In this document: positions 1 to 64,000 of the stretch, one piece after another | Position numbering within the stretch: the first letter of the stretch is position 1 | How the letters are laid out: each line of letters opens with the position of its first letter | Source: Flavobacteriales bacterium | GTDB taxonomy: Bacteria; Bacteroidota; Bacteroidia; Flavobacteriales_F; PHOS-HE28 | Direction: 5' to 3' | Assembly (NCBI GenBank): GCA_020635655.1 | Contig: JACJZI010000007.1 | Location: forward strand, 78,323-142,322 | DNA: 64,000 nucleotides | The notes under the pieces: generated by a model | The model's database searches: none | Seen by the model: the letters and a program-made list of their open reading frames with translations, nothing else | Told to the model about the DNA's origin: nothing | Translations under genes and position numbers: made by a program

Positions 1-102
1 GTGCCGCACGAGAACATCGTGGGCAAGGCCGTGCTGGTGTGGTTCAGCAAGGACCCCTACACCGGCATCCGCTGGAAGCGCTTGTTCACCTTGGTGGACT
101 GA
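1..102 (+). CDS. lepB: signal peptidase I, C-terminal fragment (5' end lies outside the window)
   Basis: Frame 1 is open from base 1 to the TGA at 100-102. The translation VPHENIVGKAVLVWFSKDPYTGIRWKRLFTLVD resembles the conserved C-terminal strand of type I signal peptidases. Confidence 0.55.
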   Translation: MPHENIVGKAVLVWFSKDPYTGIRWKRLFTLVD

Positions 103-131
103 ACCAAGCACGCGTCCGAGGACATCCGGAC

Positions 132-1079
132 ATGGGGTTTGCAAGGAACACGTGGCGTGCCCTGGGCCCCTGGGGTAGGGCGTTGGTGCGTGGTGCGATC
201 CTTCTCCTGGTGCTCCATTGGGCCGTCGCGCGATGGGTGATCGTGCGCAGCACCAGCATGTTCGCCACGCTGTTCCCGGGCGATGTGGCCCTGGTGGAAC
301 GCTGGCCGCTCTGGACGGGGCTGCATCGGGGCGATATCGTGGTGTTCCAGGACCCGCTGAAGGACGATCGCGCGCACTGGCGTCGACCGATGCTCGTGAA
401 GCGCCTTGTGGGAATGCCGGGCGACACGATCCTCCTGCGTGAAGGCAAACTGTTCGTGAACGGCGAGCGGGTCGGCCCATTTCCCGGAGAAACGCATCGG
501 TACCTGGTGCGACTGGCAAAGGGGGCATCCGCGGACCCGGTCCTGACCGAGGCAGGCCTGCCCCTGCATTTCGGGGTCGTGGAAGGCGGTGCCATCGAAC
601 TTCCGCTGAACGAAGCGCTGGCCGGACGGATCCGTGAACGGACCGCTGCGCGCTCCGTGGGACCGATGTCGCGCCATGCCATTGCCGCACGCTACCTCTT
701 TCCATACAGCCCGAACTTCCGCTGGAGCACCAATGACTATGGTCCGTTCCATGTACCCGCGGCGAACGATACGGTCCGGCTCGACCTCTACACGCTCCCG
801 CTCTACGATCGGACGATCGGACGCTATGAGGGGCATGATCTCCATGTGGATGGGGACCATATGCTGGTGGACGGCCGACCGACCGACCGGTACGTGATCC
901 GAATGGACCAGTATTTCGTGCTCGGCGATGCCCGCGACAACAGCTCGGATTCGCGCTTCTGGGGATGTGTTCCGGCCGACCATCTCATCGGCCGTACGTC
1001 CCTGGTCCTGTTCTCGTGGGATGCCTCCCGATCCGGGCCACGGCACGGCCAATGGCCCCGATGGGTCGGCCAACGGTGA
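132..1079 (+). CDS. lepB: signal peptidase I
   Basis: ORF 39-1079. The first ATG at 132 precedes a membrane anchor (GAILLLVLHWAV). Contains the Ser box STSMFATLFPGD, the Lys box KRLVGMPGD and the GDARDNSSDSRFWG box. Confidence 0.9.
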   Translation: MGFARNTWRALGPWGRALVRGAILLLVLHWAVARWVIVRSTSMFATLFPGDVALVERWPLWTGLHRGDIVVFQDPLKDDRAHWRRPMLVKRLVGMPGDTILLREGKLFVNGERVGPFPGETHRYLVRLAKGASADPVLTEAGLPLHFGVVEGGAIELPLNEALAGRIRERTAARSVGPMSRHAIAARYLFPYSPNFRWSTNDYGPFHVPAANDTVRLDLYTLPLYDRTIGRYEGHDLHVDGDHMLVDGRPTDRYVIRMDQYFVLGDARDNSSDSRFWGCVPADHLIGRTSLVLFSWDASRSGPRHGQWPRWVGQR

Positions 1080-1112
1080 CCGGAGCGCGCCCCGAGCAGG
1101 TATTTTTGGCCC

Positions 1113-1595
1113 ATGCGCTCGATCATGGCGGTATGCACCATGTTCCTCCTGCTCGCCTGTGGAACCGGGAAGGGCGATCTGTGCGAGAAGTTCTTCATGC
1201 CATACCCGGACATGGTCAGTGGCCGTTTGCGGACCGATCAGAACGCGGCTTTGCTCGATGCCATGGCCAGCTATTCGAAGAACGATTTCTCGGCAGCCGC
1301 AAAGGGACTTGAGGACATCGTCCGGATCGGAGGGCGCAAACCCCAGGAGCGGGTGTACCTCGCCTCCTGCTATCTGGCACTGGGCCGTCCTTTCGATGCG
1401 GAATATCAGCTGGATCGGATCGAAAGCGCGCCGGAAAAGGATTACAAGGACGTGGCGGATTGGTACTACGCGTTATGCTGGCTGTGCAGCGGTCAGTTGG
1501 ACCGCGCCCTGGAGCAGGCCTGCCGGATCGCGGACGCGCCCGCCCACACGTACAAGCAACATGCGCGGGACCTTGTAGAAGCCTTGACACCGTGA
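1113..1595 (+). CDS. hypothetical lipoprotein, helical/TPR-like
   Basis: 160-aa ORF with GC-rich third codon positions. The N-terminus MRSIMAVCTMFLLLACG has a lipobox (L-A-C). No family recognised. Confidence 0.6.
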   Translation: MRSIMAVCTMFLLLACGTGKGDLCEKFFMPYPDMVSGRLRTDQNAALLDAMASYSKNDFSAAAKGLEDIVRIGGRKPQERVYLASCYLALGRPFDAEYQLDRIESAPEKDYKDVADWYYALCWLCSGQLDRALEQACRIADAPAHTYKQHARDLVEALTP

Positions 1596-2236
1596 CGCCC
1601 GGTTTGATCGCACTGCGGCAGCGCCTTGCGGAGGCGCTCCGTGGTCCCTTGCCCGGACATGCCGCCTTTCTTGCACACGCCGGGTATTCGCGATCGGAGC
1701 TGCAACGCATTTTCGATAGCACCGATCGACCGCGGGAGAGCGCCGTGCTCGCCCTGATCTACGATCGTGATGATGGGCCACACATCCTTCTCATGCTGCG
1801 CACCGATGAGGGCGGCGTGCATGCCGGGCAGGTGAGCTTTCCCGGCGGCCGGAAAGAATCCGATGATCCGGACCTGCGGGCAACGGCCCTGCGCGAGTTC
1901 CGGGAGGAGATCGGCGCTCCCACGGACGGGATCGAGGTGCTCGGTACGCTCTCGCAGGTCTTCATCCCGCCGAGCCGTTCACTGATCACACCATTCGTAG
2001 CCGTGCGCAGTACGCTGGGGCCCACTTCTCCGCAGGCAAGCGAGGTGCGCGCACTGATCGAGGCACCCCTGTCCAAGCTGTTGGCCCCGGACGCACTGCG
2101 CATGGGCGAACGCTACGTGCAGGCGCTCGACAGGAGAACACAAGTGCCCGGGTTCGAGGTGCAGGGCCATCTGGTCTGGGGCGCCACCGCGATGATGATC
2201 GCCGAGCTACGCGAGCTGCTCCACGTCCGCACCTAG
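1592..2236 (+). CDS. Nudix hydrolase, CoA pyrophosphatase type
   Basis: Contains the Nudix box GGRKESDDPDLRATALREFREEIG and the upstream LLMLRTDEGGVHAGQVSFPGG motif typical of CoA pyrophosphatases. Start placed at GTG 1592, which overlaps the upstream stop (GTGA). The ORF is open from 1460, so the start is uncertain. Confidence 0.8.
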   Translation: MTPGLIALRQRLAEALRGPLPGHAAFLAHAGYSRSELQRIFDSTDRPRESAVLALIYDRDDGPHILLMLRTDEGGVHAGQVSFPGGRKESDDPDLRATALREFREEIGAPTDGIEVLGTLSQVFIPPSRSLITPFVAVRSTLGPTSPQASEVRALIEAPLSKLLAPDALRMGERYVQALDRRTQVPGFEVQGHLVWGATAMMIAELRELLHVRT

Positions 2237-5200
2237 GCCGATCATCTTCAAGAAACGTGCGTTGGGCCTGATCCCGTTGGGGTCGGCGCTGAATTCCGGT
2301 TTGATGCGCGTCACGAAGTACATGTCGATCCTTCCCTTGTTCTTGGCCTCCACCTGGCCGCGATGGACACATGCGAAGTGCTCCTTGATCAGCTGGTAAG
2401 TGGCACCGCTGATGTTCACTTCACCGGGCTCGCCGCTGCTTTCCATCCGGCTCGCCGTGTTCACGGTATCGCCCCAGATGTCGTAGGCGAACTTCCGCTT
2501 GCCCACCACGCCGGCGACCACGGGGCCCGTATGCACCCCGATGCGCAGCATCCACGGCGTCTTGCCCGCTTCCTCCCGTTCACGCTTCCACAGCGCCATC
2601 AGCTCGCGCACCTCCAGTGCGGCCAGCACCGCCTTGTCCGCATGGTGCGGATCGCTGGTCGGCACACCTCCGGCGCACATGTAGCTGTCACCGATGGTCT
2701 TGATCTTCTCGATGCCATAGCGACCGATGATCTCGTCGAAATGGATGAAGCATTCGTCCAGTTCGCTCACCAGTTCCTCCGGGGTCATTTTCTCGGCCAC
2801 CTTGGTGAAGCCCTTCATATCCGTGAACATCACAGTGACCTGCTCGTGCCTGCGCGCGGTCGCCTTGCCCTTTTCCTTCAGTTCATCACTGATCTCCTTG
2901 GGCAGGATGTTCAGCAGCAGGTCCTCGATCTGCACCTTCTGGCCGGCGATCTCCTCACTTTGCTTCACGACCTCGGCGGTGCGCTCCTTCACGCGTTGCT
3001 CCAGCACCTGGTTGCGCAGGCGCAGGTTGCGTTCCCGTACCTTGATGTAGCTGAAGATCACGGAACCCGCGAAGACAGCGAGCGCGGTGAAGAACCACCA
3101 GGAACGCCACCAGGGCGGATGGATCGTGAAAGGGTAGTCCACCGAAGCGCTCCAGATCCCTGACCGGTTCATGGCGCGGACCTTGAACCTGTAGGATCCG
3201 GCAGGAAGCGCTGGATAATTGGCCGTGGTCTCATCGGTCACCGGTTGCCAGTCCGGGTCCAATCCACCGAGCATGTACTGGTAGCGGACCGCGGCGGGGT
3301 CCGTGAGCGAGACCGAACCGTAGGTGAAGCGCAGGTTGCGCTCGGTATGGTCGAGATCGAGACCTTGGGAAATGGCGCGGTCCTCCAGATTCACCTTGAG
3401 ATCGCGCAATGCGACGAGCGGGACGGGTGTGCGATCGGACCCGGCACCAGGCACCACACGCGTTGCTCCATTGGCCGTGCCGAACCACAGATCGCCGGAA
3501 GCTGTGATGCAGACCGCATTGGCCTTGGCCTCGATACCGGTGAAACCGGCGCGTTCGGTATAGCTGATGAAACCCTGACCTTCTCCGCGACGCTCGTTGA
3601 GCCCCAGGTTGGTACCGATCCAGATCCTTCCCTCCCCGTCCTCCGCGATCGATCGGATGCTGTTGGAGAGCAGCCCGTCCTTCGTGGTGAACGTGGCCAC
3701 GACACGGTCATCCTTCAGCACCAGCAGCCCCTGGCCTTCAGTGCCCACCCAAAGGCGTCCTTCCTGGTCCATGCGGAAGCAGGTGGGGGTGAACGGATGG
3801 TCGAGCGGTACGGTACTGGCCACCCCATTGTCCACCTTGCCAATGCCACGCAGTGTGCAACCCAGCCATAAGGTCCCGTGCGGATCGCGGTAGAGCGAAG
3901 CGATGTTGTCACCGGGTGTTCCGTCCGCCTGCCGATAGACCACCGGCACGGCGCCCGACCCCGGCACGACGCGCACCAGACCGCGCAGCGTTCCGATCCA
4001 GATCTCACCCGGCAGACCGATCTCCAGGGCGGTCACTTTCAACTCAGGTATGTATACGGAGAGTTCCTGGTGGGCATTGGCACGATAGGATGTCGGATCC
4101 ACTTCGATCAGACCACCGGTCTCCGTGCCGATCCACATCGTGCCATTGCGATCACGCTTGATGGCCCGTACCTGATTGCTGGTCAGCTTGCCCTCCTGCA
4201 TGGAGAGCGTGCGCATGCGCGACGTGCTGTTCCCCTTGGGATCGAAGATGTTGATCCCCCCGTTCGTACCGAACCAGATCCTGCCTTCGCCATCCTCCTC
4301 CACGGCATGTACGCGCTCGTCCATCAGGCCGTCCTGCTCATTGAAGTTCACGAACCGCTCGCCCTTGAAGATGTCCAGGCCATTGTCGTTCGTGCCGATC
4401 AGCATGTTCCCCTCCCGGTCCATGGAAAAGCAACGGATCGAATTGCTGTGCGTTCCGTTGTTGGCCCAGAAGCGCCTTACACCCCGCCCATCGATGCGCG
4501 CGATGCCGGAATCCCATGTCCCGAGCCAGACATCGCCCAACGCGTCCTGCGCGATGCAGGTGATGATGCTGCTGGGGATGCCATTGCGCAGATCGAACGT
4601 CGTCACCACGCCGCTCGACGGCATGAACCGGTACGCGCCGTTGTTGACCGTGCCGAGCCAGATGGCCCCATCACGGTCCTCGAACAAGGAGGTGACCCGT
4701 TGACCATCCGTCACGCCCGGAATGGTCAGCATGGAGGCCTTGCCGGCGGCCTCGTCCCAACGCTTCACCACGCCGTTGTCCTCGATGAAGAGCAGGCCGT
4801 CGTGCGCCCGGACCATGCCGGCGATCTTCTCACTGAGGCCCTTGTCCCCGGCGATCGCGTCGGCCTTCACCGGGCCTGCATCGGGCACGGCCGCTATCCG
4901 CCAGGCCCCCTGACCGAAGGTCGTGACCCAGATGGCCCCGGAAGCATCCTGGGCGATCCCGGTAATGTCGCTCGTCAACTCGGTCCCGGCGATCTCCACG
5001 GTGCGGAAGGACCCGTTCGTTCGCAAACTGATCCCCCCTCCGAGGTGACCCACCCACAGGCGTTGCTCCGGATCAAGGAATAGCGTGCGTGCTCCGCTCG
5101 GTGCAACGCCCTTATCCGTGCCATAGGGAACGATGGCATTTCCATCGTAACTCCCCAGTCCGGCTTCCGTGCCCACCCAGACCAGGCCGCTGCTGTCCTG

Positions 5201-5335
5201 TTGCACCGCGTAGACCTTGGATGCGGGCAACCCCTCCTGCACACCGATGTTCTCGAAGTAGAACCTTTGCGCCTTCGCCGGAACACAGACGGCCACGATG
5301 AGCAAGAGCAACACAGGACGGAGCATCCGGATCAT
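2207..5335 (-). CDS. sensor adenylate/guanylate cyclase: periplasmic beta-propeller repeats, Y_Y_Y domain, TM segment, class III cyclase domain
   Basis: 1042-aa ORF with signal peptide MIRMLRPVLLLLIVAVCVPAKAQ. Has many repeats of the two-component-regulator propeller type (WVGT/WIGT). A Y_Y_Y-like segment (RYQYMLGGLDPDW...YRFKVRA) is followed by the TM stretch WWFFTALAVFAGSVIF. The C-terminal cyclase core reads VTVMFTDMKGFT...IKTIGDSYMCAGG...RIGVHTGPVVAGVVG...YDIWGDTVNTASRMES. Confidence 0.9.
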   Translation of the reverse strand: MIRMLRPVLLLLIVAVCVPAKAQRFYFENIGVQEGLPASKVYAVQQDSSGLVWVGTEAGLGSYDGNAIVPYGTDKGVAPSGARTLFLDPEQRLWVGHLGGGISLRTNGSFRTVEIAGTELTSDITGIAQDASGAIWVTTFGQGAWRIAAVPDAGPVKADAIAGDKGLSEKIAGMVRAHDGLLFIEDNGVVKRWDEAAGKASMLTIPGVTDGQRVTSLFEDRDGAIWLGTVNNGAYRFMPSSGVVTTFDLRNGIPSSIITCIAQDALGDVWLGTWDSGIARIDGRGVRRFWANNGTHSNSIRCFSMDREGNMLIGTNDNGLDIFKGERFVNFNEQDGLMDERVHAVEEDGEGRIWFGTNGGINIFDPKGNSTSRMRTLSMQEGKLTSNQVRAIKRDRNGTMWIGTETGGLIEVDPTSYRANAHQELSVYIPELKVTALEIGLPGEIWIGTLRGLVRVVPGSGAVPVVYRQADGTPGDNIASLYRDPHGTLWLGCTLRGIGKVDNGVASTVPLDHPFTPTCFRMDQEGRLWVGTEGQGLLVLKDDRVVATFTTKDGLLSNSIRSIAEDGEGRIWIGTNLGLNERRGEGQGFISYTERAGFTGIEAKANAVCITASGDLWFGTANGATRVVPGAGSDRTPVPLVALRDLKVNLEDRAISQGLDLDHTERNLRFTYGSVSLTDPAAVRYQYMLGGLDPDWQPVTDETTANYPALPAGSYRFKVRAMNRSGIWSASVDYPFTIHPPWWRSWWFFTALAVFAGSVIFSYIKVRERNLRLRNQVLEQRVKERTAEVVKQSEEIAGQKVQIEDLLLNILPKEISDELKEKGKATARRHEQVTVMFTDMKGFTKVAEKMTPEELVSELDECFIHFDEIIGRYGIEKIKTIGDSYMCAGGVPTSDPHHADKAVLAALEVRELMALWKREREEAGKTPWMLRIGVHTGPVVAGVVGKRKFAYDIWGDTVNTASRMESSGEPGEVNISGATYQLIKEHFACVHRGQVEAKNKGRIDMYFVTRIKPEFSADPNGIRPNARFLKMIGLGADVEQLA

Positions 5336-7530
5336 CGGGTCAGTTCATAGAAGCTCGGATCGGAACCTGCCGCATCGCTCACCACGAGCGTGTTGGTGAC
5401 GCTCTCACTGTAGTTCTGCATCAACGACTTCAGTGAGCCGTAGTTGTAGTAGGTATAGATGTCGTCCTGCTTGCCGTCCACCGGCACCCAATAGGATTTT
5501 CCGCTCGCCGTGCGGCCATGGCCCGCATACCAGACCAGGATCGTGTTCACCCGATCGCGGCGCACCAGGTCGCGCAGCTCGCTGTTGAAGAACCGCTCGA
5601 TCTGGTCCTTGGTCAGATTCCTTTTTGTGATCGTTCGCTGGATGGAATACTTGGCGAACGACTTCTGCATCTTGGACACCTCGTTGGTCGGTCCCTGCAG
5701 CGCCGGCATGTACTTGTAGTCCGTGTTCTCGATGAAAACCACCCAGGTGACCCCTGTGGCGGAAGGCGCATTGGTCGCTGTGGCATCACCGCTGGCCGTG
5801 GCAGCACGCGTTGGTGTCGACGCCGCCACGGGTTCCGGTCGCCGACGGGCAATGAAGTAGGTCTCTTCGGCTGCGTTCCCATACTGGTCCTCCACGCGGA
5901 CCGTGAAGCGGTCCTTCCCCGAGACAGGCAGCTTGATGCTGAAATCGGTGGCGTTCGTGTCCGGCACGAAGCTCGCCATCACCCCTTCCACCGTTACGGA
6001 TCGCAACAGGCTGGCGTCCTGGGCATGTCCCTCGAGGAAGACCTCGTCCCGATCGGCGTCGATCATCAGGCTGCGGTCGCTTCCGATCGTCGGCGAGGTG
6101 ATCGACACGACCGGTGGAACACCCTCCGAACGTTCCACGTGAAGCTCCACCGAGGCCACATTGTCGTAGATGTCCTTGACGACCACCTCGATCTTGTCTG
6201 CCTTCGGACCGAGGGGTACCACGACGAAGAATTCCGGATCCTTGTCCTCCTCGGAGAATTCCGCGGGCTTGTCGTTCACTGTGATGGCCTTGATCAGGCT
6301 GTGGTCGCGGACATGGCCGGTGACCTTCACCTGATCCAGGACCGAGGAGACCTGCACGACGTCACCCTGGCGAAAGGGCTCCACCACCGTGATCAATGGA
6401 GGATCGCTCTCCCGGTTCATCTCAAATACGCGCTGTGCGATGCGATCCCGCTCCGCAGCGATCGCCTTGCGGTCCTCATAGGTGGCCGTCGTGTCCTGTT
6501 CGGCCATCTTCTTGGTCCGATCAAGGTCGGCCAGGGCCCCATCCAGATCGAGGTTGGCCTCCTTGCAACGGACCCGTTCCAACATGGCATCGCGGTCTTC
6601 CGGCAACTGCTCGAGCACCCGGTTCAGATCATTGATCGCGTTCTGGAACTGACCGTAGTCCTTGTAATAGACGGCCCGTTGGCGATAGACCTCCGCATCG
6701 TTGCGACCCAGTGCCACGACCTTGCTGATGTCTTCGATCGCCTTCGCGTACTCCTTTTGCAGGGCATAGGCCTTGCTGCGTGTGAACAGCGCGGGCATGC
6801 TGCGCGGGTCAAGTTCGAGGGCCGTCGTTGTTCGTTCCACGGCCTGGTCGAGTGTGCGCAACTGCATCGTGGGCCCCTCGTACGTGGCGTACAATCTCAA
6901 CTGGACCTCGGCCAGCGCGACATAGGCATCCTCATAGGTGTAGTTCCACTCGATCACCTTTTGCAGATCGCTCTCGGCGGTGCGGTAGTCGCGCAATGCG
7001 GTCCGCACCAATCCATGCAGGTAATAGGTGTCCGTGGTCCCCTTCACGTCCAGGGCCCTGTCGGACGCTTCGGTGGCCTTGTCCAGATCACCCTGCACAA
7101 GTGCGACCCGGACCTGAGCGGTAAGCGCATCCAGGTCCTTGGGTCCCGCTTGAACGGCCTTGTCGGCCCATTTGGCGGCCGCATCCGGATCTCCCGCATC
7201 CAGATAGGACAGCGCTGCTTTCGCGGCAGCCGACGCATCGTTCGGCTGAAGCTCCGCCACCTTGGCAAGGTCCGCGGCCGCGTTGGCCTTTTGCCCCAGG
7301 AGGGTATAGACCTCCGCACGGGACCCATATGCTTTCACATACGCCGGGTCCACACGGATGGCGAGCCCATATTTCTCCAGGGCTTCGTCCAATCGCTGTT
7401 CGGCGCGAAGGGACTCGCCCTCCTTGAAGAAGGACTTGCCGCTCTGTGCGTCGCATATCGCGGACCGACCGAACGTCAGTGTGATCAGAAGCAGAAAGGC
7501 ACGGCAGGGAACAATGCCAGGACGAGGCAT
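5332..7530 (-). CDS. secreted TPR repeat / tandem Ig-like / caspase-fold (peptidase C14-like) protein
   Basis: 732-aa ORF with a signal peptide. TPR repeats occupy about aa 30-370, followed by two beta-sandwich-like repeats. The C-terminal caspase-like block reads ILVWYAGHG...TLVVSDAAGS. Its stop overlaps the cyclase start (ATGA at 5332-5335). Confidence 0.85.
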   Translation of the reverse strand: MPRPGIVPCRAFLLLITLTFGRSAICDAQSGKSFFKEGESLRAEQRLDEALEKYGLAIRVDPAYVKAYGSRAEVYTLLGQKANAAADLAKVAELQPNDASAAAKAALSYLDAGDPDAAAKWADKAVQAGPKDLDALTAQVRVALVQGDLDKATEASDRALDVKGTTDTYYLHGLVRTALRDYRTAESDLQKVIEWNYTYEDAYVALAEVQLRLYATYEGPTMQLRTLDQAVERTTTALELDPRSMPALFTRSKAYALQKEYAKAIEDISKVVALGRNDAEVYRQRAVYYKDYGQFQNAINDLNRVLEQLPEDRDAMLERVRCKEANLDLDGALADLDRTKKMAEQDTTATYEDRKAIAAERDRIAQRVFEMNRESDPPLITVVEPFRQGDVVQVSSVLDQVKVTGHVRDHSLIKAITVNDKPAEFSEEDKDPEFFVVVPLGPKADKIEVVVKDIYDNVASVELHVERSEGVPPVVSITSPTIGSDRSLMIDADRDEVFLEGHAQDASLLRSVTVEGVMASFVPDTNATDFSIKLPVSGKDRFTVRVEDQYGNAAEETYFIARRRPEPVAASTPTRAATASGDATATNAPSATGVTWVVFIENTDYKYMPALQGPTNEVSKMQKSFAKYSIQRTITKRNLTKDQIERFFNSELRDLVRRDRVNTILVWYAGHGRTASGKSYWVPVDGKQDDIYTYYNYGSLKSLMQNYSESVTNTLVVSDAAGSDPSFYELTR

Positions 7531-7607
7531 GGGAGCTAGCGATGGGGCCTAAATGTAGTCCGCCCCCTTCCCATCAGGCAAACCCATCATCCTACATCAT
7601 CCGGCAT

Positions 7608-9071
7608 TCACACCCTGAACCGCAGGAAACCGGCGCACATCGACAACGTCGGGGTGCTCTGGCTGAACAAGGAGATCACATCCCGGGTGGCCACTCCAAC
7701 CTCCCAAACGCCGGTTGGCAGTCGGAGCGTAAGACCCATGGGCACCCGTGTATCGTAGTTCCCCCCCGTGGTCATACCCAACGAAATGGTGAAGAACTTC
7801 TTCGGGCTCACCTGACCTCCCAGCGCATATACGGGTTTCTCATAGTTCCCGGCCACCTTGTTCGTGGGTATGATCACATCAAAGCCCACTTCGGCGATCT
7901 CCTTGATGCCATAGGATGCCCCGATGCGTGTCTGTTGCGGTGTGGCGATCTTCTCCTGCTTCTTCCCCTCCCATTTCAGGATGCCGTGTTCACCCAGGAC
8001 GAGGTCGGCATTGTCGAAGATGTTGTAGCTATCGAACCCGGCGCTGGAAAGCTCATAGAGCGTGTCGTTCTGGGCGGTGTACACGTTTCCGTTCCAGGTC
8101 ATCACCCCCAGGTTGGTGTAGGAGACCCCGACCCGCACCACGTTCTTGATGTAGGTACTGAAGCCGATGTCGCCGGAAACACCGCTCCCCACCGGGGTCA
8201 TGATCGTTCCCGACCTGGTGCTGGGGTTCGAGAGCCCCGCATCGCCATAGTCGATGTCGAACCCGGGCGAGAGCGCCGAAAAGGCCTTGAACTCGCCGTC
8301 CTCATACCCCACATCAGCATGTGCGAACCCGGTGAGGTAACGGATGGATGCGCCACCGTACCAGTTCACCACACCGGATGTGCCGATCAGGTACCCCCAG
8401 GACAATGCATATTCCCGCACCCAATCCATGGTCACCTCTGCGTCCTCCATCAATTTGCTGATCGGCTTGCCTTCACCCCGGTCGTTGTAGCCATTGATCA
8501 CCTGGTCGAGGGTGCCCTGAGGCAGGTCCGGTTCGTTGTCGATCACGGTGCTGTCGGCCAGCAGGAGATGTTGGAAATAGGGTGCGGTCCGTCCGAGATA
8601 GAGGATCTCACTGGTGCTCCTATTGAAGCGGTTGTACCATTGGAACCGGTCCGCCACGTGGATCGCGAATCCACCAGCGCTGGCGGTCATCAGCGAAACG
8701 CCGAACAGGCGAAGGTCGCCGTTCAAGGTCAGTTCGGCGTCCGTGAAGTCCTTCGCCACGGCCACCTTCTCCGCGTAGGAGAACTTGTCATCGAAGCCTT
8801 TGACGAAGTCCTTTTTCAGCTCATCCCTGTCGAGCGCATCCGTGTAGAGCGAATAGCCCAGGTCACCAAGGCCGAAGGCCACTTTCTTGCCTTCGTACTT
8901 GCCGCTCCAACCCAGATTGCTCGGATTGATCCCAATGGCCTGGTAATCCGTGGCCAGTGTGGTGGAGATCCCTGACCCACTGCACGGGAACGCGCTCATT
9001 TCGGTCTGTGCGGTGGAGGTGTGCGCAATGCCAAGCAGGACGAGAATGAACAGGTAAGCACGGGACCGCAT
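7608..9071 (-). CDS. outer-membrane beta-barrel protein, unknown family
   Basis: 487-aa ORF with signal peptide MRSRAYLFILVLLGIAHTSTAQ. Shows alternating aromatic/Gly-rich beta-strand pattern throughout. Family not recognised. Confidence 0.7.
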   Translation of the reverse strand: MRSRAYLFILVLLGIAHTSTAQTEMSAFPCSGSGISTTLATDYQAIGINPSNLGWSGKYEGKKVAFGLGDLGYSLYTDALDRDELKKDFVKGFDDKFSYAEKVAVAKDFTDAELTLNGDLRLFGVSLMTASAGGFAIHVADRFQWYNRFNRSTSEILYLGRTAPYFQHLLLADSTVIDNEPDLPQGTLDQVINGYNDRGEGKPISKLMEDAEVTMDWVREYALSWGYLIGTSGVVNWYGGASIRYLTGFAHADVGYEDGEFKAFSALSPGFDIDYGDAGLSNPSTRSGTIMTPVGSGVSGDIGFSTYIKNVVRVGVSYTNLGVMTWNGNVYTAQNDTLYELSSAGFDSYNIFDNADLVLGEHGILKWEGKKQEKIATPQQTRIGASYGIKEIAEVGFDVIIPTNKVAGNYEKPVYALGGQVSPKKFFTISLGMTTGGNYDTRVPMGLTLRLPTGVWEVGVATRDVISLFSQSTPTLSMCAGFLRFRV

Positions 9072-9155
9072 GGTCGTGAGGGTTTTGGCATAGGGAAATT
9101 AGGGGATCCCCGTGATCCAGCAAATGTCCGGGCGGCACCCGGTGGACAGGAGCAC

Positions 9156-9968
9156 TCAGCCGGTGAACTTGGCCATGACCTCCGGCGTGACCCCGGTGGT
9201 ACTGAAACCTCCATCGTGATAGAGGTTCTGCATGGTCACGTACCGGGTCAGATCGCTGAACAGGGCAATGCAATATCGGGCACAGTCGACGGCCGGCGCA
9301 TTGCCCAGCGGGCTCATGGCCTCGGCGAACCCGAAGAACCCATCGAAACCCTTGATGCCACTGCCGGCCGTGGTGATGGTCGGGCTCTGGCTCACGGTAT
9401 TCACGCGCACGCGCCTCTCCCTTCCCAAACGATATCCCCAACTGCGGGTGATGCTCTCCAAAAGAGCCTTCGCATCGGCCATGTCGCCATAATCCGGAAA
9501 GACCCTTTGCGCCGCGATATAGGTCAGTGCCAAGATGGACCCGCCCTCAGCGAGCGCGTCGCTCCGCCTGGCGGCCTGAAGCATGCGATGAAGGCTCATC
9601 GCGCTCACGTCCAGCGTCTGTTTGTACCAGTCGTAGTTGAGGTCGTCGTAGGGTCGTCCCTTGCGCACATTGGGGCTCATGCCGATGCTGTGCAGGATGA
9701 AATCGATCCTGCCACCGAGCTTCTCCTGTGCCAGGGCAAAGAGCGCGTCCAGGTCGGTGTCATTGGTGGCATCTGCGGGAACGACCTCTGCCCCTGTGGC
9801 GTCCGCCAGTTTCTTGATCTCACCCATCCGCATGGCTACCGGGGCGTTGGTGAGCACGAACGCAGCCCCTTCCGCATGGGCCTCTTCGGCCACCTTCCAG
9901 GCAATGCTCTGGTCGTTCAATGCACCGGTGATGATGCCGCGCTTGCCTTTCAGCAGTTCATGGGCCAT
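9156..9968 (-). CDS. fabI: enoyl-[acyl-carrier-protein] reductase (NADH) FabI
   Basis: 270-aa ORF with N-terminus LLKGKRGIITGALNDQSIAWKVAE. Short-chain dehydrogenase fold, with typical FabI length and sequence. Confidence 0.92.
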   Translation of the reverse strand: MAHELLKGKRGIITGALNDQSIAWKVAEEAHAEGAAFVLTNAPVAMRMGEIKKLADATGAEVVPADATNDTDLDALFALAQEKLGGRIDFILHSIGMSPNVRKGRPYDDLNYDWYKQTLDVSAMSLHRMLQAARRSDALAEGGSILALTYIAAQRVFPDYGDMADAKALLESITRSWGYRLGRERRVRVNTVSQSPTITTAGSGIKGFDGFFGFAEAMSPLGNAPAVDCARYCIALFSDLTRYVTMQNLYHDGGFSTTGVTPEVMAKFTG

Positions 9969-10042
9969 GGTGTTCAGGGATCAGGTGGTTCGCTCCGGCC
10001 CGAAGATAGAAGGCACCGGGGCACCGGGCCAATGGGCAGTGC

Positions 10043-11695
10043 TCAGCGCGACCTCAGCAGTTCGCGCGCGTTCGCCAGTGCCGCCTTGCTGGTCCGCTTT
10101 CCGCTCAGCATCTGGGCAAGGGCCAGCACACGCGATTCCCGATCGAGCCTTTCGACGCGGGTGCGCGTGCCGTTCGCCGGATCGTCCTTCGTCACCAAAA
10201 GGTGGTCATCGGCCTTGCTGGCGATCTGGGGCAGATGGGTGATGGCGATCACCTGCCGTGCCTGTGCCATGCGGGACATCCTGTCCCCCACCCGATCCGC
10301 CACCTCCCCACTGACACCGGTGTCGATCTCGTCGAAGATCACCGTGGGCAATTGTCTGCTGTCAGCGGCGAGGTCGATCAGCGCGAGCATCACCCGACCG
10401 AGTTCGCCACCGGACGCCACCCGGTCCAGGGGGGCAGGTGGTCGGTCGGCATCCGCGCTGAATTCGGCCCGCACACGGTCCATGCCGGTCGGTCCGGGTC
10501 CAATGCGCTCCTGGATGCACCGGAACAAGGCCCCGGGCATGCCGAGATCGTGCAGTGCCTCCTCCACGTTCGCGGAGAATCCACGAAGCATGGCCTTTCG
10601 GGCGGCGGATAGCGCTGTTGCGGAGCGGAGCATGGTCTCGTGGGCCTGCGCTTCCTGCACACGCAGTGTGGCGGTCCGGTCGGCCAGGATGCCGATCCCC
10701 TGGATCTGCTCCCGCGATCGATCCCGCAACGCGATCAATGCATCCGTGCCATCCACGTGGTGTTTCTGCTCCAGACGCAACAACAGGTCCAGCCGCCCGC
10801 GAAGATGTGTCGCGCGCTTTGGATCGATCTCGGTCGTTCCTGCGATCTGCGCGGCTTCGGCGGCCAGGTCCTTCAACTCGATGCGGACGCTGTCCAGTCG
10901 CTCGGCCAGGGCCATCACCTCCGGAATGCTGCGTGCGTAACGGTCCAGGAGCTGCCTGGAACGGAACAGGATCGCCATGACCCCTTCCTCCCGGTTCACA
11001 CTTTCATCCAGGAACTGCAGCGCTTCCAACACTTCGCTGGCATGCTCGGCCCGCGCCAGGTCCGCCTCGACCTGCGTTCGTTCCCCCGGCTTCAGACCGG
11101 CCGCGTCCAGCTCGTCCAGTTGGAATTGAAGGAAGTCGCGCTCGGACAACTGGCGTCGTTCGATCTCCTCCATGCGGATGCGTTCGTCGTGCATTTCCTT
11201 CCAGGCCGCGAATAGCCCGGCGTGCGTGGTCACCCGGTCCTGGGTACCGGCCACGTGGTCCAGCAGTCCGAGCAGAAAGGCCGGATCGTTCAGGAGCAGG
11301 GTATGGTGCTGGCTGTGGATGTGGACCAAGGCCGCGGCCAATGCACGCAACTGCTCCAGCCGCACGGGTGTATCATTGATGAAGGCCCGCGACCGGCCGC
11401 CGGGATCGTATTGGCGGCGGAGGATCGTGCGTACCTCGAAGGGCAGTTCCGCCCGGTCGAACCAGCCGCGGAGATGATCGAGCCGACCCAGATCGCATTC
11501 CAGTTCGATCACGCATCGCTTTGCAGGATCGAGCGCCACCTGCCCACCGCGATCGCCCATCGCCAGGCCCAGTGCCCCGATCAGGATGCTCTTGCCACTA
11601 CCCGTTGCACCCGTGATGATGCTCAGCCCGGGCCGCAGATCGAGCTCCAGGGAATCGATCAGGAGATAGTTGGTGATCGAGAGGTGAACGAGCAT
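10043..11695 (-). CDS. recN: DNA repair protein RecN
   Basis: 550-aa ORF. N-terminus LSITNYLLIDSLELDLRPGLSIITGATGSGKSILIGAL carries a Walker A motif. Has a long coiled-coil middle and an SMC-type C-terminal signature region (GGELGRVMLAL). Confidence 0.95.
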   Translation of the reverse strand: MLVHLSITNYLLIDSLELDLRPGLSIITGATGSGKSILIGALGLAMGDRGGQVALDPAKRCVIELECDLGRLDHLRGWFDRAELPFEVRTILRRQYDPGGRSRAFINDTPVRLEQLRALAAALVHIHSQHHTLLLNDPAFLLGLLDHVAGTQDRVTTHAGLFAAWKEMHDERIRMEEIERRQLSERDFLQFQLDELDAAGLKPGERTQVEADLARAEHASEVLEALQFLDESVNREEGVMAILFRSRQLLDRYARSIPEVMALAERLDSVRIELKDLAAEAAQIAGTTEIDPKRATHLRGRLDLLLRLEQKHHVDGTDALIALRDRSREQIQGIGILADRTATLRVQEAQAHETMLRSATALSAARKAMLRGFSANVEEALHDLGMPGALFRCIQERIGPGPTGMDRVRAEFSADADRPPAPLDRVASGGELGRVMLALIDLAADSRQLPTVIFDEIDTGVSGEVADRVGDRMSRMAQARQVIAITHLPQIASKADDHLLVTKDDPANGTRTRVERLDRESRVLALAQMLSGKRTSKAALANARELLRSR

Positions 11696-11757
11696 GATGG
11701 AAGCGTTCGCGGATGGTCACCACCGGGTCGGCGATCCACACCGATGCATGCCGCCCC

Positions 11758-12657
11758 TCAGGAGCCGCGCATCATGTTCTGGTACTTGCTGATGTTGCCG
11801 GGGTCGATGATCTGCAGCGTGGTGAACAGTCGGGACTTCTCCTGGGCCGGCACGGGCTTGAAGAGGTCCACGAGCTCATCCGCCTTGGCATTGAAGAAGA
11901 CCTGCAGGTTATAGGAAGAAGGCTTGGCCTGGTGCACCGTGCGAAGCTTGTCGATCGCATCACCGATCTCCGTGCGTCCATCTGCCAGCTTGGTGCTCAT
12001 GATGTCAAGCCCGAGCCGATGGTATTTGTAGAGACATTCCCGAAAGGGGCGGAAAACGGCCTGCAGCTGGTTGTCGATGAGCCAGTACCGGTTCTTCGTG
12101 CCCTCGAAGGCCTTCCACCCCTTCTCACTGGCGTTCTGTGCGTTGGCCACGACCTGCTGTGCGACGTTGTAGAAGTCGGTGCCACCCAGTTCGGAGAACG
12201 TATCACCGTCGACACCAAGGATGAAATAGGCATAGAACCCGAGGATGCTGGACAGGTTGCTCTGGAACCGTTCCGGGGTGAACTCGATCTGGGTGTTCTC
12301 CAGGAAGGTGAACTCCACATCGTTGTCCACCAGATCGATCACCGGGCTCATGTAGTCCGTACCGAACACGGGGCGGCTGTAAGTGACCTGCAAAGTGCCC
12401 TTGAACCGATCGGCGGAGCTCTGCTCAGTGATGGTGAGCAGCATGTTGCATTCGATGCGTTCCTGCACGGTGTAGTTCAGGTCGGTCCAGCGTCGCGCGT
12501 TCATCAATTCGCGGATCGCCGTCTCCATGCTTGTCCAGATGCGTTGCGGCGTGCTCTGGATCTGCGGCGCGATCACGCTCACCGAACAATTGAATTCCTG
12601 TGCCTGTGCGGTCCAGGAAGCGACCAGCAGGATCGCGACCAATGTCCTCCTAAGCAT
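11758..12657 (-). CDS. DUF4835 family protein
   Basis: ORF 11758-12702. Start placed at ATG 12657 (MLRRTLVAILLVASWTAQAQ signal peptide). Sequence and position between coaBC and recN match the DUF4835 family conserved in Bacteroidota. Confidence 0.8.
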   Translation of the reverse strand: MLRRTLVAILLVASWTAQAQEFNCSVSVIAPQIQSTPQRIWTSMETAIRELMNARRWTDLNYTVQERIECNMLLTITEQSSADRFKGTLQVTYSRPVFGTDYMSPVIDLVDNDVEFTFLENTQIEFTPERFQSNLSSILGFYAYFILGVDGDTFSELGGTDFYNVAQQVVANAQNASEKGWKAFEGTKNRYWLIDNQLQAVFRPFRECLYKYHRLGLDIMSTKLADGRTEIGDAIDKLRTVHQAKPSSYNLQVFFNAKADELVDLFKPVPAQEKSRLFTTLQIIDPGNISKYQNMMRGS

Positions 12658-13864
12658 GTACGATGCGTTCTTCGATACGGTCCAATAACCGACGGGCCAC
12701 ATCCTGTTTGCTCATCAACGGCAGCTCCTCCTCGGTGTTGTCCGGAAAGAGGAAGGTGACCTTGTTGGTGTCGTGACCAAAGCCCGCACCAGCATCGGCC
12801 AGGGAGTTGAACACGAGCAGATCGAGCTGTTTCCGGCGCATCTTCTCGCGACCAAGTTCCTTGTCCGCGGCCGTCTCCAGCGCGAATCCCACGAGCAGTT
12901 CGTTCTTTCGCTTGTGCGCACCCATCCAGGCGAGGATATCCTCTGTGGGTTCCAAGGTAAGGACCTCCTTCGCCTCGGACTTCTTGATCTTCCTGTCCGC
13001 GGGATCGGTCGGTCTTAGATCGGCCACGGCCGCGGCCATGATCACCACATCGGCGGCATCGTGCTGCTGTTTACATGCTTCGGCCATCTCGGCCGCGCTC
13101 TCCACATCGATCCGTTCCTCGATGGGCATGTCCAACTCCACCAGCAACGGGCCCGCGATCAGAGTAACACGGGCACCGCGGCGAGCAGCCTCCCGGGCGA
13201 TCGCGATCCCCATTTTCCCACTCGAACGATTGCCGATATAACGGACCGGGTCGATCGCCTCCTGGGTGGGACCAGCGGTCACGAGCAGGCGTTTCCCGGA
13301 CAGGGCCGAATTTCCGACAAGCACCTCACGCACCGCGGCCACGATCGCGGCCGGCTCGCTCATGCGCCCTTCACCCTTGAGCCCACTGGCGAGTTCACCG
13401 CTTTCAGGGCCGATGGCCCGGACACCACGCTCCTTCAGGATGTCAAGGTTGCGTTTCGTCGCCGGGTCCCGGTACATCTCCAGGTCCATTGCAGGGGCGA
13501 CGAACACGGGACAGGCGGCGCTGAGGAAACAGGCAAGCAGGAGATCGTCGCACAGGCCTTGGGCCATTTTCGCCAGTGTATTGGCGGTGGCCGGAGCGAT
13601 CAGCAGGGCATCCGCCCAGCGGGCAAGGGCCACATGGTCGTTCCAGATCCCTGCTCCGGAACGGTCCACCAGGTCCGTAAGCACTTCGTTCCGGCTCAGG
13701 GTCGCCAGGGTCAATGGCGTGATGAAATCATGGGCGGAAGGCGTCATGACCACGCGCACCTCCGCGCCTGCCTTGACAAGCGCACGCACCAATTCGGCGG
13801 ACTTGTAAGCGGCAATGCCACCGGTCACTCCAAGAAGGACCCTCCGCGGCAGGCTTATGGACAT
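12650..13864 (-). CDS. coaBC: bifunctional phosphopantothenoylcysteine decarboxylase / phosphopantothenate-cysteine ligase
   Basis: 404-aa ORF. The flavoprotein N-terminus reads RVLLGVTGGIAAYKSAELVRAL. The CoaB half is present, with the characteristic length. Confidence 0.95.
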   Translation of the reverse strand: MSISLPRRVLLGVTGGIAAYKSAELVRALVKAGAEVRVVMTPSAHDFITPLTLATLSRNEVLTDLVDRSGAGIWNDHVALARWADALLIAPATANTLAKMAQGLCDDLLLACFLSAACPVFVAPAMDLEMYRDPATKRNLDILKERGVRAIGPESGELASGLKGEGRMSEPAAIVAAVREVLVGNSALSGKRLLVTAGPTQEAIDPVRYIGNRSSGKMGIAIAREAARRGARVTLIAGPLLVELDMPIEERIDVESAAEMAEACKQQHDAADVVIMAAAVADLRPTDPADRKIKKSEAKEVLTLEPTEDILAWMGAHKRKNELLVGFALETAADKELGREKMRRKQLDLLVFNSLADAGAGFGHDTNKVTFLFPDNTEEELPLMSKQDVARRLLDRIEERIVHA

Positions 13865-13894
13865 GCCAGGAAGACCAGGCAGGACCTGGTCGGA

Positions 13895-14248
13895 TCAGTT
13901 GTCGGTCGCCTGCGGCACCGTTGCTTCTGCCTCATCATCCGGATGGCGGACGATCAACTTGCCCTCCATCAATTCCTGGATGGCCACCGCCCCCGGCTTG
14001 GGCATGCGTTCGTAGTGCTTGCTGATCTCGATCTGCTCCCGGTTCTCGTACACCTCCTCAAGGTTCTCGCCGGTACTGGCGAACTCCTCCAACTTGGACG
14101 TGAGTTCCTCCTTCGTCGCCAAGGCGATCTGGTTGGCCCGCTTTCCCAGCACCACGACGGCCTCATAGATGTTGCCGGTCTCCTGGTCCAGATCGGACAG
14201 ATCGCGCGTGATCGTGGTCTTTGCGGGATGCATCGGCTTGGTGTTCAT
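13895..14248 (-). CDS. rpoZ: DNA-directed RNA polymerase subunit omega (Bacteroidota type)
   Basis: 117-aa ORF. The segment ETGNIYEAVVVLGKRANQI...EEVYENREQIEISKHYERMPKPGAVAIQELMEGKL matches the long omega subunit of Flavobacteria-like organisms. Its start overlaps the bamD stop (ATGA). Confidence 0.8.
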   Translation of the reverse strand: MNTKPMHPAKTTITRDLSDLDQETGNIYEAVVVLGKRANQIALATKEELTSKLEEFASTGENLEEVYENREQIEISKHYERMPKPGAVAIQELMEGKLIVRHPDDEAEATVPQATDN

Positions 14249-15069
14249 GGTATCGTTCCTTTCGTGATCTGGTCAAGCTGGGCTTCCAGCGAGGCTTCCA
14301 TGCGTTTCGCCTCGGCCAGGTAGCGGCTTTCGGAAAAAGCGTCCGCAAAGTTATGATAAGTCCGGATGGCTTCGCGCAGGCGTTGTTCCTTCTTCGCCGG
14401 CACACTGCCTGCCGCCAGCTTCTGGGCGCTGGTCAGCATCAGGAACATCGCCTCCTCCCTGAAACGGGAGTTGGGCCATCGCTTGAGGAACTCGTCGAGC
14501 GCCAATCCCGCCGCCTGGTAGTTCCGTAGCTGCACGTATTGTTCGGCCCCCGCGTAGTCCTTCCGTTCCAGCTTGTCGCGAAGCACATCGATCAATGCAT
14601 TGCAGGTGTCCTTCCTATCGGATGCCGGGTACCGCACCAGGAACAACTGCAGTGCATCAAGCGCGGCCTGGGTATCTCCCTGGTCCAATTCGTAGTCGGG
14701 AGAGTTCTTGTAGAAGCAATACGCCGCCAGGAAGGCGCACTCCTCGGCGTAGCGGCTCGTCGGAAAGGTCTTTGTGAACGTGGCCAGGTAGAATCCGCCC
14801 AGCGTGTAGTCCTTCATTCCGAAATAGCTCTTGGCCAGATAGTACTGCACCCGTTCGCTGATGCTCGTGCCGCGGGTCAGCGCCGACAGCTCCTCCAACA
14901 GGGGGATCGCCCGCTCGTACTTGCCGGATCTGAAAAGCGTATCCGCTGTGGCGAGCTTCAGATCGAGGTCGTCGCTCTTCATGGCCTTGTAGTAGTCGCT
15001 GCAGCCAGCGAGCAGGGCACCGAACAGGGCAAGGAACAACAGGCTATGGAAGGCGCGGCGGGCGGTCAC
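14245..15069 (-). CDS. bamD: outer membrane protein assembly factor BamD
   Basis: TPR lipoprotein with sequence SDYYKAMKSDDLDLKLATADTLFRSGKYERAIPLLEEL... Start set at GTG 15069, which gives the lipoprotein signal TARRAFHSLLFLALFGALLAGC. A TATCTTTG -7 box at 15089-15096 lies downstream of the alternative ATGs at 15135 and 15354, which argues against those starts. Confidence 0.82.
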   Translation of the reverse strand: MTARRAFHSLLFLALFGALLAGCSDYYKAMKSDDLDLKLATADTLFRSGKYERAIPLLEELSALTRGTSISERVQYYLAKSYFGMKDYTLGGFYLATFTKTFPTSRYAEECAFLAAYCFYKNSPDYELDQGDTQAALDALQLFLVRYPASDRKDTCNALIDVLRDKLERKDYAGAEQYVQLRNYQAAGLALDEFLKRWPNSRFREEAMFLMLTSAQKLAAGSVPAKKEQRLREAIRTYHNFADAFSESRYLAEAKRMEASLEAQLDQITKGTIP

Positions 15070-15088
15070 GGATGCGTTCGGAGGGCGG

Positions 15089-15096
15089 CAAAGATA
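15089..15096 (-). promoter_or_regulatory. Bacteroidota -7 promoter box TAnnTTTG (TATCTTTG) for the bamD operon
   Basis: Exact match to TAnnTTTG on the minus strand, 19 nt upstream of GTG 15069. Confidence 0.5.
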
Positions 15097-15146
15097 GCCG
15101 CCTCGCACGGAGCAACGTGGCAGCCCCTCCTGCATTGTCCCTATGT

Positions 15147-15154
15147 TACTTTTG
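15147..15154 (+). promoter_or_regulatory. Bacteroidota -7 promoter box (TACTTTTG) for the alpha-oxoamine synthase gene
   Basis: Exact TAnnTTTG match in the divergent intergenic region, 42 nt upstream of ATG 15197. Confidence 0.5.
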
Positions 15155-15196
15155 CCGCGTCCTTGACGCATTCGCGGTCGGTGGACGAACATTCCC

Positions 15197-16441
15197 ATGA
15201 ACGACATCTTCGACAAGATCCGCAAGGACCTCGGCCCGATCGGGCGCCACGCGCGGGACAACCACGGGTACTTCAGCTTCCCGAAGCTCGAGGGCGAGCT
15301 TGGCGCGCACATGACCTTCCGTGGCAAGCCCGTGCTCGTATGGAGCCTGAACAACTACCTGGGCCTGGCGAACCATCCCGAAGTGCGCAAGGTCGATGCC
15401 GAGGCCGCCGCGCAATGGGGAATGGCCTATCCCATGGGCGCCCGCATGATGAGCGGACAGACCGTGCATCATGAACAATTGGAGAACGAGCTCAGTGCCT
15501 TCATGGGCAAGGAGGATACGTTCCTCCTGAACTATGGCTACCAAGGCTGCATGAGCGCCATCGAGGCCCTGCTCTCCAGACAGGACGTCCTGGTGTACGA
15601 CAGCGAATGCCATGCATGCATGATCGATGGCGCCCGACTGCATATGGGGAAACGGTTCGTTTTCCAGCACAACGATCTGGAGAGCCTGGACAAACAGCTT
15701 GAGAATGCCCGCAGAGTGACGGAACAGACCGGAGGGGGGATCATGGTGATGACCGAAGGCGTCTTCGGCATGGCGGGGGACCAGGGCAAACTGAAGGAGA
15801 TCGTCGCCCGCAAGAAGAAGTACAATTTCCGTCTTTTCGTCGACGACGCGCACGGCTTCGGCCAGATGGGGCGTGATGGCCGCGGCACCGGCGATCATCA
15901 GGGTGTTCAGGACGGCATCGACGTGTATTTCGGCACGTTCGCGAAGGCCATGGCCACCATCGGCGCATTCGTCAGCGGTGAGGCCGATGTGATCATGTAC
16001 CTGCGCTACAACATGCGGAGCCAGACCTTCGCCAAGAGCCTACCCCTGCCGATCGTGATCGGGGCCCTGAAGCGCCTGGACATGCTCCGTTCGATGCCCG
16101 AGCTGAACAAAAAGCTTTGGGACATCACCCGCGCGCTCCAGAACGGTCTGAAGGAGGCCGGCCTCGACATCGGCAGTACGAACAGCTGTGTCACGCCCGT
16201 ATACATGAAGGGCAACATCCCGGAGGCCACCAACGTGATCGTGGACCTGCGGGAGAGCCACGGGATCTTCAGCAGCATCGTGGTCTACCCGGTGGTACCC
16301 AAGGATGTGATCCTCCTTCGGCTCATTCCCACCGCCGTCCACTCGCTCGCTGACGTGGATAGGACCATCAAGGCCTTCAAGGAGGTGAAGCAACGCCTGG
16401 AGGCCGGGGAGTACAAGGCGGAACGGATCAAGGCCATCTGA
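15197..16441 (+). CDS. PLP-dependent alpha-oxoamine synthase family enzyme (KBL / AONS / serine palmitoyltransferase-like)
   Basis: 414-aa ORF. NNYLGLANHPEV is a class II aminotransferase motif, and the PLP-lysine context reads FGTFAKAMATIG. Specific substrate not determinable from sequence. Confidence 0.88.
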   Translation: MNDIFDKIRKDLGPIGRHARDNHGYFSFPKLEGELGAHMTFRGKPVLVWSLNNYLGLANHPEVRKVDAEAAAQWGMAYPMGARMMSGQTVHHEQLENELSAFMGKEDTFLLNYGYQGCMSAIEALLSRQDVLVYDSECHACMIDGARLHMGKRFVFQHNDLESLDKQLENARRVTEQTGGGIMVMTEGVFGMAGDQGKLKEIVARKKKYNFRLFVDDAHGFGQMGRDGRGTGDHQGVQDGIDVYFGTFAKAMATIGAFVSGEADVIMYLRYNMRSQTFAKSLPLPIVIGALKRLDMLRSMPELNKKLWDITRALQNGLKEAGLDIGSTNSCVTPVYMKGNIPEATNVIVDLRESHGIFSSIVVYPVVPKDVILLRLIPTAVHSLADVDRTIKAFKEVKQRLEAGEYKAERIKAI

Positions 16442-16534
16442 GGCTCGGTGCTGGATAGGAGCTGTTCCACCTTGCGGCCCGCACCGCATGCACAGGCCGG
16501 GACGCTCCGGCCCCGGCCCGCACATCGTTCGTCA

Positions 16535-17050
16535 TCACTTCGCGCTGTACGCGCGCAACATCCATAGGTCCTTCTCCATCACGGTGATGTTGTCACCGAT
16601 CAAGGTCGCGGTGGCCTCATCCCCGGCCTCGTCCGCCAAGGAGAGCACACCACGCTGAAGCGCGATGAGCTTGGTCATTCCGTTCATCACGCTGCGCACG
16701 GTCTCCCCAGCTCCGGTCAGGTCCTGCTGCTCGTCGATGGTGCTCGTCCGGAGATAGGCGGTGAAGGTGTGCAGTGGGCGGCCCTCGAGGGTCAGGATCC
16801 TTTCCGCCAGCTCATCGATCACGTTCTGGGCCTTGGTGTAAAGTTCCTCGAACTTCACATGCAGCTCGAAGAACGCAGGGCCCGTGATGTTCCAATGGCA
16901 CCCACGTAGGTTCTGGTAATGCACCTGATAGGAGGCCAGCAGTCCGTTCAGGCTTTGCACCAACGCCTTGCACTTCCGTGCATCCAGGCCGAGACTGTTG
17001 CGTCCGGCGGGACCACGCACGGCCTTCTTGCTTGCTGTTCGCTTGCTCAC
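16535..17050 (-). CDS. dps: DNA starvation/stationary phase protection protein Dps
   Basis: Ferritin-like core reads YQVHYQNLRGCHWNITGPAFFELHVKFEELY, with a Lys-rich N-tail. Start set at GTG 17050 because a TATATTTG -7 box (17055-17062) lies inside the ATG-17074 version of the ORF. Confidence 0.85.
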   Translation of the reverse strand: MSKRTASKKAVRGPAGRNSLGLDARKCKALVQSLNGLLASYQVHYQNLRGCHWNITGPAFFELHVKFEELYTKAQNVIDELAERILTLEGRPLHTFTAYLRTSTIDEQQDLTGAGETVRSVMNGMTKLIALQRGVLSLADEAGDEATATLIGDNITVMEKDLWMLRAYSAK

Positions 17051-17054
17051 GATC

Positions 17055-17062
17055 CAAATATA
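17055..17062 (-). promoter_or_regulatory. Bacteroidota -7 promoter box (TATATTTG) for dps
   Basis: Exact TAnnTTTG match on the minus strand, 4 nt upstream of GTG 17050. This implies a leaderless or near-leaderless dps mRNA. Confidence 0.5.
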
Positions 17063-17090
17063 CCCCGGACACACCCATAAATGTGATCGA

Positions 17091-17098
17091 TACTTTTG
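17091..17098 (+). promoter_or_regulatory. Bacteroidota -7 promoter box (TACTTTTG) for oxyR
   Basis: Exact TAnnTTTG match, 24 nt upstream of ATG 17123. Confidence 0.5.
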
Positions 17099-17106
17099 AT
17101 GTTGAC

Positions 17107-17121
17107 ATAGACCTCATCTAT
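17107..17121. promoter_or_regulatory. putative OxyR half-operator ATAG-N7-CTAT
   Basis: ATAGacctcatCTAT sits between the oxyR -7 box and its ATG. It matches one half of the OxyR motif ATAG-N7-CTAT-N7-ATAG-N7-CTAT. The second half is not convincing. Confidence 0.35.
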
Positions 17122-17122
17122 C

Positions 17123-18058
17123 ATGACATTGCAGCAATTGGAATACGTGGTCGCACTGGACATGCATCGTCATTTCGGGCGTGCGGCGCAGGCCTGCCAT
17201 GTCACGCAGCCCACGCTGACCATGCAGCTGCGCAAATTGGAAGCGGAGTTGGACGTGGTGTTGTTCGACCGGCAGGGCCATCCGGTCCGGCCGACGGCCG
17301 ATGGGGCCCGGTTGATCGAGCAGGCCAAGGTGGTGGTGCACAGTGCGGAGACCCTGCATGCCCTGGCGCTCGAGGTGCATGGGGGGATCGCGGGTCGCTA
17401 CCATGTGGGGATCATCCCCACCCTGGCCCCATACCTGCTTCCCCTGATGCTACCGCGCTTCGCATCGGACCATCCCGACGTGAACCTGGTGCTCGACGAG
17501 CGGAAGACCGGTCGGATCGTGGAAGGGCTCCGGAGCGGTGAATTGGACCTGGGGATCCTTGCCACGCCGCTCCATGCGCCGGACCTGGAGGATGTCCCCC
17601 TCTTTCAGGAGCCGTTCCTCGCCTATCTGCCCAAGGGACATCCCCTCCGCCGTCGTGCCCGACTGCATCGCGAGGACCTCCAGAACGAACCGATCTGGGT
17701 GCTTGGTGAAGGGCACTGCCTGCGTGAGCAGGCATTGAACCTATGCGATGGGCCACGCGCAGCGGGCCACGAGAACGTGACCTACGAGAGCGGGAGCATC
17801 GAGACACTGAAGCATTTCGTCCAGCGGGGGAGCGGCATGACGCTCGTTCCCGAGCTCAGTGTCCCTGCTGGTGACCCACACGTTCGGCGCTTCATCCCAC
17901 CCGAACCCGTGCGTCAGATCAGCCTGGTCGTCCATCGGCCGTTCGCGCGCCGAAAGCTACTGGATGCACTGGCCGCCGCCGTGCGGGCCTCGGTCCCGGC
18001 CGGCATGTGCGCAGGTCGAAAGTACGATACGGTCCCACCGTTGCGGGCGGAGAAATGA
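17123..18058 (+). CDS. oxyR: LysR-family peroxide-sensing regulator OxyR
   Basis: 311-aa ORF with the HTH segment MTLQQLEYVVALDMHRHFGRAAQACHVTQPTLTMQLRKLE. The redox cysteine pair is in the canonical context GEGHCLREQALNLC. Divergent from dps. Confidence 0.9.
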   Translation: MTLQQLEYVVALDMHRHFGRAAQACHVTQPTLTMQLRKLEAELDVVLFDRQGHPVRPTADGARLIEQAKVVVHSAETLHALALEVHGGIAGRYHVGIIPTLAPYLLPLMLPRFASDHPDVNLVLDERKTGRIVEGLRSGELDLGILATPLHAPDLEDVPLFQEPFLAYLPKGHPLRRRARLHREDLQNEPIWVLGEGHCLREQALNLCDGPRAAGHENVTYESGSIETLKHFVQRGSGMTLVPELSVPAGDPHVRRFIPPEPVRQISLVVHRPFARRKLLDALAAAVRASVPAGMCAGRKYDTVPPLRAEK

Positions 18059-18061
18059 CCC

Positions 18062-20218
18062 TCATTCCAATGCGAACTCGGATGGATCGACACGTCCGTT
18101 CACCTCGATCTGCGAGACGACATAGGGCTGTTCCATGAGCTGGTGCTCCACGATCAGGTGCGGAAAAAGCACACCGCTCTCGGGCCGCTGGTCCTGGTAG
18201 TCCGTCACCAGGACCATGCCTCTGGGTCCGTAGGTGCGACGCTCCTCATGCCTGATCTTCAGGCCGCTCTCCACGTCGAAATAATCGGTGTACTGCTCGC
18301 CATTGTCCAGGGGCACGATCAGCTTGTACGCCCTTCGGCCATTGATGTCGACAACGCCGCTGAGGACCGGGTGGATATGCCTCTCCTCGTAGTGGATCTC
18401 CGGGAAAGGAGGCGCGGATTGCACCAGGTCCTCCAGTTCCATCTCGATGATCTCGCCACTTCCCTCCGGCGTGGTGCGCCGTGCTCGCTGGCCGTCCAGG
18501 ACCACCTTTTCCTGTGATCTGCCGTCCACGTCCCTGCGGTATGCGAATTTGTCCGGTTCGACATGGACCATGGTGATCGTCACGAGCTTCCCGTCCTGCG
18601 TGCCGGTCATGACCATTTTCACGCTTTTGACCTTTCGGACCGCTTCCTCCCCTCCCAGGGCCTTGATGTACCCATCGACCACGGTCTTCGCGGTCACATC
18701 TGCCGGTATTGGATCGAGCTTGTCGCGGTGGATGTCCCCATCCTCGTCGAATTGGAACACCCGTTGATCGAAGCTCAGCTGGGAAAGACGGTTGTACAGC
18801 ACCTCCTTGTCGCCTACGACCAGGATCGTGGCTTGATCGGGCACCAACAATGCACGGGCTGCGTGCAACACCCCGCTCACGGTGACCGTGTCCAATCGTT
18901 CCAGATAATGGGAATAGAAATCCTCGGGCAGGTTGTTCAGGTAGGTATTCAGGGCGAACCGGGCGATGGTGCGCGGATCCTCGAGCGAACGCGCGAAACT
19001 GCCCGCCATGTAGTTCTTCGCGAGCTGCAGTTCCTCCTTGGACACACCCGTCAGCGTCATGCGTTCGATCTCGAACATGGCTTCGGTGATCGCGCTGTCG
19101 GTGACGGGTGTACGAACGCTGGCCCCGGCGCTGAAACTGCCGCAATACCGGTCCGAGTTCAAGCTGGAATAGGCCCCATAGGTGTACCCCTTGTCCTCGC
19201 GCAGGTTCTGCATCAAGCGGGCATTGAAGACCCCGCCCCCCAGGATCGTGTTCATGACCTGGGCGTCGATGGCGATGTCATCGCCGGGTTTCAATTGCAC
19301 CGGGAACACCACACGGAACACCGATTGTGGAGCGTCGGGGCGATCGACCAATGCGACACGACGCGTTCGGAAGGGTTGTGGCTGCTTCCTCGGGTACCTC
19401 ACGCTCCCAAGCCCCTCCACCACCTCGTTGCCGTCCTTGTCCGCAATGGTTCCCAGTGCCTGGTCCCTCCAACTTCCGAATGCGCGTTCCGCGAGGTAAC
19501 GGGCGTGTTTCTCATTGATATCCCCCACGAACACCACGTATCCCTTGTCAGCACGGAAGAACCGATCATGATACCCTTGGATCTCCTTCCGCTCGACGTT
19601 CGAAATGGTCTTCTCCGAGGTGATCTCGCCATAGGGATAGCCTCGCGTGAACGTGAGCACGTGCCCCACTTCGCTGGCGATGGCATCCGGATCATCATGC
19701 CGGCTTCGTACCTCCGAGATCATCCGCTTTTTGACCCGGTCGATCTCCGATCCCGCGAAAGTGGGCCTGCGGACCACGTCACTGACCACTGTCATCAGTG
19801 TATCCAGGTCCTTCGTCAGACAGCTCGCATACACACCGTCACTACTGGTGGAGAGCTTTCCCCCGATGCCATCCACGAGCGCATCGATCTGTTGCTTGGT
19901 GCGTCTGCCCGCTCCCGCCGCCAAAAGCTCCCCGGTCATGTCGGTCAGCCCCGCCATCGGGCCTTGCAGGAAGATCGGGATGTCGAACTTGACCTGGACG
20001 CTTACCAGGGGCAACTTGTGGTTCTCGACCAGGATCACACGCATGCCGTTGCCGAGCACGAAAGTGGCATGATCGCCCAAGCGTACTTCCGGTGCGGGAC
20101 CGGGTTCCGGGGCCTTGGAGCGGTCGATCTGAGCATCCATCATTGCAGGTGACAGGAGCGTAATGGCCAGGAGCGTGCGGGATGATGTCCTGCAAAGGGT
20201 TCGGTGCATGTCCATCAC
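18062..20218 (-). CDS. M16 family peptidase, non-catalytic subunit type, with about 240-aa C-terminal extension
   Basis: 718-aa ORF with a signal peptide. Shows M16 fold similarity but has no HxxEH motif. An extra C-terminal domain follows about aa 480. Its start overlaps the stop of the upstream M16 gene (ATGA). Confidence 0.82.
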   Translation of the reverse strand: MMDMHRTLCRTSSRTLLAITLLSPAMMDAQIDRSKAPEPGPAPEVRLGDHATFVLGNGMRVILVENHKLPLVSVQVKFDIPIFLQGPMAGLTDMTGELLAAGAGRRTKQQIDALVDGIGGKLSTSSDGVYASCLTKDLDTLMTVVSDVVRRPTFAGSEIDRVKKRMISEVRSRHDDPDAIASEVGHVLTFTRGYPYGEITSEKTISNVERKEIQGYHDRFFRADKGYVVFVGDINEKHARYLAERAFGSWRDQALGTIADKDGNEVVEGLGSVRYPRKQPQPFRTRRVALVDRPDAPQSVFRVVFPVQLKPGDDIAIDAQVMNTILGGGVFNARLMQNLREDKGYTYGAYSSLNSDRYCGSFSAGASVRTPVTDSAITEAMFEIERMTLTGVSKEELQLAKNYMAGSFARSLEDPRTIARFALNTYLNNLPEDFYSHYLERLDTVTVSGVLHAARALLVPDQATILVVGDKEVLYNRLSQLSFDQRVFQFDEDGDIHRDKLDPIPADVTAKTVVDGYIKALGGEEAVRKVKSVKMVMTGTQDGKLVTITMVHVEPDKFAYRRDVDGRSQEKVVLDGQRARRTTPEGSGEIIEMELEDLVQSAPPFPEIHYEERHIHPVLSGVVDINGRRAYKLIVPLDNGEQYTDYFDVESGLKIRHEERRTYGPRGMVLVTDYQDQRPESGVLFPHLIVEHQLMEQPYVVSQIEVNGRVDPSEFALE

Positions 20219-21534
20219 TGCTGCTGGTTCTTGGGAAGGTAGTGCAACACCACCCGGTTCGCGGGAATGAAATACTTCTGCGCGGCGGCCAGCATGTCCT
20301 CAGGGGTTACGGCCATGTACCGGGCGATCTCCTTGTTGACCATGCCGGCATCCCCGAGGAAGGTATAGGCCGATGCCAGATTGCTGGCTATCCCCGCCAT
20401 GCGGCTGTTGTCGGTGACGAACTCGGTCTCGATCTGGGCCCGAAGCCGCTGGACCTCCTTTTCGGAGATCGGTTCCGTCCTGACCCGCTCGAACTCGGCG
20501 TCCATGGCCTTCTCCAGATCCTCGGGGGACACACCGGCATTGGCCACGGCAAAGGCGATCGACAGGCCCGGGTCCTCCAGGGGAAGGGTGAAACTGCCCA
20601 GGTACAAGGCCTTCTGTTGTTCATCCTTCACGCTGCGCTGCAATCGCGACGAGTTGCCCTGGCTCAACAAGCGGTTCAACATGTCCACCGCGTAAAAGTC
20701 CGGGGAACCGTAGGCCGGTATGCGATAGGCTTCCACGACGGCCGGCAATTGGATCTGATCGTAGACCACGTCACGCACCTCTCCGTTCAGCGGCGGTTCG
20801 ACCACCTGCAGCCTTTTGATGTCACTTCCCCTGGGGATCGGTCCGAAATAGGATCCCGCCTCCTTGAGCGCTTTCTTGATGTCCACGTCACCGGCGATCA
20901 CCAGCACGGCGTTGTTCGGCACGTAGTAGCTCTTGTAGAAATCGACGAAATCCTGCGCATTGGCCGCGTTCAGGTCCTCCATGAACCCGATGGTCGGCCA
21001 GCGGTAGGGATGCTCCTTGTAGGCCCGCTTGAGGACCTCGATCAATATGCTCCCGTAAGGCTGGTTCTCGTAACGTTGTCTCCGCTCCTCCTTCACCACC
21101 TCCCGTTGCGTGTCGATCCCTTTCTGGTCCACACGTGCGTGCATCATCCGCTCGCTCTCCAGCCAGAGCCCCAGGTCCAGTTGATTGGACGGGAGCACCT
21201 CGTAGTAATAGGTGCGGTCCCCCGTGGTGTTGGCGTTCAGGACACCACCCGCCCTCTCGACGTACTTGCTGAACTCGCCTCTGGCGATGTTGTCGGAACC
21301 TTCGAACAACAGATGTTCGAAGAAATGCGCGAACCCGCGCCGATCCGGGGTCTCGTTCTTGCTTCCAACGTGGTACATGACGCCGACAGCGACGATGGGC
21401 GTGCTATGGTCCTGATGCACGATCACATGCAAGCCGTTCTTCAGGTCGAATTCCTGGAATTCGACGTCGCGCATCTGTGCCTGCGTGGCGATCGTGGTCA
21501 TGACCGTGGCAAGGGATAGGATGGGTTTCCTCAT
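20215..21534 (-). CDS. M16 family zinc peptidase (pitrilysin-like), catalytic subunit
   Basis: Inverted zinc motif HFFEH occurs in GFAHFFEHLLFEGS. Start set at ATG 21534 (MRKPILSLATVMTTIATQAQ signal peptide). A TAGTTTTG -7 box lies 30 nt upstream. Confidence 0.9.
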   Translation of the reverse strand: MRKPILSLATVMTTIATQAQMRDVEFQEFDLKNGLHVIVHQDHSTPIVAVGVMYHVGSKNETPDRRGFAHFFEHLLFEGSDNIARGEFSKYVERAGGVLNANTTGDRTYYYEVLPSNQLDLGLWLESERMMHARVDQKGIDTQREVVKEERRQRYENQPYGSILIEVLKRAYKEHPYRWPTIGFMEDLNAANAQDFVDFYKSYYVPNNAVLVIAGDVDIKKALKEAGSYFGPIPRGSDIKRLQVVEPPLNGEVRDVVYDQIQLPAVVEAYRIPAYGSPDFYAVDMLNRLLSQGNSSRLQRSVKDEQQKALYLGSFTLPLEDPGLSIAFAVANAGVSPEDLEKAMDAEFERVRTEPISEKEVQRLRAQIETEFVTDNSRMAGIASNLASAYTFLGDAGMVNKEIARYMAVTPEDMLAAAQKYFIPANRVVLHYLPKNQQQ

Positions 21535-21564
21535 AACGTATGGGGCCACCGGTGGGGCGGGGCG

Positions 21565-21572
21565 CAAAACTA
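21565..21572 (-). promoter_or_regulatory. Bacteroidota -7 promoter box (TAGTTTTG) for the M16 peptidase operon
   Basis: Exact TAnnTTTG match on the minus strand, 30 nt upstream of ATG 21534. Confidence 0.5.
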
Positions 21573-21625
21573 GCGATACTCGGCACCGCGGCGGGGCGTA
21601 TCCGCGTGCGTATTTTGGTGATCCC

Positions 21626-22735
21626 ATGGTCAGATCCCCGTTGCGCCCCTTGGAGGCACATGTCCGATGGCGGGTGCTCTTCTATGCCCGCGCATGGTCC
21701 GGGCCGGCCCTGGCAGCCTTGGCGCTCCTCTCGAACGGCTTCTGGTGCTGGGGGCTGCCCTTCTTCGGTTTCGTGGTGGTACCCCTGGTGGAGGCCTTTG
21801 TCCGGCCGGACCGCTCGGGGTTGACCCAGCAAGAGATAAGCGTCGCGCTGAAGGAACCGCTCTTCGACATGCTGCTCTACTTCATGGTGCCGATGTTCTG
21901 GGGGCTCACATTCTGGTTCGCCTGGAGGATCACCCGACCCGACCAACCGGTCCTGGACAGCATTGGTCGTGTACTGACCATGGGCGCCCTTTGCGGGATC
22001 TATGGGATCAACGTGGCGCACGAACTGGGTCATCGGTCGGCCCGGGCCGAAAGGGTGCTGGCCTGGATGCTGCTGGTCCCCTCGCTCTACACACACTTCA
22101 TCGTCGAGCACAATCACGGGCACCATCGGTACGTGGCCACAGCACGCGACCCCGCCAGCGCGCGATATGGCGAGCCTCTCCCCGCCTTCTGGCTCCGCAG
22201 CATCCTGGGATCCTTTCGCTCGGCCTGGTCGATCGAACGGGAACGCCTTGCCAAAAGCGGGACCGGACCATGGACGATGCGGAACGCGGTCCTGATGGGC
22301 CTGGTGCTGCAAGGCATCTACCTGTGCACCATCCTCCTGCTGTTCGGTCCGCTCGCACTGGTGGCGGTCGTGGCAGAAGCGATGTTGGGCATCCTGCTCC
22401 TGGAGACCATCAATTACATCGAACATTACGGACTGCGACGTGCGATACGGCCGGACGGTGGATCCGTTCGGGTCCAACACGTGCACTCCTGGAACAGCGA
22501 CCACGTGCTGGGGAGGGCGCTGCTCTTCGAATTGACCCGCCACAGTGACCACCATTACAAGGCCAGCTTGAAGTATCAGGCATTGAACAGCCCGGCGAAC
22601 GCACCGGAACTTCCGGCCGGTTATCCGGCCATGGTGCTTCTGGCGCTGATCCCGCCGCTCTGGCGACGTGTGATGGATCCCCGGGTCCGGGCCGTCGTCG
22701 CGCGCGATCCGTCCTGCGTGCTGGCCATTCCCTGA
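21626..22735 (+). CDS. alkB: alkane 1-monooxygenase / AlkB-type integral-membrane di-iron hydroxylase
   Basis: His boxes HELGHR, EHNHGHH, NYIEHYG and LTRHSDHH. Several hydrophobic segments. Start set at ATG 21626. Confidence 0.85.
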   Translation: MVRSPLRPLEAHVRWRVLFYARAWSGPALAALALLSNGFWCWGLPFFGFVVVPLVEAFVRPDRSGLTQQEISVALKEPLFDMLLYFMVPMFWGLTFWFAWRITRPDQPVLDSIGRVLTMGALCGIYGINVAHELGHRSARAERVLAWMLLVPSLYTHFIVEHNHGHHRYVATARDPASARYGEPLPAFWLRSILGSFRSAWSIERERLAKSGTGPWTMRNAVLMGLVLQGIYLCTILLLFGPLALVAVVAEAMLGILLLETINYIEHYGLRRAIRPDGGSVRVQHVHSWNSDHVLGRALLFELTRHSDHHYKASLKYQALNSPANAPELPAGYPAMVLLALIPPLWRRVMDPRVRAVVARDPSCVLAIP

Positions 22736-22760
22736 TGGGTTCAGCTAATTTGGGCGCGCC

Positions 22761-23051
22761 ATGATGGGTGAATGGGTCCGATGCAGCGAGCAACTGCCCG
22801 AGGACGGGCAGAGGGTCCTGTGCTGGTTGCCGCGCAATACGGTCCACCTGCCCGGCAGGTCAGGAGAAACGGAGGAACGACACGTGGTCATTCTCAAGTT
22901 CCATCGGGACTTCTTCCTCAAGAACCCCAGCAAGACCGGCAAGGCGGTAGGCGCGCACTTCTGGACCGGTGAGGGCACCAGCAACCACTTCTTCCCGGAT
23001 GTCACGCACTGGCGTCCCTTGCCCGGGCCGCCCGCCGATCACTTGCCCTGA
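22761..23051 (+). CDS. small DUF551-like protein
   Basis: 96-aa ORF with GC3-rich codons. The segments WVRCSEQLPEDGQRVLCW...VTHWRPLPGPP resemble the DUF551 pattern (W...LP...THW.PLP). The 3' end overlaps the convergent FKBP gene by 13 nt. Confidence 0.5.
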   Translation: MMGEWVRCSEQLPEDGQRVLCWLPRNTVHLPGRSGETEERHVVILKFHRDFFLKNPSKTGKAVGAHFWTGEGTSNHFFPDVTHWRPLPGPPADHLP

Positions 23052-23773
23052 TCCGCTGCGGGACCACCCACCTTGAGCAACTCGACCTCGAAGACGAGCA
23101 CGCTGTTCGGGGGCAACTTGCCACCGGGCCCCTTGGAATTGCCATAGGCAAGGCCGGATGGGATGTAGAGCTTCCACCGCGAGCCTTCGGGCATCATCAT
23201 CAGCGCTTCGGTCCAGCCCGGTATCACGTTCGAAACCCCGAACGTGGCGGGCTCACCGCGCTTGTAGGAACTATCGAACTCGGTGCCGTCGATCAGTGTC
23301 CCCTTGTAGTTCACGGTCACCTTGTCATCCGCCTTGGGTTTCGGACCCGTGCCCATCTGCAGGACCTCGTACTGAAGGCCGCTTTCGGTGGTCGTCACGC
23401 CCTGCTTCTTGCCGTTCTCGGCCAGCCAGGCCTCACCTTTGCGCAGGTTCGCCTCACCGGCCTCCTGCTCCTTGGCCATCACCTTTTTCTGCGCTGCGAT
23501 CATGTATGCCTGGATCAATGGACGGACCGCCTCCATGTCGAAGCGCTCGGTGCTGTCCAGTCCATCACGGATACCCATTGCCATTGCATCGACGTTGAGC
23601 GAATCAAGTCCCGATGACCGCATGTTGTGACCGATATCGGTACCGATGCCATAGCTCACCGAATCCACATTGTCCTGGAGTTGGGTGGATCGTTCCTTCT
23701 GACCAGTGACCTGGTTGGTGCAGGCGGAAACGAGGATGGCGAGAAGGGCCAGAAAGGTGGTTCGTACAGGCAT
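23039..23773 (-). CDS. FKBP-type peptidyl-prolyl cis-trans isomerase (FkpA/Mip-like lipoprotein)
   Basis: Start at ATG 23773 (MPVRTTFLALLAILVSAC lipobox). Has an N-terminal dimerisation helix region. FKBP core reads GLQYEVLQMGTG...VTVNYKGTLIDGTEFDSSY...VIPGWTEAL...LVFEVELL. Confidence 0.9.
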   Translation of the reverse strand: MPVRTTFLALLAILVSACTNQVTGQKERSTQLQDNVDSVSYGIGTDIGHNMRSSGLDSLNVDAMAMGIRDGLDSTERFDMEAVRPLIQAYMIAAQKKVMAKEQEAGEANLRKGEAWLAENGKKQGVTTTESGLQYEVLQMGTGPKPKADDKVTVNYKGTLIDGTEFDSSYKRGEPATFGVSNVIPGWTEALMMMPEGSRWKLYIPSGLAYGNSKGPGGKLPPNSVLVFEVELLKVGGPAADQGK

Positions 23774-23799
23774 CGGTTCGAAGTTGGAAGGGCGCGAAG

Positions 23800-24639
23800 T
23801 TAGCTCATCGTGATCTGGTCGTCCCTTTTCCGTTCTTCCGCACGCAGGATCATGCTCAGTTGGCGATGGAAGCGGGCGAACCGTGCCAGATCGCTGTGAT
23901 GCCCCTTCTGGAATGCGATCAACTGGCGTGGCACATCGGCCGGTATGGCGGAATAGAGCCGCAACGCACTGGAGTAGGGAACCACCTGGTCCCGGACGCC
24001 ATGGAAGATGTGCACCGGACAGCGGAGCCGCCCCGCACATGCCGCATTGTCGAAGCGGTATTTCAGCAGAAGGCCGTAGGGCAGATAGGCGAAATAGTGC
24101 CTTGCCACCTCGATCAGGTCGGCGAACGGCGATTCCAGGACGAGTGCCCGTGGCGATCCTTCCGCAGCGACGGGAACGGCCATGGCACTGCCCAGGGACC
24201 TTCCGTACAGGAGGATATCCCGTTCAGGCCACTGCTTCCTGAGATGATCGTACCAGGCCTGGGCGTCCTGGAGCAGGGCCTGTTCGGACAGCCGGCCCCT
24301 GCTCTTGCCATAGCCACGGGGATCGGGCATCAACACATCCCACCCCTGCTTCGTGAACCGCGGGGCCCGCTTCCCCCATCGACGCAGACTGCCCGTGTTT
24401 CCATGGAAATAGAGCACCACGCCGCGCGGCCGATCGACATGGAAGTACAATGCATGCAACTGCGCACCATCGGGCCGATCGAGCAGGACCTCCTCGAATG
24501 CGCCACGGAACTTGAAGCGGTAGTTCCGGTCGACGATGAAACGAACGAAGATCAACCGCTCCTGGATCACATAGTAGACCAGGCACAGCAGCAGATAGAG
24601 CGCCACCAGCAAGCCCAGGATGATCAGGATCGGCACCAT
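23800..24639 (-). CDS. membrane-anchored alpha/beta hydrolase
   Basis: 279-aa ORF with N-terminal TM helix. Contains HGNTGS and the nucleophile elbow GRSLG, with a downstream Asp/His region. Confidence 0.85.
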   Translation of the reverse strand: MVPILIILGLLVALYLLLCLVYYVIQERLIFVRFIVDRNYRFKFRGAFEEVLLDRPDGAQLHALYFHVDRPRGVVLYFHGNTGSLRRWGKRAPRFTKQGWDVLMPDPRGYGKSRGRLSEQALLQDAQAWYDHLRKQWPERDILLYGRSLGSAMAVPVAAEGSPRALVLESPFADLIEVARHYFAYLPYGLLLKYRFDNAACAGRLRCPVHIFHGVRDQVVPYSSALRLYSAIPADVPRQLIAFQKGHHSDLARFARFHRQLSMILRAEERKRDDQITMS

Positions 24640-24662
24640 GGCCGCGCAAATCTACCCGGACC

Positions 24663-25814
24663 TTACCGCGTTGCGCCGGCTATCGCGGGCTCGACATGGC
24701 CGGCGAGCGCCTCCTTTTCATAGATCTCCCGCGTGCAGCTCGCGCCGTTCTTGAAGTAGAATACGCCTCCCCATTTGTGGACGATCCGTTCGTATTCGGT
24801 CGCCACGCCCCCCTGGGTGAGGGTGATCCGTGTGGTCAGGCTGTTCGGTTCCACCTGGAGCTCCTCATCGCGAACGACCTCCTCCACGATCACGGGTACT
24901 GTTGGGCGTTCCTCCGCCCCCGGATCCGCCCGGGCCGGTCGTACCGGAGAATCCTCGTCACCGGCGGTCGCCTGGTCCACGCGACGCCCGTCCTCTCCGA
25001 CATTGACATCAGCGGTCAGGCCATTGTGCGCCACCATCCTTGGCGAAGGGGCCCGTGCGGGTTTCTCCGCCTCTTTGACGGGAGGCTTTGGGGGCGGTAC
25101 CGCTTGTTCATCCTTGACCGCCTCCGCCTGGGCAGCTTCCGCCTCCTGGCGCGCTTGCTCGGCCTTGCGCTCCTGCTCCTTGCGCGCCGCTTCCGCGCGA
25201 TCGGCCTCTTCACGGGCCCGCTCCTCCGCCTGTTTCCTGGCCTCCGCCTCCGCCTTGGCCTGCTGTTTGGCCTCGGCCGCCTGGCGTTTCGCTTCCTCCT
25301 TGGTGTTCTTCTCCTCCTCCTTCTGTTTGTTCGCTACCTGTTCCTGCACGTCCTCCAATTGTGACTGGATCGACTTGGTATAGTCGGTGTCATAGTCGAA
25401 ATCGTCCACGCTCGGCTCATACCGGATGATGCCCACCGGCTGATTGAAGACGACGATGTTGATGTCGTCGTATTGCTTGAAGAGCGAAACGGCGAACTCG
25501 AACGGAACAAAACCGTTCGCAATGGCCTCGGCCGGGGCATGCGTGTCGAACACCAGTTTCTTGGTCACCCAACCCTCCTTCTCGAACGACAGGATGTACT
25601 TATGACCGAAGTCCAGTTCCAGGTCGAACTTGCCCACGCCGTCGGAAAGGGTCCTCTCCTTCTCGCCGTCCTTGTAGACCACGATCCGGGCCCCATCCAT
25701 TCCACCACCCTCGATCTTGGTCCGACCGGTGATGGGAAAGCCGCGCTGTGCTTCTGCCGAGGGCACGAGCGTACATGCGAGCAATGTGGAAAGCAGGAGA
25801 TGGATGGTCCTCAC
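24663..25814 (-). CDS. secreted protein, paralog family member: N-module, charged coil, Pro-rich linker, C-terminal KWG..YFKNG module
   Basis: 383-aa ORF with signal peptide MRTIHLLLSTLLACTLVPSAEAQ. The N-terminal module is homologous to those of the 41954-45796 and 62725-63249 proteins. The C-terminus EYERIVHKWGGVFYFKNG matches EYSKVIAKWGTYYFRNG of the 1280-aa protein. Confidence 0.8.
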   Translation of the reverse strand: MRTIHLLLSTLLACTLVPSAEAQRGFPITGRTKIEGGGMDGARIVVYKDGEKERTLSDGVGKFDLELDFGHKYILSFEKEGWVTKKLVFDTHAPAEAIANGFVPFEFAVSLFKQYDDINIVVFNQPVGIIRYEPSVDDFDYDTDYTKSIQSQLEDVQEQVANKQKEEEKNTKEEAKRQAAEAKQQAKAEAEARKQAEERAREEADRAEAARKEQERKAEQARQEAEAAQAEAVKDEQAVPPPKPPVKEAEKPARAPSPRMVAHNGLTADVNVGEDGRRVDQATAGDEDSPVRPARADPGAEERPTVPVIVEEVVRDEELQVEPNSLTTRITLTQGGVATEYERIVHKWGGVFYFKNGASCTREIYEKEALAGHVEPAIAGATR

Positions 25815-25892
25815 GGTCGTGCGATCCCGGTCCCCACTGTCGGGAACCTCCGATCGTGTCCTACGTATGAACGGCCCCTAAGGTTCCCCTCC

Positions 25893-26369
25893 ATGAAAAC
25901 GCTGACCGCAATGATCGGTACCCTGACGATCTCCCTGGTATTCGCCAATAGCGGGTTCGGCCAGGACCGCACCAAGGACCTGGCGGTGTTGAACGACCTC
26001 TACGCCGGGTCCGTGAAGTTCCGGATCGATCGAGATGACCGGCTCATCGCGGACCTGTTCGACGACAGCGGTCATTTCCGTGAGGATGCGGTATACATCG
26101 AGTTCCTGGACCCGGACCTGTTCGCCTTCAGCCCGGAGGAGAACGCGGTGGTCCTGAAGTGCAGGGACGACCAGGGGCAATGCATCGAGAAGGAGGTCTT
26201 CAAGTTGAACGTCATCCGCCGCACCGGACGAAGTGCCCTTCCCGCGCCGGCGGACGACGCCTCGGGGCGGAAGGCCATCGCATTGCTGCAACAACTGGTG
26301 CGCGGCGTGCAGCTGGCCCGAACAAGCGAGACCGATGAAACCCGTGCACGTCCAAACCGTAACAAGTGA
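25893..26369 (+). CDS. secreted hypothetical protein
   Basis: Real part of ORF 25473-26369 starts at ATG 25893 (MKTLTAMIGTLTISLVFANSGFGQ signal peptide). GC3-rich. No family recognised. Confidence 0.6.
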   Translation: MKTLTAMIGTLTISLVFANSGFGQDRTKDLAVLNDLYAGSVKFRIDRDDRLIADLFDDSGHFREDAVYIEFLDPDLFAFSPEENAVVLKCRDDQGQCIEKEVFKLNVIRRTGRSALPAPADDASGRKAIALLQQLVRGVQLARTSETDETRARPNRNK

Positions 26370-26392
26370 TCACTCCAGAACCAATGACCGCG

Positions 26393-26926
26393 ATGAAGCA
26401 CATTTGGACGATCCTGCTCGCACTCCCGGCGACCATGCTCCATGCCCAGGACCTGGCCAGTGCCGCCAGGGGGGACGGTACCATGGATAGGACCTATGCC
26501 GAGGCCGAGAAGGCCTATCAACAGACCGAGTATGCCAAGGCGATCGAGCTCTACGGGCAGGTCCTGGCCATGGACCCCGACAACCTGAACGCCTTTCTGC
26601 ATCGCGGGTTCTGCCACAGCCTGAACAAGGACTACGAACTGGCCATCGCGGATTTCAGCTCGGTGATCGCCCGGAAACCTGACCATCTCTGGGCCTACAC
26701 GAGCCGCGGCAGTGCGTACAACAAGTTGAAGAAGTACGACAAAGCGGTCCAGGACTTCGACACGGTCCTCAGCCTGGACCCGAAGAACCAGGAGGCCTAC
26801 AACAACCGTGGCTGGTCGAAGAAGGGGCTTGGGGACCCCAAGGGCGCCTGCAAGGACTGGAAGGCCAGCCAACGCATGGGCAATGCCGAGGCCAAGATCA
26901 TCCTGAACAACAACCGATGCAAATGA
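26393..26926 (+). CDS. secreted TPR repeat protein
   Basis: Start set at ATG 26393 (MKHIWTILLALPATMLHAQ); earlier GTG 26366 and ATG 26384 are possible. Three to four TPR units are present (YAKAIELYGQVLAMDPDN..., YELAIADFSSVIARKPDH..., YDKAVQDFDTVLSLDPKN...). Confidence 0.8.
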   Translation: MKHIWTILLALPATMLHAQDLASAARGDGTMDRTYAEAEKAYQQTEYAKAIELYGQVLAMDPDNLNAFLHRGFCHSLNKDYELAIADFSSVIARKPDHLWAYTSRGSAYNKLKKYDKAVQDFDTVLSLDPKNQEAYNNRGWSKKGLGDPKGACKDWKASQRMGNAEAKIILNNNRCK

Positions 26927-27330
26927 GCCGCACGATCCTCCTGATCACCCTCTCCCTCCTGCTGACCGCCCGGTCACACGCCCAGGACCGCGAAGCATCG
27001 AGTTGTGTGATGAAGACACGCTCGACGTGGGGGCAGCCCTGCGAGAAGTGCGAGTATTACAAGGAGGGCTACAAACGTGACTTTTCCGGCACCTACCAGA
27101 TCACGCTGAAGAACATCTGCAGCGAGTTCGTGGAGGTCAAGGTGGCCGTGCAGGAAACGAACGGCAGTTGGCGGACGTTCCCCGTGCACGCACTCGGACC
27201 CGATGAGGAGATGGAGGCCTTTGCCTGTCACGGTTCGGGCAAGTACCTCTACTGGGTGCGCCGATTGAACGACACGGAGATCATCCTGCCGACCGACCAG
27301 GAGATCCTGACCGAGTACCGCGACCGATAG
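26917..27330 (+). CDS. secreted Cys-containing hypothetical protein
   Basis: 137-aa ORF with signal peptide MQMSRTILLITLSLLLTARSHAQ and six Cys in the mature part. Overlaps the preceding gene by 10 nt. Confidence 0.6.
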   Translation: MQMSRTILLITLSLLLTARSHAQDREASSCVMKTRSTWGQPCEKCEYYKEGYKRDFSGTYQITLKNICSEFVEVKVAVQETNGSWRTFPVHALGPDEEMEAFACHGSGKYLYWVRRLNDTEIILPTDQEILTEYRDR

Positions 27331-27467
27331 GACCCACCCCCGTCCCGGCACGAGCGGTGTGCCGCCATCCGGGTTCACACCCGTTTGTTGATGAAGGGCC
27401 ACAAGCTGATGCGAAAAGCATCGATGGGTCGCTCTAGTTTCGTCCACCATTCCGATGGCGATCCGCC

Positions 27468-27860
27468 ATGGCGACCCGCTTGCTGCATATCGACCGTACG
27501 GAGACATCGCCACAGGTCGACCTCGATCTGGAACACGGTCGTCTCGAGTTCATCGGCCGGTCGCTGCCCGCCAATTCGGAACAGTTCTATTCGCGGGTCT
27601 ACCTGTGGCTGGACGATTACCTGCGCGCGCCATTGCCGGAGACGGTGGTGAACATGCGTCTGGACTATCTGGACACAAGCTCATCGAAGCACCTGTACAA
27701 CATCTTCGAGCGCCTGAATGCCGTCAGCGAACGGGGCCAGAAGGTGAGTGTCAACTGGCACTACGAGACCGGTGACGAGGAAATGGCGGAGACCGGCGAG
27801 GACTACCGTGATTTCTTCAAGCTCGACTTCCGCATCATCGAGGTGGCGGAACTGTTCTGA
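27468..27860 (+). CDS. DUF1987 / SiaC-family regulatory protein
   Basis: 130-aa ORF. The segments TSPQVDLDLEHGRLEFIGRSLPANSEQFYSRVYLWLDDY...MRLDYLDTSSSKHLYNIFERL...VNWHYETGDEEMAETGEDY follow the DUF1987 pattern (S.PEN..FY..., YFNTSSSK, W.YE.DDEDM.E.GE). Confidence 0.8.
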   Translation: MATRLLHIDRTETSPQVDLDLEHGRLEFIGRSLPANSEQFYSRVYLWLDDYLRAPLPETVVNMRLDYLDTSSSKHLYNIFERLNAVSERGQKVSVNWHYETGDEEMAETGEDYRDFFKLDFRIIEVAELF

Positions 27861-27908
27861 GCAGCGGTCCGGCGTTCCTCATTTACCTGATCGGTCCGCG
27901 GGCCCGGG

Positions 27909-29240
27909 TCAAAGCAGTTGATTGGCGAGATTGGCCAATGCGCTCCTCTCCCCCTTCTCGAGCGTGATGTGGGCGAACAGGGGATCGCCCTTGGCCTTGT
28001 CGATCAGGTAGCTGAGGCCGTTGCTCTCGGCATCCAGATAGGGCGTGTCGATCTGGTGGATGTCCCCCGTGAAGACGATCTTGGTCCCTTCACCCGCCCG
28101 GCTGATAACGGTCTTGATCTCATGCGGGGTCAGGTTCTGTGCCTCGTCGATGATGAAGAAGATGTTGCTGAGGCTCCGACCGCGGATATAGGCCAATGGA
28201 GCGATCGCGATCTTCTCGTTCTCCAGCATCTCATCGATGCGCTTGGGCGTGCTGTCGTGCTTCTCGAACTGGCCCTTGATCAGCTTCAGGTTGTCCCACA
28301 GCGGTTGCATGTAGGGATCGAGCTTGCTCTGGATGTCACCGGGCAGGTAGCCGATGTCCTTGTTGCTCAACGGCACGACAGGCCGCGTGACATAGATCTG
28401 CCGGTAAAGGCGCCGTTGTTCCAGCGCGCATGCCAGCGCGAGCAGTGTCTTGCCCGTACCGGCGGTACCCTGCAGTGTGACCAGACGGATCTCCGGGTCC
28501 AGGAGCGCCGACATCGCCAGCGCCTGTTCCGCGTTGCGTGGCCCGATGCCGAACACATGCTGCTTCTCGACACGGTTCACCTGCGCGGTCCGCGGATCAT
28601 ATTTGGCGAGTATCGACTTTTTCTTGTGACGAAGGATGAAAAAGTGATTGCCGGAAGGCTTCTCAAGTCCCAGGCGTTCGATGTCCGAGCTGCCCTCCTC
28701 GAAGAGCCCATCGATGAGCCCCTCATCGACGTCCTCCACCACGGTGCGACCGGTGTACAGCTTCTGACGCACGTCATGCACCTTGCCGGTCAGGTAGTCC
28801 TCCGCGTCGATGTTCAGTGACTTCGCCTTGAGCCGGAGACAGACATCCTTGGTCACCAGCACCACCCGGCGTGCCTTGTTCGCGCGCTTCAGCGTGAGCG
28901 CGGCGTTGAGGATGCGGTGATCGTACTTGTCGTCGTCGAAGACCTTGGTGGCATCGACCCCGTTGAGGTCGTGCTTGGCCACCACCTTGATCATGCCGGA
29001 CCCGTCCCCGTTCAGGGGGATCCAATCGGTCAGCAGCTCCCGCTTCGCGACCGTGTCGATGAGCCGGATGAATTCCCGGGCCTCATAGTTCACTGTTTCA
29101 TTTCCCTTCTTGAAGGTATCGAGTTCTTCGAGGACTTCTATCGGAATGGCCACGTCGTGCTCTTCGAAGCTCTTGATGGCCGAGTGGTCGTACAGGATAA
29201 CAGAGGTATCCAGCACGAAGATCTTGCGCTCTTTCTTCAT
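27909..29240 (-). CDS. PIN domain + PhoH-like ATPase (YlaK family)
   Basis: Start at ATG 29240 (MKKERKIFVLDTSVILYD, PIN N-terminus). Walker A motif in LQGTAGTGKTLLALA. PhoH C-terminal region reads FTGDIHQIDTPYLD. A TACATTTG -7 box lies 22 nt upstream. Confidence 0.92.
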   Translation of the reverse strand: MKKERKIFVLDTSVILYDHSAIKSFEEHDVAIPIEVLEELDTFKKGNETVNYEAREFIRLIDTVAKRELLTDWIPLNGDGSGMIKVVAKHDLNGVDATKVFDDDKYDHRILNAALTLKRANKARRVVLVTKDVCLRLKAKSLNIDAEDYLTGKVHDVRQKLYTGRTVVEDVDEGLIDGLFEEGSSDIERLGLEKPSGNHFFILRHKKKSILAKYDPRTAQVNRVEKQHVFGIGPRNAEQALAMSALLDPEIRLVTLQGTAGTGKTLLALACALEQRRLYRQIYVTRPVVPLSNKDIGYLPGDIQSKLDPYMQPLWDNLKLIKGQFEKHDSTPKRIDEMLENEKIAIAPLAYIRGRSLSNIFFIIDEAQNLTPHEIKTVISRAGEGTKIVFTGDIHQIDTPYLDAESNGLSYLIDKAKGDPLFAHITLEKGERSALANLANQLL

Positions 29241-29262
29241 CCGATCAAGGAACGGTAGTGGC

Positions 29263-29270
29263 CAAATGTA
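29263..29270 (-). promoter_or_regulatory. Bacteroidota -7 promoter box (TACATTTG) for the PIN/PhoH gene
   Basis: Exact TAnnTTTG match on the minus strand, 22 nt upstream of ATG 29240. Confidence 0.5.
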
Positions 29271-29746
29271 TCGGAGGGGGGAACCGCGCTTCCGCACGCG
29301 CATGGCGCACTTATTCACAACCGATCGTGTTGTTCACAGGATCGCGCAGGACCGTTCGGCAGTGTTGGCCATGCGGCGGAACGCAGAGCGGGGGTCGACC
29401 TTGTCGGTGACCCCCGCTCCCATCCTTACGGGCCGTGACCCGCTCGTGATGCCAAGCTCATCCACTTTGTCGCATCGCCCTCGTTCCCGACGTTGCCGTC
29501 GTCACCAGGTCGGTGTCCGTCCGGTGGTGGGGTCATGCGTGGCTGGCACACCGCCCCGCGCCGCAGCCTCACCTCTTACCAGGTACCGAATGCGTCCCGA
29601 AGGTCACTTTCAGTCGGCCACTTCGCTCTTACACACCGAACGTGGATCACGCTTGGTGAGGCCAAGGTATCCGGGGGCCGATCGAAGGCCAATTCCATGG
29701 GCTTCGCCTTTTGCACAACTTGTGCACAGCCCCAACGAACACCGGT

Positions 29747-31720
29747 TCAACGGCCAAGCATCAGCCGCTGTCGGACGGCCGGCCCCCTCTCGGGGATCCA
29801 TTCCGCGATGTACACGGCCTGCCCGATCGCACCCAGATCCACGCGCACCACGCCGTCGAGCAGGAGTTCGGAAGAATGGACCGTTCGACCCTGGGTGTCG
29901 TGAATGCGCAGCATGCCCGGAACGGTGGCACCATCGGTCGATGCGATGCGGACCGTGGCTCCATCGACCACTGCGATGGACACAACCGAGGTCGCATGCG
30001 CAACTATCCCGAGACAGGGTTGGACCAGCACGGCCAGCGCTGCGGATGCGTCCGTGCATGGCGGGATCCCGGCGACCGTGTAGGTGTAAAGTCCGGAGGG
30101 ATCACTGGTCGGCATCAGGATCCCGCTGTGCGCCTGACCGTTCGGGTCCATCCAGGACCCACCCGGGTCCGGTGTTCCACCCAGATACGGCAGCAGGTCC
30201 GTGGGGCCCGCGTTCTCGCAGATCGCAGCCGTCCCGTTGGAGCCTGCATCGGGTGGGTCCATCACGTCGAAGACGAGATCGGCCGTATCGTTCACGCAGG
30301 GCGCTGTGCCGTATACCACATAGAGGATGTCATAGTTGCCAGCGGTCGTGGGCAACTGGGAGATGGGCATGCCGTTCGACCAAAAGATGCCGGTGAGGTC
30401 GCCCCCATTGATGAACCCGATCAACGGCGATGGCGTGCCCATGTTGCAAATGGCGAACATGCCGGAGTTGCCCGCATTGGCCCCTTCGTTCAAGGTCACG
30501 TTCACCACGGCCGTATCCGCCGGGCAGACCCCGTTGTCGACCACATATGCGTATGGCCCACCGTTGTCGGCATCCGTATCGAACAAGGCCGGATGCGGCA
30601 CACCGCCGGGCCCGGCCCAGGAACCACTGCTGTCCGGGGATCCGCCAAGCTCGAGGAACAGATCGTAGGTGCCCGTGTTCTTGCAATAGGTCACCGCGTT
30701 GTCAAGTCCCGCATCGGGTTCGGATACGATGGTCAGGTCCAGGCCGTTGTCCGAACCGATCGTCATGGGCATGCTCGCCATGACCCGGACCCTGTATCCC
30801 GCCCCCGGGGGTGTGCCGGGTGGGATCGTGGCCATGATGGGTGTGGCCGAAGTGGCCGCGACACTGCCGATGGATGTCGGCGAAGCAAATGAACCGGTCG
30901 CATCGGAGAGCTCGGCGGTGAAGACATTGCCTGCCGTGTAGGTGCCCTGCACAACGTAATCCACCACCAGCGCGGAACCTGCGCAATAGACCTGTGATCC
31001 GGTCGCGTTCGTGGTGATCGCGGCGGGTGTCGTGGCGGTCGCCGCGATGCGGACATCATCTATGCCGAACGCGGGGTCCTGCGCATTGATGGAGGTGCCG
31101 TTGACGAACCGGAACCCGAACCGTACCGTGGCCTGTCCGGCCAGTCCCGGCAGGGTGATGGATTGTTGCACCCAGGAGGCCTGCGCGTGGTATTGCGTGA
31201 TGGGCGTGGTGATCAGGCTCCAATTGGCACCCCCATCGGTGCTGGAATAGACCTCGCCATAGGCATTGTTGCTCCCCGCACAAAGCCACCAGAAGGAGAG
31301 CGTGACATCGGAGTAACCGATCGTGCTCACATCGTTCGTCATCCGGGCGAAGTGGCTCCCGCTGTTCGTGCAAAGGCCGTCCGCCGCCGAGAAGCAACAA
31401 TTGGTGATGCCGTCCGCGATCGCCTCCACGCTCGTGATGTGCATGTAGTGCCCATTGGACGACCCGATCCCGCCCGGTTGGCCGGCGGTGTTGTTGATCG
31501 TGTAGGTGAACGGGATGCCGAGGCAGATCACATCGCCGCTTCCGCCGGTGTAGCTGGAATTGATCAGCCAGGTATTGGCCCCGCCCACCTGCGAACCGAC
31601 ATCCGCGGTGTTCAGGTCGAATGCGGGAGCGGGACCTTCGAAGTCCTCCGTGAACAGCACGGTCTGGGCTTGGACGGCCAACAAGGCGGTGCCTGCCGCC
31701 AGGGTGAACAAGAGGCGCAT
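29747..31720 (-). CDS. T9SS-sorted cell-surface protein: N-terminal lectin/MAM-like domain, repeated Cys-bounded Ig-like domains, C-terminal sorting domain
   Basis: Start at ATG 31720 (MRLLFTLAAGTALLAVQAQ). Repeats of the pattern DAG.d....C......dL...LGG.PD.GG.W. The last ~80 aa resemble a Por secretion tail (MLRIHDTQGRTVHSS...VDLGAIGQAVYIAEW). Confidence 0.82.
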   Translation of the reverse strand: MRLLFTLAAGTALLAVQAQTVLFTEDFEGPAPAFDLNTADVGSQVGGANTWLINSSYTGGSGDVICLGIPFTYTINNTAGQPGGIGSSNGHYMHITSVEAIADGITNCCFSAADGLCTNSGSHFARMTNDVSTIGYSDVTLSFWWLCAGSNNAYGEVYSSTDGGANWSLITTPITQYHAQASWVQQSITLPGLAGQATVRFGFRFVNGTSINAQDPAFGIDDVRIAATATTPAAITTNATGSQVYCAGSALVVDYVVQGTYTAGNVFTAELSDATGSFASPTSIGSVAATSATPIMATIPPGTPPGAGYRVRVMASMPMTIGSDNGLDLTIVSEPDAGLDNAVTYCKNTGTYDLFLELGGSPDSSGSWAGPGGVPHPALFDTDADNGGPYAYVVDNGVCPADTAVVNVTLNEGANAGNSGMFAICNMGTPSPLIGFINGGDLTGIFWSNGMPISQLPTTAGNYDILYVVYGTAPCVNDTADLVFDVMDPPDAGSNGTAAICENAGPTDLLPYLGGTPDPGGSWMDPNGQAHSGILMPTSDPSGLYTYTVAGIPPCTDASAALAVLVQPCLGIVAHATSVVSIAVVDGATVRIASTDGATVPGMLRIHDTQGRTVHSSELLLDGVVRVDLGAIGQAVYIAEWIPERGPAVRQRLMLGR

Positions 31721-31898
31721 GGGAAGGGGTCTAGACGGTCGTGAAACTAGGTCACCTTTGTCATTCCGGGGGACTTCCCGCCCCTTTCTTTCATCGGGAA
31801 CGGCCACGAGATGTTAACGATCCGGTGACCATTTCGTCGATCCCGGCTAACTTGCTCTCCCTCACTTTGTTCCGAAGAATCCAACACCCCTACAGCAG

Positions 31899-34800
31899 AT
31901 GAAGAACCGAAGTCGAAACTCAAGACCGTGGCTGGCGATGCTCGGTCTGGCAATGGCCCCGGCATGGGTCGACGCGCAAATCGCCGCATGGGATTTTACC
32001 GGCGAGAATACCGTGGCCACTTCCACGGCGGAAGTATTCGATGCCAACATGGATGCATCGAACCTCGTCACGCGCGGTGTGAACGCACCCGCGAGTTCTG
32101 GAACGAACTCATTCCGCACCCAGGGTTTCCAGAACGATGGGATCTCCACGGCCAATCTGGACTATTTCCAGATCACACTGAGCGCATCAACTGGCTACAC
32201 CCTTTCACTTAGCACCATCGATGCGCGACTGACCGGAACATCCTCGTATTCCGCAGCCCCTGGTGCATCGAACCAATTCGCGTACAGCCTTGATGGCACG
32301 ACCTTCTCGCTTATCGGCTCGCCTGCGGTGGTGATCGGCACGAACCAGACCATTCCGCAGATCGATGTCACAGGCATCCCGGCTCTCCAGAATGTGGCGG
32401 ACGGGGTGACGATCACCCTCCGGTTCTATGCCACTGGACAGACCGGCACGGGTGGCTGGGGGTTCTATTCCAACACCTCAGGCGCCTATGGTCTGGCGGT
32501 CGGGGGAACCCTTACTCCTTCCGGACCGGCCTGCGGGATCACGCTCAATGCGGAGAGCGCCGTGTGCAATAGCATGACCTCCGGCGCTGGTAATGATACC
32601 TACGACCTGAGCATTCCCTACAACGGTGTTCAAGCGGGAGTCACGGTGATCAACAACAGCGGTTCGGGCAGCGTGACCGGCGATGATCCCGCCACCGTAA
32701 GTGACGGCACCATCGTGATCAGCGGCATCAGCGAGGACGATGCCTATGATGTGACCTTCAGCATGCCTTGTGATGCCCTTACCGTGAGCGGTGCCGCGCC
32801 GAACTGCGAACCGGCACCCGCCGGCACCATCATCAACTTCGATGATGATCTCAACTGGACCCAGGGATCCGTGGCGCTGACCTCCTATGCCTCCGATCAC
32901 CTGTACGCATCGAACGATTGGTCCTTCACGGGTGGTCCGGCCCTCCGTCAGGGAACCGCGGCCCAGGATGGGTTCCCGGGCGCGTTCGGCACCTATTCCT
33001 GGAGGCTCCAGAACGTGGCGACGGTGGATTGGCGCGCGACCTGGCAGGGAACGGACATCATTGATGTGTTCGGCTTCAAGGTGCGCCGCTGGGACGGAAG
33101 CCCCAGCCCCGCTTTCGAAGTGAGCTACAGCACCGACGGTGGTTCGACCTTCTCCGCCTCCGTGCAGACGATCGACAACACCTATCTCAACAATACTTCG
33201 GACTGGACGACCTTCAGCTACACCATTCCTTCCCCTGCCGCCGTGGCAGCGGGCCAGTTCGTGGTGCGTGTGGCCTCCACCGGTACTACCGAGCGGATCA
33301 TGATCGATGACTTCTACTTCGAGACCAGTCCGCTCCCGCCGGGTGCAGGCATCGTGATCAACGAAGTGGATTCCGACACGCCCGGCACGGACGATATGGA
33401 ATTCGTGGAGCTCTATGGCCCGGCCAATGCCCCCTTGGACGGGTTGGTCCTCGTGTTCTGGAACGGCAGCAACGACCAGTCCTACTCCGCTATCGACCTG
33501 GACGGCTTCAGTTTGGACGCCAACGGCTTTTTCGTCGCGGGCAATTCCGGGGTGACACCTGCGCCCGGGGTCACCTTCGCGAACAACTTGCTCCAGAACG
33601 GTGCCGACGCAGTGGCCCTGTACGTCGGCGATGCGACCGACTTCCCCACTGGAACGCCCGTCACGGCAACGAACATCATCGACGCACTGGTGTATGACAC
33701 GGACGATGCGGATGACACGGGCCTGTTGAGCGTATTGACACCGGGGCAACCCCAGATCAATGAGAACGCGAACGGGAACAAGGACCTCGAATCCTGCTCA
33801 CGCTTCCCGGACGGTGGCACCCCGTTGAACACCTCCACCTATGTGGTGCAATTGGCCACGCCCGGTGCGACCAACGTGGGCAGCTGCGGTGTGGTGTTCC
33901 AAACGGAGAGCGCCGTCTGCAACAGCTCCAACCCAGGTCCGGGCGACACCTACGACCTGAGCATTCCCTACAGCGGCATCCAGGCGGGCGTGACCGTGAT
34001 CAACAACAGCGCCTCGGGCAGCGTGAGCGGTGATGACCCCGCCACCGTGGCCAATGGCACCATCGTGATCAGTGGCATCAACGAGACCGACAACTACGAC
34101 GTGTCGCTCTCCTCGCCCTGCGACCTGGTGAACGTCACCGGTCAGGCACCGGTCTGCGAACCACCGATCGACTACACGGTGCTGAAGATCAACGAGGTGG
34201 ACTACGACATGCCCGGCACCGACACGACGGAGTTCGTCGAGATCAAGAACACGGGAGCCTTGGCCATCAACATCGGTGGCGTACAGCTTCAACTGATCAA
34301 CGGCAGCAATGGGCTTCCTTATGCGACCTACGTGCTCAACAACACGGTGCTGGCCGCCGGTGACTACTACGTGGTGGGCTCCAGCTACGTCGAGAACGTG
34401 GACCAGGTGGAATGGACCAGCAATGGCATCCAGAATGGTGCGCCGGACGGAGTTGCCCTGCTCGACCCGAGCAACAACCTGCTGGATGCAGTGACCTACG
34501 AAGGCGACATCGCCGGCTATACCGAAGGCTCCGGCGTGGGCCTCGAGGACAACCCGACAGGCGTACCGCCATACAACGAACTGAGCATCTCGCGCTATCC
34601 GGATGGCACGGACACGGACCAGAACAACGTGGACTTCATGGTCAAGTGCATCACCCCGGGCACCACGAACTCCCCGGCGAACGACTTCTGTGTCTGCGCA
34701 CCCGCACAGGCCACGATCGGCACCCAGTGCATCGATGAGTTCACTTTCAACATCATCGTGAACGTGACGGACCTGGGCAGCAGCAGCAATGTGGTGGTAC

Positions 34801-36278
34801 TGGACGACCTGAACGGCTACCTGGAGATCGCGACGACCACTGGGCCGATCGTGCTCGGGCCGTACAACAACAACGACGTTGTTGCCGTGAGCCTGTTGCA
34901 TGAATCGAACACGCTTTGCGATGTGACGATCCCCGGCATCACCAACGACTGCGCACCCCCGCCCCCCTGTTTTGACAACGAGATGTCGTTGTCGATCCGG
35001 ACGGATGAGTATCCCTATGAGATCACCTGGGAGATCACCCCGGCGGGTGGCGGCGCCCCCCTCTGCAGCGGTGGTCCCTACTTCGTGCATAACAACATGG
35101 AGGTGGAGACCTGCTGCCTGCCGGATGGTTGCTATGCCCTGACCTTCTACGACAGCTTCGGTGATGGCATCGACGCGCCGGGTGGGTACGTGCTTCGCGA
35201 CCCGAACGGGGAGCGCATCCTGGACAGTGACGGCACCTACAGCAGCGCTGGCACGGCCGATCAACCCTTCTGCCTGCCCATCAGCGGCCAGAAGCTCGTG
35301 TTCCTTGATCGTGACCGCGAGGATTGGCTGAGCGGTGAATCGATGATCGCACAGGAAGATCCCGACGTGAGCGCCCAATGGGGCGTGGGCGACCAAACGG
35401 ACGACGGTTACCAGTTCTGGTTCCTCGACCCTGATGGCGGATATTCACGTCGCATCCTCCGCAACCATGCCACCTCCGGCGGTTACGGCCCGGCCAACGC
35501 CACCCGTGCCTGCAAGCTGAAGGTGAACGGATGGGTGACCCTGCCCATTCCCACCGATGTACTGCTGAACGTGCGCGTGCGCGCCAGTGTCAATGGGGTG
35601 TACAAGGAATTCGGACCGGCGACCCGTTTCAAGATGCTCTCCGCACCCGTGGCCTGCCCGACGACCAAGTTGATCGACGATCCCGGCAATGCCAATTATT
35701 CCTGTGGCGTGACGCGCACATTTGGCGGTTCGGACAAGATCTACTGCTACCCGGTGAGTGGCGCCAACAAATACCGCTGGCGGTTCGAGAACGCGGACGA
35801 GAACTTCGTTCGGATCATCGCTACGACCGTGCCGGGCCTCGTGCTGAACTGGGTCACGCTTCCCCTCGTCCCCGGCAGTCCTTACGATGTCAAGGTCCAG
35901 GCAAGCTTCGACGGCGGGGCCAATTACTGCGCCTATGGGGACAGCTGCGAGGTGTTCATCATGCTGCCATCCGTGGCTCAGAACGACCGGATCGTCTCCG
36001 AGGATCGGGAGCACATGGCTACCCTATTCCCCAACCCCAACAACGGCGAGCAGGTCTACCTGACGATGACCGGTCTGCCCGAGGGTGAGGATACGAACGT
36101 GTCCGTGGAGATGTTCGACATGTACGGGAATCTGGTCATGAGCACGGACCTGAAGACCAACGGAGGTACGCTCAACACCGTGATCGATCTCCATGGCACG
36201 CTGGCCGATGGTCTCTACACGGTGAACATGACCACGGGAGGCCAGATCCACGTTGAAAGACTGATCATCAACAAATAG
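31899..36278 (+). CDS. very large T9SS-sorted surface protein with two lamin-tail domains
   Basis: 1459-aa ORF with signal peptide. LTD signatures are GIVINEVDSDTPGTDDMEFVELYG and LKINEVDYDMPGTDTTEFVEIKN. C-terminal sorting domain reads LFPNPNNGEQVYLTMTG...GLYTVNMTTGGQIHVERLIINK. Confidence 0.9.
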   Translation: MKNRSRNSRPWLAMLGLAMAPAWVDAQIAAWDFTGENTVATSTAEVFDANMDASNLVTRGVNAPASSGTNSFRTQGFQNDGISTANLDYFQITLSASTGYTLSLSTIDARLTGTSSYSAAPGASNQFAYSLDGTTFSLIGSPAVVIGTNQTIPQIDVTGIPALQNVADGVTITLRFYATGQTGTGGWGFYSNTSGAYGLAVGGTLTPSGPACGITLNAESAVCNSMTSGAGNDTYDLSIPYNGVQAGVTVINNSGSGSVTGDDPATVSDGTIVISGISEDDAYDVTFSMPCDALTVSGAAPNCEPAPAGTIINFDDDLNWTQGSVALTSYASDHLYASNDWSFTGGPALRQGTAAQDGFPGAFGTYSWRLQNVATVDWRATWQGTDIIDVFGFKVRRWDGSPSPAFEVSYSTDGGSTFSASVQTIDNTYLNNTSDWTTFSYTIPSPAAVAAGQFVVRVASTGTTERIMIDDFYFETSPLPPGAGIVINEVDSDTPGTDDMEFVELYGPANAPLDGLVLVFWNGSNDQSYSAIDLDGFSLDANGFFVAGNSGVTPAPGVTFANNLLQNGADAVALYVGDATDFPTGTPVTATNIIDALVYDTDDADDTGLLSVLTPGQPQINENANGNKDLESCSRFPDGGTPLNTSTYVVQLATPGATNVGSCGVVFQTESAVCNSSNPGPGDTYDLSIPYSGIQAGVTVINNSASGSVSGDDPATVANGTIVISGINETDNYDVSLSSPCDLVNVTGQAPVCEPPIDYTVLKINEVDYDMPGTDTTEFVEIKNTGALAINIGGVQLQLINGSNGLPYATYVLNNTVLAAGDYYVVGSSYVENVDQVEWTSNGIQNGAPDGVALLDPSNNLLDAVTYEGDIAGYTEGSGVGLEDNPTGVPPYNELSISRYPDGTDTDQNNVDFMVKCITPGTTNSPANDFCVCAPAQATIGTQCIDEFTFNIIVNVTDLGSSSNVVVLDDLNGYLEIATTTGPIVLGPYNNNDVVAVSLLHESNTLCDVTIPGITNDCAPPPPCFDNEMSLSIRTDEYPYEITWEITPAGGGAPLCSGGPYFVHNNMEVETCCLPDGCYALTFYDSFGDGIDAPGGYVLRDPNGERILDSDGTYSSAGTADQPFCLPISGQKLVFLDRDREDWLSGESMIAQEDPDVSAQWGVGDQTDDGYQFWFLDPDGGYSRRILRNHATSGGYGPANATRACKLKVNGWVTLPIPTDVLLNVRVRASVNGVYKEFGPATRFKMLSAPVACPTTKLIDDPGNANYSCGVTRTFGGSDKIYCYPVSGANKYRWRFENADENFVRIIATTVPGLVLNWVTLPLVPGSPYDVKVQASFDGGANYCAYGDSCEVFIMLPSVAQNDRIVSEDREHMATLFPNPNNGEQVYLTMTGLPEGEDTNVSVEMFDMYGNLVMSTDLKTNGGTLNTVIDLHGTLADGLYTVNMTTGGQIHVERLIINK
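32532..32813 (+). repeat. intragenic duplicated module, copy 1 (Cys-bounded ~94-aa domain preceding LTD 1)
   Basis: CGITLNAESAVCNS...TYDLSIPYNGVQAGVTVINNSGSGSVTGDDPATVSDGTIVISGI...NCEP. Shares a 25-nt identical DNA stretch (acctacgacctgagcattccctaca) with copy 2. Confidence 0.8.
33885..34163 (+). repeat. intragenic duplicated module, copy 2 (precedes LTD 2)
   Basis: CGVVFQTESAVCNS...TYDLSIPYSGIQAGVTVINNSASGSVSGDDPATVANGTIVISGI...VCEP. Lies 1353 nt downstream of copy 1, in the same frame. Confidence 0.8.
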
Positions 36279-36304
36279 CGGGGATAGCCCCATTGAAGGG
36301 ATGG

Positions 36305-36340
36305 CCCCGTTCCCGCGGTTCGCGGGAACGGGGCTTTTCC
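36305..36340 (+). terminator. hairpin terminator after the LTD surface protein gene
   Basis: The 13-nt arm CCCCGTTCCCGCG, a gtt loop and the arm CGCGGGAACGGGG are followed by CTTTTCC. The hairpin can also serve the convergent minus-strand gene. Confidence 0.6.
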
Positions 36341-36571
36341 TTGGAACCGCCCCGGGGTCGATCGAGGTCGGTCCGTTGGATGACCCTCATGCAAGGGGAA
36401 AGGGATCGCCCGGGCGGTCGGGGTCCGGGCAAGACCTGCACGCCCCAGCACGGGGTCGAAAGGACCAGCCGCAGCGCCAGCCGGCCAAAGCGGGCGGCAT
36501 GCGTCGTCCAAGCGGACAGCATCCCATGTGCCTGAACCGTGCGTGTATCCGATGTGCGTCCCGAGGTGAAC

Positions 36572-38212
36572 TCAATGGAGGATCAACGCAGCACGACGGG
36601 CGAGCAATTGTCCCGAGGCGGACCGCCAGGCAAGGATATATGCGCCGGAGCGGAGGTTCTCCACGGAAAGGTCGAGGTGGTCGACCTCCGGTCCCATTTC
36701 ACCGGAAAGAACGATGCGACCAGCCGGATCATACAGTGTCAGGCTTGTACGCCCGACCACGCCATCCTTGCTTACCCGCAGAAGGTCATCGGCAGGTACC
36801 GGATAGACCAGGAGGCGGGCATGATCGACCAGGTCCGCGATGTTCGTCACGATGAATTGCACGCTATCCGAGGTCAGCACGCATCCGTTCCCGAAGTTGG
36901 CGACCACGTAGTATGCTCCACTGGTATCCGGCACATAGCTGGACTGGGTGGCACCGGCGATGAAGCCTTCCGGGCCGTACCATTGATAGCTGTTCGCGTT
37001 CGAGCTGACCAGCGAATCACCGAGGTTCGTGACGATCGGTGGGTCCATGGGGCATTTGTCGACCAGCTTCCGCACCTGTCCGTTCGCCTGATTGGCCAGG
37101 TATAACGTACCATCCGCTCCTTCGGCGATGCAGACATACCCCGCATTGAAGTCGCCCGCCATCGCATCGTTCCATCCGCCCTGCCCATCCGGCCACAGGT
37201 CCCAGACCTCACCCGCACAATAGTCCGTGTAGAAATAGCGCCCGTACAAATGCGGATAGAGCGTGCCGCGGTAGACCCTTCCTCCCACGGATGAGCACCA
37301 TGTTCCTCCGATCGCGACGTTGTCATGCGTGGTCAATGGGAACACGTAGGCGTTCATTCCCTGACAGCCCGCAGTATTGAAGGAGGCATCGCCTTCGTAG
37401 CAATGCCAGCCGAAGTTCGGCCCGCTGTTGTCACCGGCCGGCCAGAGATCCACCTCCTCATGGGCGCTCTGGCCCACATCACCGATCCAAAGGTCGCCGG
37501 TCAGCTGGTCGAACCCGAAGCGCCAGGGATTGCGCAGGCCGTTCGCCCAGATCTCCGGCAGGGTGTCCGGTCCGGCGTTGACGTAGGGATTGTCCAAGGG
37601 AATGGAGTAGGTACTGTCGGGCTCCGGCTTGATCCGGATCAAGGTGCCCAGCGGATCGGACAGGGTCTGTGCATGGTTCTGGGGATCCCCGGCACTTCCC
37701 CCGTCCCCGAAACCGCAATAGAGATAGCCGTCCGGTCCGAAGTTGAGGTCACCGCCATTGTGATTGTAATAAGGCTGCGGCCATGTGAACAGGACGGTCT
37801 CACTGGCCGGGTCGGCCTGACTGCTGTCCGCGCTGACCTGGAACCGCGCGATACGACTTTCGCCTGTGCCTGATCCTCCCGTATAGTAGACGTAGAAGTA
37901 GCCGTTCTGCGCATACTCCGGATCGAACACCAATCCCAGCAAGCCCTGCTCATCCTGGGGGTTGTTCACCTCGGAGGAGATGTCAAGGAACGGTGTGGAC
38001 TGCATGGTCATGCTGTCCGTGATGATCCGGATGAGACCGTCCCGTTCCACGACGAACAAGCGACTGTCGCCACAATTGGCGATATCGACCGGTTCGCTCA
38101 GGCCGTTCGCCCATTGGACCAATTGCACTTGAACGTTGTTCTGCGCTTGTGCGCCGCTGGTCAGCAGGTACGCCGTGATGAGCAGCAGGCCGGGGTGGGT
38201 CGGAATCCGCAT
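36572..38212 (-). CDS. PQQ-dependent sugar dehydrogenase (soluble glucose/sorbosone dehydrogenase family) with T9SS C-terminal sorting domain
   Basis: Contains GLSEPVDIA...[14 protein letters not shown]...[12 protein letters not shown]...[29 protein letters not shown]-terminal tail reads [15 protein letters not shown]...[10 protein letters not shown]. The first ATG is at 38212; the track start 38218 is a TTG. Confidence 0.88.
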
Positions 38213-38215
38213 GGC

Positions 38216-38223
38216 CAAATGTA
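38216..38223 (-). promoter_or_regulatory. Bacteroidota -7 promoter box (TACATTTG) for the PQQ dehydrogenase gene
   Basis: Exact TAnnTTTG match on the minus strand, ending 3 nt before ATG 38212. This implies a leaderless mRNA. Confidence 0.45.
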
Positions 38224-38261
38224 CCCGGATCGCACGTCCGTGTCCAGGTCATCGGTCCGCC

Positions 38262-38269
38262 TACTTTTG
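38262..38269 (+). promoter_or_regulatory. Bacteroidota -7 promoter box (TACTTTTG) for prfC
   Basis: Exact TAnnTTTG match, 7 nt upstream of ATG 38277. This supports that start and a leaderless mRNA. Confidence 0.5.
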
Positions 38270-38276
38270 CGCGCCC

Positions 38277-39875
38277 ATGGGATCGCACGAGGAGATCGAA
38301 CGGCGCCGCACCTTCGCGGTGATCAGCCACCCCGACGCAGGCAAGACCACGCTCACGGAAAAGCTGCTGCTCTATGGCGGGGCCATCCAGACGGCCGGGG
38401 CGGTGAAGAGCAACAAGATCCGCAAGGGCGCCACGAGCGACTTCATGGACATCGAGCGACAGAGGGGTATCTCCGTATCCACCTCCGTCATGACGTTCTC
38501 CTACGGCGGCCGCCTGATCAACCTGCTCGATACACCCGGCCACAAGGACTTCGCCGAGGACACGTTCCGCACGCTCACGGCCGTGGACAGTGTGGTGCTG
38601 GTGATCGATTGCGTGAAGGGTGTGGAGGAACAGACCGAGCGTTTGATGCAGGTGTGCCGGATGCGCGACACCCCGGTCATCATCTTCATCAACAAGCTGG
38701 ACCTGGAGGGGCGTGACCCCTATACCCTCTTGGACCAGTTGGAGGAGAAGCTGTCGATCCGGGTGCGCCCCATGACCTGGCCCATCGGGATCGGCGCCAC
38801 GTTCCAGGGCGTCTATGATCTGTATCGGGGAAAGCTGCGCCTCTTTGAACCGGAGAAAACGAAGGTGGAGGCGACCTCCCTGGACATCGCTGACCTGGCC
38901 GACCCGGAGCTCGACCGTCGTTTGGGCGTGGAGGCGGCCGCGATGTTGCGCGAGGAGGTGGAACTGGTGAACGGGGTGTACGACCCCTTCGAACGGAGCA
39001 CCTATCTGGACGGGAAGGTGGCGCCGGTCTTCTTCGGCAGTGCCGTGAACAACTTCGGCGTGAAGGAAACGCTCGACACGTTCATCGACATCGCCCCCCC
39101 CCCGCTGCCCCGAGCGACCGACCAGGGACCGGTATCGCCCGAGGACCCGGCCTTCAGCGGCTTCGTCTTCAAGATCCATGCGAACCTCGACCCCAATCAC
39201 CGCGATCGGCTCGCCTTCCTTCGCATTTGTTCCGGTCGGTTCCAGCGCAACACGTTCTACCACCACGTTCGGCTCGACCGGCCCGTGCGGTTCTCCAACC
39301 CCACGGCCTTCCTGGCCGCATCGAAGCATCTGGTGGAGGAGGCCTGGCCCGGCGATGTGATCGGTCTGTTCGATACGGGCATCTTCAAGATCGGTGACAC
39401 CCTGACCGAAGGCGCCAAGTTCCACTTCAGGGGGATCCCTTCCTTCTCTCCCGAACTCTTCCGGGAACTCGTCAACCTGGACCCCATGCGGAGCAAACAG
39501 TTGGACAAGGGGATCCGACAGCTCACGGATGAGGGCGTGGCACAGCTTTTCACACAGGTGCAAGGCAGCAAGAAGATCGTTGGCACGGTGGGCGAACTGC
39601 AGTTCGAGGTCATCCGCTACCGTCTCGAGAAGGAATACGGAGCGAGTTGCGCTTTCCATGCCGTGCAGGCGTACAAGGCATGCTGGTTGACCAGTGATGA
39701 TGCGGCCGCGCTCGATGAGTTCTGCCGGATCAAGGCGGGGCAGATCGTCCTGGACAAGGACGACAACCGCGTTTTCATGGCCCCGTCCGCCTACATCCTT
39801 GATCTTGAACAACGCAACAATCCGGCGATCGTGTTCCACATGACGAGCGAGTTCAAGACCGCCATGGCCGGATAA
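38277..39875 (+). CDS. prfC: peptide chain release factor 3
   Basis: Start at ATG 38277. The N-terminus [33 protein letters not shown] is the RF3 GTPase N-terminus. Length is 532 aa. Confidence 0.95.
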
Positions 39876-39880
39876 GGAAA

Positions 39881-39900
39881 GGGCCGCTCTCGAGCGGCCC
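39881..39900. terminator. bidirectional hairpin between convergent prfC and a small periplasmic protein gene
   Basis: GGGCCGCT-ctcg-AGCGGCCC forms an 8-bp GC-rich stem. It starts 6 nt after the prfC stop. Confidence 0.55.
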
Positions 39901-39923
39901 CTGACAGTTCGGTCGCGGATCGA

Positions 39924-40283
39924 TCACTTGGCCGCCTCCTTCCAGACATTGTATTGTTCCGGACGAAGGATCTCCGAAAGGCGCGCGTCGATGCGTGCGT
40001 CCATGTTCGCGTACTGTGCGGGCATGTCACCCTCGCGTGCTTCTTCCGGCAGCCCCTCGAACCGCTGTTCCAAAGCATTGTAGTAGCGCTCCACCTCCAT
40101 GTACATCTCCTCCACCTGCTCTCGCTGCTCGGGGCTAAGTGACACAGTGCGGTCCACCAGTTGCGTATGCTCGTTGGCCTTCGCCGTCATTTCGGGCGAA
40201 TCGGTCACGGTGATGTCCCTGCCTTGTGCCATGGTCGATGCGGTCAAGGCAACGAATGCGATGGTGATGAGCGGCTTGGTCAT
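39924..40283 (-). CDS. small secreted helical protein, unknown function
   Basis: Start at ATG 40283 (MTKPLITIAFVALTASTMAQG signal peptide). Charged helical remainder. GC3-rich. Confidence 0.6.
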   Translation of the reverse strand: MTKPLITIAFVALTASTMAQGRDITVTDSPEMTAKANEHTQLVDRTVSLSPEQREQVEEMYMEVERYYNALEQRFEGLPEEAREGDMPAQYANMDARIDARLSEILRPEQYNVWKEAAK

Positions 40284-40434
40284 GGTATGGGTCGATGCGG
40301 TTGTCCGTTCAAAGATAGGACGATCGGAAGACGCGTGGCACGGCACAGAGTTGCCTGAGCTTCAGGAACTGCTGATGGCCCGTTGTTTGTTAAAAGGATC
40401 GTTAACGTTCTTCAATGAACATGACAAGCACGCC

Positions 40435-40442
40435 TACTTTTG
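40435..40442 (+). promoter_or_regulatory. Bacteroidota -7 promoter box (TACTTTTG) for the thioredoxin-like gene
   Basis: Exact TAnnTTTG match, 5 nt upstream of ATG 40448 and 11 nt upstream of ATG 40454. Confidence 0.5.
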
Positions 40443-40447
40443 GCCGC

Positions 40448-41944
40448 ATGAGCATGAAACGCACGCTGTTCGTCACCCTTGCCGCTCTGCTGGGCACAGC
40501 GACCCCCGCACAGGAGCAACGCCGTATCGCGGTCCGGATCCAAGGTGCGGAGAGCGATACCGTATTTCTCGCCAATTACTACGGCAATAAACTGTTCTAT
40601 GCGGACACGGCCGTGGCGAATGCGAAGGGTGAGGCGGAATTTTCTCGCAAGGAGGGCTACAAGGCGGGCGTCTACGCCATCGTCGTGCCCGGACCCAAGT
40701 ATTTCGAGTTCATCCTGAACGAACCCGAAGTGCGCTTGCATACCACCATCAAGGACCTGATGGGCGACATGGTGGTCGACCGCAGCGAGGAGAACAGGAA
40801 ATTCTTCGCCTACATCAAGTTCCTGAACCGGAAAAAGGCGGAGGGCGACAGTCTTCGCACGCTTCTCGGTTCCACGGAGGATGCGGCCCGAAAAGCCACC
40901 CTGACCGGTGAATTGGAGGGGTTGGACAAGGTGGTGAAGGACTATCAGAACGACCTGATCAAGGGGTCACCGGACCTGTTCGTGAGCGAGATCGTGCGCA
41001 TGAGCCTGCCGCCGGAAGAAACGCAGGTCATGAACCCCGATGGAACGGTGGACAGCCTGGCCTCCTACTACCAGTACAGGGCCCATTTCTGGGACAATGT
41101 GGACCTGCACGATGCCAGGATCCTGGGTACGCCCGTGTTCCAGAACAAGTTCGACGAATATATCGGCAAGGTGGTGCCTCAGGTCCCCGATACGATCAAC
41201 AAGCTGGCCGATGAGATCATAGGCAGGCTGGCGTGGGACAAGGAGCTGTTCAAGTTCGCCGTGAACGACATCAGCTACAAGTACGAGACCAGTGACATCA
41301 TGGGCATGGACGCGGTCTTCGTGCACATGGCCCAGACCTACTACTGCCCTGCACCCGGCGAGAAGAGCAAGGCTTTCTGGATGACCCAGGAGAAGCTGGA
41401 CAAGTTGTGCGAGCGCGCGGACAAGCTCGCCCCCCTGGTGATCGGCGCACCCGCAACGGACCTGATCCTGCCCGACACGACCGAGGCGAACTGGATCAGC
41501 ATGAACAAGCTGCCCAACGACTACTTCGTGCTGGTCTTCTGGGACCCCCATTGCGGGCATTGCAAGAAGGAGATCCCCGCGCTATACAAGAGCTACACGG
41601 AAAAGATGCGCGACATGGGCATCGGCGTGTTCGCCGTGGCGAAGGCCACCGACAGCCTGCTGTTCCATGATTGGAAGAAGTTCATTGTGGAGAACCAGCT
41701 GGATTGGGTGAACGTGGGTCTCACCTGGCATGTGTTCACCGAAGCGAAGAAACAGGCGTCCAAGTACATCCCGCGATACACCACACTGGCCAGCCTCAAT
41801 TACTCGGAGACCTACGATGTGTATGCCACGCCAAAGATCTTCCTGATCGGTCCCGAGCGGACCATCGTTGGCAAGCAGCTCACTCCGGAACAGATCGAGG
41901 ACCTGGTGAAGCGTCTGCGGGATCGGGACAAGCCGAAACAATGA
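40448..41944 (+). CDS. periplasmic thioredoxin-fold protein (TlpA/ResA-like thiol:disulfide oxidoreductase with N-terminal extra domains)
   Basis: Signal peptide MSMKRTLFVTLAALLGTATPAQ. The CxxC active site occurs in YFVLVFWDPHCGHCKKEIP. The start could be ATG 40454. Confidence 0.85.
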   Translation: MSMKRTLFVTLAALLGTATPAQEQRRIAVRIQGAESDTVFLANYYGNKLFYADTAVANAKGEAEFSRKEGYKAGVYAIVVPGPKYFEFILNEPEVRLHTTIKDLMGDMVVDRSEENRKFFAYIKFLNRKKAEGDSLRTLLGSTEDAARKATLTGELEGLDKVVKDYQNDLIKGSPDLFVSEIVRMSLPPEETQVMNPDGTVDSLASYYQYRAHFWDNVDLHDARILGTPVFQNKFDEYIGKVVPQVPDTINKLADEIIGRLAWDKELFKFAVNDISYKYETSDIMGMDAVFVHMAQTYYCPAPGEKSKAFWMTQEKLDKLCERADKLAPLVIGAPATDLILPDTTEANWISMNKLPNDYFVLVFWDPHCGHCKKEIPALYKSYTEKMRDMGIGVFAVAKATDSLLFHDWKKFIVENQLDWVNVGLTWHVFTEAKKQASKYIPRYTTLASLNYSETYDVYATPKIFLIGPERTIVGKQLTPEQIEDLVKRLRDRDKPKQ

Positions 41945-41953
41945 GGCTGCCCC

Positions 41954-44900
41954 TCAACGACCCTCTGTCTCGGTGTTCCAGATCATCTCGGTGATGCTCT
42001 GTCCGTTCCGGAAATAGTAGGTCCCCCATTTGGCGATGACCTTGCTGTACTCGTCCGCCTTGTTGCCGTCCACGACCACGCGGCGGATGATCACCTTGTT
42101 GCCCTCCGTATAGCTTTCCTCGGTGACCCCCTGCGGGTATTCCTGAGCCAGCTTGCTGCGGTTGTAATCCGCGTAGTCCTTGGGTTGGTTCAAGGGTGTT
42201 CCCTGGATCCGTTCCCGTTCCGCCATGCGTTGGTCGGCACTGCGTTCGGCCAGCTGCGCGGAGCGCTTGTACGCCAGGTCCTTGTCCATGGCCAGCTTTT
42301 CCTGGTTGTCGTGTGCGATCGCATCGCCGCGTTCCTGGATGGCCTTTTGTCGTTCAGCCTGGGCCGACACCTCCTCCCGGGCGTTCGCGTTCCGCTGTCG
42401 TCCGGCATGCGCCAGGTCCGCTTGTTCCTGCTGGATGGCCTTCGCCCGAGCCTGCGCGTCCTCCACGGCTTTCTCATGCAGTTCGTTGCGCGAGGCGATC
42501 ACATCCACGGTGGCCTGTTGCCGGTCCCGATCGGCCTCATAGGTGGACCGACGCTCCTCCTGCTCCTGGGCCTGCCTGTCGGATTCCGTTCTGGCCAGGG
42601 CATCCTTGAACGCCTGGACCGCCTCCGCGTTCGCGAGCCGTTGTTCCTCGCTGCCCTGATAGAGCGCCTGTTGGTCGAACTCGTGGCGTTCCTTGATCTT
42701 GATGCCGCTGTCCCTTCGCTCGGCCGCCTCCTCCGCATTGCTCCGTTCCTCCTCGCTCACGTCGTGCTTCAGCTTCTTGATCCGCTCGTACTTCTCCGCC
42801 TCCTCGCGCATCCGCGCCTCGCGCATGAACTGCTCGGCCTCCTGCTCCTTGCGGAAGTCGATCGTGTTCCCTTGTTCGTGCGATCGGACCGGAGTTTCCT
42901 TGTTCGCTTTTTGCGCGGCTGCTTCCGCGGCCTGGCGACGTCGTTCGGCCTCGGCCTCCAGGAGCTTGTCGATCTGTTCGATGCGGGAGGCAGGATAGGT
43001 CTCGTCGGGCTTGATGTCCAGCGCCTGCGTGTACAATGAACGGGCCCCGTCGTAGTCCTTGTCCGTGAACGCGAGGTCGGCCTGGGCGATCGCTTCGTTG
43101 TACCTGGCCTCCACTGCTTTCGCCGCTTCCAGACGGTCCCGCTCGGCCTGGGCCGCTAGTCGGGCCGCTTCCGCATCGGCCTCGGCCTTCCTTCTGCGCT
43201 CCTCCTCCGCCCTGCGTTGCTCCTCGGCAAGACGCTCCGCATCGGAACGACGCTTCGCGGCATCCGCCAGGGTATCCTCGATCTCCGCCAGCTTGTCCTT
43301 CGGATACTGTTCATCCGGTTTCACGGTCAATGACCTGGTGTACTTGTCCCGGGCTTCGTCGTAATCCTTCTGACCGAGCGCCAGGTCCGCGGCGGCGATC
43401 AATTCCCTGTACTCCTTCTCGATCGCCTCCTGTTCCTCAAGGCGCTTCCTTTCGAGGGCGTCCTGACGTGCCTTTTCATCCGCAGCTTGCTGGGCAGCCA
43501 GGCTGTCCTCCCTGGCCTTCCGCGCCTGTTCCTCCAGGATCGATGCGATCTCAGCGAGCTTGTCCCTGGGATATTGCTCCTCAGGCTTCACGGAGGATGC
43601 ATCCGTGTAATTGGTCTTCGCTTCGTCATATTTCTTGGCGCCCATCGCCTGGTCCGCCTTGGCGAGAAGCTGGGCGTATTGCGCATCCCGCTCCCTCCTT
43701 TCCCGCTCCTGCCGCTCCTTCTCGGCCTGCTCCCTGGCCTGGGCGTCGAGCTTGGACCCGATCTCGGCGATGCGCTCCTGCGGATGACGCTCCCCGGGTT
43801 TCAATTGGAGCGCATCCTGATAATCGTTCAGGGCCGAGGTCCATTGTTCAAGGTCATAGGCCTTGTCCGCACTGGCAATAAGCTCGGCATAGCGTGCTTC
43901 AAGCTCGCGTTGCTTGCGCTCCTCTTCCGCTTTTCGGGCCTGTTCCGCGAGCGTTGCATCGATCTCGGCGATCCGGTCCTTGGGGTACCGCTTATCGGGC
44001 TTCACATCGCTGGCACTGACGAATTTGGCCCGCGCCGCCTCGAATTCCTCCTTGCGGAAGAGCTTGTCACCATCATCGATGAGCGCCTGGTATTGTTCGT
44101 CCAGTTCCTTTTGATGGCGTTCCTCCTCGGCCTTCCTGGCCAGTTCTTCCAGCTTCTTGTCGATCGCGGCCAGCTGGTCCTTGGGGTATTTCTCGCCGGG
44201 CTTCAGGCCCAAGGCATCATTGTATTTGCCCTTGGCCTCATCGTACTTCTCCCCATGGAAAGCGGCATCGGCCGCGGCGATCACCGCGTCGTATTGGTCC
44301 TGCAATTCCTTCGCCTTCCGCTCTTCCTCCGCCTTCCTGGCCAGTTCTTCCAGCTTTTTGTCAATGGCCGTCAATTGGTCCTTCGGATACTTTTCATCCG
44401 GCTTCAGCCCCAAAGCATCGGTGTACCTGGTCTTGGCCTCATCGTACTTCTCCCCGTGGAAGGCGGCGTCGGCAGCGGCGATCGCCGCGTCGTACTGGTC
44501 CTGCAGCTCCTTCTTCTTCCGCTCCTCCTCGGCCTTCTTCGCCAGCTCCTCCAGTTTCTTGTCGATGGCCGCCAGTTGGTCCTTGGGGTACTTCTCGTCC
44601 GGTTTCAGTCCGGAAGCCTCCGTGTACTTGGTCCGGGCCTGGTCGTAGTTCTCCGCCTTGAAGGAGGCGTCCGCGGCGGCGATGGCGGCCTGGTAGTTGG
44701 CATCCAGTTCACGCTGCTTTCGTTCCTCTTCGGCCTTTTTCGCCAACTCCTCCAACTTCTTGTCGATGGCCGCCAGTTGGTCCTTCGGGTACTTCTCATC
44801 GGGCATCAGTCCCGCAGCCTCGGTGTACTTCGTCTTGGCCTGGTCGTAGTTCTCCGACTTGAACGCCCCGTCCGCCGCGGCGATCGCCGCATCGTACTTG

Positions 44901-45796
44901 TCCTTGAGCTCCTTGGCCTTGCGTTCCTCCTCCGCCTTCTTGGCCAGGTCGGCCAGGATCCCTTCGATCTCCTTCACCTTCTGCTTGGGGTAGACCTCCT
45001 TGTCCTTGATCCCCGAGGCCTCCAGGTACTTGGATTTGGCGTTCTCATACTCCTTTTTGTTGTACAACCCATCAGCGTCCTTGATCAGGGTGGCATACTG
45101 CTCATCCTTCTTCTTCTCGCCCTCCTGGTCGTCCAGGCGCATCTGGGCATCGCTCAGTTTGGCGGTGGCCACCGGCTCCTTGGGTTTGATCGTGAGGGCT
45201 TCGGTGAACGACGCCACGGCCTTCTTGTAGTCGGATTGGGCCATTGCCGCGTCGCCCTGTTGCATCGCCTTGGCAAAGTCCTCCTCGAGGTTCGCCTCCC
45301 GTTTCTGCTTGTCCTCGTACTCCTTCATCAACCGGGCGATCTCGTTGCGGATCTGCTCGGTGTACTCCAGGTCCCAGGTCACCTCATTGGTCGCCGGATC
45401 GAACTTGGCCTTGCCGATCGGCTTGTCCAGCACGGCGAAGTCGATGCCGGGCAGTTCGCTGAACAAGGTCATCTCGATGTTCATGCCGTGGCCGCCCACC
45501 CGTTCCTCCTCAGGGATGTTCCGGGTATCGATCTGGATGTTCTTTCCCACCAATCCCGGCTTTGCGTACATGATCTTGTAGTCGGCACCATAGTCGAGAT
45601 TGAACTCGTACTTGCCGCTGGCATTGGTCACCACATCGGTCAGCTTCGCGCCGTTCTTGTAGACCGTGACCGTGATCCCGTCCAGCTTCTTGCCGGAGGA
45701 ATAGTCCTTCACTGTCCCATAGACGTATACGTTGTCCACCTGGGCCGTGGCTCCCAGCGTGAGCAGGACGAAAAGGAAGAACAGCAGCTTGCGCAT
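41954..45796 (-). CDS. 1280-aa secreted repeat protein, paralog family member: N-module, about 11 TPR-like/coiled-coil units, charged region, C-terminal KWG..YFRNG module
   Basis: Signal peptide MRKLLFFLFVLLTLGATAQ. N-module reads GTVKDYSSGKKLDGITVTVYKNG...GKYEFNLDYGADYKIMYAKPG. The repeat consensus is Y..AIAAAD..F....YD.A...Y..A..LKPDEKYPKDQLAAIDKKLEELAKKAEEERK. C-terminus reads EYSKVIAKWGTYYFRNGQSITE. Confidence 0.9.
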   Translation of the reverse strand: MRKLLFFLFVLLTLGATAQVDNVYVYGTVKDYSSGKKLDGITVTVYKNGAKLTDVVTNASGKYEFNLDYGADYKIMYAKPGLVGKNIQIDTRNIPEEERVGGHGMNIEMTLFSELPGIDFAVLDKPIGKAKFDPATNEVTWDLEYTEQIRNEIARLMKEYEDKQKREANLEEDFAKAMQQGDAAMAQSDYKKAVASFTEALTIKPKEPVATAKLSDAQMRLDDQEGEKKKDEQYATLIKDADGLYNKKEYENAKSKYLEASGIKDKEVYPKQKVKEIEGILADLAKKAEEERKAKELKDKYDAAIAAADGAFKSENYDQAKTKYTEAAGLMPDEKYPKDQLAAIDKKLEELAKKAEEERKQRELDANYQAAIAAADASFKAENYDQARTKYTEASGLKPDEKYPKDQLAAIDKKLEELAKKAEEERKKKELQDQYDAAIAAADAAFHGEKYDEAKTRYTDALGLKPDEKYPKDQLTAIDKKLEELARKAEEERKAKELQDQYDAVIAAADAAFHGEKYDEAKGKYNDALGLKPGEKYPKDQLAAIDKKLEELARKAEEERHQKELDEQYQALIDDGDKLFRKEEFEAARAKFVSASDVKPDKRYPKDRIAEIDATLAEQARKAEEERKQRELEARYAELIASADKAYDLEQWTSALNDYQDALQLKPGERHPQERIAEIGSKLDAQAREQAEKERQERERRERDAQYAQLLAKADQAMGAKKYDEAKTNYTDASSVKPEEQYPRDKLAEIASILEEQARKAREDSLAAQQAADEKARQDALERKRLEEQEAIEKEYRELIAAADLALGQKDYDEARDKYTRSLTVKPDEQYPKDKLAEIEDTLADAAKRRSDAERLAEEQRRAEEERRRKAEADAEAARLAAQAERDRLEAAKAVEARYNEAIAQADLAFTDKDYDGARSLYTQALDIKPDETYPASRIEQIDKLLEAEAERRRQAAEAAAQKANKETPVRSHEQGNTIDFRKEQEAEQFMREARMREEAEKYERIKKLKHDVSEEERSNAEEAAERRDSGIKIKERHEFDQQALYQGSEEQRLANAEAVQAFKDALARTESDRQAQEQEERRSTYEADRDRQQATVDVIASRNELHEKAVEDAQARAKAIQQEQADLAHAGRQRNANAREEVSAQAERQKAIQERGDAIAHDNQEKLAMDKDLAYKRSAQLAERSADQRMAERERIQGTPLNQPKDYADYNRSKLAQEYPQGVTEESYTEGNKVIIRRVVVDGNKADEYSKVIAKWGTYYFRNGQSITEMIWNTETEGR
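42947..45271 (-). repeat. in-frame tandem repeat array, 67-aa / 201-bp period in the core (44093-44896), more divergent units on both sides
   Basis: Repeat units start at about aa 176, 233, 301, 368, 435, 502, 569, 636, 707, 796 and 899. Units 301-568 are near-identical in protein sequence and spaced exactly 67 aa apart. Confidence 0.85.
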
Positions 45797-45900
45797 TTGC
45801 CTTATACTCCTCTGTTCCAGCAGTTATCGTTCTCGAACTTCGACACCCTGAAAACCCCGCAAATTACGACATCTTTGAGCGGCGACCAGAAGTTGCCCCC

Positions 45901-47028
45901 ATGACCACCGTCAGCATCTGGACCGACCGCAGTTTCCCGGACCGCGCCGAGGTCGTGGTGATCGGTGCGGGCATCGTTGGTTTGTGCACAGCGCTGTTCC
46001 AGCAACGCCGATCGCCGCATCAGCGCGTGCTGGTGCTGGAACGCGGTCATGTGCCGGACGGGGCCACGGTCCGCAACGCCGGCTTCGCCTGCTTCGGCAG
46101 CCCCAGCGAACTGCTGGCCGACATCGCCGCGGAAGGCGCCGACGTGGCGCTCGCCCGCGTGGAGGAGCGCTGGCGTGGCCTGCAGGAACTGCGTGCCGAG
46201 CTTGGCGATGCGGCCATCGGGTTCGTTCCCTGCGGCGGTCATGAGGTGTTCCAGGATGATCACTTATACACCGCTACGGCCGAAGGGTTCGATCGGTTGA
46301 ACGACCTGCTCCGCGGCATCTTCGGAAGCCCGGTCTACCGCTGGGCGGACGAGCTGCTCGGCGACATGGACTTCGCCCATCTGGCCCGGACCGATCGGGA
46401 AGGCGCCGTGGACAGCGGCCGGCTCGCGAAGCACCTGCTCGAACACGTGCGTTCCGCCGGCGTCGAAGTGCGGACCAACACACGGGTGGAGGGTCTGGAG
46501 GAAAACGGCTCGCAGGTCGCGATCCGCTGCGCGGACGGGAGTACGGTCCATGCGGGCCGCGTTGTGGTCGCGACGAACGGGGCCGCCGCGCAGTTGTTGC
46601 CGGACGTGGACGTGCGCCCCGCCCGCGGACAGGTATTGATCACCGGACCGTTGACCGGGCCGATACCTCGGGGAACATTCCATGCGGACGAGGGCTTCAT
46701 CTACTTCCGGGACCTGGGCGACCGCATCCTGCTCGGGGGAGCGCGGAACCTGGACATCGCAGGCGAGACCACCCTGGACGATGGGACCACACCGGCGATC
46801 CAGGACCATCTGGAGCGCTTCCTGGCCGAACGCATCCTGCGCGGCCGCTCCTTCCAGGTGGAACGGCGCTGGAGCGGCACAATGGGCTTTGGCGCGCACA
46901 CGAAATCCCCCCTGGTGGAACGCCTATCGGACCGGGTTGTGGCGGCGGTCCGCCTCAGCGGCATGGGCGTGGCGATCGGGATCCGCGTGGCGCGAAAGGC
47001 GGCGGAGCTGCTGGTTGATCAGGGATGA
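45901..47028 (+). CDS. FAD-dependent oxidoreductase (DAO / glycine-D-amino-acid oxidase-like)
   Basis: 375-aa ORF. Dinucleotide-binding N-terminus VVVIGAGIVGLCTALF. DAO-family overall pattern. Confidence 0.85.
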   Translation: MTTVSIWTDRSFPDRAEVVVIGAGIVGLCTALFQQRRSPHQRVLVLERGHVPDGATVRNAGFACFGSPSELLADIAAEGADVALARVEERWRGLQELRAELGDAAIGFVPCGGHEVFQDDHLYTATAEGFDRLNDLLRGIFGSPVYRWADELLGDMDFAHLARTDREGAVDSGRLAKHLLEHVRSAGVEVRTNTRVEGLEENGSQVAIRCADGSTVHAGRVVVATNGAAAQLLPDVDVRPARGQVLITGPLTGPIPRGTFHADEGFIYFRDLGDRILLGGARNLDIAGETTLDDGTTPAIQDHLERFLAERILRGRSFQVERRWSGTMGFGAHTKSPLVERLSDRVVAAVRLSGMGVAIGIRVARKAAELLVDQG

Positions 47029-47033
47029 ACAGA

Positions 47034-47062
47034 AATGGGCCGGAGCGACCCTCCGACCCATT
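47034..47062. terminator. hairpin between the oxidoreductase gene and tRNA-Thr
   Basis: AATGGG-c-CGGAG cgac CTCCG-a-CCCATT forms an 11-bp stem with one mismatch. It starts 6 nt after the TGA at 47026-47028. Confidence 0.45.
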
Positions 47063-47066
47063 CTTG

Positions 47067-47138
47067 AGCCTCCCATCGGATTTGAACCGACGACCTGCTG
47101 ATTACGAATCAGCTGCTCTACCGCTGAGCTAAGGAGGC
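47067..47138 (-). tRNA. tRNA-Thr (anticodon CGU)
   Basis: The minus strand reads GCCTCCT TA GCTC AGCGGTA GAGC A GCTGA TTCGTAA TCAGC AGGTC GTCGG TTCAAAT CCGAT GGGAGGC T. This is a full cloverleaf with a 7-bp acceptor stem, a TTCAAAT T-loop and anticodon CGT. CCA is not encoded. Confidence 0.93.
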
Positions 47139-47142
47139 GTGT

Positions 47143-47169
47143 CCCTCCGCGACCAAAGGCCGCGGAGGG
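47143..47169 (-). terminator. hairpin after the beta-propeller gene
   Basis: CCCTCCGCG-accaaaggc-CGCGGAGGG forms a 9-bp stem, located between the CDS stop (47212) and the tRNA. No U-tract follows. Confidence 0.4.
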
Positions 47170-47211
47170 CTGCAAATGTATCGAACCGGCCCGATCGGTG
47201 GGCCGCCGGGT

Positions 47212-48489
47212 TCAGGGGCGAACGAAGCGCGCCGCCGCCTGCCCGCGCACCCGCAGCGTGTACGTCCCCGCAGCCATGCCGCTGACGTCCACCGCCTGCG
47301 ATCCCGCGCCATCCAGCACCAGCGTGCGCACGATCCGCCCCGCGGTGTCGAGGACCTCGAGCGCGTCCCCGAAATGTCCGCCGGTGATCCGGACCCGATC
47401 GGAGGCCACGGAGGGAACGACCTGCAGGATGGCGGGCTGCTGTTCCGGGATCCCGCTGGCGTTGCGCACGTCGAGCGCCAGGTTCCCCGGTGCGACACCC
47501 ACCGCGATGCTCGACAGTTCGTTCCCATCCGCATCCAGCACATGCAACGTGCCCGTGGTGGTGAAGTCCGTCGTGGTGGCGTAGAGCACATTGTTGACGG
47601 GGTCGTTCAGCAGGCAGTAGGTCGCCGGCGATGCGGCCAGCGTGTCCTGCACCTGTTGGGCGGTGAGGTCCCAGCGCGCCAGGTGACCGACAGCGTACTC
47701 CATGTAGTAGATCTTGTCCGTGGCCAATGCCGAGGCCCCGCAACCGGAGCTCGTCGCCACGTTCTGTGTGAACAGCCACTGCCCATTGGTCGCATCGATC
47801 CGGCTGATGGAGCTTCCGGTGAAATCCTTGTTGTTCAATACGTACAGGTCGCCGCTGTGCAGCATGATGTGCTCCGGGTTCAGCCCGTCCGGCCCCAGAT
47901 CGATCGACCCGGCATAACCCTGCGTCGTCAGGTCGACCACGCCGATGTAGCCGACCAGGTCGTTCCAGTCGAAGGCATTGTTCACCGCGAGGTAGGCCTT
48001 GTCGCCCATCACCTCGATGTCTTCGGCGGAATGTGCAAGACCATCGGCGGGATCGATGCTGTACATCAGGTGGAGATCACCGGCATCGCGCACCTCGAAG
48101 TAGTGGTCGAGCCCGCCCAGTTCTCCCCGGGTGAGCAGGACCTCGTCGTTCCAGAAGGCGAGCTTGCGGATGCCCGCTACCTGCGTCTGGCCGAGCACCT
48201 GGTAGGTGTCCGCGTCGTACTTCAGCAGTTGGTCGTCCGCCGCCACGTAGATGGCGCCATCGTGCACCTGCACGTCGGTGGCGAAGCGGGGACCGGTGAT
48301 GGTGGCCACGGTCTGGTAGGTCATCGCCAGCGGATCATAGCTGCCCAGCGTGACCGGAACCACCTGGGTCTGGGCATTGGTGTCGTAGTACCCCTCATTG
48401 AGCACGAGCACCTGATGGACGTCGGACTGTGCCCCGGCGGGGTGGATCGCGGCGATCAACGTGATCGCCAAAAAGAGCTTTCGGTACAT
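47212..48489 (-). CDS. T9SS-sorted beta-propeller protein (YncE/DUF5074-like cell-surface protein)
   Basis: Start at ATG 48489 (MYRKLFLAITLIAAIHPAGAQ). Repeated blade-like segments are present (VLVLNEG..., AIYVAADD..., KAYLAVNN..., DLYVLNN..., KIYYME..., VLYATTTD...). C-terminal sorting-domain-like tail reads RVRITGGHFGDALEVLDTAGRIVRTL...GMAAGTYTLRV. Preceded by a cobalamin riboswitch. Confidence 0.82.
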   Translation of the reverse strand: MYRKLFLAITLIAAIHPAGAQSDVHQVLVLNEGYYDTNAQTQVVPVTLGSYDPLAMTYQTVATITGPRFATDVQVHDGAIYVAADDQLLKYDADTYQVLGQTQVAGIRKLAFWNDEVLLTRGELGGLDHYFEVRDAGDLHLMYSIDPADGLAHSAEDIEVMGDKAYLAVNNAFDWNDLVGYIGVVDLTTQGYAGSIDLGPDGLNPEHIMLHSGDLYVLNNKDFTGSSISRIDATNGQWLFTQNVATSSGCGASALATDKIYYMEYAVGHLARWDLTAQQVQDTLAASPATYCLLNDPVNNVLYATTTDFTTTGTLHVLDADGNELSSIAVGVAPGNLALDVRNASGIPEQQPAILQVVPSVASDRVRITGGHFGDALEVLDTAGRIVRTLVLDGAGSQAVDVSGMAAGTYTLRVRGQAAARFVRP

Positions 48490-48600
48490 GGGAAGTTGGT
48501 TTTTGTCCGCCTTCTCCGGGCGGGGTGGAACAAGGACCTTCGGACGAACAGGGCACCTGTACCGCAAGCACCGCCTCGTTCCCGAAAGCCGGAACAGCGC

Positions 48601-48766
48601 AGGAGGGCAGGTCTTCTGGCTCACCTCGCTCCGCGGAGCGCCTTCCCATCCACCCGACGGTGGTCAGTGGCACATGCTCCGCTTCACCGGAGGTTCACAG
48701 CTGCGGGAACAGCTCCCGGTTCGCACGGGATTCCCTTTTCACCCCCGAAGGCCGGGGGACCCTCCT
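48601..48766 (-). promoter_or_regulatory. cobalamin (B12) riboswitch aptamer; expression platform continues to the ATG at 48489
   Basis: The minus-strand RNA has a P1 helix AGGAGGG/CCCUCCU. The core reads AAAAGGGAAUCCCGUGCGAACCGGGAGCUGUUCCCGCAGCUGUGAA (GGGAA...GUG..AA.C...CCCGC..CUGU.A). It also contains GCCACUG...GGGAAGGC and the B12 box AGCCAGAAGACCUGCC (48606-48621). Confidence 0.85.
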
Positions 48767-48813
48767 ACGGCACGAAGGTAGCTGTCGATCCGGCTCGTCT
48801 AACTTGGCCCGCC

Positions 48814-49674
48814 ATGGCGGACGACGGATACGCGCTTCGGCCTCTTGACCTGGACGCGCGAGGGATCCCGGTGGTGGCGGCGTTGCTCCGTGAGGTGTTC
48901 CCGGATGCGGTCCACTTCATCGACGAAGTGGTGCGGTGGCAATACCTGGAGAACCCCGATGGACCTGCGGTCGGCTTCAACGCCTGGGCGAACGACGCGC
49001 TCGCCGCCCACTATGTCACCATTCCGCTCCGGGCCCTGGTGGATGGTCGGGAGGAACGCGGCCTGCTCTCGCTGAACACCGCCACGCATCCACGGCACCA
49101 GGGAAGGAAATTGTTCACGCGGCTCGCACAGGCCACCTACGATGAGGCCGCCCGGCAGGGGTATGGTTTCGTGGTGGGCGTGGCCAACGCCAACAGCACG
49201 CATGGCTTCACGCGGAAGCTCGGTTTCCAAGCCGTCTCTCCCCTGCTCGCACTCGTGGGCGCAGGACCCCTGCGCTTCGTACCCGAAGCTGAAGCACCGT
49301 GCTTCACGCCGCTGCACGGAACGGAGAAGATGGCCTGGCGGCTGGCGCATCCCGCACACCGGTACACGGTCGCCCGGCAAGGCCGGCGGGCGTTCATCCT
49401 GTCGGAAAGGACCATGAAGGGGGCGCGGTTCATCCTGGGTGTCGACGATCCGGAGCAGGTCCCTCCCGCGCTCATGCACGCACGCATGCCTCGCGTGAAG
49501 GCCTTCATCGGCCTCGACCCGGCGATCGACCGGAAGCGTTCCATCTACCTGAACGTACCGATGCGTTTTCGGCCGGCCCCGCTCAACTTCATCTGGAAGG
49601 ACCTCTCCGGACAGGCACGGTCGCTCGACGCGGAGCGCGTTCGCTTCCACGCGTTCGACTTCGATACGCTCTGA
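48814..49674 (+). CDS. GNAT family N-acetyltransferase
   Basis: This is the real 3' part of the chimeric 832-aa track ORF. Start at ATG 48814. Acetyl-CoA motif region reads LNTATHPRHQGRKLFTRLAQATYDEA. GC3-rich only from 48814 onward. Confidence 0.78.
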   Translation: MADDGYALRPLDLDARGIPVVAALLREVFPDAVHFIDEVVRWQYLENPDGPAVGFNAWANDALAAHYVTIPLRALVDGREERGLLSLNTATHPRHQGRKLFTRLAQATYDEAARQGYGFVVGVANANSTHGFTRKLGFQAVSPLLALVGAGPLRFVPEAEAPCFTPLHGTEKMAWRLAHPAHRYTVARQGRRAFILSERTMKGARFILGVDDPEQVPPALMHARMPRVKAFIGLDPAIDRKRSIYLNVPMRFRPAPLNFIWKDLSGQARSLDAERVRFHAFDFDTL

Positions 49675-50337
49675 TCACTTGCCGAAGCGCACGGCCAGGC
49701 CAAGGTCCACGTGCACGCCCGAGGCGGTGAGGTGTCCGTCGTAGTTGGACAAGGACTCCTCCTCCCCGTTGTACTCGCTGCGCCTCAGGGGCAGGTCGTA
49801 GTAGGCATACTTCAATCCGGCCTGCAGTCCGATGTGCCGTCCGAAGATCACGAGCACACCCGTTCCGATCCGGAACTGGCCGCCACTGAGATACACGGTC
49901 CTGTCGTTCCCATTGGTATACTGCTGATCGATGCGGAGCGTTCCGATGCCACCGCCAAGCAACAGTGTCCAGGCGAAGTGGTCCGTGTTCACCACGTAGA
50001 AGCGGGGGGCCAGCCCGGCGAGCATGATGGCGTTGCTCTGTGTATCGCTGCTATCGAGGTAGATGCCCGGCTCCAGATAGAGTCCCGCGCTCAGCACCTT
50101 GGCCACGCCCACCTGGATATCGATCGGGAAGGTCCATGACACGGCACCATCGTTTGTGGTCGTTTCCTGGTACAAACCGAGCAGGCCCAGGTATTGTTTC
50201 TCGACATAGGTCGTGGCATGGATGCCCAGACTGCCCGCAATGCCCAGATGGACCGTACCGGCCTTGTTCAGTTGGGCCTCGGCGTTGAGGGCGAGGAAAC
50301 ATAGGAGCGGCAGGCAAGTACGCGGGGAGATCGACAT
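49675..50337 (-). CDS. small outer-membrane beta-barrel protein (OmpW/porin-like)
   Basis: The first ATG at 50337 gives the signal MSISPRTCLPLLCFLALNAEAQ; the track start 50361 is a TTG. Shows alternating beta-strand pattern and the C-terminal sequence GLAVRFGK. Confidence 0.72.
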   Translation of the reverse strand: MSISPRTCLPLLCFLALNAEAQLNKAGTVHLGIAGSLGIHATTYVEKQYLGLLGLYQETTTNDGAVSWTFPIDIQVGVAKVLSAGLYLEPGIYLDSSDTQSNAIMLAGLAPRFYVVNTDHFAWTLLLGGGIGTLRIDQQYTNGNDRTVYLSGGQFRIGTGVLVIFGRHIGLQAGLKYAYYDLPLRRSEYNGEEESLSNYDGHLTASGVHVDLGLAVRFGK

Positions 50338-50543
50338 GGCACTGGATCTAACGTGTTGCAAGGTAGAACGGTGTCACCTGAATGACCCAGATCCTGGGAA
50401 ACCCGAGCAAGGGTCCATTCCGGTCACGGACCACTCCAAGCCCTTGTGCAAGGGACTTTCAGCCGAACATGGTCAGCGGGATGTATGCATTTCGAGGAAA
50501 ATGATGGACCGCATCGGCAGTGGACGATCGCCTCCGATGCACC

Positions 50544-50551
50544 TACATTTG
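50544..50551 (+). promoter_or_regulatory. Bacteroidota -7 promoter box (TACATTTG) for a small acidic protein gene
   Basis: Exact TAnnTTTG match, 12 nt upstream of the in-frame GTG 50564. Confidence 0.45.
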
Positions 50552-50563
50552 TGGTCCCTGCAA

Positions 50564-50788
50564 GTGAACGGACCTGTGAAGGACAATGACAAGGAACGCG
50601 AACCCGCCGACGACGAGCGGGAGCCCCGTCAGGAGAATGACGGGGATGAGCGGTCCTACACGAAATACGCCAACGAGGGCGCCGGCTTCGATCCGTTCAA
50701 GGACCTGAACCTGCCCAAGAACTACGAGGAGGTGGTGCGTCGTTTCGAGAAGCTACAGGGCGAACGGGCCATGGAACTGCTGAACTGA
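50564..50788 (+). CDS. small acidic hypothetical protein (about 74 aa)
   Basis: Strong GC3 bias in this frame. Flanked by a -7 box upstream and a canonical intrinsic terminator downstream. The start is uncertain (GTG 50564, GTG 50576, ATG 50501 or ATG 50537). Sequence reads ...DNDKEREPADDEREPRQENDGDERSYTKYANEGAGFDPFKDLNLPKNYEEVVRRFEKLQGERAMELLN. Confidence 0.5.
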   Translation: MNGPVKDNDKEREPADDEREPRQENDGDERSYTKYANEGAGFDPFKDLNLPKNYEEVVRRFEKLQGERAMELLN

Positions 50789-50811
50789 CCCGGACCGCCC
50801 AACGAACGAGC

Positions 50812-50845
50812 GCGCCCCGCCCATCAAGGCGGGGCGCATTGTTTT
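50812..50845 (+). terminator. rho-independent terminator
   Basis: GCGCCCCGCC-atcaa-GGCGGGGCGC forms a 10-bp GC stem and is followed by ATTGTTTTT. Confidence 0.8.
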
Positions 50846-50903
50846 TGCTCCGGCCCGGCCCTAACTTCATCCCGTTCCGTTCATTCCTGATCCCTACTGC
50901 ACC

Positions 50904-53033
50904 ATGAAACAGTTCGATGCCAAACACATCAAGAACATCGCCCTTCTCGGGAGCCACGGATCCGGCAAGACGACCCTTGCGGAGACGATGCTGTTCGAGG
51001 CGGGCTTGATCACACGCCGCGGGCGCGTGGAGGACAAGAATACCGTCAGCGACCATACCGATCTCGAGCATGAACGCGGCAGTTCCGTCCATTCCACCTG
51101 CCTGCATACGGAATGGCGCAATTACAAGATCAATATCCTGGACACGCCCGGCCTGGACGACCTGGTGGGCGAGACCATCCCCGCGCTGCGTGTGGCCGAC
51201 ACCTGCGTACTGGTGCTGGGGGCACAGCATGGTGTGGAGGTCGGGACCGACCTGGTCTGGGGCCACATGCAACGCTACGACCGCCCGGTGATCATCGCGG
51301 TGAACCAACTGGACCACCCGAACGCCGACTTCGACGCAACGGTGGCCCAGGCCAGGGAGCATTTCGGGAATGCCGTGACCGTGATGCAATATCCCGTGGA
51401 ACAGGGCGAGGGCTTCCACCGCATCATCGACTTGCTGAAGATGAAGATGTACACGTTCAAGAACGATGGTGGCAGACCGGAGAAGGAGGAGATCCCCGGC
51501 GCGGAGCGCTCGCGCGCGGAGGCACTTCACAAGGATCTGGTGGAAAAGGCGGCGGAGAACGACGAGACCCTCATGGAACACTACTTCGAGAAGGGTGAGC
51601 TCGATGAGGACGAGCTGCGCCAGGGATTGAAGATCGGGATGATGAAGCGGTCCGTTTTCCCCGTGTTCTGCCTCAGTGCCCTGCGCAACATGGGGAGCGG
51701 CAGATTGATGGGGTTCATCGACAATGTGGCCCCCAGTGCGGTGGAAATGCCTCCCGCGCCGCTGGTGGACGGTGGAGCGCTTCCCTGCAAGGCCGACGCC
51801 CCCCCCGTCCTGTTCACCTTCAGATCGCTATTGGAGCCCCGGACCGGTTGGGTGACCTTCTTCAAGGTCATGAGCGGCGAACTGAGACCCGGCATGGAAC
51901 TGGTCAACGACAATACCGGGGCCACCGAGCGCATCGGGCAACTGTTCATCGTGGAAGGCCGTGAACGCAAACCGGTGGATGCACTCGAGGCGGGCGACAT
52001 CGGCGCGACGCTGAAGCTCAAGGACACGGCCACGGCCCATACACTGCACGCACCCGACCAGCAGGTGAAGCTCCGGCCGATCGCCTTCCCCGAGCCGCGC
52101 CTTCGCCTCACGATCAAGGCCAAGGACAACAAACAGGAGGAGAAGCTGCACGCGGCTCTGCTGGAGATCCAGAAGGAAGATCCCACGGTCGTACTCCAGT
52201 ACATGCGGGAATCGTCGCAGCAGGTGGTCGGGGGCCAGGGTGAACTTCACCTGAACCTGCTCAAATGGAAACTGGAGCACCTGTACAAGGTGGACATCGA
52301 GTTCGGGTCGCCGCGAGTGCCCTATCGGGAGACGATCCGTCGGATGGCCGAGGCCAGTTACCGGCACAAGAAGCAGACCGGCGGTGCCGGCCAGTTCGCC
52401 GAGGTGCATCTGCGGATCGAGCCGTGGACCGAGGACATACCCGAACCCCAGGGCGTGAGCATCCGGCACAAGGAGGTTCATGAGCTACCCACGGGAGGCA
52501 AGCTGGTGTTCTACAATTGCATCGTCGGCGGTGTGATCGACAACAAATTCATGCCGAGCATCCTGAAGGGGATCATGGAGAAGATGGAACGCGGTCCGCT
52601 GACAGGATCACCGGCGCGGGATGTGCGGGTGATGGTGTACGACGGGAAGATGCACACCGTGGACAGCAACGATGTCAGCTTCAAGATCGCCGGTACGATG
52701 GCCTTTCGCGAAGCCTTCACCAAGGCGGATCCCTTGTTGATGGAGCCGGTCCAGGAGGTCGAGGTGCGCGTTCCGGAGGAACTGATGGGGGATGTGATGA
52801 CCGACCTGCAGGGACGGCGCAGCGTGATCATGGGCGTCGAAGGACAGGGACGGTTCCAGGTGATCAAAGCACATACCCCCCTGGGCGAGCTGGACCGCTA
52901 CAGCACCACCTTGCGCAGCCTGACCCAGGGACGCGGAACGTATACCGAGCGCTTCCTCGCCTATCAACCCGTGCCGCACGAGCTGCAACAAAAACTGGTG
53001 GGCGATCACAATGAGGAGGCGGTCGTCGCCTGA
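50904..53033 (+). CDS. elongation factor G paralog (EF-G2-like translational GTPase)
   Basis: 709-aa ORF. G1 motif in IALLGSHGSGKTTLAET and G3 motif in ILDTPGLDD. EF-G domains II-V are recognisable. Confidence 0.92.
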   Translation: MKQFDAKHIKNIALLGSHGSGKTTLAETMLFEAGLITRRGRVEDKNTVSDHTDLEHERGSSVHSTCLHTEWRNYKINILDTPGLDDLVGETIPALRVADTCVLVLGAQHGVEVGTDLVWGHMQRYDRPVIIAVNQLDHPNADFDATVAQAREHFGNAVTVMQYPVEQGEGFHRIIDLLKMKMYTFKNDGGRPEKEEIPGAERSRAEALHKDLVEKAAENDETLMEHYFEKGELDEDELRQGLKIGMMKRSVFPVFCLSALRNMGSGRLMGFIDNVAPSAVEMPPAPLVDGGALPCKADAPPVLFTFRSLLEPRTGWVTFFKVMSGELRPGMELVNDNTGATERIGQLFIVEGRERKPVDALEAGDIGATLKLKDTATAHTLHAPDQQVKLRPIAFPEPRLRLTIKAKDNKQEEKLHAALLEIQKEDPTVVLQYMRESSQQVVGGQGELHLNLLKWKLEHLYKVDIEFGSPRVPYRETIRRMAEASYRHKKQTGGAGQFAEVHLRIEPWTEDIPEPQGVSIRHKEVHELPTGGKLVFYNCIVGGVIDNKFMPSILKGIMEKMERGPLTGSPARDVRVMVYDGKMHTVDSNDVSFKIAGTMAFREAFTKADPLLMEPVQEVEVRVPEELMGDVMTDLQGRRSVIMGVEGQGRFQVIKAHTPLGELDRYSTTLRSLTQGRGTYTERFLAYQPVPHELQQKLVGDHNEEAVVA

Positions 53034-53159
53034 ACCTTTCGTGTTCGATGGACGTTCTCCACCATGAGCAGGCTCATGGCCAAGAAGATGCATTGTCCGA
53101 AATTCGTTGCCGGAGCGGCATGAGGCCATCCTCCTGCGCGCTCCCCCATCCCACAGACC

Positions 53160-54425
53160 ATGGAAGAGGTCGATGTCATTGTCATCGGTGCCGGTCCCTC
53201 AGGCTGCGTGGCCGCCGCTCACCTTGCACGGGCAGGTAGAAAGGTCGTCGTACTGGAACGATCGGTCTTCCCCCGCTTCGTGATCGGGGAGAGCCTGCTG
53301 CCCAGGAGCATGGACCATTGGGAACGGACCGGTCTCCTACCCGACCTGGAAAAGCAGGGCTACGCGCGGAAGCTGGGTGCGCGGTTCCTGCGCGGGAGGA
53401 GCTCGATCGACCTGCGCTTTTCGGAGAATTTCACCAAAGGGTGGACCTGGACCTGGCAGGTGCCGCGTGCGCACTTCGACAAGGTCGTGGCCGATGCCAC
53501 GGCAGCCCAGGGCGCGAACATCCTTTATGGTCATGCCGTCGACAGTGTCGATCTGGGAACTGGGGATCGCGTGACGGTCACAGCCGGTGGCCGGACCTTC
53601 TCAGGGCGCTACATCATCGATTCGAGCGGTTATGGGGGGTCCCTGGTGAAGCTGCTCGGACTGCGGGACGAGCGGATGCGCACCGGGCGTATCGCCACGT
53701 TCACCCATGTGCGGGAGACCGAGCGTGAACGGTTCCCGGACCCGATGCAGATCAGCTTCGAGATCCTGGACGTCGACCTATGGTATTGGGTGATCCCGTT
53801 CTCCGATGGCACCACATCGCTCGGTTTCGTGGGCGATGAACGTCATTTCGCACCATTCCGAAGCGGCCTTGCACGCAGCGATGCCTTCCGGCAGATGATC
53901 GAACGCTCGACCAATTTCCGGGAGCGCACCATCCCGCTCGAACACCTTTTCGAGCCCCACTTTCTGACCGACTACACACACTACAACGAAAAACTTTACG
54001 GGCACAACTATGTGCTGACCGGCAATTGTGCGGGGTTCCTCGATCCCGTGTTCTCCAGCGGTGTGGCATTGGCGACCGAATCGGGCCTGCTCGCGGCCGA
54101 ACTGGTGCAACGGGTCCTCGACGGTGAAAAGGTGGATTGGGACGAGGCGTACGTTGCCCACATCCGCCATGGGGCGGCCGTATTCGATTCCTACATCAAG
54201 GCCTGGTATACCGGCGAGCTCCAGAAGATCTTCTTCTCACCACGCATCGACCAGAAGATCAAGGAGCAGATCATCTCGGTACTTGCGGGCTACGTATGGG
54301 ACGACAAGAACCCGTTCGTGAAGCGGCATGACCACATCTTGCAGCAACTGGCCATGATCGTGGACCGAGAAGCCAACACGGGAACGAGCGAGCGCCTCGT
54401 GGCCACCATCACCGGAACGGCTTGA
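53160..54425 (+). CDS. FAD-dependent oxidoreductase of the flavin-dependent halogenase-like family
   Basis: 421-aa ORF. GxGxxG motif in VIVIGAGPSGCVAAAHLA, followed by GESLLP. A WxWxIP motif occurs as WYWVIP in DVDLWYWVIPFSDG. Confidence 0.8.
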   Translation: MEEVDVIVIGAGPSGCVAAAHLARAGRKVVVLERSVFPRFVIGESLLPRSMDHWERTGLLPDLEKQGYARKLGARFLRGRSSIDLRFSENFTKGWTWTWQVPRAHFDKVVADATAAQGANILYGHAVDSVDLGTGDRVTVTAGGRTFSGRYIIDSSGYGGSLVKLLGLRDERMRTGRIATFTHVRETERERFPDPMQISFEILDVDLWYWVIPFSDGTTSLGFVGDERHFAPFRSGLARSDAFRQMIERSTNFRERTIPLEHLFEPHFLTDYTHYNEKLYGHNYVLTGNCAGFLDPVFSSGVALATESGLLAAELVQRVLDGEKVDWDEAYVAHIRHGAAVFDSYIKAWYTGELQKIFFSPRIDQKIKEQIISVLAGYVWDDKNPFVKRHDHILQQLAMIVDREANTGTSERLVATITGTA

Positions 54426-54434
54426 GCGATCGCC

Positions 54435-56315
54435 TCAGGGCGACGGCGCCTGCTCCATTCCTTTCGTCCCTCGGGGATACTGATCATTGGTCCTATCGAT
54501 ATCCGCGACCCGTTGTGTCGGGTCGAGCATGATCGACAGAGGAGCGCCGGAGCGACCGTAGAGCACAAAGCTGTAGGTCGGGTCGGTCCACTGCCAGGGA
54601 GGCAGCACGGTGAACCGATGATCCTCACTGTCGGTCGATTTGGCACCGAGCTCGAGCGACGTGGGGATGTGGAGAACAGTGACGTCACTGTCCGGACCGA
54701 GGACGGCCACCTCAACGGGCATCACCATTTCACCGATACGGCGGATGGTGATCCGGGTGCTGTCGCCGGAGGTCGTGACGGTATCGACCGCATAATCCAC
54801 GGCGCGGGTGGTGTTCAGCCACTCATCGAAATACCACGTCAGGTCGAGCCCGGAGGTCTTTTCCATGGCCAGTTCCAGGTCCTCCGGCCGCGGATGCTTG
54901 AAATGACAGGCCGCATAGTAGTTCCGAAGTCCGCGGTGTAGTGTGTGATCCCCGACCACGCTGCCCAACTGGTGCAGGAACATCTCCCCAATGCTGTAGG
55001 CCGTGATGCCATAGGCCCTGTTGGTGAGGTAGTGGTCCGCATGCAGGCGCATCGGTTCATGATCCGGCTGCCCGACCAGTTCGGCATAGTTCCGATATGC
55101 AGCCGAATGCGCGGCGCCCTTCGCCCCGAAGAGCTGCCGCATGACCTCCTCGCCGGCGAACTCGGTGAAGCCCTCGTCCATCCATGGAAAGTGGCTTTCA
55201 TCGTTGGCCAGCAGCCCATAGAACCAACTGTGGATGCTTTCGTGGACACTGACGCCCACGAGGCTGCCCAGGCGCCTTTCCCCATTGATCAAGGTCATCA
55301 TGGGGTATTCCATGCCGCCATCACCGCCCTGCACAAAGGAGTACACAGGCCAGGGATACTGTCCGTAGGTGGAGTCCATGTACTGGAAGGAATGGACCAT
55401 GTAGCCGGGCAACTGCTCCCATACCTCCCGCAGCGCAGGCTTGTCCTTGAAGAAGAACCGGAGCAATGGGCCATCGGGCACTTGCGCGGTCAATTGGGCA
55501 TAGTCCCGGTCCGCGGCCCAGGCCATGTCATGCACATTCTCGGCCTTGAAATGCCAGGTCAGCCGACCCCGCTTGTCCACATGCATACGGGCTGGGTCCG
55601 GCCTAGCATATCCATGGCCGATCGTGCCGGGGTCCTGTAGCACCCCGGTGGCCGCCACGGTGAAGCTGCTGTCCAGTGTCACCTCCAGGTCGAAGTCGCC
55701 CCATTCCCCGTAGAACTCGCGGGCCACGTAGGGATCATTGTGCCAGCCTCGGTCGTCGTAGGCGCACACCTTGGGATACCATTGCGTCATGCTGTAGGCG
55801 ACCCCTTCGGCATTGTCACGGCCACTGCGGCGGACCTGGACGGGCACCTGGCCTTCGAACACGATCGACACCTCGGCATTCGTTGCGGGGAGCACGGGTC
55901 GCTCTGGGATCACCCGGAGGATGGTCCCGAACGGACGCAATGCTGCAGGTCGCCCATCCACATCGATCGCCGTGCACTTGAGCATGCCCTGGTCCGGTGG
56001 CGCCAACTCCGCGATCCGGCCGCCCACCCGGGGGTCGGGGTCGGGGATGGTGCGTGAACGGACGTCCATTTCACTTCCCGGGCGGAACGCGTTCGGGTAG
56101 AGGTGGAAGAACAGTACGGCCAGGGTATCCGGGCTGTTGTTGGTATAAATGAGGTGCTCCGTGCCTCTGTAACGGTGGGTGTGATCATCGAGCGCGACCT
56201 TCAGATCGCAGCGGACCCGCTGTTGCCAGCGGACGCATTGCGCGGCACCCATCTGGTGCGCATGCATCAGGACCGCAATGAAAAGGGCATGGAGCCACAT
56301 CCGCTTGAAGCGCAT
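54435..56315 (-). CDS. secreted M1 family metallopeptidase (aminopeptidase N-like)
   Basis: 626-aa ORF with signal peptide. Zinc motif HESIH, with a Glu exactly 18 residues later (WMDEGFTEF). Confidence 0.9.
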   Translation of the reverse strand: MRFKRMWLHALFIAVLMHAHQMGAAQCVRWQQRVRCDLKVALDDHTHRYRGTEHLIYTNNSPDTLAVLFFHLYPNAFRPGSEMDVRSRTIPDPDPRVGGRIAELAPPDQGMLKCTAIDVDGRPAALRPFGTILRVIPERPVLPATNAEVSIVFEGQVPVQVRRSGRDNAEGVAYSMTQWYPKVCAYDDRGWHNDPYVAREFYGEWGDFDLEVTLDSSFTVAATGVLQDPGTIGHGYARPDPARMHVDKRGRLTWHFKAENVHDMAWAADRDYAQLTAQVPDGPLLRFFFKDKPALREVWEQLPGYMVHSFQYMDSTYGQYPWPVYSFVQGGDGGMEYPMMTLINGERRLGSLVGVSVHESIHSWFYGLLANDESHFPWMDEGFTEFAGEEVMRQLFGAKGAAHSAAYRNYAELVGQPDHEPMRLHADHYLTNRAYGITAYSIGEMFLHQLGSVVGDHTLHRGLRNYYAACHFKHPRPEDLELAMEKTSGLDLTWYFDEWLNTTRAVDYAVDTVTTSGDSTRITIRRIGEMVMPVEVAVLGPDSDVTVLHIPTSLELGAKSTDSEDHRFTVLPPWQWTDPTYSFVLYGRSGAPLSIMLDPTQRVADIDRTNDQYPRGTKGMEQAPSP

Positions 56316-56357
56316 GCGACAAAGATGGCGACAACGATGCCGCCACCCAGTGAAGGA

Positions 56358-56849
56358 TCAGGAGAGGAGCCGCTGGCGCAGTGCGAACTCCAATTGTCGG
56401 TTCGCCTCGATCAATTGCTCGGTGCGGACATTGCGTTCATCCTCGGCCTTGACCTCCGCATAGGCCTGATGCACTGCCCGGACCAGTTCATGGGGGTCCC
56501 AGGGTTTGGCCATGTAATGCGAAATGCCACCCTGGTTCACGGCGTTCACCACGGCCTGCATGTCCGCGTAGCCGGTCATGAGCATGCGCCGAACGCGCGG
56601 GAATCGTTCCCGCACCAGTTTGAGGATCTCATGTCCCGGCGTACCCGGCATGCGTTGGTCGCTGATCAGTACATCGATCCGGTCGGTGGACAGGAACGAC
56701 CACGCCTCTTCCAGTCCTGAGGCCGTGTAAACATGGAATTCACGGCCGAAAGCGGCCGCGAACGCCTGCCGGTTCGGGGCGTCGTCATCAACGAAGAGGA
56801 CGGTGGGACGCTCGAGCTGTGGCGGATGGTCGAACATACGTGTTGCCAT
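56358..56849 (-). CDS. stand-alone response regulator (REC domain + short C-terminal helix)
   Basis: 163-aa ORF. Contains VLFVDDD, the phospho-acceptor context VLISDQRMPG, MTGYAD and KPWD. Confidence 0.9.
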   Translation of the reverse strand: MATRMFDHPPQLERPTVLFVDDDAPNRQAFAAAFGREFHVYTASGLEEAWSFLSTDRIDVLISDQRMPGTPGHEILKLVRERFPRVRRMLMTGYADMQAVVNAVNQGGISHYMAKPWDPHELVRAVHQAYAEVKAEDERNVRTEQLIEANRQLEFALRQRLLS

Positions 56850-57009
56850 GATGATCGGATGGAGGATTGCTTGTCCTACCTACGCGAACTGGCCTGTTCG
56901 GGTTTCACGGTAGCGTCCAAAATGTTCATAAATTGTTAATAACTCAAAGTTGACTAGCTTTACCGCTGCGTGGGACCTTGTGGTCCTTCGCGGACCTCTT
57001 CAGCGACCA

Positions 57010-58161
57010 ATGGACGACCTGGCCCTTGCCCTGGCCAAAGTGTCGGATGCGGACCACCGGACCTACCTACCGGAGATCCTGCACCCCACACGATCGGAGG
57101 AACGAGCACGTCTCATGATGTTGCTCGCCGAACGGGGTATTCGCGTACACGACGTGCTCCATGGGCAGGTCCGCGAATTGATACGGACCCATTCCCCCGA
57201 CCGTCGATCCTCGCCTGAGGAACTCGACCGTGCTGCGGACGCGCACCTGCAAGGGCACGGACCCGGGATGTACGGGGTGTGGGTCCATTATCCCTGGAGC
57301 GGTCGATTGGTGCACATGTTGGACGAGGAGGAATTCGCCCTTGTTCGAACCGACCGCAACCGGAACAAGATCACGCGGGAGGAACAACAGGTGCTGTCCA
57401 CCAAGAAGGTCGGTGTCATCGGGCTTTCCGTGGGGCAGTCCGTCGCACTGACCATGGCCTTGGAGCGTGGATTCGGGGAGATCCGGCTTGCCGACCATGA
57501 CATCCTGGAGCTCAGCAACCTCAATCGGATCCGCTCCGGTGTGCATGCCCTGGGAGCGAACAAGGTGATCAACGTGGCCCGTGAGATCGCGGAGATCGAC
57601 CCCTTCCTGAAGGTCGTTTGCTTCACTGAAGGCATCGATCGGGACAATATCAATGCATTCCTTACGGACGGCGGGGATCTCGACATCCTGATCGAGGAAT
57701 GCGACAGCGTGGATGTGAAGGTCTATGCGCGCCAGCATGCGAAGCGTCTTGGAATACCGGTCGTCATGGACACCAGCGACCGCGGACTCGTGGATGTGGA
57801 GCGATTCGACCTGGAACCCGAGCGGCCGATCCTGCATGGGTTGATCGATGATCTGGACCTGGCGGTGGTCGAACGCCCGATGTCCGACCTGGAGAAGATG
57901 CCGTTCCTCGGCAGGATGGTCGGCATGGAGACACTGAGCGATCGAATGAAGCGTTCGTTGCCGGAGGTGGGCAAGACCCTTGTGACCTGGCCACAATTGG
58001 CCAGCGGGGTCGTTCTTGGTGGAGCCCTAGTCACCGAGATCGTGCGCCGTGTGCTCCTCGGTATCCACCAACCATCGGGCAGGTGGTGGAACGATTTTCT
58101 GACCGGATCGACCAGCGCCATGCCACAAATGGAACCGACCCGTTCGAACTCTGAAGAATGA
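57010..58161 (+). CDS. ThiF/MoeB/E1-superfamily adenylyltransferase-like protein (no CxxC pairs, no rhodanese; resembles the N-terminal half of Rv1355c/MoeY-type proteins)
   Basis: Start set at ATG 57010; the track ORF begins at TTG 56950. Nucleotide-binding region reads KKVGVIGLSVGQSVALTMALERGFGEIRLADHDILELSNLNRI. Stop overlaps the next start (ATGA). Confidence 0.8.
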   Translation: MDDLALALAKVSDADHRTYLPEILHPTRSEERARLMMLLAERGIRVHDVLHGQVRELIRTHSPDRRSSPEELDRAADAHLQGHGPGMYGVWVHYPWSGRLVHMLDEEEFALVRTDRNRNKITREEQQVLSTKKVGVIGLSVGQSVALTMALERGFGEIRLADHDILELSNLNRIRSGVHALGANKVINVAREIAEIDPFLKVVCFTEGIDRDNINAFLTDGGDLDILIEECDSVDVKVYARQHAKRLGIPVVMDTSDRGLVDVERFDLEPERPILHGLIDDLDLAVVERPMSDLEKMPFLGRMVGMETLSDRMKRSLPEVGKTLVTWPQLASGVVLGGALVTEIVRRVLLGIHQPSGRWWNDFLTGSTSAMPQMEPTRSNSEE

Positions 58162-58925
58162 CCCTCGAACGAAAGGACATGGAAACCATCAAGCTCTACG
58201 CCTTTCCCGCTCCGAAAGAGCCTGATCTCTGCGGGGAGTTCCTTCGGGAGCACAGGAAGGTCCTCGAGGACTTCGGTATCTCACAGGTGACCACGAACAA
58301 TGATCGCTGGACGAAGGACCCCAACACCTATGTGATCGTGGCACTTCATCCCCGGCATGGGATGGTGGGTGGGATCCGGCTGCAGCTCCAATCCAATGAA
58401 CCGCTGCCGATGGAGGAGGCCCTGCGCAAGCTCGACCCACGGATAACCGAGGTGCTCAACGAGCTGAAGGACCACGGCAATGGTGAGGTCTGTGGGCTAT
58501 GGAACGCCAACAGGTTCGCCAATCATGGGATACCGATCCTCCTGAGCAAGGCCGTCACCGCCATCTCGGTCATGGCCAATGCCCGCCGCATGGTCTGTCT
58601 TGTGGCCCATTACACGCAGCGCCATCCCAGGAGGAACGGGTTCGTCGTGATCGACACGATCGGGGATTCAGGAAGGTTCAGCTATCCCATCCCCAGCATC
58701 ACCGCCATCGCGATGGTCAATCCGGATACGATGATCCTGGAACATGCCATGGATGAACAGCGCCAGCAGATCTTCAGCCTGCGACTGCGGCCACAGCAGG
58801 ATCGGATCGAATATCCTGCGGGTGAACCCATTCTCGTCGAATACGACCTGCGTGTGAATACCAATCTGCTCGACCTGCATGCCTACCAAAGCATCCAGAC
58901 CGAGCGTATGCGCTACAGCGCCTAG
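58158..58925 (+). CDS. hypothetical protein, possible GNAT-fold acyltransferase
   Basis: 255-aa ORF, GC3-rich and translationally coupled to the E1-like gene. The segment EVCGLWNANRFANHGIPILLSKAVTAIS resembles GNAT motif A (R..G.G/A then a helix). The family assignment is tentative. Confidence 0.55.
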   Translation: MTLERKDMETIKLYAFPAPKEPDLCGEFLREHRKVLEDFGISQVTTNNDRWTKDPNTYVIVALHPRHGMVGGIRLQLQSNEPLPMEEALRKLDPRITEVLNELKDHGNGEVCGLWNANRFANHGIPILLSKAVTAISVMANARRMVCLVAHYTQRHPRRNGFVVIDTIGDSGRFSYPIPSITAIAMVNPDTMILEHAMDEQRQQIFSLRLRPQQDRIEYPAGEPILVEYDLRVNTNLLDLHAYQSIQTERMRYSA

Positions 58926-58966
58926 GGTCGAAACAAAGGACGTCCCTTCCACGTATCAGCCGGGCC

Positions 58967-61111
58967 ATGCAAGGTATGGTCCGCTCGATCGTTCAACTCG
59001 CGATCATGGTGCTGCCGGTGTTCATGTGCCGGGCCCAGGACACCATTGCATTCCCACAACAGGCCGAACGGCCGGTGGGAGCTCTCTTCCAGTTCCTCGA
59101 GGACAGCATTGGGAGCATGTCCCTGAAGGAAGCCGTCCATGACCGGAATTACCGTCCACTGGAACAGGACGTACCCAACCTTGGAACATCGGGTTCGGTC
59201 TTCTGGGCAAGGGCAGTGATCAAGAACAACTCAGAGAAAAGGGAGGTGGTCCTGTCCCTGCCACACCCGGAGATAGACCTGTTGGATGTTTATATCCTGG
59301 AGCGATCGGCCCCGGTCCACCTTGCCCATGTCGGCCAAAGCGTTCCACGTGATCAACGGATCGCATCCGACCCTGAATTCCTCTTCCGACTTCCCATCCC
59401 GTCCGGGGCATCCTTGCCCGTGCTGCTCCGCGTACAAAGCAACAAGCAACTGCAGCTTCCACTGATCCTGACCACGGACTCCGAGTTCGACCAACATCGC
59501 GCAGGCCGGAACCTGTTCCTGGGCGGCTATATGGGGATCATGCTGGTCATGGCGATCTACAACCTGTTCGTGTTCTTCTCCTTCCGCGAACGGAGCTATT
59601 TCCTCTACGTTGTCTATATCCTGTTCGTCTGTTGCACACAGCTTGCGTTCATCGGTATCGGACCATTCTATCTCTGGGCGGGAAGTGTGTGGATCTCCAG
59701 CAAAGCATCGTTGATCCTGACCCTGCTGACCGCGATGGCCGCAAGCGAGTTCATCCGTTCGTTCCTTCGCACAAAGGAGTACATACCCAAGATCGACGGT
59801 ACTATCCCGTACTTCTACGGGCTCTTCCTTCTCAACATCGCGATCTACTTGTTCGTGAGCCCGACCACGGGATACAAGGTCGCCCAGTTGATCTCCGGCA
59901 TGTTCGCTTTCACCTTGCTGGGAATGATCATAGCCGTCTGGAGAAAGGGAGTGCGGCAAGCCGGCTTCATGTTGCTGGCATGGAGCGCCTTCCTCACCGG
60001 CACAATGGTCTTCGTGATGAAGGACATGGGCATCCTCCCCTACAACTCCATCACCATCTATACCATGCCCGTCGGCTCGGCGATCGAGGGCGTCCTGCTC
60101 TCCTTCGGCCTGGCCGACCGCATCAACATCCTGCGTCGCGAGAAGGAACGCTCGCAGGCCGACGCGCTCCGGATCTCACGCGAGAACGAGCGCATCATCC
60201 GCGAACAGAACGTGATCCTAGACCAGAAGGTGAAGGAACGCACCCTGGAACTGCAGGAATCGAACGAGCACCTGAAGCGCACCCAGACCCAACTGGTGAA
60301 CGCCGAGAAGATGGCCTCGTTGGGCCAGCTCACCGCCGGCATCGCGCACGAGATCAACAACCCGGTGAACTTCATCACCAGCAACATCCCTCCATTGCGC
60401 AGGAACCTCGACGAGATGTTGCAGATCCTGAAGGCCTATCGGAGCATGGGACCCGATGCGACGAGCGACCAGATCGCCGCGATCGTCGACATGGCCGGGG
60501 AACTGGACCTTGACGAATCCCTGAACGAACTACCGGACATCATCGCCAGCATCGAGGAGGGCGCCGACCGCACCACCGAGATCGTACGCGGGCTCCGGAA
60601 CTTCAGTCGGTTGGACGAGGACAGCCTCAAACCGGCCGACATCAACGAGGGCATCCGCTCGACCCTGACGGTGCTCGGCTCCGAGCTCCGGGACCAGGTG
60701 GAGATCGAGCTGGACCTGGAGCCCCTGCCCCAGGTGGAATGCTTCCCGGGCAAGCTCAATCAGGTGTTCATGAACATGCTGAACAATGCCATGCAAGCCA
60801 CCCGCCAGCGCTATGGCGGCGACCGCAAGGGACACATCCGTGTGCGCACCAGCGCCACGGACCAGGAAGTGACCATCCGCATCGAGGACGACGGTACGGG
60901 CATGACGCCCGAGGTCGTCTCCCGGATCTATGAACCCTTCTTCACCACCAAGGACGTGGGTGAAGGCACCGGTCTGGGCCTGAGTATCGCATACGGTATC
61001 ATCGAAAGGCACCACGGACGGATCGGCGTGGAGAGCACACCCGGTGTCGGGACCATATTCCAGGTAAGCCTGCCGATCCATCAGCCCCGTGTGGCACAGA
61101 AACGCGCGTGA
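58967..61111 (+). CDS. 7TMR-DISM sensor histidine kinase
   Basis: 714-aa ORF. Has a signal/extracellular DISMED2-like domain, seven predicted TM helices and a coiled coil. HisKA box is AGIAHEINNPVNFI. HATPase boxes include NNAMQAT and DDGTGM...GEGTGLGLSI. Confidence 0.9.
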   Translation: MQGMVRSIVQLAIMVLPVFMCRAQDTIAFPQQAERPVGALFQFLEDSIGSMSLKEAVHDRNYRPLEQDVPNLGTSGSVFWARAVIKNNSEKREVVLSLPHPEIDLLDVYILERSAPVHLAHVGQSVPRDQRIASDPEFLFRLPIPSGASLPVLLRVQSNKQLQLPLILTTDSEFDQHRAGRNLFLGGYMGIMLVMAIYNLFVFFSFRERSYFLYVVYILFVCCTQLAFIGIGPFYLWAGSVWISSKASLILTLLTAMAASEFIRSFLRTKEYIPKIDGTIPYFYGLFLLNIAIYLFVSPTTGYKVAQLISGMFAFTLLGMIIAVWRKGVRQAGFMLLAWSAFLTGTMVFVMKDMGILPYNSITIYTMPVGSAIEGVLLSFGLADRINILRREKERSQADALRISRENERIIREQNVILDQKVKERTLELQESNEHLKRTQTQLVNAEKMASLGQLTAGIAHEINNPVNFITSNIPPLRRNLDEMLQILKAYRSMGPDATSDQIAAIVDMAGELDLDESLNELPDIIASIEEGADRTTEIVRGLRNFSRLDEDSLKPADINEGIRSTLTVLGSELRDQVEIELDLEPLPQVECFPGKLNQVFMNMLNNAMQATRQRYGGDRKGHIRVRTSATDQEVTIRIEDDGTGMTPEVVSRIYEPFFTTKDVGEGTGLGLSIAYGIIERHHGRIGVESTPGVGTIFQVSLPIHQPRVAQKRA

Positions 61112-62637
61112 TCATGCAGAAGGAACGGATCAAAGTGCTGTATGTGGACGACGAGGAAGGGAACCTTCGTTCGTTCAAGGCCAACTTCCGTCGCGACTTC
61201 GACGTGCACATCGCTTCCTCAGCGAAGGAGGCCCTTGAAGTGCTCGCGAAGGAGCACATGCACGTGGTGATCTCCGACCAGCGCATGCCCGGTGAGAACG
61301 GTGCCGAACTGCTGGCGCAGGTGAAGGAGCTGCACCCCTCGGCCATCCGCATGCTGCTGACCGGCTATGCGGATATCCAGGCGGTCATCGATGCGGTGAA
61401 CAAAGGCCGCATCTATGCCTACACCACCAAACCCTGGGACCCCAGCGACCTGAAGCTGCGCATCCAACAGGCGTACGAGGTCTATCGGCTCCGCAATGAA
61501 AAGGACCAGCTCCTTCGTCGCTACCAACAGGTGTTCGCCGCCTCGGGTGACCCCATCGTGATCGTGGACGAGAATGGTACCATCGCCGAATTGAACCCGG
61601 CGCTCGAGCAGCTCATCGGCAGTGACCGGGCGACCCTCATCCGAGGGGGCCTCACCAGTCTGATCACCGACATGGAAGACCTCCGCAAGGCCTTGCGTGG
61701 ACGGCGCAAGGGCAAGTCCTTCCAGAATGTCGACCTTACCCTGAATACGCCGGACGGACGTACCATCGACTGTCTGCTGACCGTGTCCCTGCTCGGCAAC
61801 AACAGCGAAGGGAAGCGCCTGTATCAGGCGATCATCAAGGATATCACGGACCGCAAGCAGGAGGAGGAGCGCCTGCGCAAATTGAACTACGATCTCGACC
61901 GGCGGGTGTCCGTGCGCACCAAACAGTTGCTCGAGGCACTCGAGGACCTCGGCTCGTTCAGCTACACGGTGGCCCACGACCTGCGCTCCCCCCTGAAGAA
62001 CATCCTCGCGCTCTCGGACCTCCAACTGGAGCAATTGTCCGGGAAAGTGGAGGAACAGGACCTCGCGGAACGGATCCATCGGGGGGCCGAGCGCATGATC
62101 CAACTGGTCGACGATCTGCTTCGGTTCGCGCAGACCAATACCCGCGAGCTGCAGCGGGAGGAAGTGGACATGCATGTCCTTGTGGAGCAATTGGTCCACG
62201 AACTGCCCTCCGCGGGTCATGCCCCGACGATTGTCAATTCAGTTCCACCAGGATCCCTGGTCAAAGTGGACCGCGCCATGATGAGCGTCCTGTTGCAGAA
62301 CCTGATCTCGAACGCGGTGAAATTCACGCGCTCCGTCACCGCCCCACGCGTGGAGATCGGTCTGGACACGGAACCCGAGGGCCACCAACTCTGGGTGAAG
62401 GACAATGGCGTGGGCTTCGATGGCAGTGGCTCCAAGCTCGTGTTCGCTGCATTCAAGCGGATGCATCGAGCGGACCAGTTCGAGGGGAACGGGGTCGGAC
62501 TGGCCATCGTGCAGCGCATTGTCAACAAACACGGGGGTGAGGTCTGGGCCGAAAGCAGGCCCGGGCATGGGACCACCATCCATGTTCGGATACCCACCGG
62601 GGCGGCCATTGAACAGGCCCTGCCCTTCGCTTCCTGA
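61108..62637 (+). CDS. hybrid REC-PAS-histidine kinase
   Basis: 509-aa ORF. GTG 61108 overlaps the upstream stop; ATG 61114 is an alternative start. REC region has VLYVDDE, VVISDQRMPG, LTGYAD and KPWD. A PAS region follows. HisKA box is FSYTVAHDLRSPL. HATPase region has DNGVGF...GNGVGLAI. Confidence 0.9.
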   Translation: MIMQKERIKVLYVDDEEGNLRSFKANFRRDFDVHIASSAKEALEVLAKEHMHVVISDQRMPGENGAELLAQVKELHPSAIRMLLTGYADIQAVIDAVNKGRIYAYTTKPWDPSDLKLRIQQAYEVYRLRNEKDQLLRRYQQVFAASGDPIVIVDENGTIAELNPALEQLIGSDRATLIRGGLTSLITDMEDLRKALRGRRKGKSFQNVDLTLNTPDGRTIDCLLTVSLLGNNSEGKRLYQAIIKDITDRKQEEERLRKLNYDLDRRVSVRTKQLLEALEDLGSFSYTVAHDLRSPLKNILALSDLQLEQLSGKVEEQDLAERIHRGAERMIQLVDDLLRFAQTNTRELQREEVDMHVLVEQLVHELPSAGHAPTIVNSVPPGSLVKVDRAMMSVLLQNLISNAVKFTRSVTAPRVEIGLDTEPEGHQLWVKDNGVGFDGSGSKLVFAAFKRMHRADQFEGNGVGLAIVQRIVNKHGGEVWAESRPGHGTTIHVRIPTGAAIEQALPFAS

Positions 62638-62724
62638 CCGAACGGCGTAACCCGTCGGTGAAGCCCTTCGTACGAAGGCAGGACCGTTGACCTGCGATCG
62701 GCTTGGACGACCGATCCAAAGATC

Positions 62725-63249
62725 ATGATGAAGCAACATCTCCTTTTCACCGCCATGGCCGTCGCCATCGGCATCAACTCCCAAGCCCAAGGCCGACGAC
62801 TGGTCGACGAACGCGACCAGGCCCAGGGCTGGTATCTCCCCGTCCATGGTGAAGTGCTGGTGGACGGCAAACGGATCAACGACTACCAGATCGACCTCTA
62901 CAAGGGCGATGAACGCCTCGGTGAGGTGGCCGTGAAGAAGAACGGGAAGTTCGAGCTCGACCTGGATATCGACAATACGTTCATGATCCGTGTGCACAAG
63001 GAGGGCTATCAGGACAAGCTGGTGCTCATCGACACCTCCCTACCGCCCGACCTGGTCACCTATCCGGACTATGAGTGCTTTGTCAGCCTGACGCCAGTGG
63101 AGAAGGAGAAAGGGATCGACGTGTTCTACACCGATTTCCCGTCGGCCATCGTCCGCTACAACGAGGAAATGGGCGGCTTCTACCACAGCGAGCACTACCT
63201 GGAGCACATCCAGAACAAGCTGTCAGGCGTGGCACAGGCCAGCTTCTGA
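62725..63249 (+). CDS. small secreted protein, minimal member of the paralog family (N-module only)
   Basis: 174-aa ORF with signal peptide MMKQHLLFTAMAVAIGINSQAQ. The segment GKFELDLDIDNTFMIRVHKEGYQDKLVLIDTSLPPD...PSAIVRYNEEMGGFYHSEHYLEHIQNKL aligns to the N-modules of the 383-aa and 1280-aa proteins. Confidence 0.75.
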   Translation: MMKQHLLFTAMAVAIGINSQAQGRRLVDERDQAQGWYLPVHGEVLVDGKRINDYQIDLYKGDERLGEVAVKKNGKFELDLDIDNTFMIRVHKEGYQDKLVLIDTSLPPDLVTYPDYECFVSLTPVEKEKGIDVFYTDFPSAIVRYNEEMGGFYHSEHYLEHIQNKLSGVAQASF

Positions 63250-63294
63250 CCGCACCGAACAGGGACCCGAAATATGAGAACGGTCCCCTGGTGA

Positions 63295-63322
63295 AGGGCG
63301 GCTCCCGAAAGGGGACCGCCCT
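63295..63322. terminator. bidirectional hairpin with GAAA loop between convergent genes
   Basis: AGGGCGGCTCCC-gaaa-GGGGACCGCCCT forms a 12-position stem with one mismatch and one G-U pair. Confidence 0.55.
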
Positions 63323-63334
63323 TCGCTATTCCCA

Positions 63335-64000
63335 TCAGATCTGGTCGTAGTCGATCACCACGTGCGATGAGCGGGGATGGGACTGACAGGTCAGCACGAA
63401 TCCTTCCTCCACCTCCTGATCGGTCAATGCGTAGTTCATGTCCATCTCCACCCGCCCTTCGATCACCTTGGCCTTGCAAGTGCAACAGACGGCGCCCTTG
63501 CAGGCGAACGGCACGTCCAACCCCGCCTCGATCGCGGCATCGAGAATGGCCTCGCCCCTGGCGGGCACCTGCAGTTGCGACTCCCGTCCGTCCAGGATGA
63601 TCACCACCGTGGCCGGCCCCTGCATCGGAGCATCAGCGGCAGGCGCAGCCCCGTTCTCCTCCTTTTCCTTGATCGCGACCGGACTGGTGAACAGCTCGAT
63701 GTGGATGTGCTTCTTCTCTACGCCGAGCTTCTCCAAGGCCTCGCTCACGTTCACCATCATCTGTTCCGGCCCGCAGATGAAGAACTCGCGATGTAGGGGA
63801 TCGGTGACGAAGCGCTGCATGAGCTGCACGGCCTTTTCCGTGCTGATCCGCCCGTTGAACAGCATGTCCTCGTCCCGGCCCTGGCTCAGGATATGGTGCA
63901 CTTGCAGGCGATCGCCATGGTGGCCCTTCAATTCCTCCAGCTTCTCCCTGAAAATGATGCGGTCCAGGTCGGTGTTCCCATAGAACAACGTGAACCGGCT
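63335..64000 (-). CDS. ferredoxin-NAD(P) reductase with C-terminal plant-type [2Fe-2S] domain (PaaK/PaaE-like), 5' end outside window
   Basis: The frame stays open to base 64000; the track start at 63988 is an internal TTG. NAD-binding region reads FICGPEQMM. Cluster motif is C-x4-C-x2-C...C (FACKGAVCCTCKAKV...LTCQSHP). Confidence 0.85.
   Translation of the reverse strand, partial: SRFTLFYGNTDLDRIIFREKLEELKGHHGDRLQVHHILSQGRDEDMLFNGRISTEKAVQLMQRFVTDPLHREFFICGPEQMMVNVSEALEKLGVEKKHIHIELFTSPVAIKEKEENGAAPAADAPMQGPATVVIILDGRESQLQVPARGEAILDAAIEAGLDVPFACKGAVCCTCKAKVIEGRVEMDMNYALTDQEVEEGFVLTCQSHPRSSHVVIDYDQI

Follow-up and report, generated by a model that had tools for sequence, protein, structure and literature searches.

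What are the secreted proteins that share terminal modules in this stretch of Flavobacteriales DNA, and what might they do in the cell? The window, that is, the whole stretch of 64,000 nucleotides that was analysed, had been described in a first-pass annotation as containing three secreted paralogues at positions 41954-45796. This range contains gene A alone, while genes B and C lie elsewhere in the window. A, B and C are members of a genuine, uncurated family of exported proteins that is confined to certain lineages, and this modular family is a new combination built from a known domain vocabulary. With regard to function, the reading that we favour, with a probability of roughly 40%, is that these are lineage-specific, Sec-exported, soluble periplasmic structural proteins that act as scaffolds or tethers. 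The N-terminal module is called here the head, the C-terminal module the tail, and the spacer between them the stalk. The three genes and their parts are as follows.

24663..25814, minus strand: gene B, an open reading frame of 383 aa with signal peptide (aa 1-22), head (23-165), SAH-type helix (146-232), Pro-rich/disordered linker (233-312) and tail (313-375), from its AF2 model, composition and conservation profile
41954..45796, minus strand: gene A, an open reading frame of 1280 aa with signal peptide, head, TPR-like repeat rod, charged helical region and tail
45743..45796, minus strand: A signal peptide (aa 1-18), cleavage ATA/Q, read from the sequence
45302..45742, minus strand: A head (aa 19-165), a CarboxypepD_reg-like sandwich with a family-specific hairpin and helix
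42932..45301, minus strand: A stalk (aa 166-955), one canonical TPR followed by about 11 units of about 67 aa
42167..42931, minus strand: A charged region (aa 956-1210), of low hydrophobicity, 69% E/K/R/A/Q/D
41957..42166, minus strand: A tail (aa 1211-1280), YPQGVTEE...EYSKVIAKWGTYYFRNGQSITEMIW, similar to that of B by BLASTP (2e-8)
62725..63249, plus strand: gene C, an open reading frame of 174 aa with signal peptide and stand-alone head

The N-terminal module of about 140 aa that the three proteins had been said to share was recovered in every BLASTP comparison (A with B, E 2e-13, 28% over 138 aa; B with C, E 9e-12; A with C, E 4e-7), and the proteins align across the entire head. The second module, at the C-termini of A and B, was likewise recovered (E 2e-8, 38% over 52 aa), and the similarity of both modules is well above chance. 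The family is real, but three was an undercount, since the genome contains at least six clear head genes and one weak one. Besides A, B and C, at least three further genes encode stand-alone heads, and a third tail-bearing protein (contig C3:97464-98279) has one TPR-like unit in place of the head. More than 440 orthologues were found for B and 188 of 900-1500 aa for A, the latter conserved along their full length and every one annotated as hypothetical, and orthologues of C are present across the genus. In the profiles of A and B, the termini are the best-conserved parts, far above the stalks. The signal peptides read earlier on all three proteins are of the Sec/SPase-I type and are followed by Gln at +1 (ATA/Q, AEA/Q and SQA/Q, from the sequence), in agreement with the Bacteroidetes Q-rule, by which Gln follows the cleavage site (PMC5837995). 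None of the three proteins shows a lipobox that orthologues conserve, a beta-barrel or a T9SS CTD match.

The first half of the head had been likened to a CarboxypepD_reg-type sandwich. This likeness was confirmed by PF13620 (CarboxypepD_reg), which matches 30 of 43 family modules at E<=0.01, and by an AF2 model that resembles transthyretin-like domains. The head of A scores 28.1 bits (E 2.7e-6) where the gathering score is 32.3, and PF13620 gave no match to B and C; judged from its sequence, the head is a distant relative of PF13620 and not a curated member. The model, made for gene C, is a compact and confident domain (pLDDT 87, pTM 0.79), whose Foldseek neighbours are transthyretin-like sandwiches only (E 2e-5 to 1e-3), among them carboxypeptidase D TTL, SusC NTE, teneurin TTR and intradiol dioxygenase sandwiches. 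Together they assign a seven-strand transthyretin-like beta-sandwich fold to the head. Within the genome, its nearest relatives are both CRDs of a PorE-like protein with TPR-PD40-CRD-OmpA architecture, and a genuine PorE-like gene lies at contig C8:30997-33195. The sandwich is followed by a family-specific extension with the pattern L-F-x4-G-x-D...P-x-G...Y...D-x-x-Y-T-x-x-I. A, B and C show the anatomy that defines the family, namely a signal peptide, the sandwich with its extension, an optional stalk and an optional tail, and profiles of the extension and the tail recover the genes of the window at E 1e-15 to 1e-30.

The stalks measure about 0, 150 and 1050 aa in C, B and A, in line with the earlier estimate. 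In B, a charged segment of 87 aa (89% E/K/R/A/Q/D, 5% hydrophobic) precedes a segment with 16% Pro, so that both the Pro-rich stretch and the TolA-domain-II-like spacer reported before were found again, the latter as a likeness of composition only (TolA models, 15-16 bits). The spacer of A had been described as charged. A charged region does exist, with strong conservation confined to a short stretch around aa 979-1008, but the spacer also contains about 11 ordered 67-aa units with the pattern Y..A...Y..A....P.E.YP...I..I and a charged helix (motif listing), and a tandem period of 201 bp over 44121-44947. Three stretches match TPR_2 (PF07719; E 3.4e-13, 49.1 bits against a cut-off of 27), the best at aa 179-206; the 67-aa units are TPR-like only.

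Stalk length is not tightly fixed, since B-type spacers range from about 100 to about 400 aa and A-type proteins from about 960 to about 1800 aa within one order. This weakens the earlier proposal of an envelope-spanning ruler of graded length: many stalks are much longer than the width of the periplasm, that of A, with about 1050 aa of helical repeats, by far, and the picture of a plain perpendicular strut or ruler fails for A. A-type proteins might instead run parallel to the membranes as a lateral periplasmic polymer or "periskeleton" without inner-outer bridging, in which heads, tails and TPR-like units assemble a filament or mesh that shapes or stiffens the cell; Vibrio CrvA, a periplasmic coiled-coil polymer, offers an analogy. 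A stalk too long for a perpendicular span, a repeat number that differs between species while the termini stay constant, and the presence of A-type proteins in the core of the order all favour such a polymer. Moreover, a subfamily with five to six heads strung in one chain of about 1100 aa, with position-specific conservation, suggests head-to-head arrays. However, hydrophobic positions in the stalks are too sparse for classical coiled-coil polymerisation, and the tandem-head proteins form a separate clade and are no fusion of paralogues A-F. A lateral polymer seems unlikely.

All 132 genomes from the organism's order encode the tail, which points to a core role in the cell. Both modules also occur in a few neighbouring families, neither was found in about 297 other Bacteroidota genomes sampled, and the carriers identified include no cultured organism. 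The family had not been recognised at first reading, and Pfam and NCBIfam indeed contain no model for B, C or the tail. All homologues bear the name hypothetical, and no known domains with an established joint function correspond to the modules. Such proteins could be shuffled structural domains (CRD-like, TPR and low-complexity linkers), with each paralogue serving an unrelated process and no function common to all. Each paralogue does have its own gene neighbourhood, and CarboxypepD_reg sandwiches are generic building blocks, as a profile search of this type returned 11,175 matches, mostly generic repeats. Nevertheless, the tail and the head extension peculiar to the family share one narrow phyletic range, head and tail repeatedly occur in combination in three or four classes of length, and in one genome a row of head-only genes lies beside an A-type gene, all of which makes a mere assortment of domains improbable. 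The extension and the tail are two uncurated sequence elements that could become new domain families.

The tail is the most conserved part of A (HMM E 2e-11), with the consensus E-Y-x-K-V-x3-W-G-x2-Y-F-x-N-G, and its 55-60 aa or so are predicted to form five strands and a helix (AF2 model of B). It gave no match in Pfam (E<=10), NCBIfam or the PDB, and shows no detectable similarity to known peptidoglycan- or membrane-binding domains. In 309 of 309 proteins it lies within 40 aa of the C-terminus, a position that was itself a selection criterion. A place at the extreme C-terminus resembles that of a sorting signal, and the tail could be a new signal for sorting or anchoring onto or across the outer membrane or into vesicles, with the stalks as spacers of surface or extracellular fibrils for adhesion or matrix formation; the third tail-bearing protein, with its different N-terminal part, and the long charged stalks typical of such fibrils fit this idea. 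The T9SS CTD, however, is by definition a 7-strand sandwich (PMC11285876), and the tail, with five strands and a helix in about 55 aa, matches neither TIGR04183 nor TIGR04131 (NCBIfam, E<=1), so that the family was rejected as T9SS cargo. Furthermore, the tail-bearing proteins, two to six per genome, all belong to this one family and include no enzyme or adhesin, and the head-only paralogues are entirely devoid of it. Surface fibrils appear quite improbable.

The following gene neighbours were considered.

25893..27330, plus strand: cluster divergent from B, encoding three small secreted proteins (158 aa, a 186-aa TPR protein and a Cys-rich protein of 137 aa)
27468..27860, plus strand: SiaC-family (DUF1987) phosphoprotein gene beside the B cluster (PF09345, E 1.8e-36)
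45901..47028, plus strand: FAD-dependent oxidoreductase-like gene, divergent from A (GxGxxG-type N-terminus and homologue annotation)
58967..62637, plus strand: 7TMR-DISM histidine kinase and response-regulator/PAS/kinase genes, immediately upstream of C (Pfam)

No envelope-biogenesis operon was found around the family genes, the neighbours of which are mostly housekeeping or unrelated. The three small secreted proteins adjoin B in 46, 68 and 77 of 80 loci, and their cluster is also present in a different family (locus L123), which makes them candidate periplasmic partners of B. Only the TPR protein has a Pfam match, and the Cys-rich protein was not found in a 300-genome sample of the phylum. 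The divergent pair of A-type and oxidoreductase-like genes is also seen in three genomes of another family, the partner being absent at one further A-type locus (L120). The least probable of the alternatives, that the heads are periplasmic ligand- or sensor-binding modulators of membrane kinases, C serving the 7TMR-DISM/PAS kinase cascade and B the SiaC partner-switch protein, draws on 7 of 9 genus loci in which C closes the kinase operon and on 75 of 80 loci in which SiaC neighbours the B cluster. Both linkages, however, are lost in more distant relatives: in eight loci of other families, stand-alone modules have no kinase within 6 kb, and the conserved B cluster of L123, in family f60, has no SiaC gene. 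Other head-only paralogues sit amid housekeeping genes, and SiaC is a cytoplasmic protein.

In the reading of A, B and C as soluble periplasmic scaffolds or tethers, the analysis demonstrates homology, domain anatomy, export signals, phyletic pattern and synteny, and we infer periplasmic residence, bridging and the identity of partners. The head would be a protein-docking unit, and in A and B its C-terminal helix would run on into a rigid stalk, formed in B by a single-alpha-helix E/K/R/A segment and then a Pro-rich segment, and in A by about 11 TPR-like three-helix units and then the charged region. The beta-rich tail of about 60 aa may dock in turn on a different component of the envelope, be it a protein or peptidoglycan. 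C and the other head-only paralogues, at least three in number, could sit on the docking sites of the longer proteins or regulate them without forming a bridge. A more specific proposal, which we regard as doubtful, sees the family as a system not described before, which tethers or couples force in the periplasm of a lineage related to Flavobacteriales and devoid of Tol-Pal and Lpp. To our knowledge, Bacteroidota are devoid of Braun's lipoprotein. In such a force-coupling system, the CRD/NTE-like head might dock on TonB- or PorE-type machinery or on the small secreted neighbours of B, the novel tail might bind peptidoglycan or the outer membrane, interchangeable stalks (SAH, polyproline or TPR rod) might set reach or stiffness, and the head-only paralogues might be competitors. 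PorE-like and OmpA-like proteins explain only part of the cohesion of the Bacteroidota envelope layers, and this core, multi-paralogue family offers concrete candidates for further envelope architecture proteins; it is limited to few, mostly uncultured lineages, and its function is one that we infer throughout.

Among known systems, the PorE-like proteins (PG1058; TPR/beta-propeller/CRD/OmpA_C lipoproteins) resemble the family in several respects. The CRDs of the PorE-like protein encoded in the same genome come closest to the sandwich of the head, a near-complete family head adjoins the OmpA domain in another PorE-like protein, both have TPR elements, and both are periplasmic Bacteroidota proteins, the family presumably so. 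In contrast to PorE, the family has no lipobox, PD40 propeller or OmpA_C peptidoglycan-binding domain, its head has an extra hairpin and helix, and it has a novel C-terminal tail; with only CRD-like and TPR-like parts found, A, B and C were rejected as PorE. The CRD is dispensable for PorE function (PMC12773672), so the closest relative of the head gives little functional guidance. Bacteroidota lack tol-pal, PorE has been proposed as an outer membrane-peptidoglycan tether, and "other similar systems" are still expected (PMC12204202).

The CarboxypepD_reg-like N-terminal extension (NTE) of TonB-dependent transporters of the SusC type shares the fold of the head (Foldseek match to the BT3090 NTE, 9hfj, E 4e-4) and is periplasmic, as the family would be, and has been reported to bear on TonB coupling (PMC12204202). 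The head of the family, however, is not joined to a plug or barrel, TM-scores are 0.4-0.48 with the sandwich alone matching, and the NTE is without the family-specific extension of about 50 aa. The domain II spacers of TolA and TonB have the same type of composition as the B stalk (PMC12204202), and B likewise pairs an E/K/A/R/Q helix and a Pro-rich segment before a small globular C-terminal domain. Unlike them, B has no N-terminal transmembrane anchor or SHLS motif and begins with a cleaved signal peptide and then a beta-sandwich, its C-terminal domain is unrelated to domain III, and no ExbBD/TolQR genes are linked to the family. As a TolA (TIGR02794 / NF007065), B was rejected with 15-16 bits where the cut-offs are 59 and 213, the charged helix alone matching; as a TonB, the family was rejected with only the Pro-rich stretch in common, no TonB_C Pfam match and no TM anchor. 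Compared with the CpoB/YbgF- and BamD-type TPR proteins (TPR_6-like), A is devoid of a trimerisation domain or lipid anchor, and its units have an extra long charged helix and form an 11-copy array, but they share the helix-turn-helix and the Y..A...Y..A....P...YP pattern. The 'YP' signature is typical of these CpoB/YbgF- and BamD-type periplasmic TPR proteins.

The three secreted proteins of the window, here called A, B and C, were read from the following ORFs:

41954-45796, minus strand: gene A, a single ORF encoding 1280 aa
24663-25814, minus strand: gene B, encoding 383 aa
62725-63249, plus strand: gene C, encoding 174 aa

The first-pass annotation had assigned the range 41954-45796 to the whole family; this range does contain A, while B and C lie elsewhere in the window, whose G+C content is about 61%. 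The similarity that had been proposed among their N-terminal modules (the head) is real, with BLASTP values of 2e-13 for A/B, 9e-12 for B/C and 4e-7 for A/C, and the C-terminal module (the tail) is likewise common to A and B (BLASTP 2e-8). The signal peptides of A, B and C were also confirmed as SPase-I-type, each followed directly by Gln, as the Q-rule describes for proteins exported in Bacteroidetes (PMC5837995). The restriction of the family to three paralogs did not hold, as the genome encodes further stand-alone N-module proteins, three of them clear (C22:167413, C19:335238 and C12:244383) and one weak (C19:603828), as well as a third tail-bearing protein, which lacks a head:

C3:97464-98279, minus strand: signal peptide, one TPR-like 'YP' unit, Pro-rich linker and tail

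The single TPR-like unit of this protein is of the kind repeated in A. Together with the head-only genes, it identifies the head, the TPR-like unit, the linker and the tail as building blocks that are combined in several ways. The orthologue sets comprise more than 440 proteins for B and 188 for A, with C found genus-wide, and conservation in A and B is highest at both termini and poor in the middle.

With regard to the head, 30 of 43 diverse examples match the Pfam family CarboxypepD_reg at E<=0.01, and the head of A scores under the gathering score of that family. With a diverse alignment as input, AlphaFold gave a confident model of C (pLDDT 87, pTM 0.79), in which a sandwich is supplemented by a hairpin, at residues 120-133 of the mature sequence modelled, and by a C-terminal helix. 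Foldseek matches to this model were transthyretin-like sandwiches only, among them the N-terminal extension (NTE) of SusC (9hfj), the TTL domain of carboxypeptidase D and the TTR domain of teneurin, with TM-scores of 0.40-0.48 that leave the head extension of about 50 aa without a known counterpart. The closest relatives of the head within the genome are the CarboxypepD_reg-like domains (CRDs) of the following protein:

C8:30997-33195, plus strand: PorE-like TPR/PD40/2xCRD/OmpA protein

The order TPR-PD40-CRD-OmpA is a PorE-like architecture (PMC12773672). Another PorE-like protein has a near-complete head adjoining its OmpA domain. The head belongs to the PorE-CRD/SusC-NTE group.

The tail spans about 55-60 aa and is predicted by AF2 to form five strands and a helix with pLDDT >90. 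Searches of Pfam with 14 tails at E<=10 returned no recurring family, so that a likeness to MORN, KWG or choline-binding hairpins is only an impression. No tail match was obtained when tail-bearing proteins were searched against NCBIfam, and a PDB sequence search with a B-family profile gave low-complexity matches only. The multi-domain nature of the full B model (pTM 0.34) left Foldseek without a match below E 0.07. The family is outside Pfam and NCBIfam, all of its homologues carrying either the label hypothetical or no more than "carboxypeptidase regulatory-like". Its new sequence elements are the head extension and the tail, the other parts being known domain vocabulary in a new arrangement.

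Between the conserved ends, the stalk of B includes an 87-aa stretch composed of 89% E/K/R/A/Q/D and 5% hydrophobic residues, which AF2 predicts to be one long helix of the single-alpha-helix type; in the 80-aa segment after it, Pro accounts for 16%. The stalk of A consists of one canonical TPR, about 11 units of about 67 aa (TPR_2, E 3.4e-13; DNA period 201 bp) and 255 charged aa. The spacers have a TolA/TonB-type composition. Variation in repeat number within the A array was sought in metagenomes, where short-read contigs break inside the array and the joints seen there are thus uninterpretable. In another family, a 607-aa B-type protein (locus L123, G324:C2:978000-990500, at 4932-6755) lacks the Pro-rich part, and near-perfect repeats of the 16-aa AEAKRKADEDAKRAAD type make up its stalk of about 330 aa.

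Among 1.84 billion representative proteins searched by profile, complete heads were found in stand-alone proteins of 173-216 aa, in head-plus-tail proteins of two size classes (350-470 and 1150-1660 aa) and in a separate subfamily with 2-6 tandem heads. Proteins of about 1100 aa with 5-6 tandem complete heads include P0261, P0266, P0268, P0320, P0324 and others. In the tree, the modules of the tandem-head proteins sort according to their place in the chain, pointing to a fixed array of ancient origin. An origin of these proteins as fusions of separate paralogues was rejected, since the modules form their own clade, grouped by position, with 100% SH-aLRT support in a tree from a quick search. 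In 309 head-plus-tail proteins, a sample biased by its mode of collection, spacer lengths cluster near 150, 340, 685 and 1050-1175 aa.

Of 300 genomes sampled from the phylum, only that of the window and three from one other family, including a Cryomorphaceae MAG, contain the head extension and the tail; family members were also found in the nearest class-level relatives. All 132 genomes of the organism's own order carry the tail, at 1-6 copies each. Their A-type reading frames measure about 960 to 1800 aa, with a correlation between length and repeat count of r = 0.69. Exact look-ups and name searches for a cultured host gave only MAG or hypothetical entries. The window derives from a Flavobacteriales-type MAG of activated sludge, the nearest public relatives being MAGs labelled "Flavobacteriales bacterium". 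The DNA of the locus occurs in sludge and wastewater metagenomes, and the search for expression evidence found it in DNA metagenomes only.

Gene A is monocistronic and divergent from an FAD-dependent oxidoreductase-like gene (45901-47028, plus strand), a pairing that recurs for A-type genes in the other family and is missing at one further locus. In a genome of another family (L113, G087:C180:20000-32000, at 782-8442), three head-only genes lie in tandem, separated from an A-type gene by an IS-type transposase gene, the whole row being divergent from the FAD oxidoreductase gene. The neighbours of B are more extensive:

25893-27330, plus strand: three small secreted proteins divergent from B, namely a 158-aa protein, a 186-aa TPR protein ending in NNRCK and a 137-aa protein with six Cys
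27468-27860, plus strand: orphan SiaC-family (DUF1987) phosphoprotein gene, beside the cluster in 75/80 related loci

In a set of 80 loci, the three members adjoin B in 46, 68 and 77 cases, and the cluster, which also lies beside the 607-aa B-type gene of L123, is kept across families. Two of its three proteins have no Pfam family, and the 137-aa protein shares the narrow phyletic range of B. Near the SiaC-family gene, which is itself absent from the distant L123, neither a SiaA nor a SiaB partner is encoded. Within the genus, and only there, gene C closes a 7TMR-DISM/PAS kinase operon. Searches for operon partners found variable genes downstream of B and housekeeping genes around the head-only genes of other families, and the surroundings of the third tail protein were uninformative. 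At L121 (G321:C44:17000-29500, at 494-6310), an ExbB-ExbD-ExbD cluster with no recognisable TonB gene is encoded on the strand opposite to a 322-aa head-plus-tail gene, at a distance of 2.4 kb; this proximity may be a coincidence.

A, B and C carry export signals but neither a lipid anchor nor a barrel or T9SS signal, a combination that points to a probable periplasmic location. This location, the PorE-CRD/SusC-NTE origin of the head, the TolA/TonB-like spacers, the conserved termini and the universality in one order would best fit a role as periplasmic scaffolds or tethers that dock at both ends, on sites that the head-only paralogues may also use. The earlier proposal of a graded ruler spanning the envelope is weakened, as close species differ widely in stalk length and many stalks are longer than a periplasm could plausibly be wide. 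By the same observations, A is equally compatible with a lateral scaffold and with a bridge. A signalling role, surface fibrils or the lack of any common function among the paralogues are less probable readings.

For A-type proteins, the lateral reading would have a loose analogue in periplasmic coiled-coil polymers such as Vibrio CrvA. With regard to tethering, Bacteroidota are devoid of tol-pal, PorE has been proposed as a tether between the outer membrane and peptidoglycan, and further such systems are expected (PMC12204202).

Follow-up and report, generated by a model that had tools for sequence, protein, structure and literature searches.

An oxidase-less relative of the oxazolone synthetases, probably co-transcribed with a sensor-kinase cascade, in Flavobacteriales

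What might an E1/ThiF-like adenylyltransferase and a GNAT-like partner make when their genes head an apparent operon of sensor kinases, and could the kinases be responding to the product? This question is raised by a locus of a Flavobacteriales bacterium (GCA_020635655.1). We analysed a 64,000-nt stretch of contig JACJZI010000007.1 (positions 78,323–142,322), hereafter the window; coordinates below are positions in it (Table 1). Gene pairs of this kind are customarily annotated as 'molybdopterin/thiamine biosynthesis adenylyltransferase' and 'hypothetical protein'.

Table 1. Features of the locus, in window coordinates.
Feature	Position	Strand	Basis
Stand-alone receiver-domain response regulator, 163 aa	56358..56849	-	Pfam Response_reg, E 1.4e-19
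Conserved upstream element	56923..56962	+	Motif comparison across related loci
ThiF-like ATP-dependent cyclase, 383 aa	57010..58161	+	Pfam PF00899, NCBIfam NF005901
TrzA-like N-acyl amino acid synthase, 248 aa	58179..58925	+	hhalign, Foldseek; start inferred
7TMR-DISM sensor histidine kinase	58967..61111	+	Pfam domains
Hybrid REC-PAS-HisKA-HATPase kinase	61108..62637	+	Pfam, sequence, synteny
Conserved 174-aa protein, signal-peptide-like N-terminus	62725..63249	+	ORF, synteny

The gene order described in a first-pass annotation of this DNA was found again: a second ORF, ending at 58925, follows the ThiF gene, and two sensor kinase genes follow on the same strand, the first after 41 nt. The second kinase gene overlaps the TGA of the first if it starts at GTG 61108; a start at ATG 61114 would place it 2 nt past that TGA. 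The receiver gene is divergent from the synthase genes. The first-pass annotation had also started the second ORF, at 255 aa, within an ATGA overlap with the ThiF stop. This overlap is present at 58158, but the most likely start is M8, at 58179 (248 aa), which is used in nearly all homologs and in the window's own gene call (P0001, 248 aa). At the closest related locus (L001), the ThiF stop TAA is followed by 18 nt and an ATG, with no overlapping ATG. The gap between the two genes is thus probably 17 nt, which is tight, and stop/start coupling is at most a possibility.

The 383-aa protein has the ThiF fold attributed to it earlier (Pfam PF00899, E 3.9e-19). It also matched the NCBIfam model NF005901, 'Rv1355c family' (E 3.4e-137, 458.7 bits, model positions 5–335 of 722), with a score just below the NCBIfam cut-off of 476, as one half of the model finds no counterpart in the protein. 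The protein is 40% identical to Mycobacterium tuberculosis TrzS across the ThiF half; for the Rhodococcus and Mycolicibacterium homologs, the figure is 43%. The residues G135xxGLSxG142, R159, D162xD164, S169NxNR173, K185, and E230-C-D232 were invariant across the window, Flavobacteriales, M. tuberculosis, Rhodococcus, Mycolicibacterium, and Streptomyces proteins; the nucleotide-binding loop is intact, and so is the adenylation Asp, which belongs to the class of residue changed in TrzS D217A. A Foldseek search with an AF2 model (pLDDT 87) matched AclA, PaaA, ThiF, MccB, and TcdA. As the first-pass annotation had observed, the features of a sulfur-carrier or ubiquitin-like E1 are missing: the protein has two Cys only (C204, C231) and neither a CxxC nor a rhodanese domain, and no GG-ending ORF of 50–130 aa was found between 51 and 64 kb of the window. 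An ordinary MoeB/ThiF, the outcome that would have spoken against that earlier reading, was not seen, as the NCBIfam ThiF and MoeB models scored 39–67 bits against cut-offs of 152–376. Judged by its sequence, the protein corresponds to the ThiF-like cyclase half of Rv1355c/TrzS proteins and is no sulfur-carrier E1.

The HMM searches that had been proposed for both proteins placed the ThiF protein in the Rv1355c family and gave no match for its partner, whether in Pfam (E ≤ 10) or NCBIfam (E ≤ 0.01); a PADLOC scan was likewise empty, and phmmer against PDB sequences returned nothing meaningful. The earlier GNAT-like call, which has no Pfam or NCBIfam match behind it, is borne out by fold. The best Foldseek matches of the AF2 model (pLDDT 90.5) were BjaI, MesI, FeeM, EsaI, and TofI, with FeeM and LuxI/BjaI-type folds the closest solved ones (E 2e-8 to 2e-7, TM 0.63–0.72 on target); the family profile run against PDB gave weak generic GNAT matches only (E 0.006). 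A relation to TrzA was seen only after deeper alignments of both families had been built. In hhalign, the alignment of the window acyltransferase family (A3) matched that of the TrzA family (A2, first sequence M. tuberculosis Rv1356c) with a probability of 97.45% and an E-value of 9.1e-12 over 194 columns, at 16% identity. A shallow alignment (A1) compared with single actinobacterial neighbour proteins gave nothing significant. The 248-aa protein is most likely a remote homolog of TrzA in the AHL-synthase/FeeM branch of the GNAT fold, as the profiles and the model suggest. A natural fusion of an Rv1355c-type ThiF protein with this acyltransferase also exists (P0384), from which the two proteins would be predicted to form a complex. 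The acyltransferases form a sizeable family, defined here with 568 representatives at 50% clustering, for which there is no Pfam or NCBIfam model. Two candidate actinobacterial members were rejected: a Mycolicibacterium plasmid neighbour (L070, 6097–7011) is a TraD/TrwB-like protein, and a Streptomyces partner is an unrelated Acetyltransf_3 GNAT.

By homology, the pair belongs to the described oxazolone synthetases OxzAB (bioRxiv 10.1101/2020.06.11.147165), TyzACB (PMC10404671), and TrzAS (PMC12856293), as a Flavobacteriales version without the oxidase domain. A TrzS/TyzB/OxzB-type cyclase with intact nucleotide-binding and adenylation residues lies next to a TrzA/TyzA/OxzA-type synthase, and no flavin-dependent oxidase is fused or adjacent to them. 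The supposition of the first-pass annotation that an adenylating enzyme and an acyltransferase act on a small molecule is supported. It had not recognised the gene combination as a described system, but it is one: a ThiF-like cyclase with an N-acyl amino acid synthase is the combination found in all three systems, and NCBIfam already holds the 'Rv1355c family' model. What does appear undescribed is the oxidase-less version of the pathway.

The ThiF protein ends in a linker at the point where its relatives run on into a flavin-dependent oxidase (nitroreductase) domain. No Pfam nitroreductase match was detected in the 383-aa protein, and tblastn of three fused oxidase domains against the 64-kb window found no homolog (best E 0.48). 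Among 67 related loci, the oxidase domain was present in 44 (ThiF ORFs of 757–790 aa) and absent in 22 (374–402 aa), and no oxidase was found within ±10 kb of these 22 loci. The oxidase state switched at least three times in 100 of 100 bootstrap trees. The family also includes a split arrangement: in L076, a separate nitroreductase-family gene of 342 aa precedes an acyltransferase gene. Between two oxidase-less genomes, the window and L001, dN/dS was 0.18 for the ThiF gene and 0.08 for the acyltransferase gene, values that indicate purifying selection on both, the oxidase state notwithstanding. A reading of the pair as a decaying remnant was rejected on the basis of this dN/dS range (0.08–0.18) and because 22 independent genomes carry the ORFs undamaged. 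The oxidase has been lost repeatedly under selection that tolerates its loss, which suggests a function of their own for the N-acyl amino acid or the saturated azlactone and bears on which molecule of the pathway is the active one.

An AT-rich patch upstream of the ThiF gene, taken by the first-pass annotation to be consistent with one promoter for the whole set, was confirmed as the GC minimum of the neighbourhood (56900–56999, 0.47 vs. 0.50–0.71). Inside it lies a single conserved promoter-like element, which accords with the one-promoter proposal. This element was found 70–93 nt upstream of the ThiF start (at 41 nt in one case) in 42 of 62 related loci; it has a single copy in the window and none elsewhere in 1.13 Mb of loci. 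Its promoter-like pair consists of ATTG at −33 (56932–56935), a 19-nt spacer and TAGCTTTA at −7 (56955–56962), and is overlapped by a tandem TGTTnAnAA repeat (56923–56942). The Bacteroidota promoter consensus is TTTG-N19-TAnnTTTG. An exact TAnnTTTG is absent from the window's intergenic region, the conserved box being one base off, and by its likeness to the consensus the element is promoter-like, a candidate of the Bacteroidota type that would put the transcription start at about 56968–56972. A sigma-70 promoter scan of the plus strand, which does not model Bacteroidota promoters, found nothing, and an Rfam scan of the operon leader found no RNA element. Terminator-like matches were at background level, and the 41-nt gap between the acyltransferase and kinase genes held no terminator-like or promoter-like site. 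The synthase genes, the 7TMR-DISM kinase and the REC-PAS kinase are probably on one transcript from one conserved promoter.

The first kinase has the RetS/LadS-type 7TMR-DISM architecture, with DISMED2 (PF07696, E 8.7e-24) and 7TM (PF07695, E 7.3e-47) domains ahead of a kinase core (HisKA and HATPase_c, the latter with E 3e-25). A gene for such a kinase lies directly 3' of the acyltransferase gene in every locus with enough flank, and a fused acyltransferase/7TMR-DISM gene call exists. Co-occurrence of the pair with 7TMR-DISM kinases in other Bacteroidota, which the first-pass annotation had suggested surveying, was seen at all 63 informative loci at the species level and in a further six contexts that are more distant. 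The whole block (response regulator, ThiF(-oxidase), acyltransferase, 7TMR-DISM kinase, REC-PAS kinase) is kept in every informative locus, and the linkage holds at 24–35% acyltransferase identity. Nearly all related loci have the receiver gene in the corresponding place. In most loci, the second kinase gene is followed by the gene of the 174-aa protein, which had no significant Pfam or NCBIfam match and perhaps closes the block. Relative to L001, dN/dS was 0.09 for the receiver, 0.08 for the REC-PAS kinase, and 0.11 for the 174-aa protein. Part of this synteny is shared ancestry, because all loci come from one order. The block linking oxazolone-type genes to a kinase cascade appears to be undescribed.

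As a homolog of TrzA, TyzA, and OxzA, the 248-aa acyltransferase would join acyl-CoA or acyl-ACP to a free amino acid, giving an N-acyl amino acid. The ThiF-like enzyme, a homolog of TrzS, TyzB, and OxzB, would adenylate the carboxylate of this compound with ATP, and attack by the amide oxygen would close the ring to a 5(4H)-oxazolone (azlactone). As it lacks the oxidase domain, this locus would be unable to carry out the flavin/O2-dependent Cα–Cβ desaturation to a stable yellow tyrazolone or tryptazolone. The pathway is predicted to end in the N-acyl amino acid and its saturated oxazolone, and an unsaturated N-acyl 4-arylidene-oxazolone would be unexpected. [quoted passage not shown] In TrzS, cyclisation requires ATP, and the cyclised, non-oxidised intermediate piles up at limiting O2 or with an impaired oxidase (R540A) (PMC12856293).

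On the basis of synteny, it is plausible that the product is a signal for the adjacent kinases. A small-lipid signal synthase would be coupled to its own sensory phosphorelay, in a layout analogous to luxM-luxN, cqsA-cqsS, and rpfF-rpfC. We have moderate confidence in the overall reading, in which an oxazolone-synthetase-type pathway without oxidase is probably co-transcribed with the kinases and, in biological terms, most likely represents a signal synthase with its own phosphorelay. More doubtful is a broader proposal: in many Flavobacteriales, N-acyl amino acid/oxazolone lipids would be self-made cognate ligands of a dedicated 7TMR-DISM phosphorelay, with the saturated azlactone as the signal where the oxidase has been lost. 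If so, this would be new cell–cell or self-sensing chemistry in Bacteroidota, and the azlactone, a reactive acyl donor, might serve as a signal that limits itself or carries over very short distances only, or might even form a covalent acyl adduct with its receptor or some other nucleophile. The saturated azlactone may, on the other hand, be too short-lived for a diffusible signal. To our knowledge, an autoinducer synthase family has yet to be established for Bacteroidota. Literature searches on 7TMR-DISM together with N-acyl amino acids, and on AclA of Tenacibaculum discolor, found nothing.

Synteny would fit a kinase that senses the product as well as a kinase cascade that controls the enzymes. 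It is possible, if less than probable, that the kinases do not sense the compound at all and that the two-component proteins time lipid synthesis or answer an external cue (envelope stress, antibiotics), the product being a membrane lipid, an antimicrobial, or a stress metabolite. Two-component genes beside biosynthetic genes are commonly regulators, and sub-lethal antibiotics induce oxazolone production in proteobacteria. The M. tuberculosis tyz genes, too, have been linked to oxidative stress (PMC10404671). However, neither the 163-aa receiver protein nor the other response-regulator/receiver proteins of the block, three in all, have a DNA-binding output domain, here or in distant loci, which argues against a simple role as regulator of the biosynthetic genes. 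The synthase genes also head the same apparent operon as the kinases instead of lying opposite a regulator, and the linkage persists to 24% acyltransferase identity. We consider it unlikely that the oxidase is provided in trans by a separate nitroreductase-family gene at another place in the genome, which would yield an ordinary unsaturated N-acyl oxazolone. Repeated clean domain deletions are more simply explained by loss of the step, and neither the window nor the flanks of the 22 oxidase-less loci hold an oxidase homolog, although split arrangements exist (TyzB/TyzC and L076) and cyclisation and desaturation need not follow a fixed order in the Tyz system (PMC12856293).

Two further explanations concern the chemistry itself. 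The Foldseek matches to PaaA and MccB, with long alignments reaching the N-terminal region, and the weak matches of PADLOC E1-E2 models to the Rossmann region could point to activation of a peptide or protein C-terminus, as in MccB/PaaA-like RiPP synthesis, ubiquitin-like conjugation, or defence, with the GNAT protein acylating the product. This is very improbable: the PADLOC matches, including those to anti-phage (CBASS Cap2-like) models, do not exceed 44 bits and cover residues ~108–253 only; no E2 or JAB gene is among the neighbours in the window, nor is there a YcaO partner, and the stretch from 51 to 64 kb holds no small precursor or GG-ending ORF; and the specific family is that of the small-molecule cyclase TrzS, with a TrzA homolog as partner. 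We give equally little credence to a classical AHL system in which a kinase would be the receptor and the acyltransferase a LuxI/BjaI-type acyl-homoserine-lactone synthase. Its best structural matches are indeed the CoA-dependent AHL synthases BjaI and MesI, but no Pfam/NCBIfam autoinducer-synthase match appeared even at E ≤ 10, the profile comparison points to TrzA, an enzyme that acylates free tryptophan, and an obligately linked ATP-dependent cyclase would be needless for an AHL synthase.

The preferred reading, an oxidase-less oxazolone-type pathway tied to a kinase cascade, would matter in several ways. Both papers characterising oxazolone pathways leave the physiological role of the lipids open and raise signalling only as speculation. 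Synthase genes locked to a sensor kinase cascade across an order offer a specific receptor candidate, and the conserved block hints, in a way open to test, at a signalling role for lipids that are so far poorly understood. The oxazolone-type assignment also corrects the customary annotation of the pair.

Among the known systems, the N-acyl tryptazolone pathway TrzAS (Rv1356c/Rv1355c) of M. tuberculosis, M. smegmatis, and Rhodococcus jostii (PMC12856293) shares a cyclase of the same NCBIfam family, an acyltransferase remotely homologous to that of the window, and two adjacent genes on one strand. The M. tuberculosis trzA-trzS locus was re-identified in our analysis, and both loci adjoin signalling genes (c-di-GMP enzymes in M. 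tuberculosis, kinases in the window). In contrast to TrzAS, the window pair lacks the flavin-dependent oxidase domain, has the reverse gene order (cyclase first), and occurs in Bacteroidota, inside an apparent histidine-kinase operon; its acyltransferase is very divergent, with the 16% identity of the profile alignment and no match in single-sequence tests. OxzAB, which makes tyrazolones and phenazolones in Pseudoalteromonas rubra and other proteobacteria (bioRxiv 10.1101/2020.06.11.147165), follows the same two-enzyme logic, an N-acyltransferase providing an N-acyl amino acid that the ThiF domain cyclises with ATP. OxzB, however, is a ThiF-nitroreductase fusion from a ThiF subcluster other than that of TrzS, and no kinase linkage has been reported for it. 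TyzACB of M. tuberculosis (PMC10404671) has, like the window, a stand-alone ThiF-like cyclase without fused oxidase (TyzB), and TyzA has a FeeM/BjaI-like fold, with the same reported neighbours, BjaI and FeeM, as the window acyltransferase; it differs in needing a separate adjacent oxidase gene, tyzC, for the final product, for which no equivalent was found in the window.

FeeM-type N-acyl amino acid synthases and LuxI/BjaI acyl-HSL synthases come nearest to the 248-aa protein among solved folds, but share no sequence family with it (no Pfam match) and act without a ThiF partner. The luxM-luxN, cqsA-cqsS, and rpfF-rpfC-rpfG loci are quorum-sensing loci with a synthase gene beside a sensor kinase gene. 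Their enzyme and receptor families are unrelated to those of the window locus; the likeness is one of layout, in which the gene of a small-lipid signal synthase, putative in the window, directly adjoins that of a membrane histidine kinase, and the phosphorelay has no local DNA-binding regulator.

All the ORFs listed in the first-pass annotation are present in the window, and the 383-aa protein has the ThiF fold ascribed to it there. As that annotation had also stated, the protein carries no rhodanese domain or zinc-binding CxxC pair; it has two cysteines. A search of the 51–64 kb region for ORFs of 50–130 aa with a Gly-Gly C-terminus found none. Its NCBIfam match was NF005901, "Rv1355c family protein" (E 3.4e-137), of which it covers only model positions 5–335 of 722. 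Every NCBIfam model for ThiF, MoeB, MoeZ or TcdA scored far under its cut-off, and these assignments were rejected. Identity was 40% to the Mycobacterium tuberculosis (Mtb) oxazolone synthetase protein TrzS, across the ThiF half, and 43% to Rhodococcus and Mycolicibacterium homologs. The glycine loop, D162xD164, S169NxNR173, K185, and E230-C-D232 were invariant in the alignment. The protein ends about 20 residues past the conserved SGRW motif, where its relatives run on via a linker into an oxidase domain. Its AlphaFold model (pLDDT 87) has a ThiF fold, with AclA, PaaA, ThiF, MccB, and TcdA as the nearest solved structures. The top neighbor was AclA of Tenacibaculum discolor, another flavobacterium (PDB 9egb, a 2025 entry; TM 0.80 on target, 18% identity).

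Features of the window discussed in the text
Feature	Position	Strand	Basis or remark
tRNA gene	47067-47138	-	window scan
Cobalamin riboswitch RF00174, 113 bits	48589-48779	-	window scan
FAD-dependent protein, 421 aa	53160-54425	+	best Pfam match Trp_halogenase, E 2.6e-22
M1-family peptidase, 625 aa	54435-56315	-	beside the divergent receiver in almost all of the related loci
Stand-alone receiver protein, divergent	56358-56849	-	Pfam
Upstream element: TGTTCATAAATTGTTAATAA, 12 nt, TAGCTTTA	56923-56942, 56955-56962	+	AT-rich patch
ThiF-like protein (cyclase), 383 aa	57010-58161	+	ThiF domain PF00899, E 3.9e-19 (Pfam)
TrzA-like acyltransferase, 248 aa	start M8, 17 nt after cyclase; end 58925	+	recorded gene call, homolog starts
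Sensor kinase, 7TMR-DISMED2/7TM/HisKA/HATPase	start 41 nt after second ORF	+	Pfam
REC-PAS-HisKA-HATPase kinase	start GTG 61108 (overlaps first kinase's stop) or ATG 61114 (2 nt after)	+	Pfam, sequence
ORF174, 174 aa, signal-peptide-like N-terminus, no family match	62725-63249	+	sequence, synteny

The second gene had been read as starting within the cyclase stop codon (ATGA). Against this stand the recorded gene call of 248 aa, the starts of nearly all homologs at the M8 position (consensus M-E/D-x-I-x-L-x-A-F), and the closest relative, L001, whose junction reads TAA, 18 nt, ATG, with no overlapping ATG. The ATGA at 58158 is probably not the true start; with the start at M8, the two genes lie 17 nt apart. 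Scans of the acyltransferase with Pfam, NCBIfam, and PADLOC yielded no family match. Its AlphaFold model (pLDDT 90.5) best matched BjaI, MesI, FeeM, EsaI, and TofI, all from the GNAT-fold branch that comprises acyl-HSL synthases and N-acyl amino acid synthases; the same structural neighbors were reported for TyzA (PMC10404671). An exhaustive profile search collected 568 cluster representatives of the family (403 at E ≤ 1e-10), mostly 225–255 aa long. The TrzA family set was seeded with the gene adjoining the Rv1355c homolog of a Rhodococcus plasmid, and the Mtb protein was among its matches. Profile–profile comparison of the two families (97.45% probability, E 9.1e-12, 194 columns) aligned the motifs VGG(I/V)R, E-x-x-x-x-W, and YP, and thus marks the second protein as a remote TrzA homolog. 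In P0384 (632 aa), an Rv1355c-type ThiF protein is naturally fused to an acyltransferase of the window's family, which supports the two enzymes working together.

Fusions of the acyltransferase domain to other domains were also seen (P0346, P0312, and P0291; loci L075 and L076). Those to a TIR domain (P0346) and to leucine-rich repeats (P0312) hint at uses beyond the kinase-linked cassette. One gene call, P0291, joins it to a 7TMR-DISMED2/7TM sensor; this call lies on a contig of 3.8 kb and may therefore stem from misassembly or a frameshift.

The neighborhood scan, with one genome per GTDB species, yielded 67 loci, all from Flavobacteriales or unclassified Bacteroidota MAGs. The co-occurrence of the pair with 7TMR-DISM kinases in other Bacteroidota, put forward earlier for survey, was found in every sufficiently flanked locus, always in the order receiver (- strand), ThiF with or without a flavin-dependent oxidase domain (FDO), acyltransferase, 7TMR-DISM kinase, and REC-PAS kinase. 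In the four loci without a kinase match, the contig edge was <1 kb from the acyltransferase gene. The cyclase–acyltransferase spacing ranged from -46 to +38 nt. Among distant acyltransferase relatives (24–42% identity), kinase linkage was kept in six contexts (L072, L073/L074, L076, L078, L079, and L081). A two-component kinase, of the 7TMR-DISM type in five of the six, lay directly downstream in all but L079, and the stand-alone receiver was also downstream. The kinase-less exceptions were the ThiF–acyltransferase fusion (L071) and the leucine-rich repeat fusion (L075). No receiver protein in any version of the block had a DNA-binding domain. The gene intervening before the kinase in L079 (1431-2072) encodes an ICMT/PEMT-family methyltransferase, which could methyl-esterify the N-acyl amino acid.

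Both kinases described downstream of the pair, and the 41-nt gap before the first, were recovered; the described stop overlap of the second holds only if GTG 61108 is used and not ATG 61114. No promoter-like or terminator-like feature was detected in the 41-nt gap, and no leader RNA by Rfam. The AT-rich patch noted just upstream of the pair was evident as the lowest GC of the neighborhood (0.47, 100-nt bin 56900-56999). In 42 of 62 loci, TGTTnAnAAnnTGTTnATAA followed by TA(G/C)nTT(T/C)(G/A) was located upstream of the ThiF gene, at a distance of 70–93 nt from its start except in one locus (41 nt); the element was present as a single copy in the window, and no further copies were found elsewhere in 1.13 Mb of locus sequence. 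The Bacteroidota promoter consensus is TTTG-N19-TAnnTTTG. With one mismatch to it per box, the element is a putative promoter of the operon and may include an operator repeat.

ORF174 is present downstream of the second kinase in about 53 of the 67 loci; it is under purifying selection (dN/dS 0.11) and may belong to the module as well. The M1 peptidase is either a member of the conserved neighborhood or simply lineage synteny. The Trp_halogenase-like gene, which precedes the cyclase gene by 2.6 kb, is syntenic in only about 10 related loci; a role in tailoring the product is conceivable, since the known oxazolones are built from aromatic amino acids. The + strand ORF 47176-49674, which spans the cobalamin riboswitch, is probably no gene, and the riboswitch most likely targets the - strand ORF ending at 47212.

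The ThiF ORF was 757–790 aa long (ThiF-FDO) in 44 of the 67 related loci and 374–402 aa in 22 loci and the window. No oxidase homolog was found within the 64-kb window or within 10 kb on either side of the short-form loci. A neighbor-joining tree (53 taxa; 1752 columns from five proteins, concatenated) required four changes of oxidase presence (at least three in 100/100 bootstrap replicates), and placed the window and L001 as an oxidase-less pair whose sister clade has the oxidase. For this pair, dN/dS was 0.18 for ThiF, 0.08 for the acyltransferase, and 0.08–0.11 for the kinases, receiver, and ORF174 (dS 0.8–1.3). These results mark the short form as kept and functional, not as a product of decay.

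Oxidase-less Rv1355c-type ThiF genes on Streptomyces and Kitasatospora plasmids overlap a GNAT gene of another kind. In L069 (5917-7715, Streptomyces sp. NBC_01471 plasmid; NF005901, 422 bits), the ThiF gene runs into an unrelated Acetyltransf_3 GNAT gene with overlapping stop and start, and a MerR regulator adjoins. Three further plasmids of Streptomyces and Kitasatospora gave similar ThiF-only matches. Actinomycetota thus seem to have a distinct pairing of an oxidase-less ThiF gene with a GNAT gene.

By homology, the acyltransferase would form an N-acyl amino acid, the carboxylate of which the ThiF enzyme would adenylate, with the amide oxygen closing the 5(4H)-oxazolone ring. With the oxidase missing, the pathway should go no further than the saturated azlactone. 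Saturated azlactones are activated acyl donors. Either compound, N-acyl amino acid or azlactone, may be the ligand of the 7TMR-DISM kinase; alternatively, the azlactone may covalently modify something. The kinases could also simply control the pathway, as in regulated biosynthesis, but the block includes no DNA-binding regulator and the synthase–kinase linkage is deep; for these reasons, a synthase accompanied by its sensor is favored, only modestly.

In the characterized TrzAS system, TrzA (Rv1356c) and TrzS (Rv1355c) produce N-acyl tryptazolones: TrzA N-acylates L-Trp with acyl-CoA as donor, and TrzS cyclizes N-acyl-Trp with ATP and then desaturates it with O2 (PMC12856293). Cyclization precedes oxidation, and the cyclized, non-oxidized intermediate is detectable under limiting O2 or with a crippled oxidase; oxazolones undergo hydrolysis in acid and alcoholysis (PMC12856293). 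The same logic has been demonstrated for OxzAB in proteobacteria (bioRxiv 10.1101/2020.06.11.147165) and TyzACB in M. tuberculosis (PMC10404671). We re-identified the Mtb locus as EAL, 230-aa TrzA, 715-aa ThiF+nitroreductase, and GAF-GGDEF-EAL. GGDEF/EAL c-di-GMP enzymes flank actinobacterial trzAS on the Rhodococcus plasmid (L068, 1696-2778) and the Mtb chromosome (L077, 3596-4429 and 7846-9717); oxazolone genes therefore adjoin signaling genes, of another kind, in a second phylum too. OxzB homologs were reported only from proteobacteria (bioRxiv 10.1101/2020.06.11.147165) and TrzS relatives mainly from Actinomycetota (PMC12856293), and OxzB was the only oxazolone-forming small-molecule ThiF-like enzyme discussed in a 2025 review. 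Neither the Bacteroidota cassette nor its linkage to kinases nor the repeated loss of the oxidase was described in the literature searched and read. The first-pass annotation did not recognize the gene combination as a described system, but a ThiF cyclase with an acyltransferase is of the known oxazolone synthetase kind. The window has a pair of the same kind as these synthetases but lacks their defining oxidase; because this domain was sought and is absent, the locus is classed as an oxidase-less variant of the oxazolone synthetases and not as a full member.
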